From an uncultured Oscillospiraceae bacterium (lineage in GTDB: Bacteria; Bacillota; Clostridia; Oscillospirales; Oscillospiraceae), in the NCBI GenBank assembly GCA_947627085.1, contig CANQUO010000001.1, positions 1-53,295 on the forward strand: DNA of 53,295 nt. Reading direction: 5' to 3'. The notes under the pieces are model-generated. The model was not told the DNA's origin and did not search any database. It was given only the letters and a program-made list of their open reading frames with translations. How positions within the stretch are numbered: the stretch's first letter is position 1; each line of letters opens with the position of its first letter. Both the position numbers and the translations under genes were made by a program. Below are positions 1 to 53,295 of the stretch, piece by piece.

Positions 1-2676
1 TCGGCGGGGCAGGAGCAGGCGCTGATGCACGCGCTGAGGGTGAGGCCGAGGGAGCGGTACCAGTCGGTGAAGGAGTTTCACACGGCGCTGTACGAGGGCG
101 TCGTGACGGTGCGCCTTGAGGGCGGCGATGAGGAACAGGAGATTTCTGTCGCCAAGGGCGACGTGCTCAAGGCCGCGGAGCTCCCCGTACCGGTGAAGGA
201 GGGCTATACCTTCACCGGGTGGTATACCGATGAAAGCCGTCAAAGCCGGCTTACGGAGCTGACGGTGAAGGACGAGCTCACGCTTTACGCCGGGTGGAGG
301 CAGAGGAAAAAGCCGGAAAACGACCGGAAAAGGACAAAAAAGCCCTTCTGGAAGAACCGGGTGTTCCAGATAAGTGCGGCGGCGGTGCTTGGCGTGGCGA
401 TACTGGGCGGGATACTGGGCCTTGCCCTTTCGGGCCGCCCCGGCACGCCGGGAGGCGCCTCGGAGCCCCAGGACAGCTCAGGGCCGGAGACCTCCGGGTC
501 CGAGGAGACCTCCGGGCAGGCCAAGCCCAGGGCGAAGAGCGTCTATAGCTTTGAAGAACTCATGAGCTGTATGGCGGACAGCAACGAATATACCGTTTTG
601 GAATGCTACGGCTATGACTTCATCGTGGACGGGCCCATTGAGATAACGAAGCCCGTGCTCATCCGCGGGGAGAACCGCTATGTGGAGATAGGGGATGAGA
701 TTAAGCTGAGCTCAAGCCTTACATTCGAAGGGGAGGTGCATTTTAACAGCGGGCGCGTGACCGTCGCCGGCGAGGGGGCCGACCTTATAATGAAGGGCGG
801 CTGCTCCGGCGAGGGCTTTATCAGGACGCAACAGGGCGGCAAGGTGACGTGCTCCGGCGACAGGCGCTTCTACACCGACATAATGTGGCTTTCGGATTAC
901 TCCGACCTTGTGACCACCGACGGCGCGGTCATGGAAAACGACGTGTCGTATATCGTCTTTGACGAGGATGAGGCATTTAAAAACGCCGTCCGTGTGTCGG
1001 ACAGCCAGATGCTTAGGAGCGCCACGTCAAACAGCTCCGTCGAATCGATAATCATAGACTCCGATATACGTCTTGCGGGCGGGGAGCTGGAGATAAATAA
1101 ACCGCTGATTATCGCCGAGGGCGCCACGGTGACCGGCGACGGGAGCGGCCTCGTGATACAAAACTCCCTTGTGAACAACGGCAAAATAACGGGTCAGGCC
1201 GGACTGCGTGTGGAGGGCGGGACCTTCGTCAACAACGGCGAGTTGACCTCCGACATGTACATCTTGATAAAAGGGAACGCGGGCTTTATTAACAACGGGA
1301 CCTTCGCGCCGAGCTCGGTGGAATTCAACGACGAGAGCTTCACCGTGAATTTCGGTAATATGACCGCGAAGCCCGGCGACGGGAACTGCGTCAATATTTG
1401 GGGCTCCTCCACGATAGTGAATTACGGCGAATTTGAGCAAAGCGGTGTGATAGCCTGGATACACGGCCTCAGCACCTTCGACAACCGCGGCAGGGTGACC
1501 GTCGACGGAAATCTGAACAACAGGGGTCTGTTCAGAAATCACGGCGAGGTGAGCATCTCCGGAATCTTCAATAATCACGCGGGGGCGCTGGACGCAAGGG
1601 GTGGGGATATCTCCACCACCGGCGGGGGGTATATATCCAGCGGGATCGTTTTGACAGAGCCTGACACCGTCGAAAATGTGGACAGACTGAATATTGACGA
1701 GGGCTGCAGGGTAATTTCAGGAAACGGGTGGACCGGGGAAGTCTGGCCGGTGTACACAGCCGACGACCTGCGCTACCACGTGGCGAATGACCCGAAGCAG
1801 TATGGCATCAGTGTGGACGGGACCATAAGCCTGGCCGGCGACCTGACGGTGGACCGGGATATGGCCATACCCGAGGGATCATTTCTGGTGGTGGAGGGTC
1901 AATTGACGGTCAGGGGAGGTACGCTTGAGGTGACCGGCTCTTTAAGCGCCCGATCCGTCCGTGTCGAGGACGGCGGATTTATAAGTTTGGGCGGTAACAG
2001 CGTTGACCCGCCGGCCCTGTCGCTCACCGGAGGCGATCTTGTCATAACAGGCGGCTCCGGCGGCGCGGCGTACAGCGGCGTGAAGCTCAACGGCGGCAAG
2101 CTGATCGTCTCCGGCGGGTCCGGCTTTGTCAACTCAAACGATATGACCGACTGCGGCGGACTTGTGCTGGACGGCAATTCGACGATGTATGACCTTACGA
2201 ATATAAACTTGTGGGATGACGCCGCCGTTACAGTGGGCGACGGCTGTGTCCTCCAGTCCATGAATCTCAACTCAGGCGCCGACTACACCGTAAGCGAGGG
2301 CGGCCGCCTCACGGTCAGCGGATATTTCCGTCTGTCGGGCCAGGGCAGTATCACGAACAGAGGGGAACTGAGCATTACGGCTCTCAGCACGAGCATCGAG
2401 TGCCCGATAGACAACAGGGGACAGATGGATATTGACGCGTGGGACTATACTGAGTGCTATATACGCAGTGAGATCACGAACCGTGGGGAGCTTACAATGG
2501 CCGGCGACATCACCGTTGACGGCGGAGGCTCAATAGTGAACAGGAACGAGATTCGCTACATTTGGGGCGACTTTATTAACCGCGGCAGAGTCGATAACCG
2601 GGGGAATTTCAGAGGCGAGGAGGACTTTAACCTTGCCGACCCCGGCGACTGGTCAGGAAACGGCGTGATACGGTAA
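1..2676 (+). CDS. 5'-truncated membrane Ser/Thr kinase-like protein (end of kinase C-lobe, Flg_new/InlB-B repeat, one TM helix, extracellular beta-helix-like repeat region)
   Basis: The frame is open from nt 1, so the listed ATG at 25 is internal. RPRERYQSVKEFHTAL resembles the end of Hanks-type kinase domains. GYTFTGWYTDES is the Listeria-Bacteroides repeat signature. A hydrophobic segment FQISAAAVLGVAILGGILGLAL follows, then about 700 aa with recurring xN(N/R)G(x)(I/L/F) turns typical of parallel beta-helices. Confidence 0.6.
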   Translation, partial: SAGQEQALMHALRVRPRERYQSVKEFHTALYEGVVTVRLEGGDEEQEISVAKGDVLKAAELPVPVKEGYTFTGWYTDESRQSRLTELTVKDELTLYAGWRQRKKPENDRKRTKKPFWKNRVFQISAAAVLGVAILGGILGLALSGRPGTPGGASEPQDSSGPETSGSEETSGQAKPRAKSVYSFEELMSCMADSNEYTVLECYGYDFIVDGPIEITKPVLIRGENRYVEIGDEIKLSSSLTFEGEVHFNSGRVTVAGEGADLIMKGGCSGEGFIRTQQGGKVTCSGDRRFYTDIMWLSDYSDLVTTDGAVMENDVSYIVFDEDEAFKNAVRVSDSQMLRSATSNSSVESIIIDSDIRLAGGELEINKPLIIAEGATVTGDGSGLVIQNSLVNNGKITGQAGLRVEGGTFVNNGELTSDMYILIKGNAGFINNGTFAPSSVEFNDESFTVNFGNMTAKPGDGNCVNIWGSSTIVNYGEFEQSGVIAWIHGLSTFDNRGRVTVDGNLNNRGLFRNHGEVSISGIFNNHAGALDARGGDISTTGGGYISSGIVLTEPDTVENVDRLNIDEGCRVISGNGWTGEVWPVYTADDLRYHVANDPKQYGISVDGTISLAGDLTVDRDMAIPEGSFLVVEGQLTVRGGTLEVTGSLSARSVRVEDGGFISLGGNSVDPPALSLTGGDLVITGGSGGAAYSGVKLNGGKLIVSGGSGFVNSNDMTDCGGLVLDGNSTMYDLTNINLWDDAAVTVGDGCVLQSMNLNSGADYTVSEGGRLTVSGYFRLSGQGSITNRGELSITALSTSIECPIDNRGQMDIDAWDYTECYIRSEITNRGELTMAGDITVDGGGSIVNRNEIRYIWGDFINRGRVDNRGNFRGEEDFNLADPGDWSGNGVIR

Positions 2677-2688
2677 AATCCAAATCAA

Positions 2689-2720
2689 TTCCCCGGGCGG
2701 ATGCCCGGGGAAGATTTTTT
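2689..2720 (+). terminator. Rho-independent terminator after the kinase-like gene
   Basis: Stem TTCCCCGGGC / GCCCGGGGAA with loop GGAT, followed by GATTTTTT. Confidence 0.7.
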
Positions 2721-3023
2721 GGCGCATTTACGCAACATTTGAACGGCCTTAGCAAGGACAAGACGGGTGAGATTAACGCAAGACCGAAAACCCGCAGGCT
2801 TTCCCTTCTGGCATTAAAAGCAATGCCTTATAATTTCGTTTCCCGTAAATGATCCGGTGAATTTGCACCGTATCGTCCGCGACCTTATAAAAGACCAGAT
2901 ACTTCTCCACCACAAGCACCCGATAACCGTGGGCGGAGAGGGCCAGATCACGGGCGCGCGGACAGCGTTCAGGCATCGTAGAGAGACTGGCTATTTCCCC
3001 GGTAAGCAGGTCGTAATATTTAA

Positions 3024-3042
3024 TACTAATATCTAATTAAAA
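3024..3042. repeat. Left terminal inverted repeat of the MITE-like element
   Basis: Matches the reverse complement of 3165..3183 at 18 of 19 positions. Confidence 0.8.
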
Positions 3043-3164
3043 TAAGCCATTCGCGGCGGCCTTTTTTGCGTCATGCGGCGTCAGCCGCCTTGGAAATACC
3101 AATGGGTATTCCCTGCGTCGCCTTCCTTGCCTGACACGAAATATCCTCGCCGCTCGGTGTCTCC

Positions 3165-3183
3165 TTTTAAATAGATATTAGTA
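3165..3183. repeat. Right terminal inverted repeat of the MITE-like element
   Basis: Matches the reverse complement of 3024..3042 at 18 of 19 positions. Confidence 0.8.
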
Positions 3184-3266
3184 TAAGCGCGGCTTGCGGG
3201 GAGAGGGTGTTCAGGTAATCGATCACGCTGAGAAGGTCCTGTTTGGCGGCGGGATATATGATAACT

Positions 3267-3542
3267 TTATATTCCCGTTCCATGGACACGCTCCCGAAGC
3301 TGACGGGCCACCGTCTGAAAATCTTCGCCCTTGGCGCCGTCCGCTATCTCCTGCTCCGCAATGGCGAGCTTGCCGTAAAGCTCAAGGAGCGCGGCTTGAC
3401 GCTCGTATTCCTCGGTACTGAGTACCACAATATCCCCGGAACCGTTACGGGTGATGAACACCGGCTCGCGGGTCCGATGGCAGAAGTCGGAAATTTCATT
3501 GGCGTTGTTCTGCAAATCGGATATGGGACGGATCATAGACAT
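3267..3542 (-). CDS. Phd/YefM-family type II antitoxin
   Basis: MSMIRPISDLQNNANEISDFCHRTREPVFITRNGSGDIVVLSTEEYE is the classic Phd/YefM N-terminal fold signature. The ATG at 3542 lies 6 nt after AAGGAGGTG, and the listed GTG at 3551 lies inside that RBS. The gene sits immediately upstream of the toxin gene and overlaps it. Confidence 0.8.
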   Translation of the reverse strand: MSMIRPISDLQNNANEISDFCHRTREPVFITRNGSGDIVVLSTEEYERQAALLELYGKLAIAEQEIADGAKGEDFQTVARQLRERVHGTGI

Positions 3543-3565
3543 GACTGCCACCTCCTTGTGGAGAT

Positions 3566-3594
3566 ATTATAGCAAAATTATGAGTAAATATCAA
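3566..3594 (-). promoter_or_regulatory. Sigma-70-type promoter of the toxin-antitoxin operon
   Basis: On the minus strand, TTGATA (3589..3594), a 17-nt spacer and TATAAT (3566..3571), about 25 nt upstream of the antitoxin RBS. Confidence 0.6.
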
Positions 3595-3609
3595 TATGCT
3601 TTTAGAATC

Positions 3610-3649
3610 GGGGAAAAGCACGACCGGCGGGCGGGGTGCTCGCCGGTCG
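3610..3649 (-). terminator. Probable terminator downstream of the giant pilin-like gene
   Basis: Stem CGACCGGCG / CGCCGGTCG (3621..3629 and 3641..3649), followed on the minus strand by TGCTTTTCCCC. Confidence 0.45.
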
Positions 3650-3701
3650 GTGTACTTGGGGCGGGGAACAACCCTTTCCCGGCCCGAGGTACCTGATCAA
3701 A

Positions 3702-6700
3702 TCACGGATTATTGGGCCAGTAGCCGTAGTGGACGAACTGTTGGCCTCCTTTTGTACCCTTTGTATTATCAGGGTAACCCTTTACCACGGCGGGGAAGGG
3801 ATAGCTATCCGGGCTCGGAGCTGTCGTGGTGCTGGAGTCGGGTTCGGCCCAGAAGCTGATAACAGTGTCTCCTGATTGGCTAAAGCCAGTACCAGCACCC
3901 ATGCAGGTTTTGAGTTGATCCAAGGTCGCTGCGGTGACGCCACTACTGCCCCAATCCCTCGCTCTTCCGGATAGGCCGTCGCTCCAGTAGTGGCAGTTTT
4001 GGTAGTTACCATCTCGATAACCAACTGGGCCAATACCGTATTTGACACTACTAGTGATCTTCATATAGGAGTATACGTTCTTATAGATTACAGCTCCATA
4101 AGTACCATGTGCTAACCCCACGATTCCGCCGAAGTAGCCGTTGCCGCTGATCTCGCTGCCGGCGTAACTATTCGTGATGTTGACGCTGCCGGCATTCACA
4201 CAGCCAACAACCCCGCCGGCACAATGTGCATTATCCCCTGTATACTCCAGCTTATTGACTGCTTCACTGTTATTGATGTACAAATAATAGTTTCTACCTC
4301 CTGCTCTGTTAACTTCGCCGACCAGACCGCCGAGATACTGCGATGAATTGGACATTGAGTATCCTGCGACAACGCAGTTCGCGATATTGATGTCGCCATA
4401 ACCGGTAACGGAACCGGCCAGGCCGCCAGCGGCCGCACCACTACCGGTAACCGTCGCGGTTCCGCTGGGGGAGTAGAGGATGATGTTCTCAAGTTTGGTG
4501 TCATACCCTCTGACAGAGGTGAACAGGCCGCTCGTCATGTTGAGTTCCAGGATGCGGTAGCTCTGGCCGTCATACGTTCCGATGGGTTCCGAACTCCACT
4601 CTCTGCCGAAATCGCTTGCGCCGGTGTAGATATAGCTGCTCCCCGCATACACATCATGAGTCTGCTGGTAGCTGTGGTTATCTTTGTCCGGAATATTATC
4701 CAGCTGGCGCACGTTGCGGATTTGGTAGGGGGTGCCAGAAGAGCCCAAGCTGTTGTCCAGCGAAATAGCCGCCGCAAAACCAAGGTTGAGATAGTAGGTG
4801 TATTTACCGCCGGCGGGATTGTCTATCTCGCTTGTGACGGTCGTGGAGGCATCCGCCGTCGCGCCGGTGTAGACTTTGACAGTTGCGTCATCATAGGAAT
4901 ACCCTGCTAGAGCATCATTAAGGGCGGCGGCTAAGCCAGTGGGGGCGGTGGCGCTTATATCCGTAACGCCGGTGCCGCTGAGGGTATCTGTCAACCCAAT
5001 GGTGCCGTAGCCCCAGTCGGTGTTGCTGGTGGCGTAGGTGCCCATCGCCTCTTCCACCGAGTGGTGCGTCTTGCAGAGGGTGCTGATGGGCGAAAGCGGT
5101 GTCGCGGTTGTGCCGCCGGTTTCAAGGCCCAGAACGTAGACCTCGTAGCCACTGCCCTCCTTTGCCCAATAGAAGCAGGCCTCGATCTTCGCCACCGGCC
5201 AGTCTCCGTAGTGGGCGGTCTGACCGGAAACGTAGGGGTACTGTTTGGGCTTCGTCAAATCCGGCTGGCCGGTGGTAGCATCCTTATCATACAGAGCCTC
5301 GTCGTAGGGATAGGTCTTGAAGCCGGAAGTGGTGTTGTCGGTGGGGGTGGTGAGGTAAGTTTCCTCGCGCAGGTCGCCTTTAATGGCCGCACCCAGGGCG
5401 TAGGCGGTGTTGGTGGTCCCGACAGTGACGCTTGCCGTCGGATCGCCTGTTGTATTATCCGTCCGTACACCGCCAACCAGCAATCCGGCAAGGTCTGAGC
5501 CACTGGCATCAGCGCTTACCGAGCAGGTGGAGTAGTTGACGCCGCTGAGCGTGGCGATGCCATTATCATCACCCTCGACATAACCAATCAGTCCGCCGAC
5601 CTGCTTGTTGCCGGACACGTTGGCATCGCTTGTGTCATAGGTGCCGCTCTTTGTGTGGCCGCCGGAGTAGCAGTCGGTGAGAGTGGTGGTCACGCCAGCG
5701 TCCACGGCAAGCTTCCCAATCAGCCCGCCAACTTCATCGTAGCCTTTCACCTTCACGGCGGCGAAGCATTTCTCAAGCTTAGTGCCTGATTTAACGCTAC
5801 CAATCAGACCGCCGGTGCTTGCTTTATCGGAGTTCCTAACGACCTTAAACGTTTCGTAGGCGTCCGCAACGCCGGTGGGCTTGTTGCCGGTTGTATTGTC
5901 CACATAGACGCCGCAGTCGGTGACGGAATCCCCCTGAAAACGTCCGGCCAGAGCGCCCGTGTGGTTTTCGTTACCAGAAGTGCTCACAATGCTCACATTC
6001 ACCAGACGGATATTGCTCAGGGTGCCTCGCGTGTTCCCGAACAGGCCGGTCCCACTCTCGTTGGTACCCTCACCAATGTAGAGGTTGCGGATGAAGAAAT
6101 GGTTGCCATCATAGCTACCGCCATTTTTGCTCAGCGAGGCCGGGGTCTGGCGTGGGCCGGTACTACTCTTGCCCTTCAAATCCGCGTCCGCGTACTTGTC
6201 GTAGTCGATATTCAGCAACTGCACATAAGCACGCTTTTGGGCGGCTTTCTGGGCTTCTGTGCCCTTGTTAAACTCGTCCCCCGTGGCCGCCGCAAGATTC
6301 GCCAGTTGCCGCGCGGTACGGATCACGACTTTACCGTCGAAGTTGCCGGTCAACGTACTACCGGTACCCGCCGCGCCGTCCTTGGCTTGGGGCGTTGCGG
6401 GCTTGGGAGTCGTCGTTTCCTGTACGATCTCGCACGCGAAGAACGGGTTGAACCAGTATTTCGCGCCGCCAAGGTCAATTTCGTAGTAATAAGACGTTTC
6501 GTCTGAACCGTCGCTGTTGACATCCGCGATGTAGTCATCAAGGCCGGTGATTTTGTGAAGCTCGTATGTGGTGCCGTCATGCTCGACTGTGACGGCGTTG
6601 TTGGACGCGTCTTTGATTTGTTCAACATCATAAGACTTCCCGTCCACCGTGACGCTGGCCGGGGCCGAATCACCGTCCTTTACCAGCACGCAGTACCCAT

Positions 6701-8978
6701 CATCCGTGGCGTAGGGGCCGCTGGGGCCGGTGGTGCCAACGGCGAGGGTGTTTACAGGGGTAGTCGTCCCGCCTGCCGGGTCGACAATATAGCCCCACAC
6801 GCCGTAGGTGCCGTTGACGACATCGTAGTAGCAGAAGGAACTGGCGGAGGCCTCTTTGAGCCAGTCGCCGTAGTGCATGGTGAGGTGCGTGGCGTAGGGG
6901 TAGACGGTGGTTTTCAGCGTTTCGTCGTAGGGGACGGTTATGAAGTCGGACACCGTGTTTGTGCCGCGATCGGTGCCGAGGTAGGTGTTTTCGTCGTGAA
7001 GGCCGGTTGTGATTTTGGTTGGCGTACCGCTACTCACGTCAAACGCTTCGCCCGTGGCATAGATTTTGCCGTCAGGCGTTGTAGAATCGCGCTGGACGTT
7101 TACAGAACTACTAACAGTCCCAATCAGTTGTCCGCAGGTGCTTTGATTAGCCGCTACCGTTATTCCCACGGAGCAAGTGCTGTAATTGTTGCCGGAGAAG
7201 GTGAGTGTATAGCCTGAACCGGTGCTGTCGTCCACACCCCCAATCAGTCCGCCCACGTTCTGGTCTCCGGCCACATTTGCGCTGACATACTTCCCGTCCA
7301 CGGTGTGGCCGCCGGAGTAGCAGTTTGTGAAGGCGGAATTGGAATTTACCTGTCCGACAAGTCCGCCGACGTCGGTAGCGCCGGTCACCTTCACGGAGGC
7401 GAAGCTTTGGGACAAAGCCGCCGCTGAGGTTATATTGCCGACAAGACCGCCGACATGCTCCGCTCCCTCGACTGTAAGCTCATCGTAGGGGTGTTCAACG
7501 GCGGCAACGGTGGCCGGTTTGCTGACTTCGTCCACATAAGCGCCGCAGTTGGTGATAACAGTGCCGTTGTACTGCCCGGCCAGCGCGCCCACGTTGTTGC
7601 CGCCGGTGACGTCGGCGTTCACAAGGCGGATTTTTTTAAGCTCAGCGGCGGTGGTACCGAACAGGCCGACATTTTCGCCGGTTTCGTCGATAAGCAATTC
7701 GCTGATGGCGAGCCCCGCGCCGTTGTAGGAGGTGAGTTTGTCATTTTTGATCGGCGTGAAATTGCGTATGGGTTTGGCCGCCGTTCCGTATGTTTTCGCC
7801 CATGAGTAGACATCACTCACGCCGGTGGCGTCAAAATCGATGTTCCGGGTCTGGACGGCGCTTGTGATTGTGTCGGTCACGCCGGAGGTGTCTTTGTTCA
7901 GATTTTGCAGATGCCGCCCGTAGGCGATATGGGCGGTGTATTTGCCTGTTCCTAAGCCTGCGGGGTCAGTAATCTCCTCCACGTCGGCGAAGAGGCTGTT
8001 GACGTCTCGCCAGTACACGCGTTGGGAAATGTACTTGTTGCCGCCAGCGTCGTAGGCGGTGACCTTTACCGTGATGTCAAAATTCGCGCCGGGGGTGATG
8101 GTGTAGATGCCTGACCCCGACACTGTCTCGACCCAGTTTTTGAAGCTCTTGCCTACGCTCCATGCCGCTTTCGAAGGCGTGTTTGGATAGTCTGTTTTGA
8201 GGGTGTCCAAGGCGATTGTGCCGGTGTAAACATCTGAACCTTCTACTAAATCGACATCATCGTTGCCCACAATTTTCGAGAAGATGGACACTTCTTCCCC
8301 ACCACCGGAGGCGGTAATCGTCACATTTGCCTTGACGGTATCGATCGGACCGGTAGCATCACGCGGCACGGTGATGGTCAGCAACAGTTCCTCGGCGTTT
8401 GTCACCTGGAGGGACGGGATGGGGGTCTGGTTGAGCTTCAGACGCTCGACATTGGAGTCGAAGCCGGGGCCGCCGTAGTAGCCCACCATGTTGCCGTTTT
8501 TTAACCGATCGCTCTTGTCCGGATTGACGGTGGTATAGGCTTTCGAATATTCAAAGTCGCCGTCATCTTCCCAGTACCAAACCGCGTAGACTACGCCGGA
8601 ATCCGGGAAAATCTCCACCACGTAATGGCCGTCGTGGAGCTGGGATTCGATGGAGCCACCGAGTACGATGGTGTCGAGGTTAGCATCTTCGGTCACGGGG
8701 GTAAGCTCGACGTAGCCCACACCGGGCACACTCACCGTTTTTGAAGTACCGAGGGCCGTGAGGTCCTCACCGGCGGCTGTCATGGCCGTAAGTCTGCTCT
8801 GGGCGGCCATGAAGATGGTCTTGGCGCTGTCGTCCAGCTCCGTGAGCTTCAGGGAGCGGTAGTAGGCCAGGACGTTGGGAATCGCTACGGCCAGAAGGAT
8901 TCCGATGATCGCAACGACGGTCAGGACCTCGGCCAGCGTGAAGCCACGGCGGTTTCTTCTTTCTGATTTTTTGAACAT
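3702..8978 (-). CDS. Giant (1758 aa) protein with a type IV prepilin N-terminal cleavage/methylation domain and three GLUG-repeat modules
   Basis: The N-terminus MFKKSERRNRRG/FTLAEVLTVVAIIGILLAVAIP gives Gly at -1, Phe at +1, Glu at +5 and a hydrophobic helix. Three paralogous modules span approximately aa 345-706, 885-1260 and 1415-1754. They are rich in VGGL(V/I)G GLUG motifs, and each ends with HYG(D/Y)WP. GAGGTG lies 8 nt before the ATG. Confidence 0.85.
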   Translation of the reverse strand: MFKKSERRNRRGFTLAEVLTVVAIIGILLAVAIPNVLAYYRSLKLTELDDSAKTIFMAAQSRLTAMTAAGEDLTALGTSKTVSVPGVGYVELTPVTEDANLDTIVLGGSIESQLHDGHYVVEIFPDSGVVYAVWYWEDDGDFEYSKAYTTVNPDKSDRLKNGNMVGYYGGPGFDSNVERLKLNQTPIPSLQVTNAEELLLTITVPRDATGPIDTVKANVTITASGGGEEVSIFSKIVGNDDVDLVEGSDVYTGTIALDTLKTDYPNTPSKAAWSVGKSFKNWVETVSGSGIYTITPGANFDITVKVTAYDAGGNKYISQRVYWRDVNSLFADVEEITDPAGLGTGKYTAHIAYGRHLQNLNKDTSGVTDTITSAVQTRNIDFDATGVSDVYSWAKTYGTAAKPIRNFTPIKNDKLTSYNGAGLAISELLIDETGENVGLFGTTAAELKKIRLVNADVTGGNNVGALAGQYNGTVITNCGAYVDEVSKPATVAAVEHPYDELTVEGAEHVGGLVGNITSAAALSQSFASVKVTGATDVGGLVGQVNSNSAFTNCYSGGHTVDGKYVSANVAGDQNVGGLIGGVDDSTGSGYTLTFSGNNYSTCSVGITVAANQSTCGQLIGTVSSSVNVQRDSTTPDGKIYATGEAFDVSSGTPTKITTGLHDENTYLGTDRGTNTVSDFITVPYDETLKTTVYPYATHLTMHYGDWLKEASASSFCYYDVVNGTYGVWGYIVDPAGGTTTPVNTLAVGTTGPSGPYATDDGYCVLVKDGDSAPASVTVDGKSYDVEQIKDASNNAVTVEHDGTTYELHKITGLDDYIADVNSDGSDETSYYYEIDLGGAKYWFNPFFACEIVQETTTPKPATPQAKDGAAGTGSTLTGNFDGKVVIRTARQLANLAAATGDEFNKGTEAQKAAQKRAYVQLLNIDYDKYADADLKGKSSTGPRQTPASLSKNGGSYDGNHFFIRNLYIGEGTNESGTGLFGNTRGTLSNIRLVNVSIVSTSGNENHTGALAGRFQGDSVTDCGVYVDNTTGNKPTGVADAYETFKVVRNSDKASTGGLIGSVKSGTKLEKCFAAVKVKGYDEVGGLIGKLAVDAGVTTTLTDCYSGGHTKSGTYDTSDANVSGNKQVGGLIGYVEGDDNGIATLSGVNYSTCSVSADASGSDLAGLLVGGVRTDNTTGDPTASVTVGTTNTAYALGAAIKGDLREETYLTTPTDNTTSGFKTYPYDEALYDKDATTGQPDLTKPKQYPYVSGQTAHYGDWPVAKIEACFYWAKEGSGYEVYVLGLETGGTTATPLSPISTLCKTHHSVEEAMGTYATSNTDWGYGTIGLTDTLSGTGVTDISATAPTGLAAALNDALAGYSYDDATVKVYTGATADASTTVTSEIDNPAGGKYTYYLNLGFAAAISLDNSLGSSGTPYQIRNVRQLDNIPDKDNHSYQQTHDVYAGSSYIYTGASDFGREWSSEPIGTYDGQSYRILELNMTSGLFTSVRGYDTKLENIILYSPSGTATVTGSGAAAGGLAGSVTGYGDINIANCVVAGYSMSNSSQYLGGLVGEVNRAGGRNYYLYINNSEAVNKLEYTGDNAHCAGGVVGCVNAGSVNITNSYAGSEISGNGYFGGIVGLAHGTYGAVIYKNVYSYMKITSSVKYGIGPVGYRDGNYQNCHYWSDGLSGRARDWGSSGVTAATLDQLKTCMGAGTGFSQSGDTVISFWAEPDSSTTTAPSPDSYPFPAVVKGYPDNTKGTKGGQQFVHYGYWPNNP

Positions 8979-9014
8979 ATGGCGGACACCTCGCTAAGAT
9001 AGGCACCGCCCGGT

Positions 9015-9040
9015 GGCCCAAAAGGTACACCTTTTGAACC
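9015..9040. repeat. hix/gix-like recombination site L (imperfect 12-2-12 palindrome, core AC)
   Basis: Sequence GGCCCAAAAGGT AC ACCTTTTGAACC. Its reverse complement matches 9131..9156 at 21/26 positions overall and 20/22 in the core. Confidence 0.6.
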
Positions 9041-9066
9041 AGTGGCGGAAAGCCTTGATTTGCCTG

Positions 9067-9095
9067 TTGAACTAATAGAAATAGCTACATAATAT
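9067..9095 (+). promoter_or_regulatory. Opposing promoter-like element facing antisense into the recombinase gene
   Basis: On the plus strand, TTGAAC (9067..9072), a 17-nt spacer and TAATAT (9090..9095). There is no TG extension. Confidence 0.35.
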
Positions 9096-9122
9096 TGTAT
9101 CACGGCGCGGAAATAATTTCAA
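9094..9122 (-). promoter_or_regulatory. Promoter facing the pilin-like gene in this assembly (extended -10)
   Basis: On the minus strand, TTGAAA (9117..9122), a 17-nt spacer and TACAAT (9094..9099), preceded by TGa. Confidence 0.5.
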
Positions 9123-9753
9123 TAGGGCGCGGTCCAAAAGGTGTACTTTTTGTTACAGGTTCTTCTCTGACCCACCGCAAAAAGGTGCTGTGAGAGACGC
9201 CCAGCTCCTTGGCCGCCTGCCGGGAGGCGAGGAGGCCGGAGGTGTAGCGCGCCAGCACGCCGGGATATCCCGGCGGCCTGTCGAGCCGGGGACGGCCAAA
9301 TCGGACGCCGCGCTCCCGCGCCGCCGCGATGCCCTCCGCCTGGCGCTGGCGGATGAATTCCCGCTCCGTCTCGGCCACGTAGCTGAGAAGCTGCAACACG
9401 ATATCCGCGATGAGCGTGCCGGTCAGGTCCCGGCCCTCCTGCTGGGTGTCGAGGAGGGGCATGTCCAGCACCACGATGGCGGCCCTTTTTACCTTGGTGA
9501 TGAGCCGCCACTGGTCCAAAATCTCCTCATAGTTTCGCCCGAGCCGGTCGATGCTCTTGACCACGAGAGTGTCGCCGGCCTTCAGCTTTTTCAGGAGCCT
9601 TTTGTAGCCGGGGCGCTGAAAGTCCTTCCCGGACTGCTTGTCCGTGACGATCTGGGTCTCCGGCACGCCGAAATTTCGCATGGCGATGAACTGACGGTCC
9701 TCGTTCTGCTCCCGGGTGGACACGCGGATATAACCGTACATTTTTCCTTCCAT
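9100..9753 (-). CDS. Small serine recombinase (resolvase/invertase family) with C-terminal HTH
   Basis: MYGYIRVSTREQNEDRQ contains the catalytic Ser motif of the resolvase/invertase family. The C-terminal AAKELGVSHSTFLRWV is an HTH. AAGGAGGAG lies 5 nt before the ATG. Confidence 0.85.
   Translation of the reverse strand: MEGKMYGYIRVSTREQNEDRQFIAMRNFGVPETQIVTDKQSGKDFQRPGYKRLLKKLKAGDTLVVKSIDRLGRNYEEILDQWRLITKVKRAAIVVLDMPLLDTQQEGRDLTGTLIADIVLQLLSYVAETEREFIRQRQAEGIAAARERGVRFGRPRLDRPPGYPGVLARYTSGLLASRQAAKELGVSHSTFLRWVREEPVTKSTPFGPRPIEIISAP
9131..9156. repeat. hix/gix-like recombination site R (imperfect 12-2-12 palindrome, core GT), inside the 3' end of the recombinase gene
   Basis: Sequence GGTCCAAAAGGT GT ACTTTTTGTTAC. 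It is inverted relative to site L and has the same central dinucleotide. Confidence 0.6.
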
Positions 9754-9849
9754 TTGATCTCCTCCTTGTTAGATTACTCTTTCAAAAAGGAAACTAATAT
9801 AATTCCCCCGCGGGGACGCAAGACATATTTTTTCAGGAGGAATAAAAAT

Positions 9850-9890
9850 CAACCAGCAGTTTTCCTGCTGGTTGAAGGATTTTTATTTTT
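9850..9890. terminator. Bidirectional terminator (ends the ExbB/ExbD-like operon and would also stop plus-strand antisense transcripts)
   Basis: Stem CAACCAGCAG / CTGCTGGTTG with loop TTTTC. It is flanked by AATAAAAAT on the left and AAGGATTTTTATTTTT on the right. Confidence 0.7.
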
Positions 9891-9903
9891 ACCGGTGATG
9901 GTC

Positions 9904-10269
9904 TCAGCCGGGGACCTTGGGGGTGATACTGAGGTCCTCGAACACCTTGAGCACCCACTCGTAGGTGGCCTCGATGGCGTTCTCCTCCGCGATCTCGAAG
10001 GTGTGAGAGTCGTCGTTCAGGGCCTCCACAGCCGCCTTGAAGGCGTCGGGCTCGGTATAGTCCTTCCCGTCCAGGGTGACGGTGGACTCGCGGATCGTGA
10101 CGACGATCACGCCGGTATCCGGGCCGCTTTCGTCCGCGCCCTGACTGCCGGAGGGTGTCGACTCGCCCTCCCCGCCCTTTCCGCCGCCAAGGCCGAAGCC
10201 ACGGAACAGCAGGAAGGCCACAAGGGCTATGACCGCGATGATAATGATGAATTTGATGACTTTTTTCAT
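9904..10269 (-). CDS. Small membrane-anchored protein with an ExbD/TolR-like C-terminal domain
   Basis: An N-terminal TM helix KFIIIIAVIALVAFLLF is followed by a Gly/Ser-rich linker and an approximately 70-aa alpha/beta-like domain. The start overlaps the upstream ExbD-like gene by 4 nt. Confidence 0.45.
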   Translation of the reverse strand: MKKVIKFIIIIAVIALVAFLLFRGFGLGGGKGGEGESTPSGSQGADESGPDTGVIVVTIRESTVTLDGKDYTEPDAFKAAVEALNDDSHTFEIAEENAIEATYEWVLKVFEDLSITPKVPG

Positions 10270-10817
10270 GTGTGTTCCTCCTCATTTTTTTCGGCGATCC
10301 GCAAAAAGACCTCCTTGTGCTCCCGCTGGAGCTCCTCAAGGGTGCGGACCACGGCCTCATATTCGCGCCTGTATATGGCGTCCTTATCGCAGTGGAAGAA
10401 TATGTACACCGGGAACCCGCCGCTGTCATTTATGACGTCCTCCGCCAGGCTCCCGAGCCTCGCCGAGACGTTCTCAAGACGGCTTGTCCCCAACAGTATC
10501 ACCTCCGGCTCGCGTGTATCGCCGTCCACGGCGACGCGGAGCCGGTGGACACCGCCGCTCATGAAGTTGGAGACCGTGACCACCCGGGCGCCCTCCCGGA
10601 TGATCTCGGCGCTTTCAAGCTGTGCCCTCAGCGTCTCCAGCTCCTCCTGAAGGTCCGCTATCTCCTCCCGAAGCCCGTCGGCCTCCTCCTTCGCCGCGTC
10701 GGCGTTGGCCCTCTCGTTCTGTGCCCCGGCCAGCAGGACGATGAAGAGTATGGAGAAGAGCACGTCAAGAAGCGGCGTCAGGTTTATCTCGCCGCCGCCG
10801 TGACGGGCCCGCCTCAT
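10266..10817 (-). CDS. ExbD/TolR-family protein with a coiled-coil extension
   Basis: EINLTPLLDVLFSILFIVLL is the ExbD/TolR TM signature including the conserved Asp. It is followed by a heptad-like EEADGLREEIADLQEELETLRAQLE stretch. Confidence 0.65.
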   Translation of the reverse strand: MRRARHGGGEINLTPLLDVLFSILFIVLLAGAQNERANADAAKEEADGLREEIADLQEELETLRAQLESAEIIREGARVVTVSNFMSGGVHRLRVAVDGDTREPEVILLGTSRLENVSARLGSLAEDVINDSGGFPVYIFFHCDKDAIYRREYEAVVRTLEELQREHKEVFLRIAEKNEEEHT

Positions 10818-11389
10818 TTCGCCTCCTCCGCCGCGGGCAGGTCCTTCAGGGCGTCGTTCTTCACGCCGTAGTCCTTCTCAAAAAGGTCCATGGTGTCCTC
10901 GATGGGCCCCACCACCACGGCGTCGGTGACTATCTCCACCGTCTTGAAGAGCACGGCGCATATTATGCCGTAGACCGTGGAGGACAGGGCAAAGCCGATG
11001 CCCTCATAGGAAAAGCCCTCGGATGACAGGGAGGCGCTGTTCAGCGCGATATAGAGCCCCGCCACGGTCCCCAAAATGCCCAAAAGCGTAAAGAGCTGTA
11101 TGGCGGTGGTGAAGATGTCGTAGGGGATTATCTTCTTCCGGTAGCCGTCGCGAAAGGCGATATACGCCTCCCAGTTCTCCCTTGTGACCACGCTCTTCGT
11201 CTCGGTTATGACCCTTGAGCGGTTTTTATGCCAGGAGATGCGGCTTTCCACCTGGCGTATTTTTCCGAGCTCCCGCTTCGCGGACATGAGCCTTCTCAAG
11301 GCGTAGACCCACAGCATGAGCTCCCCCACGCCGAGGACGATTATGGTCCCGTTCAGAACGCGATAGAGGAGGTTGCATATTACCAGCAT
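10814..11389 (-). CDS. MotA/TolQ/ExbB-family proton-channel protein
   Basis: Three hydrophobic helices are present. LLGILGTVAGL and ALSSTVYGIICAVLFK resemble the MotA/ExbB signature. The start was chosen at the ATG 11389 (MLVICN...) after GGGAGAAAGAGAGAA, although the ORF is open up to 11458. Confidence 0.6.
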   Translation of the reverse strand: MLVICNLLYRVLNGTIIVLGVGELMLWVYALRRLMSAKRELGKIRQVESRISWHKNRSRVITETKSVVTRENWEAYIAFRDGYRKKIIPYDIFTTAIQLFTLLGILGTVAGLYIALNSASLSSEGFSYEGIGFALSSTVYGIICAVLFKTVEIVTDAVVVGPIEDTMDLFEKDYGVKNDALKDLPAAEEAK

Positions 11390-11484
11390 TTCTCTCTTTC
11401 TCCCACTCGATACTGATTTGCATATGCCGAGTATATCACACCCTCGGCCCATAAGCAAGGAAAATCCACATCATGTAAAATCCG

Positions 11485-12390
11485 CTATTCCCCGCCGTTC
11501 CGGGGCATTACGCCTGTCAGGTCGAAATCCGGGGTGTACTCCTCCCTGGCGGAGGACAGCTCCTGATAAAAGCCGTCCTCGATGCCGCTTTGCTCCATGT
11601 ATTTCATGGCCAGGTCATATTCCTCCGGGGTGAGCCTCCGGTTTATCTCCGGGAAATCCCCGGCCCTGCCCATGGGGGTGTATTGGCTCATGAGGGAGAA
11701 GAGGACCTGACCGGGGGCGAAATTCTCCGCCACCCAGTCTATGACCCGCCTTGTGTTATCAATGGCCCCGGGCAGCACAAGGTGCCGTATGATGACGCCG
11801 CTTTTTATAAGGCCGTCACTGTCCAGCACGTAGGGCCCACGCTGGCGGTACATCTCCAATATGGCTCTCTCCGCCGTCTCCGGGTAGTCCGGGGCGGCGG
11901 AATATTTTTTCGCAAGCTCCGGGTCTATGTATTTCATGTCCGGGAGGTAAACCTGAACGCGCCCCTCCAGCCTTTTAAGCGTCTCCACACTTTCATAGCC
12001 GGAGCTGTTCCACACCACCGGCACGGGCAGGGGGTCTTTAAGGCTCTCCAGCACCCCGTCCACGAAGTGTCCGGCGGTGACAAGGTTTATATTGTGCACG
12101 CCACGGTCGATGAGCTCAAAATATATCTCCCTGAGCCTTCCCGGCGTGACGGCGACGCCCCGCTGGCCCCGGGAGAGGCTGTAATTCTGGCAGTAAACGC
12201 ACCGGAGGGCGCACCCGGAGAAAAATACCGCCCCGCTGCCCCGCTCCCCGGACACCGGCGGCTCCTCCCACATGTGGGGCGCGGCCCGGGCTACCCTTAT
12301 CCGCGTGCCCTGGCCGCACACGCCCGCGCCGGAGCGCTCGTCCCGGAGGGCATCGCATTTTCTGGGACAGCTCTTACAATAAAATTGCAT
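11485..12390 (-). CDS. Radical SAM enzyme (PflX-like activase family)
   Basis: CALRCVYC is a CxxxCxxC cluster, and there is an extra N-terminal Cys cluster CKSCPRKC. The start was chosen at MQFYCKSC, 8 nt after GGGAGG. Confidence 0.75.
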   Translation of the reverse strand: MQFYCKSCPRKCDALRDERSGAGVCGQGTRIRVARAAPHMWEEPPVSGERGSGAVFFSGCALRCVYCQNYSLSRGQRGVAVTPGRLREIYFELIDRGVHNINLVTAGHFVDGVLESLKDPLPVPVVWNSSGYESVETLKRLEGRVQVYLPDMKYIDPELAKKYSAAPDYPETAERAILEMYRQRGPYVLDSDGLIKSGVIIRHLVLPGAIDNTRRVIDWVAENFAPGQVLFSLMSQYTPMGRAGDFPEINRRLTPEEYDLAMKYMEQSGIEDGFYQELSSAREEYTPDFDLTGVMPRNGGE

Positions 12391-12420
12391 GGTACGCGCC
12401 TCCCGCATTGACCTTTTTGA

Positions 12421-12449
12421 TTTACAGTATTATAATAATGTTTTATAAA
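12421..12449 (+). promoter_or_regulatory. Candidate promoter of the 2-hydroxyacid dehydrogenase gene
   Basis: TTTACA (12421..12426), a 17-nt spacer and TATAAA (12444..12449). Confidence 0.4.
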
Positions 12450-12471
12450 AAAGCTGTCAAGGAGGTTCGGC

Positions 12472-13443
12472 ATGAAGATAGTCATACTGGACGCCCACAC
12501 GGAAAACCCCGGGGATTTGAGCTGGTCCGGCTTTGAGGAATTGGGCGATGTCACGGTCTACGACCGGACGCCGAAATTTGACGATAAGGAGATAATCCGG
12601 CGCATCGGCGACGCGGACGTGGTCATAACCAACAAGACCCCGGTCAGGGCCGTGGCGCTGGACGCCTGCCCCACCATAAAATACGTGGGCCTTCTCTCCA
12701 CCGGCATCGACGTGTGCGACTGCGCCCACGCCGCCCAAAAGGGCATACCAGTGAGCAACATACCGGCCTATTCCACCAACGCCGTGGCCCAGCACGCCAT
12801 AGCCCTCCTTTTGGAGATATGCTCAAAGGTCGGCGTCCACTCCGCCGCCGTGCACCGGGGCGAGTGGCAAAGGTGCGAGGACTTTTGCTTCTGGGAGGCG
12901 CCGCTCATGGAGCTGGCCGGCCTCACCATGGGCATTATCGGCTTTGGCCGGATAGGCATGGCCACGGGAAAAATCGCCCGGGCTCTCGGTATGCGCGTGC
13001 TGGCAACGGGAAGTCACGAGACTGACGAGGGCCGTGAGATCGGAGAGTATACGGACCTTGACACCCTTCTCGCAAATTCCGATGTGATCTCCCTCCACTG
13101 CCCCCTGAAGGCCGAGACCGCCAAAATAATAAACGCCTCCACCATCGCCAAAATGCGCGACGGCGTGATCATCCTCAACACCGGCCGGGGCGGGCTTGTG
13201 GACGAGGAGGCGCTGGCATCGGCCCTCAAATCCGGCAAGGTCTACGCCGCCGGGGTGGACGTGGTGTCCGTGGAGCCCATTTTGCCGGAAAACCCGCTAC
13301 TTGCCTGCGATAACTGCTACATAACCCCCCACGTGGCGTGGACGCCAAAGACGTGCCGCCAGAGGGTGATGGATATCGCGGTGAGCAATCTGAGGGCGTA
13401 TATTGAGGGGAAGCCGGAAAATGTGGTGAACGGGGTGGGGTGA
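12472..13443 (+). CDS. D-isomer-specific 2-hydroxyacid dehydrogenase (glycerate dehydrogenase-like)
   Basis: GIIGFGRIGMATGKIARALGMRV is an NAD-binding GxGxxG motif. The C-terminal ITPHVAW motif and the overall length are typical of the family. Confidence 0.85.
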   Translation: MKIVILDAHTENPGDLSWSGFEELGDVTVYDRTPKFDDKEIIRRIGDADVVITNKTPVRAVALDACPTIKYVGLLSTGIDVCDCAHAAQKGIPVSNIPAYSTNAVAQHAIALLLEICSKVGVHSAAVHRGEWQRCEDFCFWEAPLMELAGLTMGIIGFGRIGMATGKIARALGMRVLATGSHETDEGREIGEYTDLDTLLANSDVISLHCPLKAETAKIINASTIAKMRDGVIILNTGRGGLVDEEALASALKSGKVYAAGVDVVSVEPILPENPLLACDNCYITPHVAWTPKTCRQRVMDIAVSNLRAYIEGKPENVVNGVG

Positions 13444-13477
13444 TTCGGCCCACCCCGGCCGGCGCTTCGCGCGGCCA

Positions 13478-13615
13478 CCCCTCCCAGAGGGAGGGGCTGA
13501 GGGCGCGGAGCGGAATCGGGGGAGACCCCTCAATCTCGCTACGCTCGACAGCTCATCTCCGCGCTAAGAGCCGCCCCTTCGGGGCGGTTGCGCTCCGAAA
13601 CGCGCCTGCGGGCGC
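13478..13615. other. GC-rich intergenic stretch with three short stable hairpins (REP-like or terminator cluster)
   Basis: Hairpins are CCCCTCCC-AGA-GGGAGGGG (13478..13496), CCGCCCC-TTC-GGGGCGG (13571..13587) and GCGCC-TGCG-GGCGC (13602..13615). Confidence 0.4.
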
Positions 13616-13731
13616 AGCCCTTGAACAAGGGGAGCCAAAAATGTAATTTTTATTTTAAATTTAATTTTTTCCTTCTTTATGCAATAAAATCCCTTTCCCG
13701 CGCATTACTTTATTGACAGGGAGTGAACAAA

Positions 13732-14289
13732 ATGGATGATCTGGTTGAGGAGCCCGAGGCCCGGGCGGCCATGCTCGAGCGGCTGCTTCGGGATATCGGG
13801 ACGGGAGACCGGGACGCGCTGGGGGAGCTTTACACGCTCACCCACGCAGCCGTCTACGCCCTGGCCCTCTCCATACTGGCAAGCGCTCACGACGCCGAGG
13901 AGGCCACCCACGACGCGTTTTTGCGTATCTGGGACTACGCCGGCTCCTATAAGGCCAAGGGCTCGCCCGTGGCCTGGATAATGGCGGTGACACGGAACCT
14001 TTGCCTTATGGAGCTTCGGCGCAAAAAGCGGCAAAAGGACCTCTCCGAGGATGAGTGGAACGCCATTCCCGCCGAGGACCGGGGCCTTAACTCCGAGGAC
14101 CGGGCGCTTTTGCAGTGGGCCCTGGGGTCACTCGATCCCGCCTCCCGACAGATCGTCATCCTCCACGCCGTGGCGGGGATGAAGCACAAGGAGATAGCAA
14201 AGCTCCTGGGCCTTCCCCAGAACACGGTCCTGTCGAAGTACAGCCGCGCCATAGGAAAAATGCGCGCAGGACTTGAGAAAGGAGAGTGA
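13732..14289 (+). CDS. ECF-type sigma-70 family RNA polymerase sigma factor
   Basis: Region 2 is HDAEEATHDAFLRIWDYA, and the region 4 HTH is MKHKEIAKLLGLPQNTVLSKYSRA. The ATG at 13732 follows GGGAG. Confidence 0.85.
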   Translation: MDDLVEEPEARAAMLERLLRDIGTGDRDALGELYTLTHAAVYALALSILASAHDAEEATHDAFLRIWDYAGSYKAKGSPVAWIMAVTRNLCLMELRRKKRQKDLSEDEWNAIPAEDRGLNSEDRALLQWALGSLDPASRQIVILHAVAGMKHKEIAKLLGLPQNTVLSKYSRAIGKMRAGLEKGE

Positions 14290-14295
14290 GCCCAA

Positions 14296-16299
14296 ATGAC
14301 AGATAGGGAGATTGAAATGAAGCTCAAGACCGCCGTGGAGCGCTCGGCCCCCGACGGACTTTCACGGCTCCTCTCCGCCGTTGACGACGGGAAAGGAGAC
14401 GAAAAAATGGAAAAGACCAACAAAAAGAGAAACCGCTGGATCGGCGCCGTGGCCGCCATATTGGCGGTGGCCCTTATAGGCGGAGCCGGCGGATTTTACT
14501 ACTCACGCAATATGGCCGTGGCCACGGTGGTGTCCCTGGACGTGAACCCCAGCATCGAGCTTCGGGTCAACGCCTCGGAGAAGGTCCTAAAATGCACGGC
14601 CCTCAATAGCGAGGCCACGGAGATTCTCGCCTCCATGTCGGGAGGCAAGGATTTGGAGGGGGCCAAGCTTGACGTGGCGGTCAACGCCATCGTGGGCGCC
14701 ATAGTCCGGGCGGGGTATCTGGACAGCCTCAATTCCGCGATTTTGATATCCGTGGACGACAGCAACGCCGACAGGGGCGCCAGGCTCCAGGCCGAGCTGG
14801 TGGCCGCCGTGGACGGGGTCTTGCAGACGGCCTCCAACGGGGCCTCCGTCATGAGCCAGTACGTGACCGGCGCGGACCTCTCCGACAAGGCCCAGCAGAA
14901 CAACATCTCCACCGGCAAGGCGGCCCTCATAGAGCAGGTCCTGACCGTAAATCCGACCCTGGACTTTTCAAAGCTGGCGGCCCTCTCCGTGGAGGAGCTA
15001 CGGGACCTGATAAAGATAGGCGCGCCATCCATGCCCATCGGGAGGGACGAGGCGGCCAATATCGCTGAGGAGTACGCCGGTACGTCTGTTCTTGACCGTG
15101 ACGTAGTCTTTGATGTGGACCCGGAGCTTGACGACCCGGTGCCCCACTACGAGGTAGAGATTCGTTACGACAGAGAATATGACTACACGATTCACGCCTT
15201 CACCGGCGAGGTGTTGAGCGGTCAGGCCGGCATCGTGGTCCGCACACCCTCCACGAATCCCACCGCCACCGATACCCACGAGCCCGGCATCACCGCCGAC
15301 GAGGCATTCAACGCCGCCGCGAAGTTTTTCTCCGAAAAGCACCCGGAGCTTGTGGGCAACTTCCTGAACATCACGACGGAATACGATAGGGACGACGGCC
15401 ACTACGACGTGGAGTTCTGGTGCCGGGGCTACGAATTTGACTACGACGTGGACGGAAAATCCGGCGATATCCTCCGTGAGGAGACGGACTACCGCTACAC
15501 GCCCCCCGCGCCCACCGAACCGGCGCCCACAACGCCGGCCCCCACCGAGCCCGCGGCGACCACGCCCCAGTCCACCGACATCGGCGCTGACGCGGCAAAG
15601 AGCGCGGCATTGAAGCACGCCGGTCTTTCGGCAAATCAGGTCACGTTTATAAAGGCCCAGCGGGACTACGACGACGGCCGGCTCGTCTATGACGTGGAAT
15701 TTTACACTTCCGATACCGAGTACGACTATGAGATCGCCGCCGCAGACGGGGCCGTGATGAAATACGAGACGGAAAAGCGCCCGAACGTCACCGCGCCCAC
15801 GACGCCTCAGCCCACGGATATCGGAGCCGACGCGGCGAAGGCGGCGGCCCTGAAGCGGGCGGGGATCGCCGACGCGGCGTCGGTCACCTGGATGAAATGC
15901 CAGCACGACTGGGACGACGGCTGGCAGAAGTACGAGCTTGAGTTTGAGTGCGGCGCTACCGTCTACGAGTGCGACGTGGACGCCGCCAGCGGGACCGTCA
16001 CGAAGTTTGAGTCCGAGCCCTGCGACAACCTGGCCCACCACCATAACGAGGACCACCACGACGAGGGCGGCCACTCCTCCGGGAATGCCGACATCGGCGC
16101 GGACGCGGCGAAAAACGCCGCCCTCTCCCACGCCGGCCTGTCCTCGGGCCAGGTCACACAGCTCAAATGCGAGCGGGACTACGACGACGGCCGGCTCGTC
16201 TACGAGGTGGAATTCAAATCCGGCGGCTACGAGTACGACTACAAGATCGACGCCTCCACCGGCGCGGTTTTAGAGCACGAGCGGGATCGGGACGACTGA
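14296..16299 (+). CDS. Membrane anti-sigma factor-like protein with five PepSY-type repeats and a His-rich insert
   Basis: It lies directly downstream of the ECF sigma gene. There is one TM helix (WIGAVAAILAVALIGGAGGFYY). Five extracytoplasmic repeats follow the pattern (D)IGADAAKxAALKHAGL...RDYDDGRLVY(D/E)VEF...DYxIDAxTGAV. A His-rich stretch AHHHNEDHHDEGGH is also present. Confidence 0.75.
   Translation: MTDREIEMKLKTAVERSAPDGLSRLLSAVDDGKGDEKMEKTNKKRNRWIGAVAAILAVALIGGAGGFYYSRNMAVATVVSLDVNPSIELRVNASEKVLKCTALNSEATEILASMSGGKDLEGAKLDVAVNAIVGAIVRAGYLDSLNSAILISVDDSNADRGARLQAELVAAVDGVLQTASNGASVMSQYVTGADLSDKAQQNNISTGKAALIEQVLTVNPTLDFSKLAALSVEELRDLIKIGAPSMPIGRDEAANIAEEYAGTSVLDRDVVFDVDPELDDPVPHYEVEIRYDREYDYTIHAFTGEVLSGQAGIVVRTPSTNPTATDTHEPGITADEAFNAAAKFFSEKHPELVGNFLNITTEYDRDDGHYDVEFWCRGYEFDYDVDGKSGDILREETDYRYTPPAPTEPAPTTPAPTEPAATTPQSTDIGADAAKSAALKHAGLSANQVTFIKAQRDYDDGRLVYDVEFYTSDTEYDYEIAAADGAVMKYETEKRPNVTAPTTPQPTDIGADAAKAAALKRAGIADAASVTWMKCQHDWDDGWQKYELEFECGATVYECDVDAASGTVTKFESEPCDNLAHHHNEDHHDEGGHSSGNADIGADAAKNAALSHAGLSSGQVTQLKCERDYDDGRLVYEVEFKSGGYEYDYKIDASTGAVLEHERDRDD
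15577..16281 (+). repeat. Three tandem PepSY-coding units with near-identical DNA stretches
   Basis: Units start at 15577, 15817 and 16090. The stretch CGGGACTACGACGACGGCCGGCTCGTCTA recurs in units 1 and 3. Confidence 0.7.
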
Positions 16300-16363
16300 T
16301 ATGATCTGGCACTGTTCTTCTTTAAAAAACAGACATGTTATTGGAAAATAGTAGCCATAAAAT

Positions 16364-16420
16364 GGGGCTGTGAAAAAAGAGCGGTTTGATACCTCTTTTT
16401 CACAGCCCCTTGATTTTTTA
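16364..16420. terminator. Bidirectional terminator between the convergent anti-sigma and esterase genes
   Basis: A 17-bp stem GGGGCTGTGAAAAAAGAG / CTCTTTTTCACAGCCCC with one bulge, followed by TTGATTTTTTA. Confidence 0.75.
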
Positions 16421-16457
16421 TGTCCTCATTCCCTTCACGGGGAGGGGAAGGCGCGGG

Positions 16458-17381
16458 TTATTTTTGCGTATTCTGCTCGGCGCGGTATAGAGCGCACGCC
16501 GCTTTGAACCGGTCGATAAACCGCTCGGAGGCGCGTTTGGCGTCCGCCCTTTCCGGGTGCATCGCGTCGTAGGCGTGATAAAACCCCGGATACACGTCCA
16601 CCTCTGCCGGGACGCCGGCGGCCCGCAGGCGCCGGACATACTCCAACGTCTCGTCCCGGAAGGGCTCGATATCCCCGACGAAGGTGTAGCAGGGCGGCAG
16701 ACCGCTAAGGTCCTCCCTCCTTGACGGGGAGGCGTAGGCGGGAATCTCACCCTTATCCTTGAGGTCCCGCAGATAGAGCTTCCAGGCCAAGTGATTTCGC
16801 CTGGTGTCCCACATCTTTTCGTGGTTGTCACGGGAGGACTCGGTGTCGTAGCAGTCGAGCATCGGGTAGAGGGGCATCTGGAAGGCGATGTTCACCGAGC
16901 CCTTGTCCTTGGCGTACATGCAAAGCGCCGCCGCCAGCCCGCCGCCCGCGCTCTCGCCGCCCACCATGAGCTGGTCCGGCCTTATCCCCAGCGCCTTTGC
17001 GTGGTCCTTCATGTAGCAAAGCGCCGAGTGACAATCCAGGAGCGCGGCGGGATAGGGCCTTCTCAGGGACAGCGTGTAGGCGGGGGAGACCACCACCGCG
17101 CCGCCGAGGTTCACAAGGTCGACGGCCCTCGTCATATACGCCATCTCCGGCATACCCGTGACATAGCCCCCGCCGTGTATCCACAGCACCCCGGGCCGCT
17201 CCCCCTCCGCCGCCCCGGGCCTCAGTATAAGCAGCTTAAGCTTCTTGCCTGACGCCGGAATCTTGATATACTCCGCCCTCACGCCCTCCGGCCTATTTAA
17301 TGATATCATTCCTGTCACCCCGCTTATATAACCCCTGGCGTCAGTGATGACCCATTCAGGCATACGCTCCGCGCCGGTCAT
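16458..17381 (-). CDS. Alpha/beta hydrolase (esterase/lipase, HSL-type fold-3)
   Basis: HGGGY oxyanion motif (LWIHGGGYVTG) and nucleophile elbow GESAGGG. Confidence 0.85.
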   Translation of the reverse strand: MTGAERMPEWVITDARGYISGVTGMISLNRPEGVRAEYIKIPASGKKLKLLILRPGAAEGERPGVLWIHGGGYVTGMPEMAYMTRAVDLVNLGGAVVVSPAYTLSLRRPYPAALLDCHSALCYMKDHAKALGIRPDQLMVGGESAGGGLAAALCMYAKDKGSVNIAFQMPLYPMLDCYDTESSRDNHEKMWDTRRNHLAWKLYLRDLKDKGEIPAYASPSRREDLSGLPPCYTFVGDIEPFRDETLEYVRRLRAAGVPAEVDVYPGFYHAYDAMHPERADAKRASERFIDRFKAACALYRAEQNTQK

Positions 17382-17812
17382 TTCGTCAGCCTGACGGTCA
17401 GAAAATCACCTCGTCGGCCGGCGGCGTCGCCGAATATATCCTTCATCAGATTCGTGTCCAGCTTCCACGAGCCCACAATGTAAATCGTACCATCGCCGCG
17501 AACCACACGCCTGCATTCGCGCTCGATCTCGCTCCAGACGGGTTGAATGTGAAAAAACGAATTATACAGCACGACGGTGTCAAAGGAGCTGTCGGGAAAA
17601 TCCATTTTGGCGGCGTCCATGATCTGAAAACGGATATTCGCCTGCTCGATCTGGCTGTTCAACCTGCTGTCGTCCAGGTCAATGCAGGTGACGCTTTTGG
17701 CAAACCGAGCCGCCGACAGTGAAAAATCCGCCGTGCCGCACGCGACCTCAAGGACGGTTTTGTTCTCAATATCTGAAATAAGCAGGTTTACGAGCCTGTC
17801 TGTTTTCTTCAT
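17378..17812 (-). CDS. Small class I SAM-dependent methyltransferase
   Basis: Motif I is VLEVACGTADFS. The start was chosen at MKKTDRL after AGGAGAA, and the longer ORF up to 18004 has no RBS. The stop overlaps the esterase start (ATGA). Confidence 0.65.
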   Translation of the reverse strand: MKKTDRLVNLLISDIENKTVLEVACGTADFSLSAARFAKSVTCIDLDDSRLNSQIEQANIRFQIMDAAKMDFPDSSFDTVVLYNSFFHIQPVWSEIERECRRVVRGDGTIYIVGSWKLDTNLMKDIFGDAAGRRGDFLTVRLTK

Positions 17813-18021
17813 AGCCGCACCCCAATTCTCCTGAACTGAATAAGCCTTTCGTTCGATAGTCAAGTTATACCATAATAAACGCAAAGCGTCAACGGCCTTA
17901 CGGTGAGCTCTGTATACCTCCGCCGGCGTCAGGCCGTAAACGAACACCGTCCCCGCGTTTATCGGGGACGGTGTTTGCGGTAGATGCGCCGAGTCTGATA
18001 TCAAAAATCAGGACCTGCTTA

Positions 18022-18462
18022 TCAAATCCTGCTTATGACTCCGCAGGCGATTTTCTCTCTCGCGTTGCCGGACGGCTGGCTTTTGAAATCGTCCGGACCG
18101 GAATGTATCACGACGGTCCTGCCAAGTATCTCGTTCACTCTGAAGCGGTTCGTCAACACCCGGCAGTGCGCCCTGCCTCCGGCGCTCAGCAGCGGCGGAA
18201 GGTCCCCCGCGTGCTTCGGGTGCTCCGCGAAGCCCGGATCATAGTGCCCGCCGGTGTTTGGAAAGCCGGCGCCGCGGCAATCCCCGCCCTCATGGATGTG
18301 AAACGCGAAGAAGCCGGTATCCGTGTGGGGCAGGCCGTCTATATCCGCGGCTATAAGCGTTCCCCCGCAACGCGGGAAAAACCGGACCGTTCCGCGAATG
18401 TTCGGATATCCGTCACCTCCGTTGACGTGGGCAATGGCCGCAGGACTATTGCTTGTCGCCAT
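18022..18462 (-). CDS. sodC: Cu/Zn superoxide dismutase family protein without an obvious signal peptide
   Basis: All metal ligands are recognisable: FHIHEGGDC, GGHYDPG, HPKHAGDLPPL and VVIHSGPDD. The start was chosen at MATSNS, 7 nt after AGAGGTG. Confidence 0.8.
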   Translation of the reverse strand: MATSNSPAAIAHVNGGDGYPNIRGTVRFFPRCGGTLIAADIDGLPHTDTGFFAFHIHEGGDCRGAGFPNTGGHYDPGFAEHPKHAGDLPPLLSAGGRAHCRVLTNRFRVNEILGRTVVIHSGPDDFKSQPSGNAREKIACGVISRI

Positions 18463-18649
18463 ATCGAGCACCTCTATCCATGCTACGCCGGGTCTGACCC
18501 TAATGTCAACGCCCCCGAGCGGCGGGTGAGGCAAAAGCGGGTCCCGCGATGAGAAAAAGGCCGGCGCGAATGGATGGGGTCGATCCGATATAAGCATAAA
18601 AAGCCTGTTTTTTGGAGGAGCGTATGGGACGGCTTTTATGAAACGTAGG

Positions 18650-19648
18650 TCAGGTTGATTGACGCTCTACGATTTGCGAATAGATCATGATCTTCCGGTT
18701 GATGTGCTCGCCTTGAAGGACGCTGTATACGTCCTTGGCCATGGTCAGGCTCAGGTCATAGAGCATATTGTCAAGGGATGTGAGGGTGGGGGTGCATATC
18801 TCGGTGTAGCTGGAGTTGTTGATACCGATCACCGCCACGTCCTCCGGTATCCTCAGGTCCATCTCCCTCAGAGCGCGAATACCGATTACCGCCAGCGGGT
18901 CCTCGGAGAAGATGATGCCCCGTATCTCCGGATGATGCTTAAGGAGGTCCTGCGTGGCCTGATAGGTTTCGGGAAGGCTGGTGCCGGACTCGATGACGAC
19001 CGGCGTTTTCCCCGGGCAATAACGCGCCATGCCCTCCTCAAATCCCTCCCGCTTCAGGAGGTTACTGGGGGTGTACTGGTTCACGATAAACGCCAGGTCC
19101 GTGCGGCCCTTGCCGGCCAGGAGCTTCACACAGTCGCAGACGCCCCCGCGCTCATCCGCGATGATGCCGTAGACGTTGGGCAGGTCCAGATAACCGTTGC
19201 AGATGAATACGGGTATGCTCGACAGGTGCTTTTTCAGGGCGCGTTTTATTGCCTCGGTCTGATAGATGGAGCCCATAAGCACCGCCGCGTCCACCTTCCG
19301 CTGCTGGAGCACCTGGATGGAGCGGAGCTGTTCCTCGTCCCCGGTACCCGTATTATATATGAGGCAGGAATACCCGTGACGGCTAAGCTCCCGCTGGAGA
19401 TAGAATATCCCGTCCGTGTGATGTGTGGTGCGGATGTCCGAGATCAGCACGCCGATCATCCGGGAGGACTGGGTCACAAGGGACCTGGCGGTCTCGTTCG
19501 GAGTGTAGCTGTACTCCTCCAGCAGCTTCTTTATCTTGGTCCGCGTGGCTTTTTTTACATTCGGCTGGTCGTTTACAACCCGGGAAACGGTGCTGGGCGA
19601 CACCTGAGCCATCCGGGCAATGTCGTAGATCGTAACTTTCGTCGGCAC
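18650..19648 (-). CDS. LacI-family transcriptional regulator
   Basis: N-terminal HTH VTIYDIARMAQVSPSTVSRVVN plus a periplasmic-binding-protein-like sensor domain. Confidence 0.9.
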   Translation of the reverse strand: MPTKVTIYDIARMAQVSPSTVSRVVNDQPNVKKATRTKIKKLLEEYSYTPNETARSLVTQSSRMIGVLISDIRTTHHTDGIFYLQRELSRHGYSCLIYNTGTGDEEQLRSIQVLQQRKVDAAVLMGSIYQTEAIKRALKKHLSSIPVFICNGYLDLPNVYGIIADERGGVCDCVKLLAGKGRTDLAFIVNQYTPSNLLKREGFEEGMARYCPGKTPVVIESGTSLPETYQATQDLLKHHPEIRGIIFSEDPLAVIGIRALREMDLRIPEDVAVIGINNSSYTEICTPTLTSLDNMLYDLSLTMAKDVYSVLQGEHINRKIMIYSQIVERQST

Positions 19649-19732
19649 GGCAGTCTCCTGATTTCATAAGATTATATAATATAGTCTACCTATTTTCGAA
19701 TAAAAGTCAAGGGACCATGAAACAAATAATAT

Positions 19733-19746
19733 TGACATCGATTGCA
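19733..19746. promoter_or_regulatory. Candidate LacI-type operator
   Basis: TGACATCGATTGCA is a 14-bp imperfect palindrome around a central CG. It resembles the TGnAAnCGnTTnCA class and lies just upstream of the -35 of the divergent operon. Confidence 0.35.
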
Positions 19747-19754
19747 AAAAATTG

Positions 19755-19782
19755 TTGACATTTCCGATATCTATGTTAAAAT
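19755..19782 (+). promoter_or_regulatory. Promoter of the LacI-divergent catabolic operon
   Basis: TTGACA (19755..19760), a 16-nt spacer and TAAAAT (19777..19782). Confidence 0.5.
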
Positions 19783-19820
19783 GGTTGTATTCAGGGAGGG
19801 CTTGCTCCCGGAAAATAATC

Positions 19821-20189
19821 ATGGCGGAGGTCGAGAGCTTGATAAGACACAGCGGAGACCGGAAAGTGGAGAGGTTTGAACACAAGTTCGGCGCCGACGG
19901 GTTCATAACGGTCCGCAACCTGATCTGCTCGGACGGGGAGCTCAACGGAAAGGGGCGTGTATTCGCCCACACCACCGTCGCTCCGGGGAGCGGAATCGGC
20001 TACCATATCCACACCGGAGACACGGAAATCTACTATATTCTCAGCGGTCGCGGGGAGTACAGCGACAACGGCGCCATATGCCAGGTGGGGCCGGGCGATG
20101 TTACCGTCACGCCCTCCGGGCAGGGCCACGCGATAAAGTGTCTGGGGGAGGAGCCTCTGGAGATCATCGCGCTCATTCTGTACGCGTAA
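19821..20189 (+). CDS. Cupin-domain protein
   Basis: GYHIHTGDTEIYYILSGRGEYSDNG and PSGQGHA are the two cupin motifs. The start is uncertain, since the ORF is open from 19752. Confidence 0.7.
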   Translation: MAEVESLIRHSGDRKVERFEHKFGADGFITVRNLICSDGELNGKGRVFAHTTVAPGSGIGYHIHTGDTEIYYILSGRGEYSDNGAICQVGPGDVTVTPSGQGHAIKCLGEEPLEIIALILYA

Positions 20190-20311
20190 ACCGCCGCGCG
20201 CGCCGCGAAAAAGGGGGCGAGAGCTTTTTGCTTTAAATGCAACCGATTGCACTAAATGTGGAAAACCATCATAAATTTGGAAACTAAATAAAATGAGAAG
20301 AGACAGAAAAT

Positions 20312-21238
20312 ATGAATGTAACGATTCTGGGAGCGGGCGCGATGGGGATGCTTTTCGGCGGATACCTGTCGCGAAGGAACCGGGTTTGGCTTGTGGATGT
20401 CGACAGGGCGAGGGTGGACGAGATAAACGCCGAGGGCGTCACCGTCCGGGAGGCCGACGGCGCGCGGGAACGGTTTGATCCGGTGGCCGTGACGGGCTCG
20501 GATGGGCTCGGGCAGATGGATATCGTCGTCGTGTTCGTGAAATCAATGTACACCGCCGCGGCGCTCGAAGCGAACAAAGGCATAATCGGCCCCGATACAT
20601 ATCTGATGACGCTTCAGAACGGCGCGGGGCACGAGAAGGCGCTCCGGCCCTTCGCCGACGACAGCCACATCATAATCGGTACCACCCAGCACAACGCGTC
20701 GCTCCTCGGTCCGGCGGAGACGTATCACGGCGGGAGCGGCATCACATCCCTGGGACTTCTCTCCGGGGAGACGGGAGCTCTGGAGCACATAGCCGGCAAT
20801 CTCAGCTCCTGCGGGCTTGACTGCCGGATCGCCGAGAATATACGCCGGGAGGTCTGGACAAAGCTCTTCACGAACTCCTCCGCCAGCGCCCTTACGGCGA
20901 TACTTCAGACGCCGCTGGAGTATCTGGCGCAAGACCCCTGGGCCAAAGAGCTTATGGAGCGGCTGTGCCGGGAGGCCGTGGCCGTGGCCAACGCGGACTG
21001 CGGCGGGGGCTTTGACGAGGACGAGGTAGTCCGCGCGGTGACGGCGGTCTGCAACGGAGCGAAAAACGGATATACTTCCATCTACGCCGACATAAAAAGC
21101 GGACGGAGGACGGAGGTCGGCTCCATAAGCGGCGCGGTAGTGGAGGCGGCCAAACGCGCGAACGTGCCCGCGCCGTGCCACGAGACGGTCGCGGCGCTCA
21201 TACACGCGCTGGAGGACCGGGGCGCGCCGGGAACATGA
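20312..21238 (+). CDS. Ketopantoate reductase (PanE/ApbA) family oxidoreductase
   Basis: N-terminal Rossmann motif MNVTILGAGAMGMLFGGYL, with length and C-terminal domain typical of the ApbA family. Confidence 0.75.
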   Translation: MNVTILGAGAMGMLFGGYLSRRNRVWLVDVDRARVDEINAEGVTVREADGARERFDPVAVTGSDGLGQMDIVVVFVKSMYTAAALEANKGIIGPDTYLMTLQNGAGHEKALRPFADDSHIIIGTTQHNASLLGPAETYHGGSGITSLGLLSGETGALEHIAGNLSSCGLDCRIAENIRREVWTKLFTNSSASALTAILQTPLEYLAQDPWAKELMERLCREAVAVANADCGGGFDEDEVVRAVTAVCNGAKNGYTSIYADIKSGRRTEVGSISGAVVEAAKRANVPAPCHETVAALIHALEDRGAPGT

Positions 21239-21259
21239 AAGGACAGGAGAGGATCGAAT

Positions 21260-21997
21260 ATGCAAAAATACGATTGGACGGCGGGAGCGCCGGCCCGCAG
21301 GCCGGAAAGCCTGCCGCCGAAGGTCTATGAGCTGGGAGTTTTGAGGGTGGTGGACCTGACAAAGGTACTCGATCCCGCCACGGAGACCCGGCGGTGCCGG
21401 CTGTGGCGGTACAACACGGGAGGTCCCATACCGGACTTCCACACCATCATGGACCTGACGAGCCACCTGGGCACACACTGCGAGTGCCCCTACCACCACA
21501 GCGAGGACTGGCCAAGCGTAGCGGAGCTCCCGCTGACGAGCTTCATGGGCCGGGGAAGGTACGTGACGCTGGCGGGTCCCGGGCCGGGTGAGCTCATCAC
21601 CCCGGAGACCCTGGAAAAGGAGGCCGGGGACACACAGCCGGGAGATGTGCTCATACTGGATTCCCCCTACCGGATACCGCCCTTCACGCCCATGACGAAC
21701 ACCCCCGAGGACAGGCGCCTCAAGGTCAACGGCGGCACTGCCCGCTGGCTTCTGGAGCGCGGCGTCAAGGCCGTGGGCTTTGGGGACGGCGTGACCATCG
21801 AGGACTGCGAGGAGAACGTAAAGCCCTTCCACGACGTGCTCATGGCGGAAAACCGCACTTTCCTGGAGGTGCTGCAGAACCTGGAGCTCCTGAAGAGCCG
21901 CGTGTTCTTCATATCCTTCGCGCCAATGCCCATCGTGGGCCTCGATTCCTGCCCCGTCCGGGTCTACGCCATCGAGGGACTGGAAGGATTTTGCTGA
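21260..21997 (+). CDS. Cyclase-family protein (kynurenine formamidase-like fold)
   Basis: SHLGTHCECPYHH resembles the HxGTHxDxPxH metal motif, with Asp replaced by Glu. Confidence 0.6.
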   Translation: MQKYDWTAGAPARRPESLPPKVYELGVLRVVDLTKVLDPATETRRCRLWRYNTGGPIPDFHTIMDLTSHLGTHCECPYHHSEDWPSVAELPLTSFMGRGRYVTLAGPGPGELITPETLEKEAGDTQPGDVLILDSPYRIPPFTPMTNTPEDRRLKVNGGTARWLLERGVKAVGFGDGVTIEDCEENVKPFHDVLMAENRTFLEVLQNLELLKSRVFFISFAPMPIVGLDSCPVRVYAIEGLEGFC

Positions 21998-22039
21998 AAT
22001 TTTGTAAATACATTTAATTAACTTAAAGGAGGAAGACCC

Positions 22040-22999
22040 ATGAGCGAACCTGTATCGTTGAAAAACCGTACCACACTGAAGGAGCTTCTGGAGAAGGAGC
22101 AGCTTTTCGTGCCATGCGTCTGGGACTGCATGTCCACGAAGGTGGCGGAGCTGGCGGGCTTCAAGGCCGTATTGCTCAGCAGCGCGTGCCTGTCGTACAG
22201 CATGATCGGTATGCCCGACATCGGCCTCATCACCGCCGACGAGCTGGTGGCCGCCACGGAGCGCATCTCCAACACCACCAAGCTCCCGCTCATCATCGAC
22301 GCGGACGAGGGCTACGGAGACAGCCCCCTGAACGTCTACCGCACCTGCCAGCGTCTGGCGAAGGCGGGCGCCATGGCCATAACCATCGACGACACCACCT
22401 CCATTCGGGGATTGGAGAGGGCCTACGCCGGCGGGGCGACGTACTATTCAAACTCTGACTCTGAGGAAAACAAGCTCAATACACGCATCTGCTCCGCCGA
22501 CGAGCTGTGCGCCAAGATCAAGGCCGCCGTGGCGGGAGTTGAGGGCACGGACTGCATCATCATCGCCCGTACCGCCGCCAAGCGCATCTATGGCCTTGAC
22601 GACGCCATCGAGCGTATGGCCAGATGCGCCGAGCTCGGCGCGCACATGACCATGGTGCTGAACATCGGCAGCCTTGAGGAGTGCGTCAGGATAAACGAGC
22701 GCATCCCCGGCTGGAAGATGTTCCCGGACGTCTACTCCGTGAACGGCGAGCCGGTGGTGAAGCTGGAGGACATCGCGGCCCTGGGCTTCAATCTTGTCAC
22801 CTGCCACTTCTTGGAGAAGGGCGCCATGTGGGGCATGATGGACTACGCCATACACACCATGGCCGACAAGAGCACCGCATATTCCGACGCCCACGACATG
22901 GGCGGGACCTTTGAGCACGGGTGGATGGGCGTCCAGCTGGCGCTCTCCGAGTTCCCCAAGTGGTTCGCGCTGGAGGACGAGTTCAACAACGTGAAATGA
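22040..22999 (+). CDS. Isocitrate lyase/PEP mutase superfamily protein, paralogue 1
   Basis: PCVWDCMSTKVAELAGFKAVLLS and PLIIDADEGYGDSPLNV match the superfamily N-terminal barrel motifs. Confidence 0.75.
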   Translation: MSEPVSLKNRTTLKELLEKEQLFVPCVWDCMSTKVAELAGFKAVLLSSACLSYSMIGMPDIGLITADELVAATERISNTTKLPLIIDADEGYGDSPLNVYRTCQRLAKAGAMAITIDDTTSIRGLERAYAGGATYYSNSDSEENKLNTRICSADELCAKIKAAVAGVEGTDCIIIARTAAKRIYGLDDAIERMARCAELGAHMTMVLNIGSLEECVRINERIPGWKMFPDVYSVNGEPVVKLEDIAALGFNLVTCHFLEKGAMWGMMDYAIHTMADKSTAYSDAHDMGGTFEHGWMGVQLALSEFPKWFALEDEFNNVK

Positions 23000-23043
23000 C
23001 CGGACGGAGCCGGTATCAAAAAATGAGGAAGTGAGATATAGAT

Positions 23044-23949
23044 ATGCTTATGAAAAACGAGAACAACCTGCGCCGGTTGCTCTCCGAGGGGTATGTCGTC
23101 GCCCCGTGCGTCTACGACTGTCTCTCAGCGCGCTCGGCCATGCTGTGCGGCTTCAAGGCGCTTATGCTCAGCGGGTGCGCTTTGGCGTGGAGCGCCGTGG
23201 GGGTGCCGGACATCGGCCTTATGACGGTGGACGAGCTCATAGCCGCCGTGGACAGGATCACCGCGTCCTGCCCCCTTCCGCTCATCGTTGACGCGGATGA
23301 GGGCTACGGCGAGAGTCCGCTGAACACCTACCGCATGACCGCGCGGCTCATAAGGGCCGGGGCGGCCGGCATGACCCTTGACGACTCCGCGGGTATCCGG
23401 GGCTACGAGCGGCTTTTGGCTCACAGTCCCCACCCGGTGATGGACGAGGACGTATGGCTTGCCAAGGTCAGGGCCGCCAGGGCCGCCATAGACGCCCAGG
23501 GCTCCGACTTCCTGCTCATCGCGCGGACCATCGTCAAGGTCTCCGGCGGGATCGACGCGGCCATAGACAGGTGCAAAAAGGCCGTCGCGGCCGGAGCCGA
23601 TATGACGCTTGTCATCGGGCTTAACAATATGGCCGACTGCGAGAGGATATCCCGGGAGGTCCCGGGGTGGAAGATGTACCCGGACATCACCACCACGAAC
23701 GGCAAGGCCGACGTGGACGTGAAGGACATAGTGCCGTTGGGCTTCAACCTCATCACCATGCATTACGCCGAGTACGGCGCCATGTGGGGCATGATGTACT
23801 ATGGCCGGGAGAACTTCAAAAACGAGAACACCGTCTTTTCCGACACCCACGCCATGGGCGGCCTGACCATGCCGGAGAGGATGGAACAGCTCGCGATGGA
23901 CTACCGTGAGTGGCTGGCGCTGGAGAGGCGCTGCCTCGGGGAAGAATAG
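23044..23949 (+). CDS. Isocitrate lyase/PEP mutase superfamily protein, paralogue 2
   Basis: PCVYDCLSARSAMLCGFKALMLS and PLIVDADEGYGESPLNT, collinear with paralogue 1. Confidence 0.75.
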   Translation: MLMKNENNLRRLLSEGYVVAPCVYDCLSARSAMLCGFKALMLSGCALAWSAVGVPDIGLMTVDELIAAVDRITASCPLPLIVDADEGYGESPLNTYRMTARLIRAGAAGMTLDDSAGIRGYERLLAHSPHPVMDEDVWLAKVRAARAAIDAQGSDFLLIARTIVKVSGGIDAAIDRCKKAVAAGADMTLVIGLNNMADCERISREVPGWKMYPDITTTNGKADVDVKDIVPLGFNLITMHYAEYGAMWGMMYYGRENFKNENTVFSDTHAMGGLTMPERMEQLAMDYREWLALERRCLGEE

Positions 23950-23958
23950 GAGGGACCC

Positions 23959-24879
23959 ATGGAGAAGCTGACGACACTTGAGAAGCTCGCCACGAGCGAA
24001 CAGCTCTTCGTCCCCTGCGTGTGGGACTGCATGTCCGCAAAGGCCGCGGAGCTCACCGGCTTTAAGGCCATGCTCCTGAGCACCGCGGCGGTGAGCTACA
24101 GCCTGATAGGACGCCCGGATATCGGCCTTATCAGCGTGACCGAGATGGTCAGAGCCTGCGACAACATAGCCGATTATTCAAGCCTTCCCGTGATAGTTGA
24201 CGGGGACGAGGGCTTCGGCGACAGTCCGGCCAACGTCTACCGCACGTGCCGCCTGTTCGCCAAGGCCGGAGCCAAGGCCATAACCATAGACGATCAGACG
24301 GGCATCCGGGGCTATGAGCGCTCCGTGGAGCAGGGCCCGGAGGCATGCCCCGTGGTGGACCGGGAGCTCTATCTTGCGAAGATAGCCGCCGCTGTCGAGG
24401 CCCTTCGGGACACGGACTGCGCCCTCATTGCCAGGACCTGCGCCAAGACGAGGCTGGGCTTTGACGAGGCGCTGGAGCGCCTGCGGGCGGCAACGGAGCT
24501 GGGGGCAAGAATAACCATGATGATCGGTTTGTGCTCCCTGGAGGAGTGCAGAAAGATCGCCGCGGCGATCCCGGGGATAAAGATGTACCCGGACGTGGTA
24601 TCCCGGAACGGGGTCCCCGACGTGGAGCTTTCCGATATAGACGCCCTGGGGTTCAAGCTGGTTTCCATGCACTACCTTGAGAAGGGCGCGATGTACGGGA
24701 TGCTGGACTACGGCAGGAATAATATCGCCGCCAAAAACACCGTATATTCCGACGACCACGACATGGGTGGCATGACGGGCCGGGAGATATGGGACAGCTG
24801 TACCTACGGCCACCGGTGGTGGTTCGACCTGGAGAAAAGATGTCATGACGCCGGCCGCGCCGCGTCCGGTGGAAAATAA
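23959..24879 (+). CDS. Isocitrate lyase/PEP mutase superfamily protein, paralogue 3
   Basis: PCVWDCMSAKAAELTGFKAMLLS and PVIVDGDEGFGDSPANV, collinear with paralogues 1 and 2. Confidence 0.75.
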   Translation: MEKLTTLEKLATSEQLFVPCVWDCMSAKAAELTGFKAMLLSTAAVSYSLIGRPDIGLISVTEMVRACDNIADYSSLPVIVDGDEGFGDSPANVYRTCRLFAKAGAKAITIDDQTGIRGYERSVEQGPEACPVVDRELYLAKIAAAVEALRDTDCALIARTCAKTRLGFDEALERLRAATELGARITMMIGLCSLEECRKIAAAIPGIKMYPDVVSRNGVPDVELSDIDALGFKLVSMHYLEKGAMYGMLDYGRNNIAAKNTVYSDDHDMGGMTGREIWDSCTYGHRWWFDLEKRCHDAGRAASGGK

Positions 24880-24900
24880 ACAGAAAAGAGGAGAAAAATC

Positions 24901-26274
24901 ATGAAAAAACTACTTTGCCTGCTTTTGGCCGCGGCTCTCCTGACCGGTATCCTGGCCGGGTGCGGCAACAACAGTGACGGCACAGAGCCCAGCGTCCCCG
25001 AGGGCTCCAGCGGCCCGGCGACCGAGCCGAACGACCCCGGCACTACCCCCGGTGGCACCACCTCCGGCGGCAAGATCAAGCTCGGCGTTGTGGCGACGCT
25101 GGCCGCTGACGGCAAGATATCCGGCTATTATTTTGAGATCGGCCTGCGACTGGTGAAAAAGATGTTCGCCGACGCCGGCCTTGATGAGAACAGCGTGGAA
25201 TTTGTACTCAGAGATCAGGGCGAGGACGGCTCGGTCCTCAAGCAGCGTATGACGGAGCTCAAGGAGGCGGGCTGTGTGGGGATCATTGCCGCCATAGCGG
25301 ACGACTTCGGCCCCGTGGCCGCCCAGTGGGCCGGGGAGAATTCAGTGCCCGTTCTGTTCTGCTCTAACTATTCCACCGAGATGACCATTACCAACTATTC
25401 CGATTATATCTTCGGCACCGGCCTTAACGCCTGGGGCTTCATCAAGGTCCTGGCCCAGGAGGCCGTTGGCAAGCGCGGCATCAAGAACTACGCCTACGTC
25501 GGTACCGACGGCGCGGGAGCGGCGGACGCGGAGAACATACTCCTCTATGAGGGGCAGAAGATCAACCCCGACTTCCACTGCGTCGCCAGCTACCGTATGA
25601 GTCAGACGGAGACGGACTTCTCAACCATCATCGCTACGCTCATGTCCCAAGAGGAGAAGCCTCAAATGACTCTTCAGCAGGGCGGGAACGCGGTCATATC
25701 CTTCGTTATGCAGGCGGGTATGTATGACTATTACAGTATCAGCAGTGTCTGGTCTGATGTCATTATTATGCCCTTCGTCGTTCCCACGCTTGTAAACGCG
25801 GGGGTCTACAACTTTGACGGAAGCTTTGGCGCCACACCTTTGGCCTGGTGGGATGATGACTTCGCGGACTATTGCGAAGCGTTCCGCACCGTGGGCAAAG
25901 AAGTATATGATACCGACTATCAGCCGGTCGAATATTCAATGTACCTCTACTGGGCCGGCGAGGCTCTCCTTAACGCCATACAGACCGCCAGGGCCGAGAA
26001 CATCGACATTACTGACGGCCAGGTCCTCAAGGGCCTTCTTGAGAACGTCAGCTTCACCGACTTTGGCAGCGAGCACCACTTCCGCGATTTCGACCACCAG
26101 CTCACCATGGACCTCTTCTTCGTTGACGCTGTCGACTCCGGCGAGGAGCACGACCACCTGGCGATGCCCGCCGATGTCACCGCCGTCCACAGCGCGGATG
26201 ATTATCTGCCCACTATGGAGGAGATGAAGACATACGGCATCGAGAAGCTTGGCGTGACAGACAGATTTGACTGA
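24901..26274 (+). CDS. ABC transporter substrate-binding lipoprotein (Leu/Ile/Val-binding-protein-like fold)
   Basis: Lipobox LLTGILAGC, a Ser/Gly/Pro/Thr linker, and position directly upstream of LivHMGF-type genes. Confidence 0.75.
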   Translation: MKKLLCLLLAAALLTGILAGCGNNSDGTEPSVPEGSSGPATEPNDPGTTPGGTTSGGKIKLGVVATLAADGKISGYYFEIGLRLVKKMFADAGLDENSVEFVLRDQGEDGSVLKQRMTELKEAGCVGIIAAIADDFGPVAAQWAGENSVPVLFCSNYSTEMTITNYSDYIFGTGLNAWGFIKVLAQEAVGKRGIKNYAYVGTDGAGAADAENILLYEGQKINPDFHCVASYRMSQTETDFSTIIATLMSQEEKPQMTLQQGGNAVISFVMQAGMYDYYSISSVWSDVIIMPFVVPTLVNAGVYNFDGSFGATPLAWWDDDFADYCEAFRTVGKEVYDTDYQPVEYSMYLYWAGEALLNAIQTARAENIDITDGQVLKGLLENVSFTDFGSEHHFRDFDHQLTMDLFFVDAVDSGEEHDHLAMPADVTAVHSADDYLPTMEEMKTYGIEKLGVTDRFD

Positions 26275-26288
26275 TTGAAGCTCTTAAC

Positions 26289-26323
26289 GGCGCGATCCCG
26301 GCGGTAAGACGCCGGGACGCGCC
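26289..26323 (+). other. Intercistronic stem-loop after the binding-protein gene
   Basis: GGCGCGATCCCGGCG / CGCCGGGACGCGCC with loop GTAAGA. There is no U-tract, so it is more likely an mRNA stabiliser or attenuator than a full terminator. Confidence 0.4.
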
Positions 26324-26353
26324 GGTATCTGGCTTGGAAAGGACCGGACATCC

Positions 26354-27220
26354 ATGAATCTATCCACATATGTAGTGCCCCTGATCACCGGAGTGGCGTC
26401 GGGGCTCATACTTTACCTGTCGGCCGCCGGCATGAACCTGATGATCTCCGGCCTGGGGGTAATAAACTTCGGCCAGGGCGCTTTTTTCGTCCTGGGCGCC
26501 GGCGTATGCCTGATCGTCGGAAAGGCCACGGGCTCGCTCCTTCAGGGCATGGCGGCGGGGACGCTTGTCACCTTCTTCCTGGGCGGCCTTCTGGAGCTGT
26601 CGCTCCGCCCCGTCGTCGGGAAAAAGATGGAGCTCACATTGATGATAACAATGGGCATCGCCTATATCCTGGACGATATATTTGAGATCGTCTGGGGCTC
26701 GTCGGTGCAGACGCTGGCTATACCCGTGTGGCTCCGGGGCCTCGTGACGGTAGGCAGTTTTCAGATACCAAAGTATTATCTTTTTATCATCGGCGCGGCG
26801 CTTTTGATCGGGCTCGCGTTCTGGATCGTTTTTGAGAAAACGCGACTGGGTATGCGCTTTCGCGCCATCATCTCGAACCGGGATATGGTGGAGGCCCTTG
26901 GCGTCAACGTGCACCTGAGCTATATGATGATGTTTATGATCGGCATTGCCCTCAGCGGCTTTGCCGGGGCGCTGAACCTGCCCATATCGGGCTTCACGGC
27001 GACAGGGGCCATGGGGGCTTTCGGCGCCATAGTGCCGATCCTCGTCATAGGCGGCCTTGGGAACATCCAGGGCACTCTCCCTTCCGCCGTGTTCATCGGC
27101 GTGCTCAGCGCCGTGGCGGCGCTGTTCCTCCCCAAGCTTTATAATCTCGTGCCTACGGTGGTGATGGTGCTGGTCATCATGATAAAGCCCCAGGGCCTTT
27201 TCACCAGGAAGGAGCGCTGA
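26354..27220 (+). CDS. Branched-chain-amino-acid-type ABC transporter permease (LivH-like)
   Basis: A polytopic membrane protein ending in PQGLFTRKE, typical of LivH-family permeases. Confidence 0.85.
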   Translation: MNLSTYVVPLITGVASGLILYLSAAGMNLMISGLGVINFGQGAFFVLGAGVCLIVGKATGSLLQGMAAGTLVTFFLGGLLELSLRPVVGKKMELTLMITMGIAYILDDIFEIVWGSSVQTLAIPVWLRGLVTVGSFQIPKYYLFIIGAALLIGLAFWIVFEKTRLGMRFRAIISNRDMVEALGVNVHLSYMMMFMIGIALSGFAGALNLPISGFTATGAMGAFGAIVPILVIGGLGNIQGTLPSAVFIGVLSAVAALFLPKLYNLVPTVVMVLVIMIKPQGLFTRKER

Positions 27221-27223
27221 GAG

Positions 27224-28204
27224 ATGAAGAAGCTGAACCTCACGGCGACAGTCCTCACCGTCGCGGCCGTTGGGCTGTGCCTTGTGCTGGGGGTGTTCTG
27301 CGGCATAAACACCACGCTCCTCATGAGCCGTATCGTCATCATGGCGCTTTTCGCCCTGAGCCTGAATATCCAGACCGGCTACGCGGGGCTTGGGAACCTT
27401 GGCCACGCGCTGTACTTTGGCCTTGGCAGCTACGGAGTGCTGATATTCGTCTCCAAATTCGGCCAGCCGCTATATCTGGCCATCCCGGCGACCATACTTA
27501 TCCTGACCCTGGTCTCCGCCGCGGTGGGCTTTTTGATGCTCCAGAGCGACGACAAGATGTCGTTCCTGTTTCTGTCCTTCGGCGTCTGCCTGCTGGTGTA
27601 CACGGCCTTCGCCAAGTGGGCCTGGGTAGGGAACAAGACGGGGCTGACCTTCAATGTCCGCCCCCAGGCCCTCAACGACCCCAGAAACTGCTTTATGCTT
27701 ATACTGCTGGTGACGGCCGTCTGCGCCGCCTTGATGTACCTGCTGACAAAGACGCCCTTTACGGCGGCGCTGAAGGGCTCCCGGGAGAACGAGACCCGGA
27801 TGGTGTTCCTGGGCGTGAATATAAAGCGCCTGCGGCTGGTGGCCTACGTCATAAGCAGCTTTTTCGGCGTGATCGCCGGGGTGCTTTACGCCATAATGAA
27901 CAACGGGGCGTATATAACCTCAATCGATACCAGTATGGCTCTTGAGGCGATGATGATGTGCCTCATCGGAGGGGGCGCCACCTTCCTGGGGCCGGTTCTG
28001 GGGGCTGTGATCGTGACGCTGGTGCGGAATTTCCTCCCGACGGTCACTAACCTTGACAGCGTGATCTTTGGCGTCATGGTGATACTTTGCTGCTACTTCC
28101 TGCCCGACGGCATAACCGCCCCCAACGGCCGCCCTGCGGCCTTAGTCCGGCGCGTCGCCGGACGGCTGAGGAAGAGCGGCTCCGATTCTGAAAAAGTGAG
28201 GTGA
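27224..28204 (+). CDS. Branched-chain-amino-acid-type ABC transporter permease (LivM-like)
   Basis: A polytopic membrane protein with the motif TGYAGLGNLGHALYFGLGSY, typical of LivM. Confidence 0.85.
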   Translation: MKKLNLTATVLTVAAVGLCLVLGVFCGINTTLLMSRIVIMALFALSLNIQTGYAGLGNLGHALYFGLGSYGVLIFVSKFGQPLYLAIPATILILTLVSAAVGFLMLQSDDKMSFLFLSFGVCLLVYTAFAKWAWVGNKTGLTFNVRPQALNDPRNCFMLILLVTAVCAALMYLLTKTPFTAALKGSRENETRMVFLGVNIKRLRLVAYVISSFFGVIAGVLYAIMNNGAYITSIDTSMALEAMMMCLIGGGATFLGPVLGAVIVTLVRNFLPTVTNLDSVIFGVMVILCCYFLPDGITAPNGRPAALVRRVAGRLRKSGSDSEKVR

Positions 28205-28209
28205 GGATA

Positions 28210-28962
28210 ATGGAAAAGAAGATCGCGGTGAAAACCGAGAACCTGTGCAAGAGCTTCGGCGCCGTCCAGGCCGTCCGTGACGTGTCCCTGACCGTTGAGG
28301 AGGGGCAGATGCAGGCCATAATCGGCCCCAACGGCGCCGGCAAGACCACCTGCATGGACCTCATCGTCAACAAGACGCCCCTGAGCTCCGGGAAGGTATT
28401 CCTCTTCGGGGAGGACATAACCGGCATGAAGCCCTATAAGATCGCCAAGCGCGGGCTCAACAAGTGCTTTCAGATAAGCCAGCTCTTCCCGGCCCTCACC
28501 TGCTGTCAGAACGTGCAGATCGCCCTCATTCAAAAGCTGGGCAAGACCTTCGGCCTGCGGCCCGTCCCGAAAGATTATCTCAGAGACGAGTGCGCCGCGG
28601 AGCTCGCCCGGGTGGGCATGGAGCATCTTTTAGACGAGACGGCGGCGTATCTGTCCTACGGGGATCAGCGGCGCCTGGAGATCGCCATAACATTGGCCCT
28701 TGAGCCAAAGGTCCTCCTGTTGGACGAGCCCACGGCCGGAGTCGCGAGGGCTGAGGGCTACTCCATCATGGACATGGTGCGACGGCTCAATCAGGAGGAG
28801 GGTTACACCATCCTCTTCATCGAGCATGACATGAACATCGTATTCAACTACTCCGACATCATATCCGTCATGGACCACGGACAGCTGGTGGCCAGCGACA
28901 CGCCCGCCCGGATAAAGGAGAACGAGTTCGTAAAGCAGGCGTACCTTGGAGGTGCCGCATGA
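28210..28962 (+). CDS. ABC transporter ATP-binding protein (LivG-like)
   Basis: Walker A GPNGAGKTT, signature LSYGDQRRLEI and Walker B LLLDEP. The ATG at 28210 follows GAGGTGAGG. Confidence 0.9.
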   Translation: MEKKIAVKTENLCKSFGAVQAVRDVSLTVEEGQMQAIIGPNGAGKTTCMDLIVNKTPLSSGKVFLFGEDITGMKPYKIAKRGLNKCFQISQLFPALTCCQNVQIALIQKLGKTFGLRPVPKDYLRDECAAELARVGMEHLLDETAAYLSYGDQRRLEIAITLALEPKVLLLDEPTAGVARAEGYSIMDMVRRLNQEEGYTILFIEHDMNIVFNYSDIISVMDHGQLVASDTPARIKENEFVKQAYLGGAA

Positions 28963-29672
28963 TTCTTAAGCTTCACGACGTAAACGCCTATTACGGGAGC
29001 AGTCACATACTGTTCGACATGGACCTGGAGGTGGAGGAAGGGGATTCCGTCTGCATCCTGGGCCGCAACGGCGTGGGAAAATCGACCACTCTGAAATCCA
29101 TAATGGGCCTTCTAAACCCGAAAAATCACGCCTCCGTGACCGGGAGCATCATGTTCCAGGGGCAGGAGCTGGTGAAAAAGCCCACATATAAGATATCCAG
29201 GGCCGGCGTGGGCTACGTGCCACAGGGCAGGCAGATATTCCCAACGCTGAGCACGAAGGAGAATCTGCTCCTTGCCGCCAAGGCCGGACCCGACGGGTCC
29301 AGATTCTGGGACCTGGATAAGATATACGAGCTCTTTCCGAGCCTCAAAAACCGCGAGTCGGTAAAGGGCGCGCGCCTGAGCGGCGGGGAACAGCAGATGC
29401 TGGCCATAGCCCGGGGACTTATGCAAAACCCGAAGCTCCTGCTCCTTGACGAGATAACCGAGGGCCTGGCGCCAATCGTTGTGGACGAGCTCGTGGAGGT
29501 GGTGGAGCGGCTTCGCTCCTACAACGTCTCCATCCTCGTGGCGGAACAGAACGTGCGCTTTGCCATGAGCGTCAGCCGCCACTGCTATATAATCGAGAAG
29601 GGCTCGGTCGTCTACTACGGCGAGACGGCAAAAATACCGCCGGAGATAATCGAGCAGTACCTTGGGGCGTAA
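28959..29672 (+). CDS. ABC transporter ATP-binding protein (LivF-like)
   Basis: Walker A GRNGVGKST, signature LSGGEQQMLAI and Walker B LLLDE. The start overlaps the preceding stop (ATGA). Confidence 0.9.
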   Translation: MILKLHDVNAYYGSSHILFDMDLEVEEGDSVCILGRNGVGKSTTLKSIMGLLNPKNHASVTGSIMFQGQELVKKPTYKISRAGVGYVPQGRQIFPTLSTKENLLLAAKAGPDGSRFWDLDKIYELFPSLKNRESVKGARLSGGEQQMLAIARGLMQNPKLLLLDEITEGLAPIVVDELVEVVERLRSYNVSILVAEQNVRFAMSVSRHCYIIEKGSVVYYGETAKIPPEIIEQYLGA

Positions 29673-29684
29673 GGAGGTCATAAA

Positions 29685-30611
29685 ATGAGAAAAATAATCG
29701 ACGCGCATTTGCACATTCACCCCGAGCGCTTTCTCGGGACGACCCAGGGAGTGTTCACCTACGAGCGAAACGGAAGGCTGACGATCGGGGGCAAAATGGC
29801 CTATCAGGCCATGCCGGACATAATCTCCAACACCGCCTTTACGGTCCCCACCATCCTGCGGGTCATGGACAACGCCGGAGTGGAGCGGGGCGTCATCATG
29901 CAGGCGGCCAGCGACGGCGTCATCCCGGACACAATAGGGGCCGTGCAGGAGCACCCGGACAGGTTCTGGGGGGCCATGCGCCTTGATCCGAGGGTGAAAA
30001 ACCTGGCGGACAGGGTGAAGATGTACAACGACATGGGCCTGACGGTCATAAAATGCCTGACGCAGGTGAGGCCCGGCCTGCCAAATATTTACGCCGGGAA
30101 CCCCCTCGACAGCGACATCCATCGGGCCGCCTGGGCCGAGGCGGAGAAACGCGGCCTCACCGTGGCGGTGGACGCCGGTTTTCCCGGTAACCCCGGCTAC
30201 TGCGTAGACGCTCTGGATATGATGGCCAGGGAATACCCCGGCCTTCGGATAGTCGTCTGCCACATGGGCCTGCCGACCCCGGGGCTCCAAGAAAGGCCGG
30301 AGGAGCACGCCCAGTGGAGGCGAATGGGGGAGCTTGCCAAACACGACAACGTGTGGTTCGAGTGCTCGGCCCTCTCCACCTTCTTTATCGACGAGGCGTA
30401 TCCCTTCCCCTCCGCCCAGCGGATAGTCAGGGACTTCATGGACGAATACGGCCCCCGTAAGGTCATCTGGGCCTCGGACATGCCCGGTACGCTGTGCGAC
30501 GGCACTTACAGACAGCTCATAGACACCTACGAGCGAAGCCGGCTCTTCTCCGAGGAGGAAAAGGACCTGCTATTTGCCGCCAACGCCGTTGACGCCTACG
30601 GCGAACGCTGA
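29685..30611 (+). CDS. Amidohydrolase-2 family metal-dependent hydrolase/decarboxylase
   Basis: N-terminal IIDAHLHIHPE (HxH) and a later VVCHMG motif, with TIM-barrel amidohydrolase length. Confidence 0.65.
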   Translation: MRKIIDAHLHIHPERFLGTTQGVFTYERNGRLTIGGKMAYQAMPDIISNTAFTVPTILRVMDNAGVERGVIMQAASDGVIPDTIGAVQEHPDRFWGAMRLDPRVKNLADRVKMYNDMGLTVIKCLTQVRPGLPNIYAGNPLDSDIHRAAWAEAEKRGLTVAVDAGFPGNPGYCVDALDMMAREYPGLRIVVCHMGLPTPGLQERPEEHAQWRRMGELAKHDNVWFECSALSTFFIDEAYPFPSAQRIVRDFMDEYGPRKVIWASDMPGTLCDGTYRQLIDTYERSRLFSEEEKDLLFAANAVDAYGER

Positions 30612-32056
30612 TGGGCGGCAGTAAAACACCCGGGGAGGGAGCGGGCAAGCCCCTCCCCGTTCTCTGCCCGGTCATCCCGGCGGGGTGGAGCCGGCGGAGC
30701 GTATACCGGGATATCGCGCGCCTCGCCATCCCGGCGGGGGTGGAGTTTCTGCTTTTGCAGTTTGTGAACGTCTTTGACCAGATACAGGTCAGCGCCGTGG
30801 GCACCGCCGCCATAAACGGTGTGGGCATGGTCAACCAGATAAAGCTCCTTTTCACAACGGTGTTCATGGGAGTCGGAATAGGCGTGACGGCGCTGTGCGC
30901 CCAGGCGAAGGGCCGGGGCGACGGAGACGGCGCCCGGGAGGTCCTCCGCCACGGACTTATACTCACGGGCCTGCTGTCGACCGCGGCGGCGCTTTTTGCC
31001 TTTATTTTCGCCGGGAGGCTCCTGCGGCTCATCGGCTCGCCGGACCGGCCCTCTTACGAGCAGGGCCTGCTGTATCTGCGCATCTGCATACTGAGCTTCG
31101 TCCCATCTGCTCTGACCTCCACCGCCACCGCCGCTCTGCGAGGGGTGGGGGACGCGAAAACGCCGCTTTTTTACAACGTCACGGCCAACATCCTGAATGT
31201 GTTTCTCAACTGGGTGCTGATAGGCGGACGGCTCGGTATGCCCCGGATGGGCATAGCCGGAGCGGCGACGGCCACGGTAGTGGGACTCACCGTCTCGTTC
31301 GTCCTGTCGATGCTGGCCGTATTCACCAGGAAAGGAGCTCTTAGCCTCCCGACGCGGGGCCTGTGCCGCCGCATGGACAGGGATATCTGCGCCGGCATAC
31401 TGCGCCTGGGCCTCCCGGCAATGGGCGAACAGCTGGTTGTCCGGGTGGGACTCGCGGCGTTTACCTCCGTTGTCTCCACCCTGGGGCCGGACGCCTACGC
31501 TGTCCACACCATATGCGTCAATATCCAATACCTGACCTATGTGAACGGCATGGCCTTCCAGGTGGCCGCCACGGCCCTCTCGGGGCAGAGCCTGGGCGCC
31601 GGCAGACCGGATATGGCCGCAACGTACAGCGCCGCCTGCGCGCGACTGGGCTGTGTGGGGGCGTTGGGGCTCTCGGCGCTTTACGCTTTCGGAGGGGGCG
31701 CGCTTATCTGGCTTTACAGAAAGGACCCGGCCATTATCGCCGCGGGCGTGACGCCCCTTCGTATAATGGCCCTGATGCAACCGCTCACGGCGTTGCAATA
31801 CGTGTTCTCCGGAACTATAAGAAGCGCCGGAGATACCAAATTCGTGGCTTGGGCGTCCATATTCACTACCTTCCTGCTTCGCCCCTCCCTGGCGTGGCTG
31901 GCGGTAACGCGGCTTAACTGGGGCCTTGTGGGCGCCTGGGCGGCTATGGCGGCGGATCAGTCCGTCTGCGCGTTGCTGTTGACCGTCCGGTACAGGTCCG
32001 GAAGGTGGCTTACAATGTCCGGCGCGCCCCGGGAAAATAAAAATCAAGGAGGCTAA
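30611..32056 (+). CDS. MATE-family efflux transporter
   Basis: About 12 predicted TM helices. IARLAIPAGVEFLLLQ is the typical MATE N-terminal motif, and the two halves repeat internally. The start overlaps the previous stop (TGATG). Confidence 0.8.
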   Translation: MGGSKTPGEGAGKPLPVLCPVIPAGWSRRSVYRDIARLAIPAGVEFLLLQFVNVFDQIQVSAVGTAAINGVGMVNQIKLLFTTVFMGVGIGVTALCAQAKGRGDGDGAREVLRHGLILTGLLSTAAALFAFIFAGRLLRLIGSPDRPSYEQGLLYLRICILSFVPSALTSTATAALRGVGDAKTPLFYNVTANILNVFLNWVLIGGRLGMPRMGIAGAATATVVGLTVSFVLSMLAVFTRKGALSLPTRGLCRRMDRDICAGILRLGLPAMGEQLVVRVGLAAFTSVVSTLGPDAYAVHTICVNIQYLTYVNGMAFQVAATALSGQSLGAGRPDMAATYSAACARLGCVGALGLSALYAFGGGALIWLYRKDPAIIAAGVTPLRIMALMQPLTALQYVFSGTIRSAGDTKFVAWASIFTTFLLRPSLAWLAVTRLNWGLVGAWAAMAADQSVCALLLTVRYRSGRWLTMSGAPRENKNQGG

Positions 32057-32059
32057 CAT

Positions 32060-32710
32060 ATGCCATCAAAAGTCTGGGTCCAGGCCGCCATTGATGTGGA
32101 GGACATGGACCTTGCGAAAAAGATCGCTTTTATGGCGCTGGACGCCGGCGCCGAGTGGCTGGAGGTGGGTACGCCCCTTATCTACCGCTACGGGCACGGC
32201 GCGATTGGCGTACTGCGCCGGGCCGTGGGCTCCAACGCCGTGCTTGTGGCGGATTACAAGTCCCCCTTCGCGGGCCTCTGCGCCGGGCAGGCCGCCCGGG
32301 AGGGCGCGGACTATGTCCTTCTCAGCGCCGGCTACATGGACGCCGCCCTCCGCCATTCGGTGGACATATGCCGGAAGGCCGGAATCCGGCCGATCTTCGA
32401 CCTCTCCGTCCATCCCCGCGACATGCGGGCCCTGGCGGAGAAGCTTACGGCCATGGGCGCGGAGCATATCTTCTCCCGCCACTATTCAGAGATAACCGAT
32501 CCCTCCGGCACCGCGGAGAGGATCGATAACATTGCGAATATCCTGACAGGTGAAAAAAACTTCTCCCTCGGCATCACCAGCGACGACCTTGCGGAGGCGG
32601 TCCACGCCGCTCAGAGCGGTGCGGATTGGATCACCTTCGGCTGTGTATTGCGTGACCCCGACCCCGCCGTTTGCCGGACATGGATCGACGCGATCCACGG
32701 CGCCAGATAG
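32060..32710 (+). CDS. OMP-decarboxylase-superfamily enzyme (3-hexulose-6-phosphate synthase / 3-keto-L-gulonate-6-P decarboxylase-like)
   Basis: VQAAIDVEDMDLAKKIA...AEWLEVGTPLI matches the HPS/KGPDC N-terminal pattern (LQxALD...EVGTPL). AAGGAGG lies 7 nt upstream. Confidence 0.55.
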   Translation: MPSKVWVQAAIDVEDMDLAKKIAFMALDAGAEWLEVGTPLIYRYGHGAIGVLRRAVGSNAVLVADYKSPFAGLCAGQAAREGADYVLLSAGYMDAALRHSVDICRKAGIRPIFDLSVHPRDMRALAEKLTAMGAEHIFSRHYSEITDPSGTAERIDNIANILTGEKNFSLGITSDDLAEAVHAAQSGADWITFGCVLRDPDPAVCRTWIDAIHGAR

Positions 32711-32789
32711 GGGAGGCGTAATACGCGCGGTGCCAGGCTCGGCGATGAGTACGAGTATGACAGACCTCCCCTTCCGGACGGCCTTTGAG

Positions 32790-33010
32790 CTTCTCCGCTA
32801 TTAAATTCCACCAGATGACATGGCGGTCAAATGCTGTCACCCGTTGTGAATATATCACAAAAAGTCGAGTCGCTTGCGCCAAGACCGTCAGGTCACGGGA
32901 CCAAAGTCCGGTACACGATTTTGAGTTCCCGTTTGAAGGTGTTCAACACGGTATGCTCCGGAGCTCCAAAGGCTTCCGGTAATCGCGGGAGCGTTATTAC
33001 AGACCGTTAC
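32790..33010 (-). pseudogene. Possible degenerate relic of an rve/IS3-like transposase C-terminus
   Basis: Minus-strand frames give CNNAPA, then LNTFKRELKIVYRT, then YIHNG*QHLTAMS. These are reminiscent of the C(Y)DNAxxE, TLKxEL(I)Y and YIxxYNxxRxQxxLxxMSP blocks, but they are spread over three frames with stops. Confidence 0.25.
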
Positions 33011-33034
33011 CGCTGTGATGCGCGCATTTAGTGC

Positions 33035-33063
33035 TTGACATGAGGAAAAAGTTCGGGTATTCT
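33035..33063 (+). promoter_or_regulatory. Promoter of the GntR-family regulator gene
   Basis: TTGACA (33035..33040), a 17-nt spacer and TATTCT (33058..33063). Confidence 0.45.
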
Positions 33064-33100
33064 AAAAACGCAATGTTGCTATACTGAGGGGAGAGATTTC

Positions 33101-33718
33101 ATGAGCCGGCAATATCTCAAGGATAAAGCATATGACATTCTTCGTACTCGAATCATCAATTGCGAATACGCGCCCGGTACGGCACTCAATGAAACCGCTC
33201 TGATGAAGGAGATCGGCGCCAGCCGCACGCCGATCCATGACGCTATGACTACCTTGGCCGGGGAGAATCTGGTCACCATCATCCCCAAAAAGGGAGTCAT
33301 CGTCAACGGGATCACCTTAAGTGACGTCATCGAGGTGTTTGATGTACGCATCATCATTGAGCCTCAGGCTGTCCTGCGTTACGGTGAGCTGATAGACAGG
33401 GACTATTTGCAGGGCTATTTGACGCGTTGCCGGTGCGCCGTCACCATCGAGGAGAAGATCGCCCTGGACGAGGAGCTCCACGAAAAGCTTTATGATGCAT
33501 GCCGGAACCATTATCTTCGGGACATCCTGCACAACATGGAGGGACATAACCACCGTAACCGTATCTGGCGCAGCGACAAGTCGAGGGTGGACGACAGCCT
33601 TCGGGAGCATATCGAAATGACCGAGCTCCTCCTGCAAGGCGACTATCAGGCCGCGGCGAAGGCCATGGAGGACCATCTCTCAAACGCCCGTCTCTACGCC
33701 CTGAAAAAATATACATGA
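33101..33718 (+). CDS. GntR-family transcriptional regulator (FadR/FCD subfamily)
   Basis: Winged HTH ALNETALMKEIGASRTPIHDAMTTLAGENLV plus an all-helical C-terminal domain. Confidence 0.85.
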   Translation: MSRQYLKDKAYDILRTRIINCEYAPGTALNETALMKEIGASRTPIHDAMTTLAGENLVTIIPKKGVIVNGITLSDVIEVFDVRIIIEPQAVLRYGELIDRDYLQGYLTRCRCAVTIEEKIALDEELHEKLYDACRNHYLRDILHNMEGHNHRNRIWRSDKSRVDDSLREHIEMTELLLQGDYQAAAKAMEDHLSNARLYALKKYT

Positions 33719-33756
33719 TGCTTTTATGATAAAAAAGTCTTTTTGACAGACCTCAG

Positions 33757-33790
33757 CGGGCCTTCTCCGAACAAGGGAAGGCCCGTTTTA
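33757..33790 (+). terminator. Terminator after the GntR gene
   Basis: Stem CGGGCCTTC / GAAGGCCCG followed by TTTTA. Confidence 0.65.
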
Positions 33791-33844
33791 TGTTATCCGG
33801 CGGCATATGGTAAAAAAAGAGGGAAAAATAATAAGGGAAAGGCC

Positions 33845-33873
33845 TTGACAATTGCGTACTTCATGCTTATAAT
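33845..33873 (+). promoter_or_regulatory. Perfect-consensus sigma-70 promoter of the second ABC/catabolic operon
   Basis: TTGACA (33845..33850), a 17-nt spacer and TATAAT (33868..33873). Confidence 0.65.
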
Positions 33874-33948
33874 TTAAGTATCAGATGCATGCTACTGACA
33901 CTCAAAAATAAAAACGCACAAGCACCTACAAGAATGGAGTTGTATAAA

Positions 33949-35109
33949 ATGAAAAAATCATGCGCAATTATTCTGTCTCTGGCGCTGGTGTTAGCGCTTT
34001 GCTCGTGTGGCGGCGGGAAGGCCGGTGGCGAGGATGACGACGCGCCATACACCATAGCCCTGATCGCCCCTCAGACAGGAGATAACGCCCAGTACGGCAA
34101 CGCCTATGTGACCGGTCTGACCGTTCTGTGCGACGAGGTGAATTCCAGCGGCGGTATCAACGGGAGAAAACTGGAATTTGAGGTCTTTGACGACGCCTCC
34201 GATGCCGCGCAGAGCACCAACATGGCCCAAATAGTGACCGGCGACGAGAAGTACATCGCCGCCATCGGCAGCTATACCAGTACGTGCGCGCTGGCCTTCG
34301 CGCCGATATTTGACGAGGCGAAAATGCCCGTGCTGGTGCCCAATTCCGGCAACAGCCACATCGCCACCGATTACAGCTACACCTTCCAGCGCGGTATGAC
34401 GATCCCCATTGAATCAGCCTTGCTTTCGCGTTACGCGGTGGAGAAATTCGGGGGCAAGCGGGTGGCGCTGATCGCGCTGAACAACGACGCCGGGTTGGAA
34501 TTCATGACCAACGCCCGGGAGGCCATTGAGAAGTTAGCCGCCGCGGGCACGGATTGCCGCCTTGTGGCCGCGGAGACCTTCAACGAGGGGGAGGTACGGG
34601 ATTACACCGCCCTGTGCCAGAAGATAAAAGAGAGTGGACCGGATATCATTGTGGTCAACCTCGGCTACGTAGAGTGCGCCACGATCCTTGTTCAGGCACA
34701 GCAGGTGGGCCTGACGGACGTGCAGTGGTTGGGCAACCAGTCCATGTATACCACCGACTTTACAAACCTTGTTGGGGACGCCGGTATTGGGTTCTGCGTG
34801 GGAACAGGCTTTTACGCGGATAACCCGGATGAGGGAGTAAGGGAATTTGTTTCCGCCTGCAAGGCCGTGGACGGCAAGGTCCCAAACGCGTACCAGCGCA
34901 ACGCCTATGAGTGCGCGGCCATGATCGCGAAGTGCCTGCGAGATGGGGCGACCACACGCGGCGAATTGTACGACGCCCTGCTTGGCATAGACTATTGGGA
35001 CGGCAAGACGGGCGGAAACAAATGGATAAACCGTCAGGTAGAGGAGGACTATATCATCCTTCAGTACCAGGGCGACGCGGAATGGCAAATGTTGGAGCTG
35101 GAAGGCTGA
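33949..35109 (+). CDS. ABC transporter substrate-binding lipoprotein (LivJ/amino-acid-amide binding family)
   Basis: Start at MKKSCAIILSLALVLALCSC (lipobox LALC). The motifs YTIALIAPQTGDNAQYG and GGINGRKLEFEVFDD are typical of the Leu/Ile/Val-binding family. Confidence 0.85.
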   Translation: MKKSCAIILSLALVLALCSCGGGKAGGEDDDAPYTIALIAPQTGDNAQYGNAYVTGLTVLCDEVNSSGGINGRKLEFEVFDDASDAAQSTNMAQIVTGDEKYIAAIGSYTSTCALAFAPIFDEAKMPVLVPNSGNSHIATDYSYTFQRGMTIPIESALLSRYAVEKFGGKRVALIALNNDAGLEFMTNAREAIEKLAAAGTDCRLVAAETFNEGEVRDYTALCQKIKESGPDIIVVNLGYVECATILVQAQQVGLTDVQWLGNQSMYTTDFTNLVGDAGIGFCVGTGFYADNPDEGVREFVSACKAVDGKVPNAYQRNAYECAAMIAKCLRDGATTRGELYDALLGIDYWDGKTGGNKWINRQVEEDYIILQYQGDAEWQMLELEG

Positions 35110-35218
35110 TTTGTTCTGCGCGTTATTTCTCTGTGCCGCGCCAGCCGATTGGAGGGCGCGGCCGGCTTTTGCTGATTTTTACTAAATATTAGTATAAGGA
35201 GGAGATATTATAAAAACC

Positions 35219-36403
35219 TTGATTCGAAATGCCCATATCTGGCAGGGCGGCGGTTTTTCCCGCGGAGATTTGGCCATTGACGGGCAAACCATAGAAGTGG
35301 TGGGACGCATCCCGACAGATTACCCCGCGGATACTGTGATAGAAGGCGAAGGCCGCTATCTGCTCCCGGGCGTGATCGACTGTCACGCCCACAGCACCAT
35401 GATATGCGGACGCGGGCATATGCGGGATTTCTTCGCGTCCAATGAAAATGAACTGACCATTGACGCCGTTGTCAACGCCGAGCGCATGGCACGGCACGGC
35501 ATCACCACCATCCGTGACTGCGGCGGCAAGCGGTATGAGACCCTGGCCGTGCGTGACAGGATCATGCGGGGACAGATTATCGGCCCCCGCATGCTCTGCT
35601 CCGGTACGCCTATCAAGGCCATTGGCGGGCATGAGCCCGGCACCGATATTACGGGACCCGACCAGGCCCGCGCCAAGGTCCGGGAGTTTTTGCGGGAGGG
35701 CGTGGACTTTATTAAGGTCATGCTGACAGGCGGGCTTGGCAAGGCGGGCGAGGATCCCGGCTGTGTGGAGCTGACTCAGGAGGAGCTGGATGCCATCGTG
35801 TCCGAGGCCAGGCGCCATGGCAGGCGCGTGGCGTGTCATTGCCACAGCCGCGAGGGCATGGAGATGATCGTTCGGGCCGGCGCGGACTCGGTCGAGCACG
35901 CCACATATCTGGACCCGGAAATCAACGCAAAGCTCATAGATGCCGGAGTATTTGTGGTGCCGACCTTTGAGCCGTATATGAATTACGCGCTCATGGGCGA
36001 AAGAGAGGGCCAGCTGATGGACACTGTACTGGCCGCCCGGGCGATCATCGGCGAGAAGAAGCGCCGGTTTGCTCAGGCTCTCGGCCAAGGCGTGCAGATC
36101 GCCTTCGGGCGCGACAGCGGCGGCTTCATGATGGATCAGGGCGACTTCACGCGTGAAATGGGCTTCCTTGAGGACGCCGGTATGCCGCGCGCGGAGATAA
36201 TAAACTGCGCTACCGCCGGGGCCGCGCGGCTTTGCGGGCTTGACGGCGTTACGGGCCGCCTTGCCGAAGGGTTGAGCGCGGATATTATCATGCTTGACCG
36301 CGATCCTCTGTGCGGCCTGGAGGCATTTCGCCGCGATCTGCGAGGAGTATGGGTGCGCGGGAGGTTTTTACATCCGGAGCCGAGCGAAGAGAATTGTGAA
36401 TGA
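35219..36403 (+). CDS. Amidohydrolase-family metallo-hydrolase
   Basis: LLPGVIDCHAHS (HxH), a later ACHCHS motif, VEHATYL and FGRDSG, consistent with the amidohydrolase-1 ligand set. The TTG start is taken as listed, so the exact start is uncertain. Confidence 0.75.
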   Translation: MIRNAHIWQGGGFSRGDLAIDGQTIEVVGRIPTDYPADTVIEGEGRYLLPGVIDCHAHSTMICGRGHMRDFFASNENELTIDAVVNAERMARHGITTIRDCGGKRYETLAVRDRIMRGQIIGPRMLCSGTPIKAIGGHEPGTDITGPDQARAKVREFLREGVDFIKVMLTGGLGKAGEDPGCVELTQEELDAIVSEARRHGRRVACHCHSREGMEMIVRAGADSVEHATYLDPEINAKLIDAGVFVVPTFEPYMNYALMGEREGQLMDTVLAARAIIGEKKRRFAQALGQGVQIAFGRDSGGFMMDQGDFTREMGFLEDAGMPRAEIINCATAGAARLCGLDGVTGRLAEGLSADIIMLDRDPLCGLEAFRRDLRGVWVRGRFLHPEPSEENCE

Positions 36404-36483
36404 CAACGCCGCCGGGTGAAGAAACCCGCGCTCCGGGAGATCATTAAAAAAGTTTCGCGCGTATCAGCGCATGGAGGGACAAT

Positions 36484-37368
36484 ATGTCAAGTTTCCTATT
36501 TTACACCGTCAACGGTCTTGTGCTGGGCAGTACTTATGCTCTGACCTCGATTGGCTATTCCATGGTCTACGGCATTTTGGAGCTTGTCAATTTCACACAC
36601 AGTACCGTCTACATGGTGGGCGCCTACCTTTTCTACATTCTGGCAGTTGTGGCGGGCCTGCCCATGTGGGCAGCCTTTCTGCTGGCTGTGTTCATGACTG
36701 GACTTATAGGTGTACTGTATGAGCGCCTCACACTGCGTCCGTTAAGGGTGCGTCACCAGCCCAAGTTTGCCATGCTCATATGTACTATCGGCACATCCAT
36801 TGTCTTGCAGAACATATTCTTTTTGACGATGGGTTCCGAGACACACCAGTACCCTTCGCTTTTCGAGGGACACTACCTGCGCGTTGGCGGCTTCAACATA
36901 ACCGCGGTGCAGTTGGTCATTATTGTCGCGACAGCCGTTCTGCTGTTGGCGTTCACCCTCTTCATCAACCACACCCGCGTGGGCATGGCCATGCAGGCGT
37001 GCGCCCAGGACGGCGAGGCCGCCGGACTCATGGGGATATCGGTGGACAACATCGTGTCGCTGACCTTTTTTATTGGCTCCGCCATGGCCGCCGTGGCCGG
37101 CGTCATGGGCTGTATGTCGTACAGGAGCGTGGATATTTCCATTGGGACGGCCATCGGCACAAAAACCTTTGCGTCCACGGTGCTGGGGGGCATAGGCGTG
37201 TTTTACGGCGGAGTTGTGGGCGGCCTTGTCATCGGCCTTACCGAGGTCTATACAGCCGCCTACCTGGGCTCGAATTACAGGAACATACCGGCTTTCCTGA
37301 TACTCATACTCATCCTGTTCCTGAAGCCCAACGGCCTGTTTGGCAAAAAAACGCTGAAGAAGGTGTGA
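36484..37368 (+). CDS. Branched-chain-amino-acid-type ABC permease (LivH-like)
   Basis: A polytopic membrane protein with N-terminal FLFYTVNGLVLGSTYAL and C-terminal KPNGLFGKK, as in LivH. Confidence 0.85.
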   Translation: MSSFLFYTVNGLVLGSTYALTSIGYSMVYGILELVNFTHSTVYMVGAYLFYILAVVAGLPMWAAFLLAVFMTGLIGVLYERLTLRPLRVRHQPKFAMLICTIGTSIVLQNIFFLTMGSETHQYPSLFEGHYLRVGGFNITAVQLVIIVATAVLLLAFTLFINHTRVGMAMQACAQDGEAAGLMGISVDNIVSLTFFIGSAMAAVAGVMGCMSYRSVDISIGTAIGTKTFASTVLGGIGVFYGGVVGGLVIGLTEVYTAAYLGSNYRNIPAFLILILILFLKPNGLFGKKTLKKV

Positions 37369-37371
37369 TCC

Positions 37372-38373
37372 ATGCAGAGAAATAAACGCTTTTTCGATTT
37401 AAAACGCATACTACCGCTGCTTCTTGCCGCGGCGATGTACGCCGCGCCCCTGGCGATCACGAACCAATATGTTCTGCGAGTCTGCGTGTATGTGAGCATT
37501 TATTCCATCCTTGCGTGCAGCCTGAACCTGATATCCGGCGTCTGCGGCCAGGTCTCCATGGGTCACGCCGCCTTCTACGGCGTGGGGGCGTATACCTCGG
37601 CGCTCATCGCGCTCAGTTTCGGACTGCCGTGGCCGATATGCCTGTTGGCCGCCGGAGTGCTCTCCGCCCTGGTGGGACTGCTTATCGGCACGCCTGCCCT
37701 TCGCCTTCAGGGTGGGTATCTGGTGATCTGCACCGTGGGCTTTAACGAGCTCGTGCGCCTCATTTTGCTTAACTGGGTCTCGGTCACCCGGGGGCCCATG
37801 GGCCTGACCAACATCCCGCGCCCGCGGTTTTTCGGCGTCGCGATCCACTCCGGAAGGCAGTATCTATACCTTTCCATGACATTATTGCTGATCGTCTATA
37901 TCACGCTGCGCAACATTCTACACTCCAGGTTTGGACGCAATCTGCGGGCCATTAAGGAGGATGAGACGGCCGCCGAGACGATGGGTATCCGCGTCCACCG
38001 GGAGAAGGTCACGGCCTTTGCCATTGCCGCCGGCTTCGCGGGGATGGCGGGTTCGATGCTGGCGCACTACATGCTCTATATAAATCCCAACCTGTTCATC
38101 GGGGATTTCTCCACCACGATACTGAGCATGGTGGTCCTGGGCGGTATGGGCAGTATGCCGGGAAGCGTGGCGGCGGCGACGCTGTTGACCGTCATCCCCG
38201 AGGCCCTGCGCGAGCTGGATCGCTACCGCATGCTTATATACGGGCTCATGCTCATATGTATGATGCTGGGCAAAAACATTCCCTGGGATACCACACCCTT
38301 GGGACGTGCCGCCGCCAGGCTTCGCGGACGCGTGAAGATCGCGCGGGAATCAGAGCATGGAGGGAAGGATTGA
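37372..38373 (+). CDS. Branched-chain-amino-acid-type ABC permease (LivM-like)
   Basis: A polytopic membrane protein with the motif GVCGQVSMGHAAFYGVGAY, typical of LivM. Confidence 0.85.
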   Translation: MQRNKRFFDLKRILPLLLAAAMYAAPLAITNQYVLRVCVYVSIYSILACSLNLISGVCGQVSMGHAAFYGVGAYTSALIALSFGLPWPICLLAAGVLSALVGLLIGTPALRLQGGYLVICTVGFNELVRLILLNWVSVTRGPMGLTNIPRPRFFGVAIHSGRQYLYLSMTLLLIVYITLRNILHSRFGRNLRAIKEDETAAETMGIRVHREKVTAFAIAAGFAGMAGSMLAHYMLYINPNLFIGDFSTTILSMVVLGGMGSMPGSVAAATLLTVIPEALRELDRYRMLIYGLMLICMMLGKNIPWDTTPLGRAAARLRGRVKIARESEHGGKD

Positions 38374-39155
38374 TGGAACGTTTGAAGGTACAGGATATAT
38401 GTAAATCCTTTGGCGGACTGACCGCGGTGTCAAATGTGAGCTTCCAGGTCGAGGCCGGTCAGATAGTCAGTATCATCGGGCCCAACGGGGCCGGTAAGAC
38501 CACCGTTTTTAACCTGCTGACGGGGTTTTATACGTGTGATGCCGGGAGCATCCTTCTGGATGGCCGCCCCATAGAAAATCTGCCGCCGTCCCAATATGTG
38601 AAGGAAGGAGTTGCCCGCACCTTTCAGAACCTGCGCGTATTCCCGGCAATGACGGTCCTGGAAAACGTGCTGATCGGCTACCAGTCAAAAATCGAGTACG
38701 GATGGGCGGACGCGATACTGCGCACACCCCGTCTGCGGGAGCAGGAGCGGGCGGCCCGCGAGGCGGCGATGGAGATACTTGAGCGCCTGAAGCTGTCAGC
38801 CTTTGCCGGAGAGCGTTGCGCCGGACTACCCTACGGGCTCCAAAAGAAGCTGGAGATCGCCCGCGCGCTGGTCTGCTCGCCGCGGCTGCTTCTTCTGGAC
38901 GAGCCCGCCGCGGGGCTTAACCCCCAGGAGACAGCGGAGCTGGCGGACTTTGTACACGGCCTTCCGGAACAGGGCTTTACGATACTGCTCATAGAGCACG
39001 ATATGAGCCTTGTCATGGACATTTCGAATTATATTTACGTCATGGACTATGGCCGCGTGATCTCCGAGGGCATACCCGAACAGGTACAAAAGGACCCCAA
39101 GGTCATCGAGGCCTATATTGGGCAGGGAGGTATCCGACATGCTTCTGAAGGTTGA
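38373..39155 (+). CDS. ABC transporter ATP-binding protein (LivG-like)
   Basis: Start at MERLKVQDICKSFGG, with the ATG overlapping the permease TGA. Walker A GPNGAGKTT, signature LPYGLQKKLEI and Walker B LLLDEP. Confidence 0.9.
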   Translation: MERLKVQDICKSFGGLTAVSNVSFQVEAGQIVSIIGPNGAGKTTVFNLLTGFYTCDAGSILLDGRPIENLPPSQYVKEGVARTFQNLRVFPAMTVLENVLIGYQSKIEYGWADAILRTPRLREQERAAREAAMEILERLKLSAFAGERCAGLPYGLQKKLEIARALVCSPRLLLLDEPAAGLNPQETAELADFVHGLPEQGFTILLIEHDMSLVMDISNYIYVMDYGRVISEGIPEQVQKDPKVIEAYIGQGGIRHASEG

Positions 39156-39852
39156 GGGTCTCAACACATTTTACGGTAATCTGCACGCGATTTGGGACAT
39201 CTCCCTTGACGTTGGGGAGAAGGAGATCGTGGCGCTGATAGGCTCCAATGGGGCGGGGAAATCCACGCTGCTCAAAACGCTGGCCGGCTGTATACCGGCG
39301 CGTAGCGGCCGGGTCGTGTACAGGGACGAGGAGCTCCGCCTGCGCCATATGCGCTCCGACCGCCTTGTGAAAAAGGGGATAGTCATGGCGCCGGAAGGCC
39401 GGCGTGTATTCCCGCGCCTGACGGTGGAGAACAATCTGAAAATGGGCGCTTATACCCGGCCCAAAAAGGAGTGGACCGACTCGTTTACCCGGGTCTATGA
39501 CCTGTTCCCGCGTCTTGCCGAGCGCCGTGGGCAGATGGCCGGCACGCTCTCCGGCGGTGAACAACAGATGCTGGCCATTGGGCGCGCCCTGATGGGCGAT
39601 CCGAAGCTGTTGATGCTGGACGAGCCCTCTCTGGGGCTGTCTCCGCTTTTGACGGAAAAAATTTTTGAGTTGATCCAACAGATTCGCGACCAGGGCACCA
39701 CCATACTTCTTGTGGAGCAAAACGCCGTGGCGGCTTTGGCCGTGGCAAATCGCGGGTATGTACTCAAGGTGGGACATGTGGTACAAAGCGGTACCGGGCG
39801 GGAGCTTCTCTCAAGTACCGAGATACTGCGCTCATACCTGGGAACACAGTAA
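39139..39852 (+). CDS. ABC transporter ATP-binding protein (LivF-like)
   Basis: Start at MLLKVEGLNTFYG after GGGAGG. Walker A GSNGAGKST, signature LSGGEQQMLAI and Walker B LMLDEP. Confidence 0.9.
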   Translation: MLLKVEGLNTFYGNLHAIWDISLDVGEKEIVALIGSNGAGKSTLLKTLAGCIPARSGRVVYRDEELRLRHMRSDRLVKKGIVMAPEGRRVFPRLTVENNLKMGAYTRPKKEWTDSFTRVYDLFPRLAERRGQMAGTLSGGEQQMLAIGRALMGDPKLLMLDEPSLGLSPLLTEKIFELIQQIRDQGTTILLVEQNAVAALAVANRGYVLKVGHVVQSGTGRELLSSTEILRSYLGTQ

Positions 39853-39873
39853 CTTAAGGAGGGCTTTTCAACA

Positions 39874-40866
39874 ATGAATCGTAAAGAACGGGTATACGCT
39901 GTGCTTCAGGGAGAAGCCGCTGACCGTGTACCCACCGGTTTTTGGATGCACTTTCCCGCCGGAGCCTTTTATGGGGAAAGCGCGGTACGTACACATTTGG
40001 AATATTTCGCGCAGTCGCGCACCGACCTGTGCAAGGTGATGACCGAGTACATCTATCCGTGTGACCATTCCATCCTCAACGCCGGCGACTGGCGGCAAGT
40101 GCCGGCATACACCGCCGGCGCTCCGTTCATCGAACAGCAGGCCCAGATCATCCGCGCCATCGCCGGTCAATGCCCCGACGCGCCCGTCGTGGCCACTCTG
40201 CACGGTGTGGTAGCGTCGGCCTCTCACGCGCTGTTGGGTGTTCCGGGGTATGATACGGTGGGGCGGCACGCGCAGCTTTACCATCTGCGTACCGACCCCG
40301 AGCCGGTACTTCACGCCTACCGTAACATTGCCGCCACCCTGCGTGAGATGGCGAGGGCCTTTGTCCGCGCCGGGGCGGAAGGTATTTACTATGCGGCCCT
40401 TGGAGGCGAACGCGACGGCTTTTCCGATGAAGAACACGCCCAATATATAGCCCCGCTTGACAAACAGATACTGGAGGCCGCTTATGATGCCGGAGCCAGG
40501 TTCGTCATCCTGCATATGTGCAAGCCCCGTGTGGCGTTGAAGCGCTTTACCGATTACCCCTGCGACATCGTCAACTGGGGCATTCGGGAAAGCGGTGTCT
40601 CATTATGGGATGGGGCGCGGATGTTTCCCGGTAAGGTGCCGCTGGGCGGGTTGGACAACCGGCACAGCGCGCTCATCGAGGGGGACGACGACCGGCTGGA
40701 GGAGGAGATATTGGACATTTTGAGCCATTTACAGGGGCGGCCATTTTTTCTGGGCAGCGACTGTACACTTCCCGGCTCCCTGCCCTACCGCCGTATCGCC
40801 GCCGTGGCGCGTATCTGCGAGCGATACGCGGCGGGCGGGAAAAAGGAAATGATGTATGAACAATGA
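39874..40866 (+). CDS. Uroporphyrinogen-decarboxylase (URO-D) family protein, probably a non-haem paralogue (methyltransferase/decarboxylase-like)
   Basis: MNRKERVYAVLQGEAADRVPTGFWMHFP is the typical N-terminus of URO-D/MtaA-like proteins. The length is about 330 aa, and AAGGAGGG lies upstream. Confidence 0.55.
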   Translation: MNRKERVYAVLQGEAADRVPTGFWMHFPAGAFYGESAVRTHLEYFAQSRTDLCKVMTEYIYPCDHSILNAGDWRQVPAYTAGAPFIEQQAQIIRAIAGQCPDAPVVATLHGVVASASHALLGVPGYDTVGRHAQLYHLRTDPEPVLHAYRNIAATLREMARAFVRAGAEGIYYAALGGERDGFSDEEHAQYIAPLDKQILEAAYDAGARFVILHMCKPRVALKRFTDYPCDIVNWGIRESGVSLWDGARMFPGKVPLGGLDNRHSALIEGDDDRLEEEILDILSHLQGRPFFLGSDCTLPGSLPYRRIAAVARICERYAAGGKKEMMYEQ

Positions 40867-42154
40867 TTTGAACAACTACTGTTTGGAGCTTTTGCGCGGG
40901 GAGCTCGTACCGGCGCTTGGATGTACCGAGCCAAGCGCCGTCGCCTACGCGGCGGCGTTGGCGCGAGAATTACTGGATGGGCCTCCACGGCGAATCGAGG
41001 TGGTATGCAGTACCAGCGTAATAAAAAACGTGCGGAGCGTTTGCATACCCAACGGCGGCGGACTGAAAGGGGTGCCGGCCGCCGCGGCGCTGGGGGCGCT
41101 TGGCGGAGACCCGGCACGGGAGCTGGAGGTCCTGTCCAACGTAAGGCCGAAGCATGTTGCGGCGGCGCGCGCGATGGTGGACGAGGGGCGATGCCGTTGC
41201 GTATTGGAGCCTGACCGCGACGATCTATATGTGCTGGCCCGTCTGTGGACGGAACGGCACAGCGCGGAGGTCGAGCTGTGCCACCGCCACACCGGTGTCA
41301 CCCGCCGCGTATTGGACGGCCAACAGCTTGACGGTACCTGCGCGCCGCCGAAAGCCGCGTCTGGAAATGCGGGATATGGCGAATTGAGTGTGGCGGATAT
41401 ATTGGCTTTTGCCGATACGTGTTCCCCCGATAGCTTACGTCCCATATTGGAGCCGCAGATTCGGAGCAATACCGGAATAGCGCTGGAGGGCCTGTGCGGG
41501 ACGTACGGAATTGGCGTAGGGCGCTTTTTACTGCGTGGCCGCGACGCGCGGGACGTGATGATGAGGGCACGCGCGATGGCCGCCGCCGGTTCCGATGCCA
41601 GAATGGACGGCTGTACTATGCCGGTCATTATCAATTCGGGTAGCGGAAACCAGGGCATCGCGGTGTCGCTACCGGTCGTCGTGTATGCCCACAGCCTCAA
41701 CGCCGATGAACCGTCATTGTTGCGCGCTCTGGCCGTAGCAAACCTTATTGCCATCCTTCAAAAGGGTCACATTGGCAGCCTGTCGGCTTTCTGCGGAGCC
41801 ACCTGCGCGGCGGCGGGCGCCGCTTGCGGCGTGGCTTATTTGCGCGGCGGGGACGTACACGTCATTGCCAGCATTCTGACCTATACGTTGGGTACGGTGG
41901 GAGGCATGTTATGCGACGGAGCCAAGGCAAGCTGTGCCGCCAAGATCGACACCGCGCTGGAGACCGCGCTGACGGCAATGGAACGCGCCTTGGCCGGCGA
42001 GGCCGTTTTCCGCCCCGGCGATGGCCTTGTTCAGCAGGATGTGGACGCCACGATCGCCAGCATTGGCCGTGTTGGCCGCGTGGGTATGCGCGCCACCAAT
42101 ACCGAGGTCCTGAATATTATGCTGGAATATGACAGCCCCGCGCCCCCGCTTTGA
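40856..42154 (+). CDS. UPF0597 / L-cysteine desulfidase-like (serine dehydratase alpha-like) protein
   Basis: ELVPALGCTEPSAVAYAAALA contains the conserved GCTEP motif. The Gly/Ala-rich C-terminal half includes GMLCDGAKASCA. Confidence 0.6.
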   Translation: MNNDLNNYCLELLRGELVPALGCTEPSAVAYAAALARELLDGPPRRIEVVCSTSVIKNVRSVCIPNGGGLKGVPAAAALGALGGDPARELEVLSNVRPKHVAAARAMVDEGRCRCVLEPDRDDLYVLARLWTERHSAEVELCHRHTGVTRRVLDGQQLDGTCAPPKAASGNAGYGELSVADILAFADTCSPDSLRPILEPQIRSNTGIALEGLCGTYGIGVGRFLLRGRDARDVMMRARAMAAAGSDARMDGCTMPVIINSGSGNQGIAVSLPVVVYAHSLNADEPSLLRALAVANLIAILQKGHIGSLSAFCGATCAAAGAACGVAYLRGGDVHVIASILTYTLGTVGGMLCDGAKASCAAKIDTALETALTAMERALAGEAVFRPGDGLVQQDVDATIASIGRVGRVGMRATNTEVLNIMLEYDSPAPPL

Positions 42155-42194
42155 GTCAACAAAAATCCCCGCCAAAGCTCATCCGATTCCGCGC

Positions 42195-42226
42195 AAAAAT
42201 GCCGGATCATCTGACCCGGCATTTTC
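42195..42226 (+). terminator. Terminator after the second catabolic operon
   Basis: AAAATGCCGG / CCGGCATTTT with a 10-nt loop. Confidence 0.6.
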
Positions 42227-42289
42227 ATGATCGTTCTTGATTTGTGATGTCGCCAGCTCAACCCCTCCGGCTTTGGGGGAAACGGGGAA

Positions 42290-42336
42290 AAACAGAAAAA
42301 TTTTGAGGCCGTTCCAGCTCACCCTGGAACGGCCTC
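42290..42336 (-). terminator. Terminator downstream of the HTH-methyltransferase gene
   Basis: A 13-bp stem GAGGCCGTTCCAG / CTGGAACGGCCTC, followed on the minus strand by AAAATTTTTCTGTTTTT. Confidence 0.65.
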
Positions 42337-42479
42337 AAACCTCTTGCGGCGCGGGCGATCGCCTTTCGTATTTACTATCCTCTCCCGTAAACGCCACGGC
42401 GCTTGTCCCGGCTCACCGCCAGATGGCGGAAAAACCCGCTCTCGCCCCCGGACACCCGGTAATAATCGCCGCTCAGCTT

Positions 42480-43508
42480 CTATTTTTCGCAGAACCGCAC
42501 GTATTCCGTGAATCGGACCGTAACGCCGAGGTCACGGGCGAGTTCAGCGATACCGCTGTCGCCCTCGTCGGTCGTCCAGGTATCCGTTACCATGCTGTCA
42601 ATTTTTCGGAAGCCTGCCAAAACCGTATCCTCATAGAGATTATTGAAAATAGACGGATAGTCTTTTAATAGAGCTTGTTGCGCATGATCCGGCAGGCTCG
42701 CCAGCGCCTCTTTTGTAACGAAGCCGTTCAGACTGACGAGTATACCGCCGGGCTTTAATACCCGATAGCATTCTCGCAGAGCAGTGCTTTGATTGCCGAT
42801 ACAATTAATAATTCCACCGTGGTCAGCGATCGCGTCCACCGTGCAACTTTCAAATGGTATATCGCAGAAGTCCAACGCCGCGTAGTACAAAAAAGGAGAG
42901 TCCAGCTCCTGATCCAGAAAGCGCTTCCACTCCTCCACCACGGTGTGGGACAGGTCACTGATGATGATTTGCGCGGACGGGTCGGCCTGGAGGACAAACG
43001 GCATATATCCGCCGCCCGGTCCTGAGCCGATGTCAAGAATTACACCGCCATGCTCCGCGATTTTCCGGCCAATTCTTAAATCGTTTGGTCGGCCCCGTTC
43101 ACCTGCAACACTTCCGCCGTTCCCGCTGTCTGACCAGCCCCCGGGTTGGCCCCAGGCGGCGCGCCAGTTTCGCGCGATCCAGCCCTCTGCCCGCATATCC
43201 CGCTCCCACTGTACACGCTCTGAGTTTGTTTCAGCCGGCACGAAGCAGGCAATGCCGTCCCTCTCCTCAAATGAACGGCTTGCGATATGAGCCAAAAAGC
43301 CGTCGCTCTCCAAAAGCTCATTCACGGAAACGCCGTAAAGCTTGGACAGCTCAAGCAGCAGCTCCACGTCCGGGAGCGCCGCCGCTGTCTCCCATTTGCT
43401 GACTGCCTGGGTGCTGACGCCCAGCTTCTCCGCAAGCTGGGCCTGAGAAAGTCCCATTCTGCGCCGGAAATTCGCGGTACGCTTCCCAAAATGCTGTTTA
43501 TTTATCAT
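42480..43508 (-). CDS. XRE-type HTH domain fused to a class I SAM-dependent methyltransferase domain
   Basis: The N-terminus MGLSQAQLAEKLGVSTQAVSKWETAAALPDVELLLELSKLYGVSVNELL is HTH_XRE. The C-terminal half has VILDIGSGPGGG (motif I) and LKPGGILV. Confidence 0.75.
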   Translation of the reverse strand: MINKQHFGKRTANFRRRMGLSQAQLAEKLGVSTQAVSKWETAAALPDVELLLELSKLYGVSVNELLESDGFLAHIASRSFEERDGIACFVPAETNSERVQWERDMRAEGWIARNWRAAWGQPGGWSDSGNGGSVAGERGRPNDLRIGRKIAEHGGVILDIGSGPGGGYMPFVLQADPSAQIIISDLSHTVVEEWKRFLDQELDSPFLYYAALDFCDIPFESCTVDAIADHGGIINCIGNQSTALRECYRVLKPGGILVSLNGFVTKEALASLPDHAQQALLKDYPSIFNNLYEDTVLAGFRKIDSMVTDTWTTDEGDSGIAELARDLGVTVRFTEYVRFCEK

Positions 43509-43648
43509 GCCATTCGCCCCTCTCCTGTATTGTGATAATCATATCATGTCAGCGCGGGAAAAGAAAGCGACGCGTATTCAAGTATTTAAGGAAGGACCTC
43601 AACCGCCGGTTGTCACATATCCGGAGCAGAACAGTGAGAATAGGATAC

Positions 43649-44668
43649 TTAACTGATATTTTCCAGGGGAACAGGAATCATAACCTCGCCTATCTTAATC
43701 GCGGAAACATCATTCAGGTTGATTGGAAACTGCCATTGATGGGAGCAGTTCAGAGTTGTACCGTCCTCCATAACTGTCCCACTGCCGCCGCTTTCTCCGA
43801 CCACCTTTCCGCTTTTCAACACTATCTGAATACCGTCCTCGATCGATAAGGTCCCGTGCTGATAATCGTATTGGAAGTTAAACCCGGTAGACGACAATTC
43901 AACATTCCTTATCATAACGGGGACCGCTTCGTTTTTACCCGAGTTAAACGCCATGACCTCAGTATCCGGTAACCGCGTCGCTTGTATCGCCTCGCCGCGG
44001 TCCAAAGAAAAATCAAACCTCCATTCACCCTCTATAACTGTTTCATTATTTCCGCATTGTAACAGGTCGGTCAATGTCAATGTGATATTGATGGGGCGCG
44101 TGCCGCTTTTGCTATCCAAGCTGCTTGTATAGCTGTATTCCATCAATATCAGGGCAGTTCCGTCGCCATCCCATTCACGGTGGCGAATTCCATATGCGGC
44201 AACGCTATTCTGGTTTTGTGCCGGTTCTGGAGCAAGATTCAGCGTCACGTCACCAAAGTCATACTCAACATTGTTTTTATGCTGTAACCCTTTAACTTTC
44301 AAGAGGATGAAAAGGTTATTTTTGCCTATCGTAGCGGAGTCGACAGTCACGGTCACATCATCTATTGTTTGGCTCATTCCGATACTTTGACTTAAGCGTT
44401 CGATAATTGCCGTTTGTCCCTCGCTCATGGCCTGGCCCGTAATTACTTTCCAATAATGGCCGAACCAGCTTTGTATGCTGTCGCCATATACTACCGCGGC
44501 GAAGCCGGCCCCCATAAGGAACAGGGCCAAAATGGCCGCCGCCAACGCAATAAGTGCGTGCCGGACCCGCCGGCTTGCTTTTGCGTTATAGGAAAGCGCG
44601 CTCTCAATGTACCGGCTGTCGATGTTGGAGATGCTGTTATACAGTTTTTCAGTCTCTTTTTCTTTCAT
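43649..44668 (-). CDS. Membrane anti-sigma-like protein (DUF4179-type architecture)
   Basis: It overlaps the sigma gene stop by 4 nt. A short cytoplasmic N-terminus and one TM helix (ALIALAAAILALFLMGAGFAAVVY) precede a beta-rich extracytoplasmic domain. Confidence 0.65.
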   Translation of the reverse strand: MKEKETEKLYNSISNIDSRYIESALSYNAKASRRVRHALIALAAAILALFLMGAGFAAVVYGDSIQSWFGHYWKVITGQAMSEGQTAIIERLSQSIGMSQTIDDVTVTVDSATIGKNNLFILLKVKGLQHKNNVEYDFGDVTLNLAPEPAQNQNSVAAYGIRHREWDGDGTALILMEYSYTSSLDSKSGTRPINITLTLTDLLQCGNNETVIEGEWRFDFSLDRGEAIQATRLPDTEVMAFNSGKNEAVPVMIRNVELSSTGFNFQYDYQHGTLSIEDGIQIVLKSGKVVGESGGSGTVMEDGTTLNCSHQWQFPINLNDVSAIKIGEVMIPVPLENIS

Positions 44669-45222
44669 AGGGAGTAGCCCTCCTTTTCAAGTGTTGATTT
44701 CAAGCTCAGCCTCAGCCGGTACATCCGCTTTGCCATACTTGCCGGAGAAACGCCCTCTCTCCAGGCCAGTACATTTACCGCCTCTCCGGCCCAATAGCGG
44801 CTTACAAAAAGGTCGCGGTCGTTTTCCGACAAGGACTTGAGCCAGGCGTTGATGATCTCGGTCAATTCCTGCTCTTCAATTTCGGCTTCTACGGAAACAG
44901 GAGACGGTACGCAATCCTCTAATTCGTTCAGGATTTCCTCCATACCCGTGTAGCGTTTCTGCCGATGGTTTTTCTTCCAAAGGTTATACGCGATATTTCG
45001 GACTACTCTCCCGAGCCAAGCGCCAAGCTTATCCGGCTTTTGCGGCGGTATCGAGTCCCATGTACGCAAATATGTATCGTTGACACACTCCTCCGCGTCC
45101 TCATGGACTGACAATATATTTAAGGCGATTGTGTGACAAAATCCGCCGTACTTCGCCGCTGTTTCCGAGATCGCTTTTTCATCCCGCTTGAAATACAATC
45201 CGATGATCTCCAAGTCCTCCAT
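44665..45222 (-). CDS. Sigma-70 family (ECF-like) RNA polymerase sigma factor
   Basis: Region 2 is HEDAEECVNDTYLRTWDSIP, and the region 4 motif is VLAWREGVSPASMAKRMYRLR. Confidence 0.85.
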   Translation of the reverse strand: MEDLEIIGLYFKRDEKAISETAAKYGGFCHTIALNILSVHEDAEECVNDTYLRTWDSIPPQKPDKLGAWLGRVVRNIAYNLWKKNHRQKRYTGMEEILNELEDCVPSPVSVEAEIEEQELTEIINAWLKSLSENDRDLFVSRYWAGEAVNVLAWREGVSPASMAKRMYRLRLSLKSTLEKEGYSL

Positions 45223-45591
45223 TCCGATCCCCCTTTCCGAGATTTGATTTTGAAGGCCTTCACCTGTAAAGACAACATTTCCGAGAAGATATTCCCCGGG
45301 TTTTCAAAATAATTGTAGCTTTTTTCAGTGAATATTTCTACCGTATCTCCCTTGCTTGGAATGGTGTGGGCGGGTGCCTTCATCTGTTTTATTTGTTACG
45401 CTTCTTTACCGCCCATGAGCGCTATACGAAGCGGCCCGACCTGCAGGCTGCGGTAGACAGCTACCACGAGGACGAGCATCAGGAACATCTGCGCCTCTCC
45501 AAAAAAATACCCACGCCACCCGCCAGATGCAGGACAAGGCTACAGAGACCATGGGAAATTTTATGTAGCAGATAATGTGAGGAATAATAAC

Positions 45592-45628
45592 GGGAAAGCA
45601 CCGGGCGCGTCCTGCCCGGTGCTTTCCC
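45592..45628. other. Strong orphan hairpin (15-bp perfect stem)
   Basis: GGGAAAGCACCGGGC / GCCCGGTGCTTTCCC with loop GCGTCCT. It is followed on the minus strand by GTTATTATT. Confidence 0.5.
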
Positions 45629-45679
45629 GTCACACGCGGGTTGGTCAACACATCACCGTTGGCCGCTGTTCAAAATCCG

Positions 45680-45708
45680 AATTTGTGACACCAGTGATGA
45701 CACAAATT
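45680..45708. promoter_or_regulatory. Operator-like inverted repeat upstream of the small ELYYGN-motif gene
   Basis: AATTTGTGACA-N7-TGACACAAATT, with arms complementary at 10 of 11 positions. Confidence 0.3.
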
Positions 45709-45808
45709 CATAGTGCTCGCACAAGCGACTTTCTCCCTTCTGCCAAACAACTTCTTCTCGACTTTCAACCCTCTCTGCGGTATTGTGTGTTGCCAAGGAG
45801 GGACGAAG

Positions 45809-46071
45809 ATGGATAATCTTATCAACGAGCTTTATTACGGCAATCTCTGCCCGGTCGAGCAAATGGGCCGACCAACGCCGGAGGAAAAGGAAGTTTTGAA
45901 GCGAATACATGAAAGCTACGTGCGATTCTCGATGAGCAGGAGAGAGCAATCCTTGGCGCAATTAAAGACGACTGTCTCGATGCGGCGAGCTCCATGGGTG
46001 AAAGACGTTTCCGTGAGGCGTTCAACTTGGGAGCAAAGTTAATGGTGGAGATACTCACGGATAAATATTAA
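45809..46071 (+). pseudogene. Frameshifted small gene (ELYYGN-motif protein, DUF6809-like, usually found on Firmicutes mobile elements)
   Basis: AAGGAGGGA RBS plus ATG at 45809, giving MDNLINELYYGNLCPVEQ...KRIHESYV. The family-like continuation AILDEQERAILGAIKDDCLDAASSMGERRFREAFNLGAKLMVEILTDKY* is in the -1 frame from 45922 to 46071. Confidence 0.55.
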
Positions 46072-46154
46072 TCGATAGTTGCTTTTATCATTTGCCTTCC
46101 TTCAACGCATTGTATCAGGATTTAAGGAAAATATATATTCCTTCCCCCAATATC

Positions 46155-46183
46155 TTGCGTAATTCTACCGCCTTTGCTATAAT
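46155..46183 (+). promoter_or_regulatory. Promoter of the Res/small protein/Mod/AbiH cassette
   Basis: TTGCGT (46155..46160), a 17-nt spacer and TATAAT (46178..46183), 43 nt upstream of the ATG. Confidence 0.55.
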
Positions 46184-46225
46184 ATACAGTGGTTTTTTGT
46201 ATAAAAACGCGGCGGAGGGGTCGGG

Positions 46226-49102
46226 ATGTTTTACAGGATGATCGAGAGTGCCAGGGACAGGTGGTTTGGGTCGGAGGACTGTACGGTTCGGGACCTTGTT
46301 AAATATATGGAGGCCCGCGGACAGATGCGGGATGCGCAGGTGGACGCCATAAAGACGTACCTCTTTTTGAAGATCGCCTGCGGTTGCAAACCGCTTTCCA
46401 GGCTGTTTTCCGAGGGGCGCTTCAACTCACTTGACATCGCGGAATTAGCCCTGCCGGACAGCGTGAAAAATTACTTCAGGGTCCATCCGTCCGCCGCCGC
46501 GCTCTACGAATACGCCACGCTCAAAAGCGACAGGGACCAGCAGATGTCGCCGGAGCTTGAAAGGGTTTTGGCAACTGACCCGGAGAGCGTTGACTGCGCC
46601 TACTTTTTCCGCAGGTCCTTTTATAATGTGACTTATACCGACTATCTTTTCAGCCTGCCCATGGGGGCGGGAAAGACATATCTCATGGCGGCGTTCATCT
46701 ATCTTGACCTCTACTTTGCCATGAATGAGCCGAAAAACACGGCTTTTGCCCACAATTTCATCATACTCGCGCCTTCGGGCCTTAAATCCTCCGTGGTGCC
46801 CAGCCTGCGCACGATCCAGAATTTTGATCCCTCATGGGTGCTCCCGGAGCCCTCCGCAAGTGCTGTTCGGCGCCAGATATCCTTCGAGGTGCTGGACCAG
46901 GAGAAAACGGCGAAGAAGTCAAATAAAACCAAGAACCCAAACGTCCAGAAAATTGCGAACCACCAGCCCCTGACGGAGCTTTTTGGCCTTGTGGCCGTCA
47001 CCAACGCCGAAAAGGTGATACTCTACCGTATCGAGGAGAAAAACGGTCAGTTCGATATGCTGGAGGACAGCGAGGACGAGAAGGACAGGCAGGCCAATGA
47101 GCTCAGGAATCTCATCGGCAAGCTGCCGTCCCTCTCCGTGTTTATCGACGAGGTCCACCACGCCGTCAGCGACGAGATTAAACTCCGCGCCGTGGTCAGC
47201 CGCTGGGCCGAGAATGGCGCTGTAAACTCAGTAGTGGGCTTCTCCGGCACGCCGTATCTGGAAAAGCCGGAGAAAAACGCCGTGACGGACAAGCTGTCCG
47301 TGGCCACGGCGGAGATCACCAATATCGTCTATTACTACCCGCTCATTGCCGGTGTGGGCAACTTCCTCAAGCGCCCGGTGGTGAAGATCGCCGACATGGC
47401 CGACAGCGCCCGCATCATCGAAAACGGCGTCCGGGAGTTTCTTGACACATACAAAAATACCGTCTACCGTGACGGCACAACGGCGAAGCTCGGCATTTAC
47501 TGCGGCACCATTGAAAAGCTGGAACAGCTTGTCTATCCGCTGGTGTCGTCTGTGGCCGCCGAATACGGCCTTTCCCAGAATACCATTTTGCGCTTTCACA
47601 AGGGCAACAAACAGTACCCGCAGCCGGCGGACAGCCAGATGGAATTTGACATTCTGGACAAGCCCATCTCCCGCACGCGGATCGTCCTTCTGGTACAGAT
47701 AGGCAAGGAGGGCTGGGACTGCAAGAGTCTTACGGGTATAATCCTCTCTCAGGAGGGAGATTGCCCCAAAAACATGGTGCTCCAGACCTCGTGCCGGTGT
47801 CTGCGTCAGGTGGACAAGGACGCCCCGGAAACGGCCTTGATCTACTTAAATGCGGATAACGCCGAAAAGCTCAACGAGCAGCTTGAACAACAGCACCATA
47901 TCACCCTTCGGGAGTTTACCGACGCCAAGTGCGGCGAAAAGCTTCTGAACCGATATGACAGGACGAAATATCTCAAGCTCCCCAAGGTGGAGTTTTATCA
48001 GCTTTGCGTCCGATTTGATACCGTTACCGCCGAGCCAGCCGATCCGGGGCGGGACATTGCCGCCGCGACAGTTGGCGCGGAGCTTGGGCTTGAGACTGTG
48101 ACCACCACGGACCTCACTATGAAGCCATTTATTAAGGAGATCGACGATGCCGAGCGCGGCGAGACCCCGGCGGAGTTCACCCGGTGGTTATATGAGATTG
48201 CCCGGAGCAGTATCGGGACTGTAACTATGGAGGTCCTTCGTGTTTACAGTGACGAGCTTAAAAGGGTGTTTGATACTGTTACATACGAGCGTGACGGCAA
48301 CCGCTTTTTCAGCTCCAGATTTGACCGGCGTGTAGTTGAGGCCAATATTCGCAAGGCATTCAGCGACAGACGCTCCTTTGAGACGGTGGAGGAGCTCATA
48401 CCGGAGGAGGCCGGGCTTCTCAATATAGCAAATTTCAGGCCGATCGTAAGGACCGACGAGCCGGAGGCCTATTACCCCGACGAGAGGACCGTGGAGAATA
48501 TCATATTGGCCGATGCCGGAAAGCTGAAAAAGGACCCCAGAGTTGAGGAGACAGCAAGGGCGTTGGAGGAGCTGGGCAATAAAAAGATGGCCGACGATTT
48601 GAGACGCAAGAGCAGCTCTCACGCCCAGAAGGACATATCCTTTCACTATCTGCCCTACCGCACTGACAGCGGCTTTGAGCGCCGCTTCATGGACGAGCTC
48701 CTGCCGTATCTGGGCGGGGAAAAGCTAAAGCCGTTTGACTTGGAGCTTTACTATAACGGCGACAGGGCGCTTACCGAGTTTAAGATAAAGTGCTACAAGT
48801 CCGTAAACGGCCACTGGCGGTATATTGGCCTCTACACGCCGGACTTTCTCATCCTCCAGCGCCGGGAGGGGCGGATACATAAGGCCATCATCGTCGAGAC
48901 CAAAGGCGAGGCCTACGCCGACGCCCAAAGCTTCAAAGACCGCCGCGCCTTCATGGAGACGGAGTTTATCAGGAAGAACAACGAGAAATTCGGGTATGAG
49001 AGGTTTGAGTATTTGTATTTGGAGGACAGTATGGACGAGAAACAGCGGATGAAGATAGTCAAGGAGAAGATTGAGGAGTTTTTTGAGGAGGCGCTAACTT
49101 GA
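46226..49102 (+). CDS. res: Type III restriction Res-like SF2 helicase with a C-terminal PD-(D/E)xK nuclease
   Basis: Walker A LPMGAGKTY, motif II VFIDEVHHA (DEVH), motif III GFSGTPY, QIGKEGWDCKSL and QTSCRCLRQ (motifs V-VI). The C-terminal YTPDF...IIVETKGE is a PD..ExK nuclease motif. At 958 aa, it is similar in size and layout to type III Res subunits. Confidence 0.75.
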   Translation: MFYRMIESARDRWFGSEDCTVRDLVKYMEARGQMRDAQVDAIKTYLFLKIACGCKPLSRLFSEGRFNSLDIAELALPDSVKNYFRVHPSAAALYEYATLKSDRDQQMSPELERVLATDPESVDCAYFFRRSFYNVTYTDYLFSLPMGAGKTYLMAAFIYLDLYFAMNEPKNTAFAHNFIILAPSGLKSSVVPSLRTIQNFDPSWVLPEPSASAVRRQISFEVLDQEKTAKKSNKTKNPNVQKIANHQPLTELFGLVAVTNAEKVILYRIEEKNGQFDMLEDSEDEKDRQANELRNLIGKLPSLSVFIDEVHHAVSDEIKLRAVVSRWAENGAVNSVVGFSGTPYLEKPEKNAVTDKLSVATAEITNIVYYYPLIAGVGNFLKRPVVKIADMADSARIIENGVREFLDTYKNTVYRDGTTAKLGIYCGTIEKLEQLVYPLVSSVAAEYGLSQNTILRFHKGNKQYPQPADSQMEFDILDKPISRTRIVLLVQIGKEGWDCKSLTGIILSQEGDCPKNMVLQTSCRCLRQVDKDAPETALIYLNADNAEKLNEQLEQQHHITLREFTDAKCGEKLLNRYDRTKYLKLPKVEFYQLCVRFDTVTAEPADPGRDIAAATVGAELGLETVTTTDLTMKPFIKEIDDAERGETPAEFTRWLYEIARSSIGTVTMEVLRVYSDELKRVFDTVTYERDGNRFFSSRFDRRVVEANIRKAFSDRRSFETVEELIPEEAGLLNIANFRPIVRTDEPEAYYPDERTVENIILADAGKLKKDPRVEETARALEELGNKKMADDLRRKSSSHAQKDISFHYLPYRTDSGFERRFMDELLPYLGGEKLKPFDLELYYNGDRALTEFKIKCYKSVNGHWRYIGLYTPDFLILQRREGRIHKAIIVETKGEAYADAQSFKDRRAFMETEFIRKNNEKFGYERFEYLYLEDSMDEKQRMKIVKEKIEEFFEEALT

Positions 49103-49530
49103 GCGAATTATGGGCAATTATTCTCGGCGCCGAGTTGGCCACGGCCGGAGGTTTGACGGGTACTTTGTTTTCAGAGCATCTGAAGAAACGGGAAATAATT
49201 TATAATGACAAAAAGGACGCATATATAAAATTATTAGAGGTGATCAACCTTATATATATGAAAGGAATCGACCCGGCAAATCGCGAGCAATGTAGCGATG
49301 AGATTTTCAAGGAGACGGCAAAGGCTCAACTATATGCCAGCAAAAGTGTAAAAAAATGTTACGATGATTTTTTCACCGTAGTCTTTGGTTTAGGTCCGGA
49401 CGATATAGCCGGTGATCCGAAATTGGAGGAGCTTAAGGAAGAAATGGTCACACAAATACAAGAGGATTTAGGTTTCAAGAGACCCGTTGTCGTGAATCGA
49501 ATTTTTTATAAATTAAAAAGTACGAGGTGA
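49099..49530 (+). CDS. Small (143 aa) N-terminally membrane-anchored helical protein of unknown function
   Basis: TTG start 8 nt after GAGGAGG, overlapping the res stop (TTGA). The hydrophobic N-terminus LWAIILGAELATAGGLTGTLF precedes a Lys/Glu-rich helical remainder. The gene is visibly more AT-rich than its flanking genes. Confidence 0.55.
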   Translation: MSELWAIILGAELATAGGLTGTLFSEHLKKREIIYNDKKDAYIKLLEVINLIYMKGIDPANREQCSDEIFKETAKAQLYASKSVKKCYDDFFTVVFGLGPDDIAGDPKLEELKEEMVTQIQEDLGFKRPVVVNRIFYKLKSTR

Positions 49531-49536
49531 GTATAC

Positions 49537-51543
49537 ATGCCGATTAAATACATCCCCTTCACCCCAGAACCCGTTGACGGCCAAGCTGTCCTCAATTTCA
49601 ACCGCGTCCTGAAATACAAGGGCGTGGACGATACCCGCATGGTTCTCCAGCGCGGGATGCCGCTTTATGAGGTGGAGTGTACCGAGCGGGTGGGGGAGAA
49701 CCCGGACGGGAATATGGTCATACGGGGTGAGTGCGTCTCCGCCTGCGCCTATCTGAAGGAGCGGGGTATTCAGGTGGACCTTGTATACATAGACCCTCCA
49801 TTCGCCAGCGGCGCGGACTACGCCAAGAAGGTCTATATCCGCCGCAATCCAAAGGTGGCCGAAGCTATCGCTGAGGCGGAGAAGGAGCTTGAGGTCGATG
49901 AGCTCCGGGCTTTCGAGGAGAAGATGTACGGCGACGTGTGGGATAAGGAGAAGTACCTTAACTGGATGTATGAGAACCTCATGGCCATCAAGAGCGTCAT
50001 GAGCCCGACCGCCTCAATTTATGTGGAGCTTGACAGCCACATCGGTCACTATGTGAAGATACTTATGGACGAGGTCTTTGGAGAGAATAATTTTATAAAT
50101 GAAATAATCTGGAAGCGCACCTTTTCACATTCGGACGTGGGGCAAGGAGCGAAGCATCTCGGACGGCTTCACGATGTGATATTTTATTATACGAATTCGG
50201 AGGAATACACTCTGAATACGGTTTATACCCCATACTCTGAGGAATATATAAAGAATTTCTACAAATTCACAGACCCGGACGGCAGGAAGTACCGTCTGGT
50301 ATCCATGCTCGGACCTGGAGGGGCGACAAAGGGTAACCCGTACTACGAGGTAATGGGCGTAACACGCTATTGGGCATTCAGCAAAGAGAGCATGAACAAA
50401 ATGATCGAGAACGGGCAGGTGATACAGACGCGCCCTGGAGCCGTGCCACAGCGCAAAAGATACCTGGACGAGTCAGAAGGAGTGCCCTTGCAGGACCTTT
50501 GGATGGATATTCCGGCTGTGCAGGGCGGGGCAATAGAGAATACCGAATACGCCACCCAAAAACCGGAGGCTCTGCTGGAGCGGGTCATAAAGACCTCCTC
50601 GAATGAAGGTATGCTCGTCGCCGACTTCTTCGGCGGCAGCGGCGTCGCGGCGGCGGTAGCGGCTAAGCTGGGCCGCCGTTTCATCCACTGTGACATCGGC
50701 CTCAATTCCGCTCAGACTACCCGTGACCGGCTCAGAGCGAACGGCGCTCAGTTTGATGTGATGGAGATAAAGGACGGCGTTCAGCTCTACCGCAATCCCG
50801 TCCAGACCATGGAGAAGATAAAGTCCCTGATTCCCGGCCTTAAGAACGAGGACTCCCTGGACTCCTTCTGGGAGGGTGTCATCTCCGACAGCCGCCTTGG
50901 GACCGTGCCTGTCTATGTCCCGAACCTGATGGACAGCTCCTCTAAGCTTCTGGACGAGGTGATGATGAACCGCATTCTCCACCAGGCCATACCGGAGCTG
51001 GACGGCAGTATCAAGAAGGTCATCGTCTACTACATAGACATCACCGACGAGGAGGCTATCCGGCGCTTCATCAAGGACGACGACAGCACTCTGGTGGAGG
51101 TTGAGCTTCGGGACCTGAAGACTGTGCTGGACGATGTAGTGGTGGGAGACTACGCGGAATTTCACGTGGAGCGGGACGAGAGCGACATGTTTGGCGGCTA
51201 CAACGTGGTGATAGACAAATTCATCAGCGACCGTGTTACGCGGAAAATTGACGAGTTTAACCAGAAATCGCGCCTCAACTCCGCCAAAAAGCCCTTCAAA
51301 CCCATTGAAATCAGCGCCGAGGGTTTGGAGCTTATTGAGTACCTGAGCCTTGACTGCACATCAACGGAGGGCGAATGGCACTCCGACAGCGAGGTCAAAA
51401 TCGACAAGAACGGATTCATCACCCTGAACGGAACGAAAACCAAAGACTTCTGGACAGGGTCTATCCATGCGGACAAGATGCCTCTGAGATTAAAAATCCG
51501 TAATATCTGCGGGGATGAGAGCGTGTGGGAGGTGAAAAGGTGA
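49537..51543 (+). CDS. mod: Type III Mod-like (beta-class N6/N4) DNA methyltransferase with a long C-terminal extension
   Basis: Motif IV is LVYIDPPFASGADY. After an approximately 290-aa variable region come EIIWKR and motif I VADFFGGSGVAAAVA, so the order is IV-TRD-I. An extra C-terminal stretch of about 270 aa follows. Confidence 0.8.
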   Translation: MPIKYIPFTPEPVDGQAVLNFNRVLKYKGVDDTRMVLQRGMPLYEVECTERVGENPDGNMVIRGECVSACAYLKERGIQVDLVYIDPPFASGADYAKKVYIRRNPKVAEAIAEAEKELEVDELRAFEEKMYGDVWDKEKYLNWMYENLMAIKSVMSPTASIYVELDSHIGHYVKILMDEVFGENNFINEIIWKRTFSHSDVGQGAKHLGRLHDVIFYYTNSEEYTLNTVYTPYSEEYIKNFYKFTDPDGRKYRLVSMLGPGGATKGNPYYEVMGVTRYWAFSKESMNKMIENGQVIQTRPGAVPQRKRYLDESEGVPLQDLWMDIPAVQGGAIENTEYATQKPEALLERVIKTSSNEGMLVADFFGGSGVAAAVAAKLGRRFIHCDIGLNSAQTTRDRLRANGAQFDVMEIKDGVQLYRNPVQTMEKIKSLIPGLKNEDSLDSFWEGVISDSRLGTVPVYVPNLMDSSSKLLDEVMMNRILHQAIPELDGSIKKVIVYYIDITDEEAIRRFIKDDDSTLVEVELRDLKTVLDDVVVGDYAEFHVERDESDMFGGYNVVIDKFISDRVTRKIDEFNQKSRLNSAKKPFKPIEISAEGLELIEYLSLDCTSTEGEWHSDSEVKIDKNGFITLNGTKTKDFWTGSIHADKMPLRLKIRNICGDESVWEVKR

Positions 51544-52619
51544 ACATTTTACTAATTGGAAACGGATTTGACTTGGCCCATGGATTACCGACAAGGTATA
51601 AGGATTTCCTTGGATTTATTTATGTTCTTAGTAAAGCGCCGGATTACAAGAATAAACCAGGTTATGCGGACCTTATTGAAAAAATGAATACTAATCCAGA
51701 AGTAAAGTCTTATTTGCGGAAAGAGTACCCTAACTATAAAGAATCACGTTCTAAAGAAATGTTGAGGCTTTCGAAGGACAATGTTTGGATTGAATTCTTT
51801 TTAAAGATTAATGAAACCGCACCAGACGGATGGGTTGATTTTGAACACGAAATAGCCATAGTGATTCAAACGTTTGATAAATTGCGCAATTTGGATTATG
51901 ACGATCGTGTAGGAACAGTACATTATGCAAAAGCTATGCCCGGTATACTGGAAAAGTATAATTTGTTTGATAGCACCAGGGTTTCTACAATAGAACCAAA
52001 TGCTACTAAACGCCTCCTCTCTGATTTGGAGCGTTTAACGCGATGCCTTGAAATCTATCTGCGGTTATGTGTAGAGATGATAAAGCCATCAGAAAGACTT
52101 TATGCTTTATCAGAGATCCGACGTGTTGATGCGGTGCTGTCATTTAACTACACCGATACTTTTGAAAAAATATATGAACCCTCGCTTGATACTAAACCTA
52201 AATACTGCTATATTCACGGAAAGGCTCGCTTTAAAAATGAGCGCGCAAATAATATGGTGCTTGGTATAGATGAGTACTTGGACGAGTTAAACCGTGATAC
52301 AAGGGTGGAATATATTAGGTTTAAAAAATATTACCAGAGAATATTCAAGTACACAGACTATAACTATACAGAGTGGTTTAAGCGTCAAGAGGAAAAAAGA
52401 TTATTTATTATTGGCCATTCTTTGGACGCTACGGATAAAGATGTCCTTAGAGAAATCATCACCGCGGATAGTGTGGAAACAATTATTTATTATCACAATA
52501 TAGATTCTAATGCTCGACAAATAGAGAATCTGGTAAAAGTACTTGGATATGACAAGCTCAATGAATTAGCCAGAGGACGCGGAGGAACAAGCAGTATTAA
52601 ATTCCGCCAGCAACTGTGA
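51540..52619 (+). CDS. abiH: AbiH-family abortive-infection protein
   Basis: NILLIGNGFDLAHGLPTRYKDFL is the AbiH N-terminal signature, and FIIGHSLDATDKDVL lies near the C-terminus. The GTG at 51540 follows GGGAGGTG by 5 nt and overlaps the mod stop (GTGA); an alternative GTG is at 51525. The gene is strongly AT-rich. Confidence 0.75.
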   Translation: MNILLIGNGFDLAHGLPTRYKDFLGFIYVLSKAPDYKNKPGYADLIEKMNTNPEVKSYLRKEYPNYKESRSKEMLRLSKDNVWIEFFLKINETAPDGWVDFEHEIAIVIQTFDKLRNLDYDDRVGTVHYAKAMPGILEKYNLFDSTRVSTIEPNATKRLLSDLERLTRCLEIYLRLCVEMIKPSERLYALSEIRRVDAVLSFNYTDTFEKIYEPSLDTKPKYCYIHGKARFKNERANNMVLGIDEYLDELNRDTRVEYIRFKKYYQRIFKYTDYNYTEWFKRQEEKRLFIIGHSLDATDKDVLREIITADSVETIIYYHNIDSNARQIENLVKVLGYDKLNELARGRGGTSSIKFRQQL

Positions 52620-53295
52620 GTGCTTTTTCGCGTTGTTATTCAAGTTAGAAAAATGGCCATGGCAATGTTTTGCACTATCTTAGTTAGAGCAAAACATTCC
52701 AGATGGTTCTTCACATTATGCTTCGTTATGCGGTTGGCAATACACAAAGTATTCTCTACGTTGCTTTCCTCGTTATGAAAGTTTTCCACCGCTTGGCTTT
52801 TTCTGATATAGTGAACGTCAATATAAGCAATTTATAAGTAAAAAAATACAGGCCCTTAATAGTACGACCCGCCCGTAGAGCTTTGGCTCCGGGCGGATTC
52901 TCTTTTATAAATCTGGGCCTACTTGCTGTTCAACCGCTCCTCTCAACCAGGTGAAGACATCTGCTATAGAAACTCGCTGATGGCTTTGCTCTGCAGTTGC
53001 CGAAGCGCTTTGCCGCTGGCATAGTCAAATGGCTCCGCCCAAGCTTTGAGCTTTTCCTAAATCATGGCATCCTTCATGAGGCGGGTATAGTATTTTTGCA
53101 CGCTCGCTTGTGGATTTTCCTTGTATCTACGTTATGAAGCTTCATTTTAAACACTGCCTGATTCTCATTTATGTGCAAGAATCAATTACCGCACATCCGG
53201 CACTGGCGTAGCAAATTACGTAACCGCTCAATAACCTCCCGCCTCCCAAAAGGCTCTCAGGTGTGAGATAATAAGCTCAAAAACTGCAATTGCAG
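52620..53295. other. AT-richer decayed tail with stop-riddled reading-frame relics and no intact ORF
   Basis: No ORF of 60 aa or more is present. Minus-strand relics include ...IDVHYIRKSQAVENFHNEESNVENTLCIANRITKHNVKNHLECFALTKIVQNIAMAIFLT* without a start codon, and ...QKYYTRLMKDAMI*EKLKAWAEPFDYASGKALRQLQSKAISEFL*. Confidence 0.5.

Follow-up and report, generated by a model that had tools for sequence, protein, structure and literature searches.

In this work, a giant pilin-like protein encoded together with a small invertible segment that carries a putative promoter was characterized in a rabbit-gut Oscillospiraceae bacterium. We consider it likely that this protein is a phase-variable orphan pilus-tip adhesin, which uses a pilus machine encoded elsewhere in the genome. 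The protein combines a type IV pilin N-terminus with three beta-solenoid modules, its more distant relatives are located within pilus operons, and the segment upstream of its gene occurs in both orientations in nature. The term window is used below for the whole 53-kb stretch of DNA that was analysed.

Architecture of the giant pilin

The open reading frame and its parts are located in the window as follows.

3702 to 8978, minus strand: giant pilin-like open reading frame, 1758 amino acids plus stop, ATG start
8880 to 8978, minus strand: class III (prepilin) signal peptide with N-methylation motif, aa 1-33, from Pfam N_methyl, TIGR02532 and pilin N-termini in the PDB
8469 to 8942, minus strand: pilin module with alpha-1 helix (aa 15-68) and small beta-sheet head (aa ~80-136, extending to ~170), predicted by AlphaFold2
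7926 to 8414, minus strand: beta-sandwich (Ig/FN3-like) domain, aa 189-351, from the AlphaFold2 model with weak FN3 structural matches
6861 to 7856, minus strand: module 1, GLUG beta-solenoid, aa 375-706, from Pfam Glug, AlphaFold2 and BLASTP to module 2
6339 to 6848, minus strand: inter-module domain 1, aa 711-880, with no family match
5199 to 6224, minus strand: module 2, GLUG beta-solenoid, aa 919-1260, ending in HYGDWP (nt 5199-5213)
4737 to 5192, minus strand: inter-module domain 2, aa 1263-1414, predicted mixed alpha/beta (AlphaFold2 model 2)
3705 to 4736, minus strand: module 3, divergent GLUG beta-solenoid subtype, aa 1415-1758, ending in HYGYWP (nt 3717-3731)

The N-terminus reads MFKKSERRNRRG followed by FTLAEV, i.e. 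a short basic leader that ends in Gly and precedes a hydrophobic stretch, with predicted cleavage between G12 and F13 and Glu at position +5. The cut-offs of both Pfam N_methyl (29.9 bits against 21.2) and TIGR02532 (26.5 against 16.3) were passed, and solved pilins matched the same region in a PDB search, for example geopilin with E=1.9e-6. In the AlphaFold2 model of the N-terminal part (aa 1-710; pLDDT 80, pTM 0.77), an alpha-1 helix of 54 residues is packed on the beta-sheet head, and the pLDDT in this region is in the range of 80-90. The residues of the pilin module are conserved across the giant pilin family. The N-terminal hydrophobic segment is the only one in the protein, and no further membrane segment, LPxTG or HExxH was present in its sequence. 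With N_methyl and Glug in one chain, it belongs to the modular pilins as defined by Raynaud et al. (2021; PMC8179133), which carry a pilin module and at least one domain that is not pilus-specific.

By comparing the three modules with each other, modules 1 and 2 were found to be 38% identical (BLASTP, E=8e-49). The BLASTP match of module 3 (~aa 1415-1758) to module 1 was weak (E=4e-4), and hhalign joined module 3 to a profile of modules 1 and 2 with 99.8% probability (E=8e-28). Therefore, the protein contains three homologous modules, of which two are close and one is divergent. Pfam Glug (PF07581) passed its cut-off of 20.5 bits in module 1 alone (29.2 bits, three stretches), and it reached 15.6 bits in module 2 and 12.3 bits in module 3, which are sub-threshold but homologous. 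These matches required a module-by-module scan, as the whole-protein scan gave no Glug. A short-strand solenoid spans aa 417-654 of module 1 in the AlphaFold2 model. In a Foldseek search, the second model matched the GLUG beta-helix of IgA1 proteases (3n6z, E=1e-5; 7uvl, 6xjb and 6xja), and the multi-domain model of aa 1-710 gave nothing significant. The modules end in a conserved YPY...HYGDW cap, which is absent from the Pfam Glug description, and the HYGDW ends have low confidence in both AlphaFold2 models.

According to the first-pass annotation of this DNA, the protein has 1758 residues, which makes it over ten times as large as ordinary pilins, begins with a class III signal peptide and contains three paralogous modules. 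All of this agrees with the results above, with the refinement that modules 1 and 2 are close paralogues and module 3 is a subtype. The N_methyl and Glug families that it expected were both recovered, Glug at a passing score only in module 1. As for the HYG(D/Y)WP caps that it listed, HYG[DY]W does occur at aa 702, 1256 and 1750, but the first copy (aa 702-706, nt 6861-6875) continues as HYGDWL and not as HYGDWP.

Serine recombinase and putative invertible promoter

Directly upstream of the pilin gene, the following features were identified.

9019 to 9040, unstranded: IRR, crossover site next to the pilin gene, with the palindromic core CAAAAGGT-AC-ACCTTTTG at 9019-9036
9029 to 9142, unstranded: invertible segment, 116 bp from site centre to site centre with 98 nt between the cores, in the predicted ON orientation here
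9094 to 9122, minus strand: putative promoter inside the invertible segment, -35 TTGAAA (9122-9117), 17-nt spacer and TG-extended -10 TACAAT (9099-9094)
9131 to 9152, unstranded: IRL, crossover site inside the 3' end of the recombinase gene, with its core at 9135-9152, encoding VTKSTPFG
9100 to 9753, minus strand: small serine recombinase of the resolvase/invertase type, 217 aa, Pfam Resolvase E=2e-30
9849 to 9875, minus strand: terminator-like hairpin upstream of the recombinase gene

The recombinase gene and the putative invertible promoter fall just outside the coordinates of the first-pass annotation and are absent from it. The recombinase has a Resolvase domain (aa 6-150) with the catalytic motif YGYIRVSTREQ and a weak C-terminal HTH (aa 169-196), as is usual for small serine recombinases. 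Its PDB matches were Sin/Bin3 (E=6e-28), gamma-delta resolvase, aligned over the full length, and Gin. It is not an Mpi, because it scored 55.3 bits against the Mpi family model NF009949, for which the cut-off is 272. The pair of recombinase and pilin genes is kept in unrelated genomic contexts, and the hairpin at 9849-9875 is predicted to insulate this unit from the upstream operon.

The crossover site core occurs twice in the 53 kb, as IRR and IRL, where 0.01 occurrences are expected, and IRR is conserved in the related loci L002, L005 and L020. At their centres the two sites have the dinucleotides AC and GT, which are asymmetric and inverted relative to each other; this, together with the inverted arrangement of the sites, favours inversion over deletion by a serine recombinase. 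The 98-nt inner segment has equal length in four loci. A length of 116 bp between site centres is short for a serine invertase, and this counts against such a switch. The last 10 recombinase codons are located on the segment; the recombinase tails of relatives fall into two classes, and the predicted OFF tail gives a protein of 224 aa. Another inverted match of 17 nt (9032-9048 and 9505-9521) was considered as a crossover pair and rejected, as it is not conserved in L005 or L020.

The promoter scan gave TTGAAA-N17-TGaTACAAT, with 10/12 consensus matches plus the TG extension, and in the window this sequence points toward the pilin ATG at 8978. Its hexamers and spacing are the same in L002, L005 and L020. 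The segment appears to hold the sole good promoter for the pilin gene, and the window would represent the ON state; both the promoter activity and the ON/OFF assignment are predicted from the consensus alone.

Both orientations of the segment

The segment was found inverted, in the predicted OFF orientation, in five assemblies of two relatives' loci. Compared with L001-L007, the inner segment is identical at 77/98 and 69/98 positions as the reverse complement, and the forward orientation gives 56/98 identical positions and a score that is close to zero or negative. Between L005 and L020 the flanks are colinear at 95% and 88%, and the 142-nt switch matches on the opposite strand; they are one locus captured in both states in two assemblies.

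Furthermore, the rabbit-gut run X3 contains a contig in which the left flank and IRR are followed by GCGCCCTATTGAAA; this sequence is exactly the reverse complement of 9117-9130 and forms the junction predicted for OFF in this strain. The ON right junction is also present in this run, as is a further right-junction contig with a single-letter difference, which is what an OFF right junction would show. The X3 evidence consists of short assembled contigs of 36-92 nt and not of raw reads, and the ON left junction is not listed among them. The raw-read run X12 had almost no coverage of the host organism. With inverted palindromic sites, an asymmetric 2-bp centre and both orientations in nature, the segment has the properties of a Hin/Gin-type switch.

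A pattern scan of metagenomes for the IRL core returned 8 loci, none with a giant pilin and most of them apparent chance matches, and in two (L008 and L009) a related recombinase fragment adjoins the site. The invertase family itself gave 8000 matches in gut metagenomes, the best 120 of which are each at least 61% identical, and many members have a site-encoded KST motif at the C-terminus.

Giant pilin family and pilus-operon context

More than 2100 homologues of the giant pilin were found, most of them with N_methyl and with or without Glug. A search with its N-terminal 360 aa gave 856 cluster representatives at E<=1e-10, and one 90% cluster in the family comprises 7065 sequences. Some relatives are longer than 5000 aa, the longest 5534 aa. 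Five more distant relatives (P0089, P0017, P0024, P0032 and P0010) sit in pilB-(pilT)-pilC-pilA-pilD-pilMNO operons, where they follow pilMNO beside three small minor pilin-like genes. This order is kept in L016, L021 and L028 and is rearranged in L022 and L023. The N-terminal 170 residues, including Glu5, are common to operon-borne and orphan members. The modular-pilin reading is supported by the N_methyl motif, by the model of alpha-1 helix and head and, above all, by the position of relatives in pilus operons.

The first-pass annotation had read the protein as adhesin-like GLUG modules grafted on a pilin stalk and called it an extreme case. The former part is supported, with relatives at the minor-pilin position; the latter has to be given up, since cluster representatives of the family number in the hundreds and some members are three times as large. 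Its remark that the window contains no pilus assembly gene was confirmed by Pfam scans and by tblastn with PilB/T/C/D/M/N/O from related operons, which gave nothing below E=0.01 in the 53 kb. Neither the window nor the regions within 10 kb of orphan relatives yielded pilus machinery, a prepilin peptidase or a partner minor pilin, and this counts against a pilus-tip adhesin. Missing pilus genes nearby are a trait of an orphan sub-clade and not a weakness peculiar to this protein.

Other neighbouring features were also considered. The MotA/ExbB-like upstream genes were rejected as a part of the system, being absent from all related loci. A shufflon-like arrangement, with C-terminal cassettes downstream and the convergent ORF 25-2676 as an inverted cassette, was rejected, since the 5' end of the pilin gene is where the recombinase and the repeats are located, a Phd/RelE pair lies downstream of it, and the ORF has no similarity to the pilin modules. 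No convincing inverted repeats were found upstream of two other relatives, P0008, with a tyrosine integrase as neighbour, and P0005, with a MerR neighbour.

Proposed mechanism

We propose that a prepilin peptidase would cleave the giant pilin after Gly12, and that a type IV pilus machine encoded elsewhere would insert the protein via its alpha-1 helix. The helix and the small pilin head would serve as the carrier, and the beta-sandwich and the three GLUG beta-helix modules most likely bind ligands. The protein would most probably be located at the filament tip, because it is too bulky for the filament shaft, and it would act there as an adhesin. The adjacent serine recombinase would bind 9019-9040 and 9131-9152 and flip the 116-bp segment between the site centres. 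In the ON state the promoter would drive the pilin gene, and in the OFF state it would fire in the opposite direction, into the recombinase gene at its 3' end, and the inversion would also change the last codons of this gene.

Alternative explanations

The protein may instead be processed by a prepilin peptidase and yet not be built into a pilus. In such a case alpha-1 would be a membrane anchor or the stalk of a short pseudopilus, the pilin N-terminus would be a sorting device, and an adhesin of ~1700 residues would reach across the wall. The orphan gene with neither machinery nor partner minor pilins nearby fits with this, members of more than 5000 aa are hard to picture on a dynamic pilus, and the N-terminus is the sole tether in a protein that has no LPxTG or other anchor. 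On the other hand, the more distant relatives are found among the minor-pilin genes of complete pilus operons, accompanied by three small pilin-like genes, and the N-terminal 170 residues are conserved between operon-borne and orphan members. We regard this alternative as rather unlikely. Still less probable, in our view, are GLUG modules with enzymatic activity (protease or glycan lyase), which would make the giant pilin a pilus-borne enzyme. Pilins with peptidase modules have been catalogued (PMC8179133), the Foldseek matches include IgA1 proteases (E from 1e-5 to 3e-4) and, at a weak level, pectate lyases, and Peptidase_M26_N gave a weak match of 16 bits against a cut-off of 27.7. However, the IgA1 protease match is limited to the non-catalytic GLUG beta-helix, the matches to pectate lyases fall short of significance (E>0.1), and with HExxH missing the protein is not an M26 IgA1-specific metalloprotease.

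We attach very little weight to a third explanation, in which the recombinase serves as resolvase or integrase for a mobile element carrying the pilin gene, the repeats are sites similar to res or att, and the differences in orientation are fixed between strains. It would agree with the differing genomic contexts of the recombinase-pilin pair between species, with the resolvases Sin and gamma-delta among the best solved relatives, and with the single orientation in most assemblies. It is opposed by the inverted sites with their asymmetric centres and by the conserved promoter between them at fixed spacing in four loci, and no transposase or second element end was found. Moreover, run X3 contains both kinds of junction for one and the same strain, and at one chromosomal site the flip is the sole difference between L005 and L020. 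A phase-variable pilus-tip adhesin thus remains the preferred explanation.

Comparison with known systems

The closest known pilins are the modular minor pilins PilB (vWA module, 50.5 kDa) and PilC (lectin module) of Streptococcus sanguinis (Raynaud et al., 2021; PMC8179133). Like the giant pilin, they have a class III signal peptide, a small pilin carrier, bulky C-terminal ligand-binding modules and a presumed tip location, and their genes lie among pilus genes, as those of its relatives do. In contrast, the giant pilin is 3-4 times larger than PilB, it carries three GLUG modules with domains between them where PilB and PilC have a single vWA or lectin module, and its gene is detached from the pilus operon and placed under a putative invertible promoter. 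The N_methyl-GLUG architecture (IPR012902-IPR011493) is listed for 6 proteins in Dataset S1 of that survey, in which the most extreme multi-domain pilin has 860 aa (PMC8179133). We found no experimental study of any member of the GLUG pilin family in the literature. The M26 IgA1 protease GLUG domain (S. pneumoniae ZmpA; BACOVA_03286, PDB 3n6z) has the same repeat motif and a predicted right-handed beta-solenoid, although the giant pilin has no metalloprotease domain and its modules are capped by YPY...HYGDW.

The switch resembles Hin/hix of Salmonella, Gin, Cin and Pin in its small serine recombinase with a C-terminal HTH and in the overlap of the recombinase gene with the switch. With Hin/hix it also shares inverted palindromic sites with A-tracts and an asymmetric central dinucleotide, and a promoter on the invertible segment that would drive the adjacent surface-filament gene. 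It differs from Hin in that only the last 10 recombinase codons, and not the whole gene, lie on a segment of 116 bp instead of ~1 kb, and from Gin in that the recombinase is closer to Sin and gamma-delta resolvase in the PDB search. Firmicutes are not known to have Fis, and therefore a different accessory factor, or none, is expected for the pilin switch. Invertons of the Mpi type and others from gut bacteria, such as those at Bacteroides capsule promoters and those that PhaseFinder detects, are likewise short invertible promoters with inverted repeats of ~20 bp and a serine recombinase, and they act on surface structures of gut commensals. Unlike with Mpi, the invertase of the pilin switch is dedicated and adjacent and not global; moreover, the switch belongs to a Firmicute and would act on a pilin gene and not on a polysaccharide locus. 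Site-specific recombination also varies a type IV pilus adhesin or pilin in the R64 shufflon (PilV) and in Moraxella (Piv). However, those systems swap coding segments by the tyrosine recombinase Rci and the DEDD recombinase Piv, respectively, whereas the coding sequence of the giant pilin would stay untouched while a serine recombinase flips its promoter.

Implications

The type IV pili of gut Firmicutes have received little attention so far. The locus, which bears on how simple filaments acquire binding specificity, links a very large and widespread giant pilin family, with a defined place in pilus operons, to a compact and easily assayed switch of 116 bp that has its own invertase. As a serine-invertase inverton from Firmicutes, this switch is small and self-contained. 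The promoter-flip arrangement probably generalises to other surface genes, because the invertase family is very common in gut metagenomes and many of its members have the site-encoded KST motif. As a tentative and rather speculative extension, gut Clostridia may combine a pilus machine and its resident giant tip pilin with orphan giant pilins elsewhere, under private invertons or regulators, so that tip adhesins are swapped stochastically, and the YPY...HYGDW cap may be a family-specific docking or processing motif. If true, it would mean a cassette system in which pilus tip specificity is set by promoter flipping, and not by gene conversion or shufflons. The locus thus provides a testable model of how commensal Clostridia may vary what their pili stick to.

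The giant pilin and its modules

The large open reading frame of the first-pass annotation was confirmed on the minus strand, running from 8978 to 3702 over 1758 codons from an ATG start, with a Shine-Dalgarno-like GAGGTG 8 nt upstream of the ATG. The N-terminus of this giant pilin is MFKKSERRNRRG/FTLAEVLTVVAIIGILLAVAIPN, and the class III signal peptide claimed for it stands: the Pfam N_methyl profile scored 29.9 bits against a cut-off of 21.2, and NCBIfam TIGR02532 was also above its curated cut-off (26.5 vs. 16.3). Searched against solved structures, the protein matched nothing at E<0.01 except type IV pilin N-terminal helices, among them geopilin (E=1.9e-6) and PilA (E=1e-3). No second membrane segment was found in the protein by hydropathy scan, and LPxTG and HExxH motifs are absent from it.

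Three paralogous modules, each ending in HYG(D/Y)WP, had been proposed. HYG[DY]W is indeed present at aa 702, 1256, and 1750, but the first copy continues with Leu and not Pro. The paralogy itself was supported. BLASTP shows module 1 (aa 375-706) and module 2 (aa 919-1260) to be clear paralogues (38% identity over 360 residues, E=8e-49), and module 3 gave only a weak BLASTP match to module 1 (E=4e-4). Module 3 is a divergent subtype of the module 1/2 unit, because two profiles built from segments of relatives, one of the module-3 type and one of the module-1/2 type, aligned across the GLUG core (99.8% probability, E=8e-28). The Pfam Glug profile was above its cut-off in module 1 (29.2 bits) but below it in modules 2 and 3 (15.6 and 12.3 bits).

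Two AlphaFold2 models were built from family alignments, covering residues 1-710 (pLDDT 80, pTM 0.77) and 1200-1758 (pLDDT 77, pTM 0.78). The features predicted in the first were:

aa 15-68, alpha-1 helix of 54 residues
aa 80-136, small beta-sheet
aa 189-351, beta-sandwich
aa 417-654, solenoid of short strands

The second model predicts a mixed alpha/beta inter-module domain followed by a second solenoid, and it matches the GLUG beta-helix of a putative IgA1 protease of Bacteroides ovatus (3n6z, E=1e-5) as well as pneumococcal IgA1 protease (7uvl, 6xjb, and 6xja, E 2e-5 to 3e-4). No significant structural match was obtained for the model of residues 1-710. The YPY...HYGDW module ends have pLDDT <50 in both models, and H702, Y703, G704, D705, and W706 are invariant among 37 aligned relatives.

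Homologue family and gene neighbourhoods

More than 2100 homologues of the giant pilin were found, with a typical length of 1200-2800 aa. Among the first 60 inspected, almost every one carries the prepilin motif Gly-Phe/Tyr-Ser/Thr-Leu/Met-x-Glu close to the N-terminus, and between one and four HYG[DY]W caps are present in most. When residues 1-360 were searched exhaustively, 4020 cluster representatives reached E<=1e-3 and 856 reached E<=1e-10; the matches include proteins of >5000 aa, and a single 90% cluster of the family comprises 7065 sequences. Given this family size and the members above 5000 aa, the giant pilin is an unexceptional representative of its large family rather than the extreme case it had been taken for. 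The sole named genome matching is an uncultured Oscillospiraceae MAG from rabbit, and the runs containing the window sequence are rabbit-gut metagenomes.

Five homologues (P0089, P0017, P0024, P0032, and P0010; 26-33% identical) lie in or adjoin complete pilus gene sets. At the loci L016, L021, and L028 the series pilB-(pilT)-pilC-pilA-pilD-pilM-N-O is followed by the giant gene and then by a trio of small genes, each encoding a protein with a pilin-like N-terminus. At L022, this trio comes before the giant gene and faces a block of divergent orientation, pilB-pilT-pilC-pilA-pilD, and at L023 it is placed between pilMNO and the giant gene. The operon-borne giant genes thus occupy the position of a minor-pilin set, and no other evidence speaks as strongly for the pilin reading.

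The window copy is an orphan: as the first-pass annotation had noted, there is no pilus assembly gene in the 53 kb, and no pilus machinery was found within 10 kb of the orphan giant pilin loci. A serine recombinase gene lies upstream of the window giant pilin, of its closest relatives P0002 and P0012, and of the copy at L020, all of which are orphans. Its place is taken by a divergent MerR-type regulator upstream of P0005 and P0011 and by a tyrosine integrase upstream of P0008, which keeps the three small partners. In this last unit (L024, 4608-13500), the integrase is followed by the giant pilin and by three small minor-pilin partners whose homologues lie in operon L021 (E 1e-17 to 1e-22), with no pilus machinery nearby; it may represent a mobile or separately regulated "tip-complex cassette."

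Recombinase, crossover sites, and predicted promoter

The elements upstream of the giant pilin gene are:

9019-9040 and 9131-9152, pair of 22-nt inverted repeats
9100..9753, minus strand, small serine recombinase of 217 aa (Pfam Resolvase, 2e-30)
9875-9849, terminator-like hairpin separating the recombinase-pilin unit from the upstream genes

The recombinase has the catalytic motif YGYIRVSTREQ, and among solved structures it is closest to Sin/Bin3, gamma-delta resolvase, and Gin. Each 22-nt repeat is itself palindromic (CAAAAGGT-NN-ACCTTTTG), and the core occurs in the window only at these two sites, with 0.01 expected by chance. Read on one strand, the central dinucleotides are AC and GT, so by sequence the sites are inverted with an asymmetric overlap, the geometry that a serine recombinase requires for inversion. 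The recombinase ORF contains the left site, which is translated as VTKSTPFG. Between the sites is a predicted promoter, TTGAAA-17 nt-TACAAT with a TG extension, which was found independently by promoter scan and is directed at the giant pilin ATG, 116 nt away.

A 17-nt inverted match between 9032-9048 and 9505-9521 (94% complementary) is probably incidental and is not conserved in L005 and L020; its second half lies inside the recombinase gene (coding ILDQWR), and the other half flanks the pilin-proximal site.

The recombinase family gave 8000 matches in gut metagenomes, and all but one of the best 120 are >=67% identical. Many relatives (P0121-P0240) end in a KST(P/L)-type tail encodable by the same crossover site. 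A gene encoding a signal peptide follows a fragment of a related recombinase and the site at both L008 (12934-13533) and L009, which makes it probable that recombinases of this type switch other surface genes as well.

Evidence for inversion

The same sites enclose an inner segment of exactly 98 nt at three related loci (L002, L005, and L020). Against L002 and L005, the window inner segment gives a match only when reverse-complemented (77/98 and 69/98 identical); compared in the forward direction it reaches 56/98, and its score is then about zero or negative. In all of L001-L007 the promoter is directed away from the pilin gene, which is the OFF orientation. L005 and L020 are two assemblies of one chromosomal locus, serS-parB-parA-...-glgA-recombinase-pilin; their flanks are colinear at 95% and 88%, whereas the 142-nt switch aligns on the opposite strand. 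This locus is therefore found in both orientations.

The recombinase tails of relatives fall into two classes that correspond to the two switch orientations. The first is 216-217 aa long (for example, ...KSTPFGPRPIEIISAP and ...PNALELLSTL) and the second 222-223 aa (for example, ...KSTPFGTGAKSRNL...T). Inversion of the window in silico yields a recombinase of 224 aa with the tail ...IEIAT, resembling the second class.

In the rabbit-gut sequencing run X3, a contig at a depth of about 6 spans 8963-9040 and continues with GCGCCCTATTGAAA. Since this continuation is the exact reverse complement of 9117-9130, the contig is the predicted OFF left junction of the window strain itself. The same run contains an ON right-junction contig (9117-9164, depth 2.3) and a further right-junction contig with one letter changed, as a hybrid site would give. 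These junctions are assembled contigs and not reads, so the ON/OFF ratio is rough, although the sequence at the junction is specific. Runs X1 and X4 show ON only.

In contigs of a related strain in X1 and X2 (about 89% identical), the switch is joined to opposite-strand recombinase sequence around 9312-9430, with a gap of 52 nt vs. 159 nt expected. This may be an assembly artefact, or else the recombinase gene may have lost an internal stretch, which would lock the switch.

Other genes in the window

Genes neighbouring the recombinase-pilin unit include:

25-2676, plus strand, 883-aa ORF convergent with the giant pilin gene
3267-3551, minus strand, Phd-family antitoxin with its own strong predicted promoter (3594-3566)
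9904-10269, minus strand, 121-aa protein with an N-terminal anchor
10266-10817, minus strand, ExbD-sized protein, no family match
10814-11458, minus strand, MotA/ExbB-family channel protein

The antitoxin belongs to a type II toxin-antitoxin pair (2773-3551, minus strand) directly downstream of the giant pilin gene, and its RelE/StbE-like toxin is apparently split, possibly by a frameshift, between ORFs 3167-3289 and 2773-2976 (minus strand). The three small membrane-protein genes upstream of the recombinase (9904-11458, minus strand) are unusual for a presumed monoderm and are absent from the related pilin loci. The ORF at 25-2676 combines a Listeria-Bacteroides repeat (Flg_new), a transmembrane segment, and a long Gly/Asn-rich repetitive region, and it may be truncated because it starts near the window edge.

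Farther away, at 13723-16299 (plus strand), an ECF-type sigma factor gene is followed by the gene for a 667-aa membrane protein with three near-identical ~70-aa repeats (ADIGADAAK...YEVEF...) resembling PepSY-like domains. Three tandem PEP mutase/isocitrate lyase family paralogues (22040-24879, plus strand) are followed by a periplasmic-binding-protein gene and, further on, branched-chain-type ABC transporter genes. At 42000-53295, G+C falls from about 0.60 to about 0.50; the region contains an HTH-methyltransferase fusion, a second sigma/anti-sigma pair, and a helicase-type (ResIII) 958-aa gene with neighbours, and may be a restriction or defence island gained by horizontal transfer.

Comparison with known systems and proposed mechanism

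Modular pilins are established in S. sanguinis (PMC8179133). The survey in that study lists six proteins with the N_methyl-GLUG architecture (Dataset S1) but leaves it undiscussed, and among its multi-domain examples the largest has 860 aa. Our literature search found no paper joining GLUG with pilins, and for inverton or PhaseFinder together with pilin or type IV pili it yielded only studies of other systems plus a general review. The pilin switch would work in the same way as Hin/hix and the gut-bacterial invertons. Its recombinase falls outside the Mpi family (55 vs. a cut-off of 272 bits), and the switch segment is unusually short. The crossover site within the recombinase's own 3' end is a trait common to a very large gut-metagenome recombinase family. 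The component kinds are therefore known, and the window has a variant of them: a giant GLUG modular pilin, encoded off-operon, under a private serine-invertase inverton.

What the analysis establishes is the protein architecture, its family, the operon setting of its relatives, the two sites, the match of the promoter to consensus, and the occurrence of both orientations. The steps of the mechanism we propose are inferences, given in order of decreasing confidence. Inversion would be catalysed by the adjacent serine recombinase. In the ON orientation the promoter would drive the giant pilin gene; OFF would leave at most read-through from the recombinase gene and would send antisense transcription into the recombinase 3' end. 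A prepilin peptidase would cleave the giant pilin, and a pilus machine encoded elsewhere would insert it. Last, the giant pilin may be located at the tip and bind a ligand via its beta-helix modules. Because the N-terminal 170 residues are conserved, we speculate that orphan copies might compete with a resident operon-encoded giant pilin for the tip.

Follow-up and report, generated by a model that had tools for sequence, protein, structure and literature searches.

The Hin/hix H-segment and the Gin/gix, Cin/cix and Pin systems each employ a small serine recombinase whose catalytic domain is N-terminal and whose HTH is C-terminal. Their sites are 26 bp long, with 12-bp inverted half-sites on either side of an asymmetric 2-bp core, and in Salmonella inversion of a promoter segment by Hin controls a surface-filament gene. 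The same layout of enzyme and sites recurs at a locus in the stretch of DNA analysed here (the window; 53,295 nucleotides from an uncultured Oscillospiraceae bacterium), where promoter inversion would likewise act on a gene for a surface filament and where the half-sites have a CAAAA tract in common with those of the enterobacterial and phage systems. The site centres in the window are 116 bp apart, as against segments of about 1 kb for Hin and 3 kb for Gin. Here, unlike in the Hin system, the segment does not contain the recombinase gene apart from its last codons. A Fis-type enhancer is neither evident nor to be expected; the 90-bp interior is mostly promoter, and Bacillota are not known to possess Fis.

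Other systems share parts of this design. Mpi of Bacteroides fragilis is also a small serine recombinase that flips short promoter segments between short inverted repeats, turning surface structures (polysaccharide) ON and OFF in a gut anaerobe. Its repeat is an ARACGTWCGT-type motif, whereas that of the window is AAAGGT-GT-ACCTTT, and it serves many promoters in trans; for the window's enzyme the window shows one switch only, right beside the gene. Several RecV switches of Clostridioides difficile act after transcription initiation and not by carrying a promoter. RecV is a tyrosine recombinase that works in trans on several sites, in contrast to the serine recombinase found here; its switches (the flgB flagellar switch, cwpV, cmrRST) resemble the window's in being short invertible regulatory elements ahead of surface or motility genes in Clostridia. 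Switches of this sort appear in PMC5386303 and PMC2784873. DNA inversion also controls type IV pilins or adhesins through Moraxella Piv and the R64 shufflon (Rci, PilV), but Piv (DEDD-type) and Rci (a tyrosine recombinase) swap pilin coding segments, whereas the window's serine recombinase would flip a promoter and leave the pilin coding sequence untouched.

The solved structures closest to the window's enzyme by sequence are those of Sin, the beta recombinase and the gamma-delta/Tn3 resolvases, which come from Gram-positive hosts. These enzymes resolve directly repeated res/six sites with accessory subsites. Unlike them, the window has two single crossover-type sites in inverted orientation, and in relatives the DNA interior to such sites is found inverted in nature. 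Within their compact sites, Sin and the beta recombinase depend on bending of the HU type, and a 116-bp loop may plausibly be compared with this.

We propose, with a probability of about 0.85, that the locus is a phase-variation switch in which the recombinase inverts a 114-bp promoter segment in front of a giant prepilin-type gene. The locus is well supported as an example, from gut Clostridia, of a known kind of switch. In it a compact inverton with a serine recombinase would be tied to a prepilin-type adhesin of 1758 residues, in a gut genome that is Clostridia-like and high in GC. Surface structures that vary in phase affect how bacteria colonise, evade immunity and respond to phage, and what is known of their mechanisms comes almost entirely from Proteobacteria, Bacteroides and C. 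difficile.

Components of the locus

The features of the locus are collected in Table 1. The recombinase and pilin genes share the minus strand, the recombinase preceding the pilin; an earlier note on this DNA did not give this orientation.

Table 1. Positions of the genes, sites and signals, in window coordinates
Feature	Position	Strand	Details
Giant prepilin-type (class III signal peptide) protein	3702..8978	minus	1758 aa; Pfam N_methyl; presumed regulated gene
Pilin RBS	8992-8987	minus	GAGGTG, read from sequence
Site L (distal)	9015-9040		26 bp, 12-2-12; + strand GGCCCAAAAGGT-AC-ACCTTTTGAACC; minus strand GGTTCAAAAGGT-GT-ACCTTTTGGGCC
Invertible segment (predicted)	9029..9142		114 bp between central AC (9027-9028) and GT (9143-9144)
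Opposite promoter-like element	9067..9095	+	TTGAAC (9067-9072)-17-TAATAT (9090-9095); 8/12
Promoter P1 (putative)	9094..9122	minus	-35 TTGAAA (9122-9117), 17-nt spacer, extended -10 TGaTACAAT (9102-9094)
Small serine recombinase	9100..9753	minus	217 aa; Pfam Resolvase E=2.3e-30; sub-threshold HTH_50
Site R (proximal)	9131-9156		26 bp, 12-2-12; + strand GGTCCAAAAGGT-GT-ACTTTTTGTTAC; minus strand GTAACAAAAAGT-AC-ACCTTTTGGACC
Intrinsic terminator of upstream gene	9849..9875	minus	11-bp stem, T-run

The earlier note had described two imperfect 12-2-12 palindromes that match at 21/26 positions when site R is compared with the reverse complement of site L, and re-reading the window bore out the sequences, the layout and the match. 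Both sites contain a GT-NN-AC core, and their AC/GT centres are compatible solely when the sites are aligned in inverted orientation, also as claimed. The placement of the sites was likewise correct: site R falls within the final 19 codons of the recombinase ORF, past the HTH (codons ...PVTKSTPFG...), and the pilin ATG (8978-8976) begins 36 nt beyond the end of site L. In the recombinase genes of the closest relatives, site R is conserved within the 3' end as the motif V[TA]KSTPFG. Site L is non-coding, yet is kept in relatives exactly 116 bp from the proximal site.

An inverted-repeat search ranked the two sites first (22 nt at 91%). Scanning the entire 53-kb window for inverted pairs of 26-mers with at least 21/26 matches and a spacing of 60-260 bp returned two loci only, the switch and an unrelated one at 3023-3184. 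The same scan found no pair in 20 first-order Markov simulations of the window, and a chance origin of the site pair was rejected on this count. A 12-2-12 site model had no further match elsewhere in the window. The DNA between the sites has 41% G+C, as against 57% for the window. We also considered a terminator hairpin at site L and rejected it, since the palindrome leaves a 2-nt loop and is without a T-run.

The recombinase ORF is intact and encodes a resolvase-type catalytic domain (YGYIRVST with Ser12; SIDRLGR) followed by a C-terminal HTH. Its best match among solved structures is Sin/Bin3 (6e-28), followed by gamma-delta resolvase (1e-21), with Gin (8e-19, E ~1e-18) a poorer match than Sin. 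Against the Mpi family model (NCBIfam NF009949) it scores 55.3 bits in a full-length alignment (residues 5-199), far under the cut-off of 272. By these sequence comparisons the enzyme is a member of neither the Hin/Gin nor the Mpi family and is nearest, among solved structures, to Sin and gamma-delta resolvase. Hence the label 'hix/gix-like' holds for the layout of the sites (26 bp, 12-2-12, asymmetric 2-bp core) and fails for family membership. The number of recombinases that match at E<=1e-40 exceeds 8000. The window's own protein has no exact match in public assemblies and is a singleton in the protein collection.

The presumed target is a 1758-aa protein with a prepilin cleavage/methylation motif (G/FTLxE, the slash marking cleavage) and a hydrophobic alpha1 helix. 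Read in translation, its N-terminus runs ...RRG/FTLAEVLTVVAIIG and gives way to many GLUG-like (VGGLVG) repeats. It matches PF07963 (N_methyl; E=3.6e-7) and TIGR02532 (26.5 bits against a cut-off of 16.3), and in a comparison with solved structures its N-terminal region matches the alpha1 helices of pilins. Precomputed Pfam Glug matches on the relatives' orthologues are only faint. The pilin gene has no tandem repeats, and there were no pilus assembly genes among the window ORFs scanned.

P1 scores 10/12 plus the TG of an extended -10 and is the sole promoter-like match on either strand of the 1.4 kb scanned (8700-10100), in keeping with the earlier proposal of a pilin-facing promoter at this position. 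The TG is supplied by the recombinase stop codon TGA (9102-9100). Moreover, P1 is kept as TTGAAW-17-TGATAnAAT in 7/7 aligned relatives, whichever way the segment lies. Consensus and conservation thus point to P1 as a promoter inside the segment and directed at the pilin gene, so that the segment, as assembled, reads as ON. The terminator at 9849..9875 insulates the cassette of recombinase, switch and pilin against upstream transcription.

Segment orientation among relatives

The five nearest recombinase clusters (80-83% identity) all lie upstream of genes for N_methyl proteins of 1242-1816 aa, and these five recombinase-pilin cassettes occupy unrelated genomic contexts. Their sites are of the same sequence type and 116 bp apart. 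A scan of genome contigs with the recombinase gave relatives at <=71% identity only and is informative on family architecture, not on this species.

Both orientations of the segment are found among the closest relatives. P1 points toward the pilin gene in the window, L089, L098-L101 and L102 (orientation A), and the segment is reverse-complemented in L081-L088, L090-L092 and L093-L097 (orientation B). L093 and L098 share one locus, with an upstream flank 93.7% identical and recombinases 96.7% identical. Their interiors are 81.9% identical when one is flipped and 58.9% identical when it is not, with shuffled controls reaching at most 54.7%.

Inversion is also evident in a sister group of loci, recovered by scanning metagenomes with a 19-nt site sequence and checking for homologous recombinases by tblastn. 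The scan yielded 62 loci, about 38 of which have a homologous recombinase on the same stretch, usually within a few hundred bp of the site; it did not recover the pilin-linked subfamily. (The 19-nt query itself encodes KSTPF.) Most sister-group recombinases are 53-64% identical to that of the window, and the sites are near-identical. In one sister-group species, sampled across metagenomes and with a recombinase about 55% identical to that of the window, L105, L117 and L131 are opposite to L129, L136, L141, L142, L151 and L158. Here, the 165-bp interior is 94-98% identical in opposite orientations only, between downstream flanks up to 100% identical.

The central proposal of the earlier note, a serine-recombinase-operated invertible promoter before the giant prepilin gene, is therefore supported by both orientations in the closest relatives and within one species of the sister group. 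Orthologous loci in the two orientations had been suggested as a check and include the shared locus of L093 and L098; the sites, moreover, are conserved beside homologous recombinases, where their spacing is again 116 bp and a gene of the same type follows downstream.

The 3' ends of the recombinase genes bear on the same question. Computed inversion of the window's segment gives the plus-strand junctions GGCCCAAAAGGTACACCTTTTGGACCGCGCCC and CCGCCACTGGTTCAAAAGGTGTACTTTTTGTTAC and a recombinase of 224 aa ending ...STPFEPVAESLDLPVELIEIAT. Relatives carry two forms of the tail, one of 216/217 aa ('...STPFGP/T..E..S..') and one of 223 aa ('...AT'), which correspond exactly to the assembled and the computed flipped tails of the window.

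Predicted output of inversion

From this comparison with relatives we infer flipping in the window's strain, catalysis by its enzyme and the transcriptional outcome. Recombinase dimers would bind the two 26-bp sites, synapse across a tight loop of 116 bp (11 turns) cut at the 2-bp AC/GT cores, compatible only in inverted alignment, and invert the 114-bp segment. So small a loop has a high energetic cost, and a cofactor that bends DNA is probably required. In the ON state the strong promoter P1 would fire through the distal site and a leader of about 109 nt into the adhesin gene; once flipped, it would instead drive transcription antisense to the recombinase. Expression of the pilin gene would then be OFF or basal, the gene keeping a weak, unconserved promoter-like element and possible read-through from the recombinase gene. 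Inversion would also exchange a non-essential C-terminal tail of the recombinase (217 versus 224 aa). On this sequence evidence the switch very probably turns the 1758-residue pilin-like surface protein on and off.

Inversion might be real and yet have a main output other than pilin ON/OFF, either a graded high/low level set by two opposed promoters or control of the recombinase through its tail and antisense transcription. We regard this as rather unlikely. A second promoter, TTGAAC-17-TAATAT on the opposite strand, had been proposed earlier with a high/low output in mind. The element exists, slightly off the position then implied; it scores only 8/12, falls under the promoter-scan threshold, has a -10 that overlaps that of P1 and lacks a conserved -35 in L090 and L089. 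Being weak and unconserved, it makes ON/OFF, or ON with basal read-through, likelier than high/low. A scan of the region found no terminator between recombinase and pilin, as a graded output would allow, and the OFF state may for that reason be leaky. As to feedback, orientation B does point P1 into the recombinase gene and lengthens the tail from 217 to 224 aa. Both tails, however, follow from promoter DNA, the stop codon being the TG of the extended -10, and the tail is unlikely to be functional because more distant homologues end before the site.

A phase-variation switch of ON/OFF type could also survive as a fossil, its architecture real and the segment now locked ON with no meaningful flipping, through weak expression of the recombinase or an imperfect proximal site. 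Site R is indeed the less symmetric of the two (8/12 half-site palindromy, compared with 10/12 in site L), and its outer half GTAACAAAAAGT departs from consensus. The recombinase's own promoter was not found in the scan of 8700-10100. In the pilin-linked subfamily each strain type occurs in one orientation, with P0124-type contigs all B and P0125/P0003-type all A in a look-up by exact protein that is orientation-biased for that reason. In the lineages of L081 and L090 the distal site is degenerate and orientation B (OFF) is the only one seen, so some family members may be locked. For the window, we consider loss of function improbable. The outer half GT[TC][AG]CAAAAAGT is kept in all close relatives, those of opposite orientation included, which makes it the normal form of the site. 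Against decay, too, are the intact ORF with its catalytic motifs and the retention in both sites of the GT-NN-AC core and compatible centres.

Least probable by far is that the sites are a res or operator region of Tn3, gamma-delta or Sin type, serving cointegrate or multimer resolution or autoregulation with no inversion. Several imperfect palindromes spread over about 86-120 bp next to the resolvase gene are the classic form of a res region, the solved structures closest to the enzyme are of such resolvases, and the cassette occurs in differing contexts. But this reading is largely refuted by the orientation polymorphism: in close relatives, and in a single species of the sister group, the interior lies inverted while the flanks stay fixed, which a res site would not show. 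It is further opposed by cores compatible in inverted alignment only, by the position of the sites downstream of the gene and around a conserved promoter, and by the lack of a second site set for resolution in the window.

Wider family and site spacing

Beyond the sister group, about 30 more distant loci carry GTGTAC/GTACAC-cored inverted pairs just 3' of the recombinase, with strong promoters between them in either orientation. These pairs came from a core-anchored search, a strict 8-2-8 model having missed many. One genome holds two paralogous switches, L065 and L074, in opposite orientations. No repeat pair was found at a Collinsella homologue (L166). The recombinase-plus-switch module is found repeatedly in Clostridia, and also on a plasmid of Enterococcus, before surface-protein and defence-like genes. 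A link to work in which small serine recombinases mark defence systems was considered and rejected: EF_B0058 and EF_B0059 of E. faecalis pTEF2 are only 54 bp apart and co-transcribed, which is a different arrangement. The switch repeat motif was not found in the text supplements of an inverton catalogue, which describes no serine-recombinase link (PMC11892184).

Centre-to-centre site spacings cluster at 113-117, 125-128, 134-138, 157 and 167 bp. They are most strongly periodic at 10.5 bp (R=0.69, Rayleigh p ~1e-5), and 0/5000 permutations reached this R. The locus on E. faecalis pGTC3 has a spacing of 94 bp. The earlier concern that the segment is too short is thus answered by homologues that use 94-167 bp, phased at about 10.5 bp.

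Tentatively, these loci may belong to a very large and essentially uncharacterised Bacillota family of cis-acting 'minimal invertons', each a small serine recombinase with a promoter cassette of 94-167 bp at its 3' end. Their crossover sites would have to lie an integral number of helical turns apart, and synapsis would span an extremely tight loop with no enhancer of the Fis type, HU perhaps assisting; antisense feedback and biased or hysteretic switching could follow. In the pilin-linked subfamily, what varies in phase would be the giant modular type IV pilin adhesins of gut Clostridia. The quantisation of spacing in steps of 10.5 bp offers a testable rule for serine-recombinase inversion of about 100 bp, and the module, at about 0.8 kb, is small enough to serve as a genetic toggle for Gram-positive anaerobes. 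Finally, the annotated C-terminus and length of these recombinases (216/217 or 223/224 aa) depend on the orientation of the switch.

The recombinase, the pilin and the segment between them

The recombinase and giant pilin genes both lie on the minus strand, the recombinase upstream. The N terminus of the pilin, ...RRG then FTLAEVLTVVAIIG, is a prepilin cleavage/methylation motif. None of the scanned ORFs of the window encodes the type IV pilus assembly proteins PilB, PilC or PilD, and the giant pilin must therefore depend on machinery encoded elsewhere. Directly upstream of the cassette (9833–11458, minus strand) are a MotA/ExbB-family protein, a weak ExbD-like protein and a 198-aa ORF.

Features of the window discussed in the text
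Feature	Position	Strand	Details
Serine recombinase	9100–9753	minus	217 aa; Pfam Resolvase E=2.3e-30, C-terminal HTH
Giant prepilin-type protein	3702–8978	minus	1758 aa
Pilin RBS			GAGGTG, 8 nt before ATG
Site L (pilin side)	9015–9040		GGCCCAAAAGGT-AC-ACCTTTTGAACC; read from sequence
Site R (recombinase side)	9131–9156		GGTCCAAAAGGT-GT-ACTTTTTGTTAC; read from sequence
Promoter P1	9122–9094	minus	TTGAAA-17-TACAAT, upstream TG; faces pilin gene
Second promoter of the earlier note	9067–9095	plus	TTGAAC-17-TAATAT
Strong terminator	9875–9849
ParE-type toxin, N-terminal ORF	3167–3289	minus	40 aa
ParE-type toxin, C-terminal fragment	2773–2976	minus	67 aa; ParE_toxin profile positions 45–89
Phd/YefM antitoxin	3267–3551	minus	intact; upstream of both toxin fragments

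Every element of the switch described in the earlier note is present in the window. On recounting, site R matches the reverse complement of site L at 21 of 26 positions; R covers the codons ...PVTKSTPFG... at the recombinase 3′ end, beyond the HTH, and 36 nt separate the end of L from the pilin start codon. Half-site palindromy is 10/12 for L and 8/12 for R, and the pair ranks first among the inverted repeats of the region in a repeat search (22 nt, 91%). We searched the whole window for inverted 26-mer pairs matching at 21/26 positions or more and spaced 60–260 bp apart. Two loci passed, the L/R pair being one, and comparable pairs occurred in 0/20 simulated windows; L/R is not a chance feature. 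The crossover-site model had no further match elsewhere in the window.

An 18-nt direct repeat (8969–8986 and 9032–9049; TTTTGAAC...TGGCGGA, 83% identical) joins the inner end of site L with the pilin start-codon region. Its start-codon copy, TCCGCCATATGTTCAAAA on the minus strand, contains the half-site-like GTTCAAAA and could either be fortuitous or represent a partial third binding site; conservation of the repeat in the close relative L081 is weak, if any.

A promoter scan of both strands of 8700–10100 returned exactly one sigma-70-like promoter, P1, and the TG of its extended −10 is supplied by the recombinase stop codon TGA (9102–9100). Thus one of the two back-to-back promoters proposed earlier was recovered by the scanner; the opposite element is present but scores 8/12, below threshold, and its region is unconserved across seven aligned interiors (the DNA between the sites), L090 having no −35 there. 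Placed in a common orientation, 7/7 interiors conserve TTGAAW-17-TGATAnAAT and the start region TATGTAG. The strong terminator insulates the cassette from transcription arriving from upstream, and none was found between recombinase and pilin.

In the proposed mechanism, the recombinase would invert the 114 bp between the site cores. In orientation A, as assembled, P1 would drive a ~109-nt leader, the RBS and the giant prepilin-type adhesin gene (ON). In orientation B, the reverse complement, P1 would be aimed into the recombinase 3′ end, leaving the pilin no more than a weak element plus read-through (OFF or basal); antisense feedback of P1 on the recombinase is then possible. We put the probability that the window locus is an inversion switch at about 0.85, and clean ON/OFF control of the pilin is likely, though somewhat less so.

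Orientation in close relatives and a sister group

The window's recombinase is a singleton in public assemblies. Its nearest protein clusters (P0002–P0006, 80–83% identity) all lie directly upstream of N_methyl proteins of 1242–1816 aa, in neighbourhoods otherwise unrelated; hence the unit is a two-gene cassette made up of recombinase, switch and giant pilin. Site centres are exactly 116 bp apart in the window and all close relatives. As the invertible-promoter reading predicted, homologous segments occur in both orientations, A in the window, L089, L098–L101 and L102, and B in L081–L088, L090–L092 and L093–L097. One chromosomal locus, preceded by a PAP2 gene and a glycosyltransferase and followed by a giant pilin, is shared by L093 (B) and L098 (A). 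Identity there is 93.7% across the upstream DNA and 96.7% between the recombinase genes, and the interiors are 81.9% identical flipped versus 58.9% unflipped (shuffled controls at most 54.7%).

The site-encoded motif V[TA]KSTPFG is present in all nearest-cluster recombinases and is followed by one of two tails. One gives proteins of 216/217 aa (for example ...GPNALELLSTL and ...VTAPIEFISAP; the window's ...GPRPIEIISAP is alike), the other proteins of 223 aa (for example ...GTEAKSRNLYIVIKEIAT). The computed flipped ORF of the window, 224 aa ending ...PVELIEIAT, has the 223-aa tail type. Since distant homologues terminate before the site, the exchange of tails seems to be a by-product of the promoter DNA.

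In the L081–L088 and L090–L092 lineages the distal, pilin-proximal site is degenerate (GTTAGAAAAAGC-GT-ACCTTATTGAAC; L081 ~6475–6500, for example): position −1 is a C, and the outer half carries two changes. The orientation-B (OFF) tail is found on every protein of these clusters, except for the separate P0128/P0129 lineage (L102), in which the sites are intact. The switches of L081–L088 and L090–L092 may be locked OFF.

Scanning metagenome contigs for the site sequence CAAAAAGTACACCTTTTGG gave 62 loci, ~38 of them with a homologous recombinase on the same stretch (mostly 53–64% identity), usually a few hundred bp or less from the site. In this sister group, one species is represented by nine contigs from different samples; its 165-bp interior lies one way in L105, L117 and L131 and the other way in L129, L136, L141, L142, L151 and L158. 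These interiors are 94–98% identical in matching orientation only (76–81% otherwise), and downstream flanks reach 100% identity. The nine-contig comparison is direct natural evidence that this recombinase family uses the sites for inversion and, with the close relatives, supports the invertible-promoter interpretation.

A further contig, L121 (3280–3516), shows the distal flank at either end of the invertible segment; such a hairpin-like chimera is expected when an assembler meets both orientations mixed in one sample. Downstream of the sister-group switch in L131 (reverse complement, ~725–1300) is a ~570-nt leader, which may hold further regulatory RNA structure, then genes for two signal-peptide surface proteins of roughly 610 and 1440 aa.

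Site spacing and the wider family

The earlier concern that the segment is too short falls away, as the family works with loops of ~9–16 turns. Centre-to-centre spacings at 24 non-redundant loci are 103, 113–117, 125–128, 134–138, 157 and 167 bp, and L165 adds 94 bp. The spacings of the 24 loci peak at a period of 10.5 bp (phase ~0, R=0.69, Rayleigh p ~1e-5, statistics that ignore kinship of the loci), and 0/5000 random sets reached this periodicity with the period scanned over 9.5–11.5 bp. Loci with 11, 12, 13, 15 and 16 turns are intermixed regardless of identity level; simple inheritance therefore does not account for the phasing. To judge from these spacings, the ~10.5-bp quantisation implies a helical-phase requirement that would place two dimers on the same helix face. 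Sin and beta recombinase use a DNA-bending cofactor such as HU; by analogy, it is plausible that one is needed for the tight loop.

Among more distant homologues (53–71% identity; L001–L080 and metagenome loci L103–L164), ~30 have inverted pairs just 3′ of the recombinase gene, cored GTGTAC/GTACAC or GTAGAC/GTCTAC, that enclose strong promoters in either orientation. Flavonifractor sp. HCP28S3_F3 carries paralogous recombinase and switch modules on two contigs (L065 and L074); both have the same repeats, spaced by 137 bp, and the internal promoter TGGAAA-17-TGATATAAT points in opposite directions in the two. On the E. faecalis conjugative plasmid pGTC3 (L165, 4120–4245), a 52%-identical recombinase accompanies a 94-bp switch with sites AAAGGT-AG-ACATTT and AAAAGT-CT-ACTTTC. 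Its promoter TAGACA-17-TATAAT, the −35 of which is the inner half-site, faces genes for an Rrf2 regulator and a leucine-rich-repeat protein. Downstream genes in the wider family are varied, including signal-peptide surface proteins and helicase/defence-like genes.

The label 'hix/gix-like' holds for layout (26 bp, 12-2-12, asymmetric core, CAAAA tract) but not for enzyme kinship, the window enzyme being nearer Sin/Bin3 (6e-28) and gamma-delta resolvase (1e-21) than Gin (8e-19); against the Mpi family it scores 55 bits, the cut-off being 272. The closest functional counterparts are the Mpi promoter invertons of Bacteroides and the Hin switch; unlike them, the window switch is cis-dedicated and very short, and it overlaps part of the recombinase ORF. 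In inverton surveys, groups dominated by Clostridia are described but are linked to tyrosine recombinases (PMC11892184), and for small serine recombinases beside defence genes inversion is only speculated on (PMC13552941). A limited literature search found no description of this serine recombinase-switch family. The switch type is already familiar; the giant pilin target, family-wide minimal architecture and helical-phase rule are useful, testable additions.

Other features of the window

Just one further strong inverted pair occurs in the window (3023–3049 and 3158–3184; 27 nt, 85%). Its AT-rich arms flank a GC-rich 108-bp core, and it lies within a ParE-type toxin gene that is split into the two tabulated pieces. 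The pair has no relation to the recombinase sites; it appears to be a MITE-like insertion by which the toxin was inactivated. The right end of the window resembles a defence island, its low-GC stretch (46226–52619, 0.40–0.55) encoding a ResIII-type helicase/restriction subunit, an N6/N4 DNA methylase and an AbiH abortive-infection protein.
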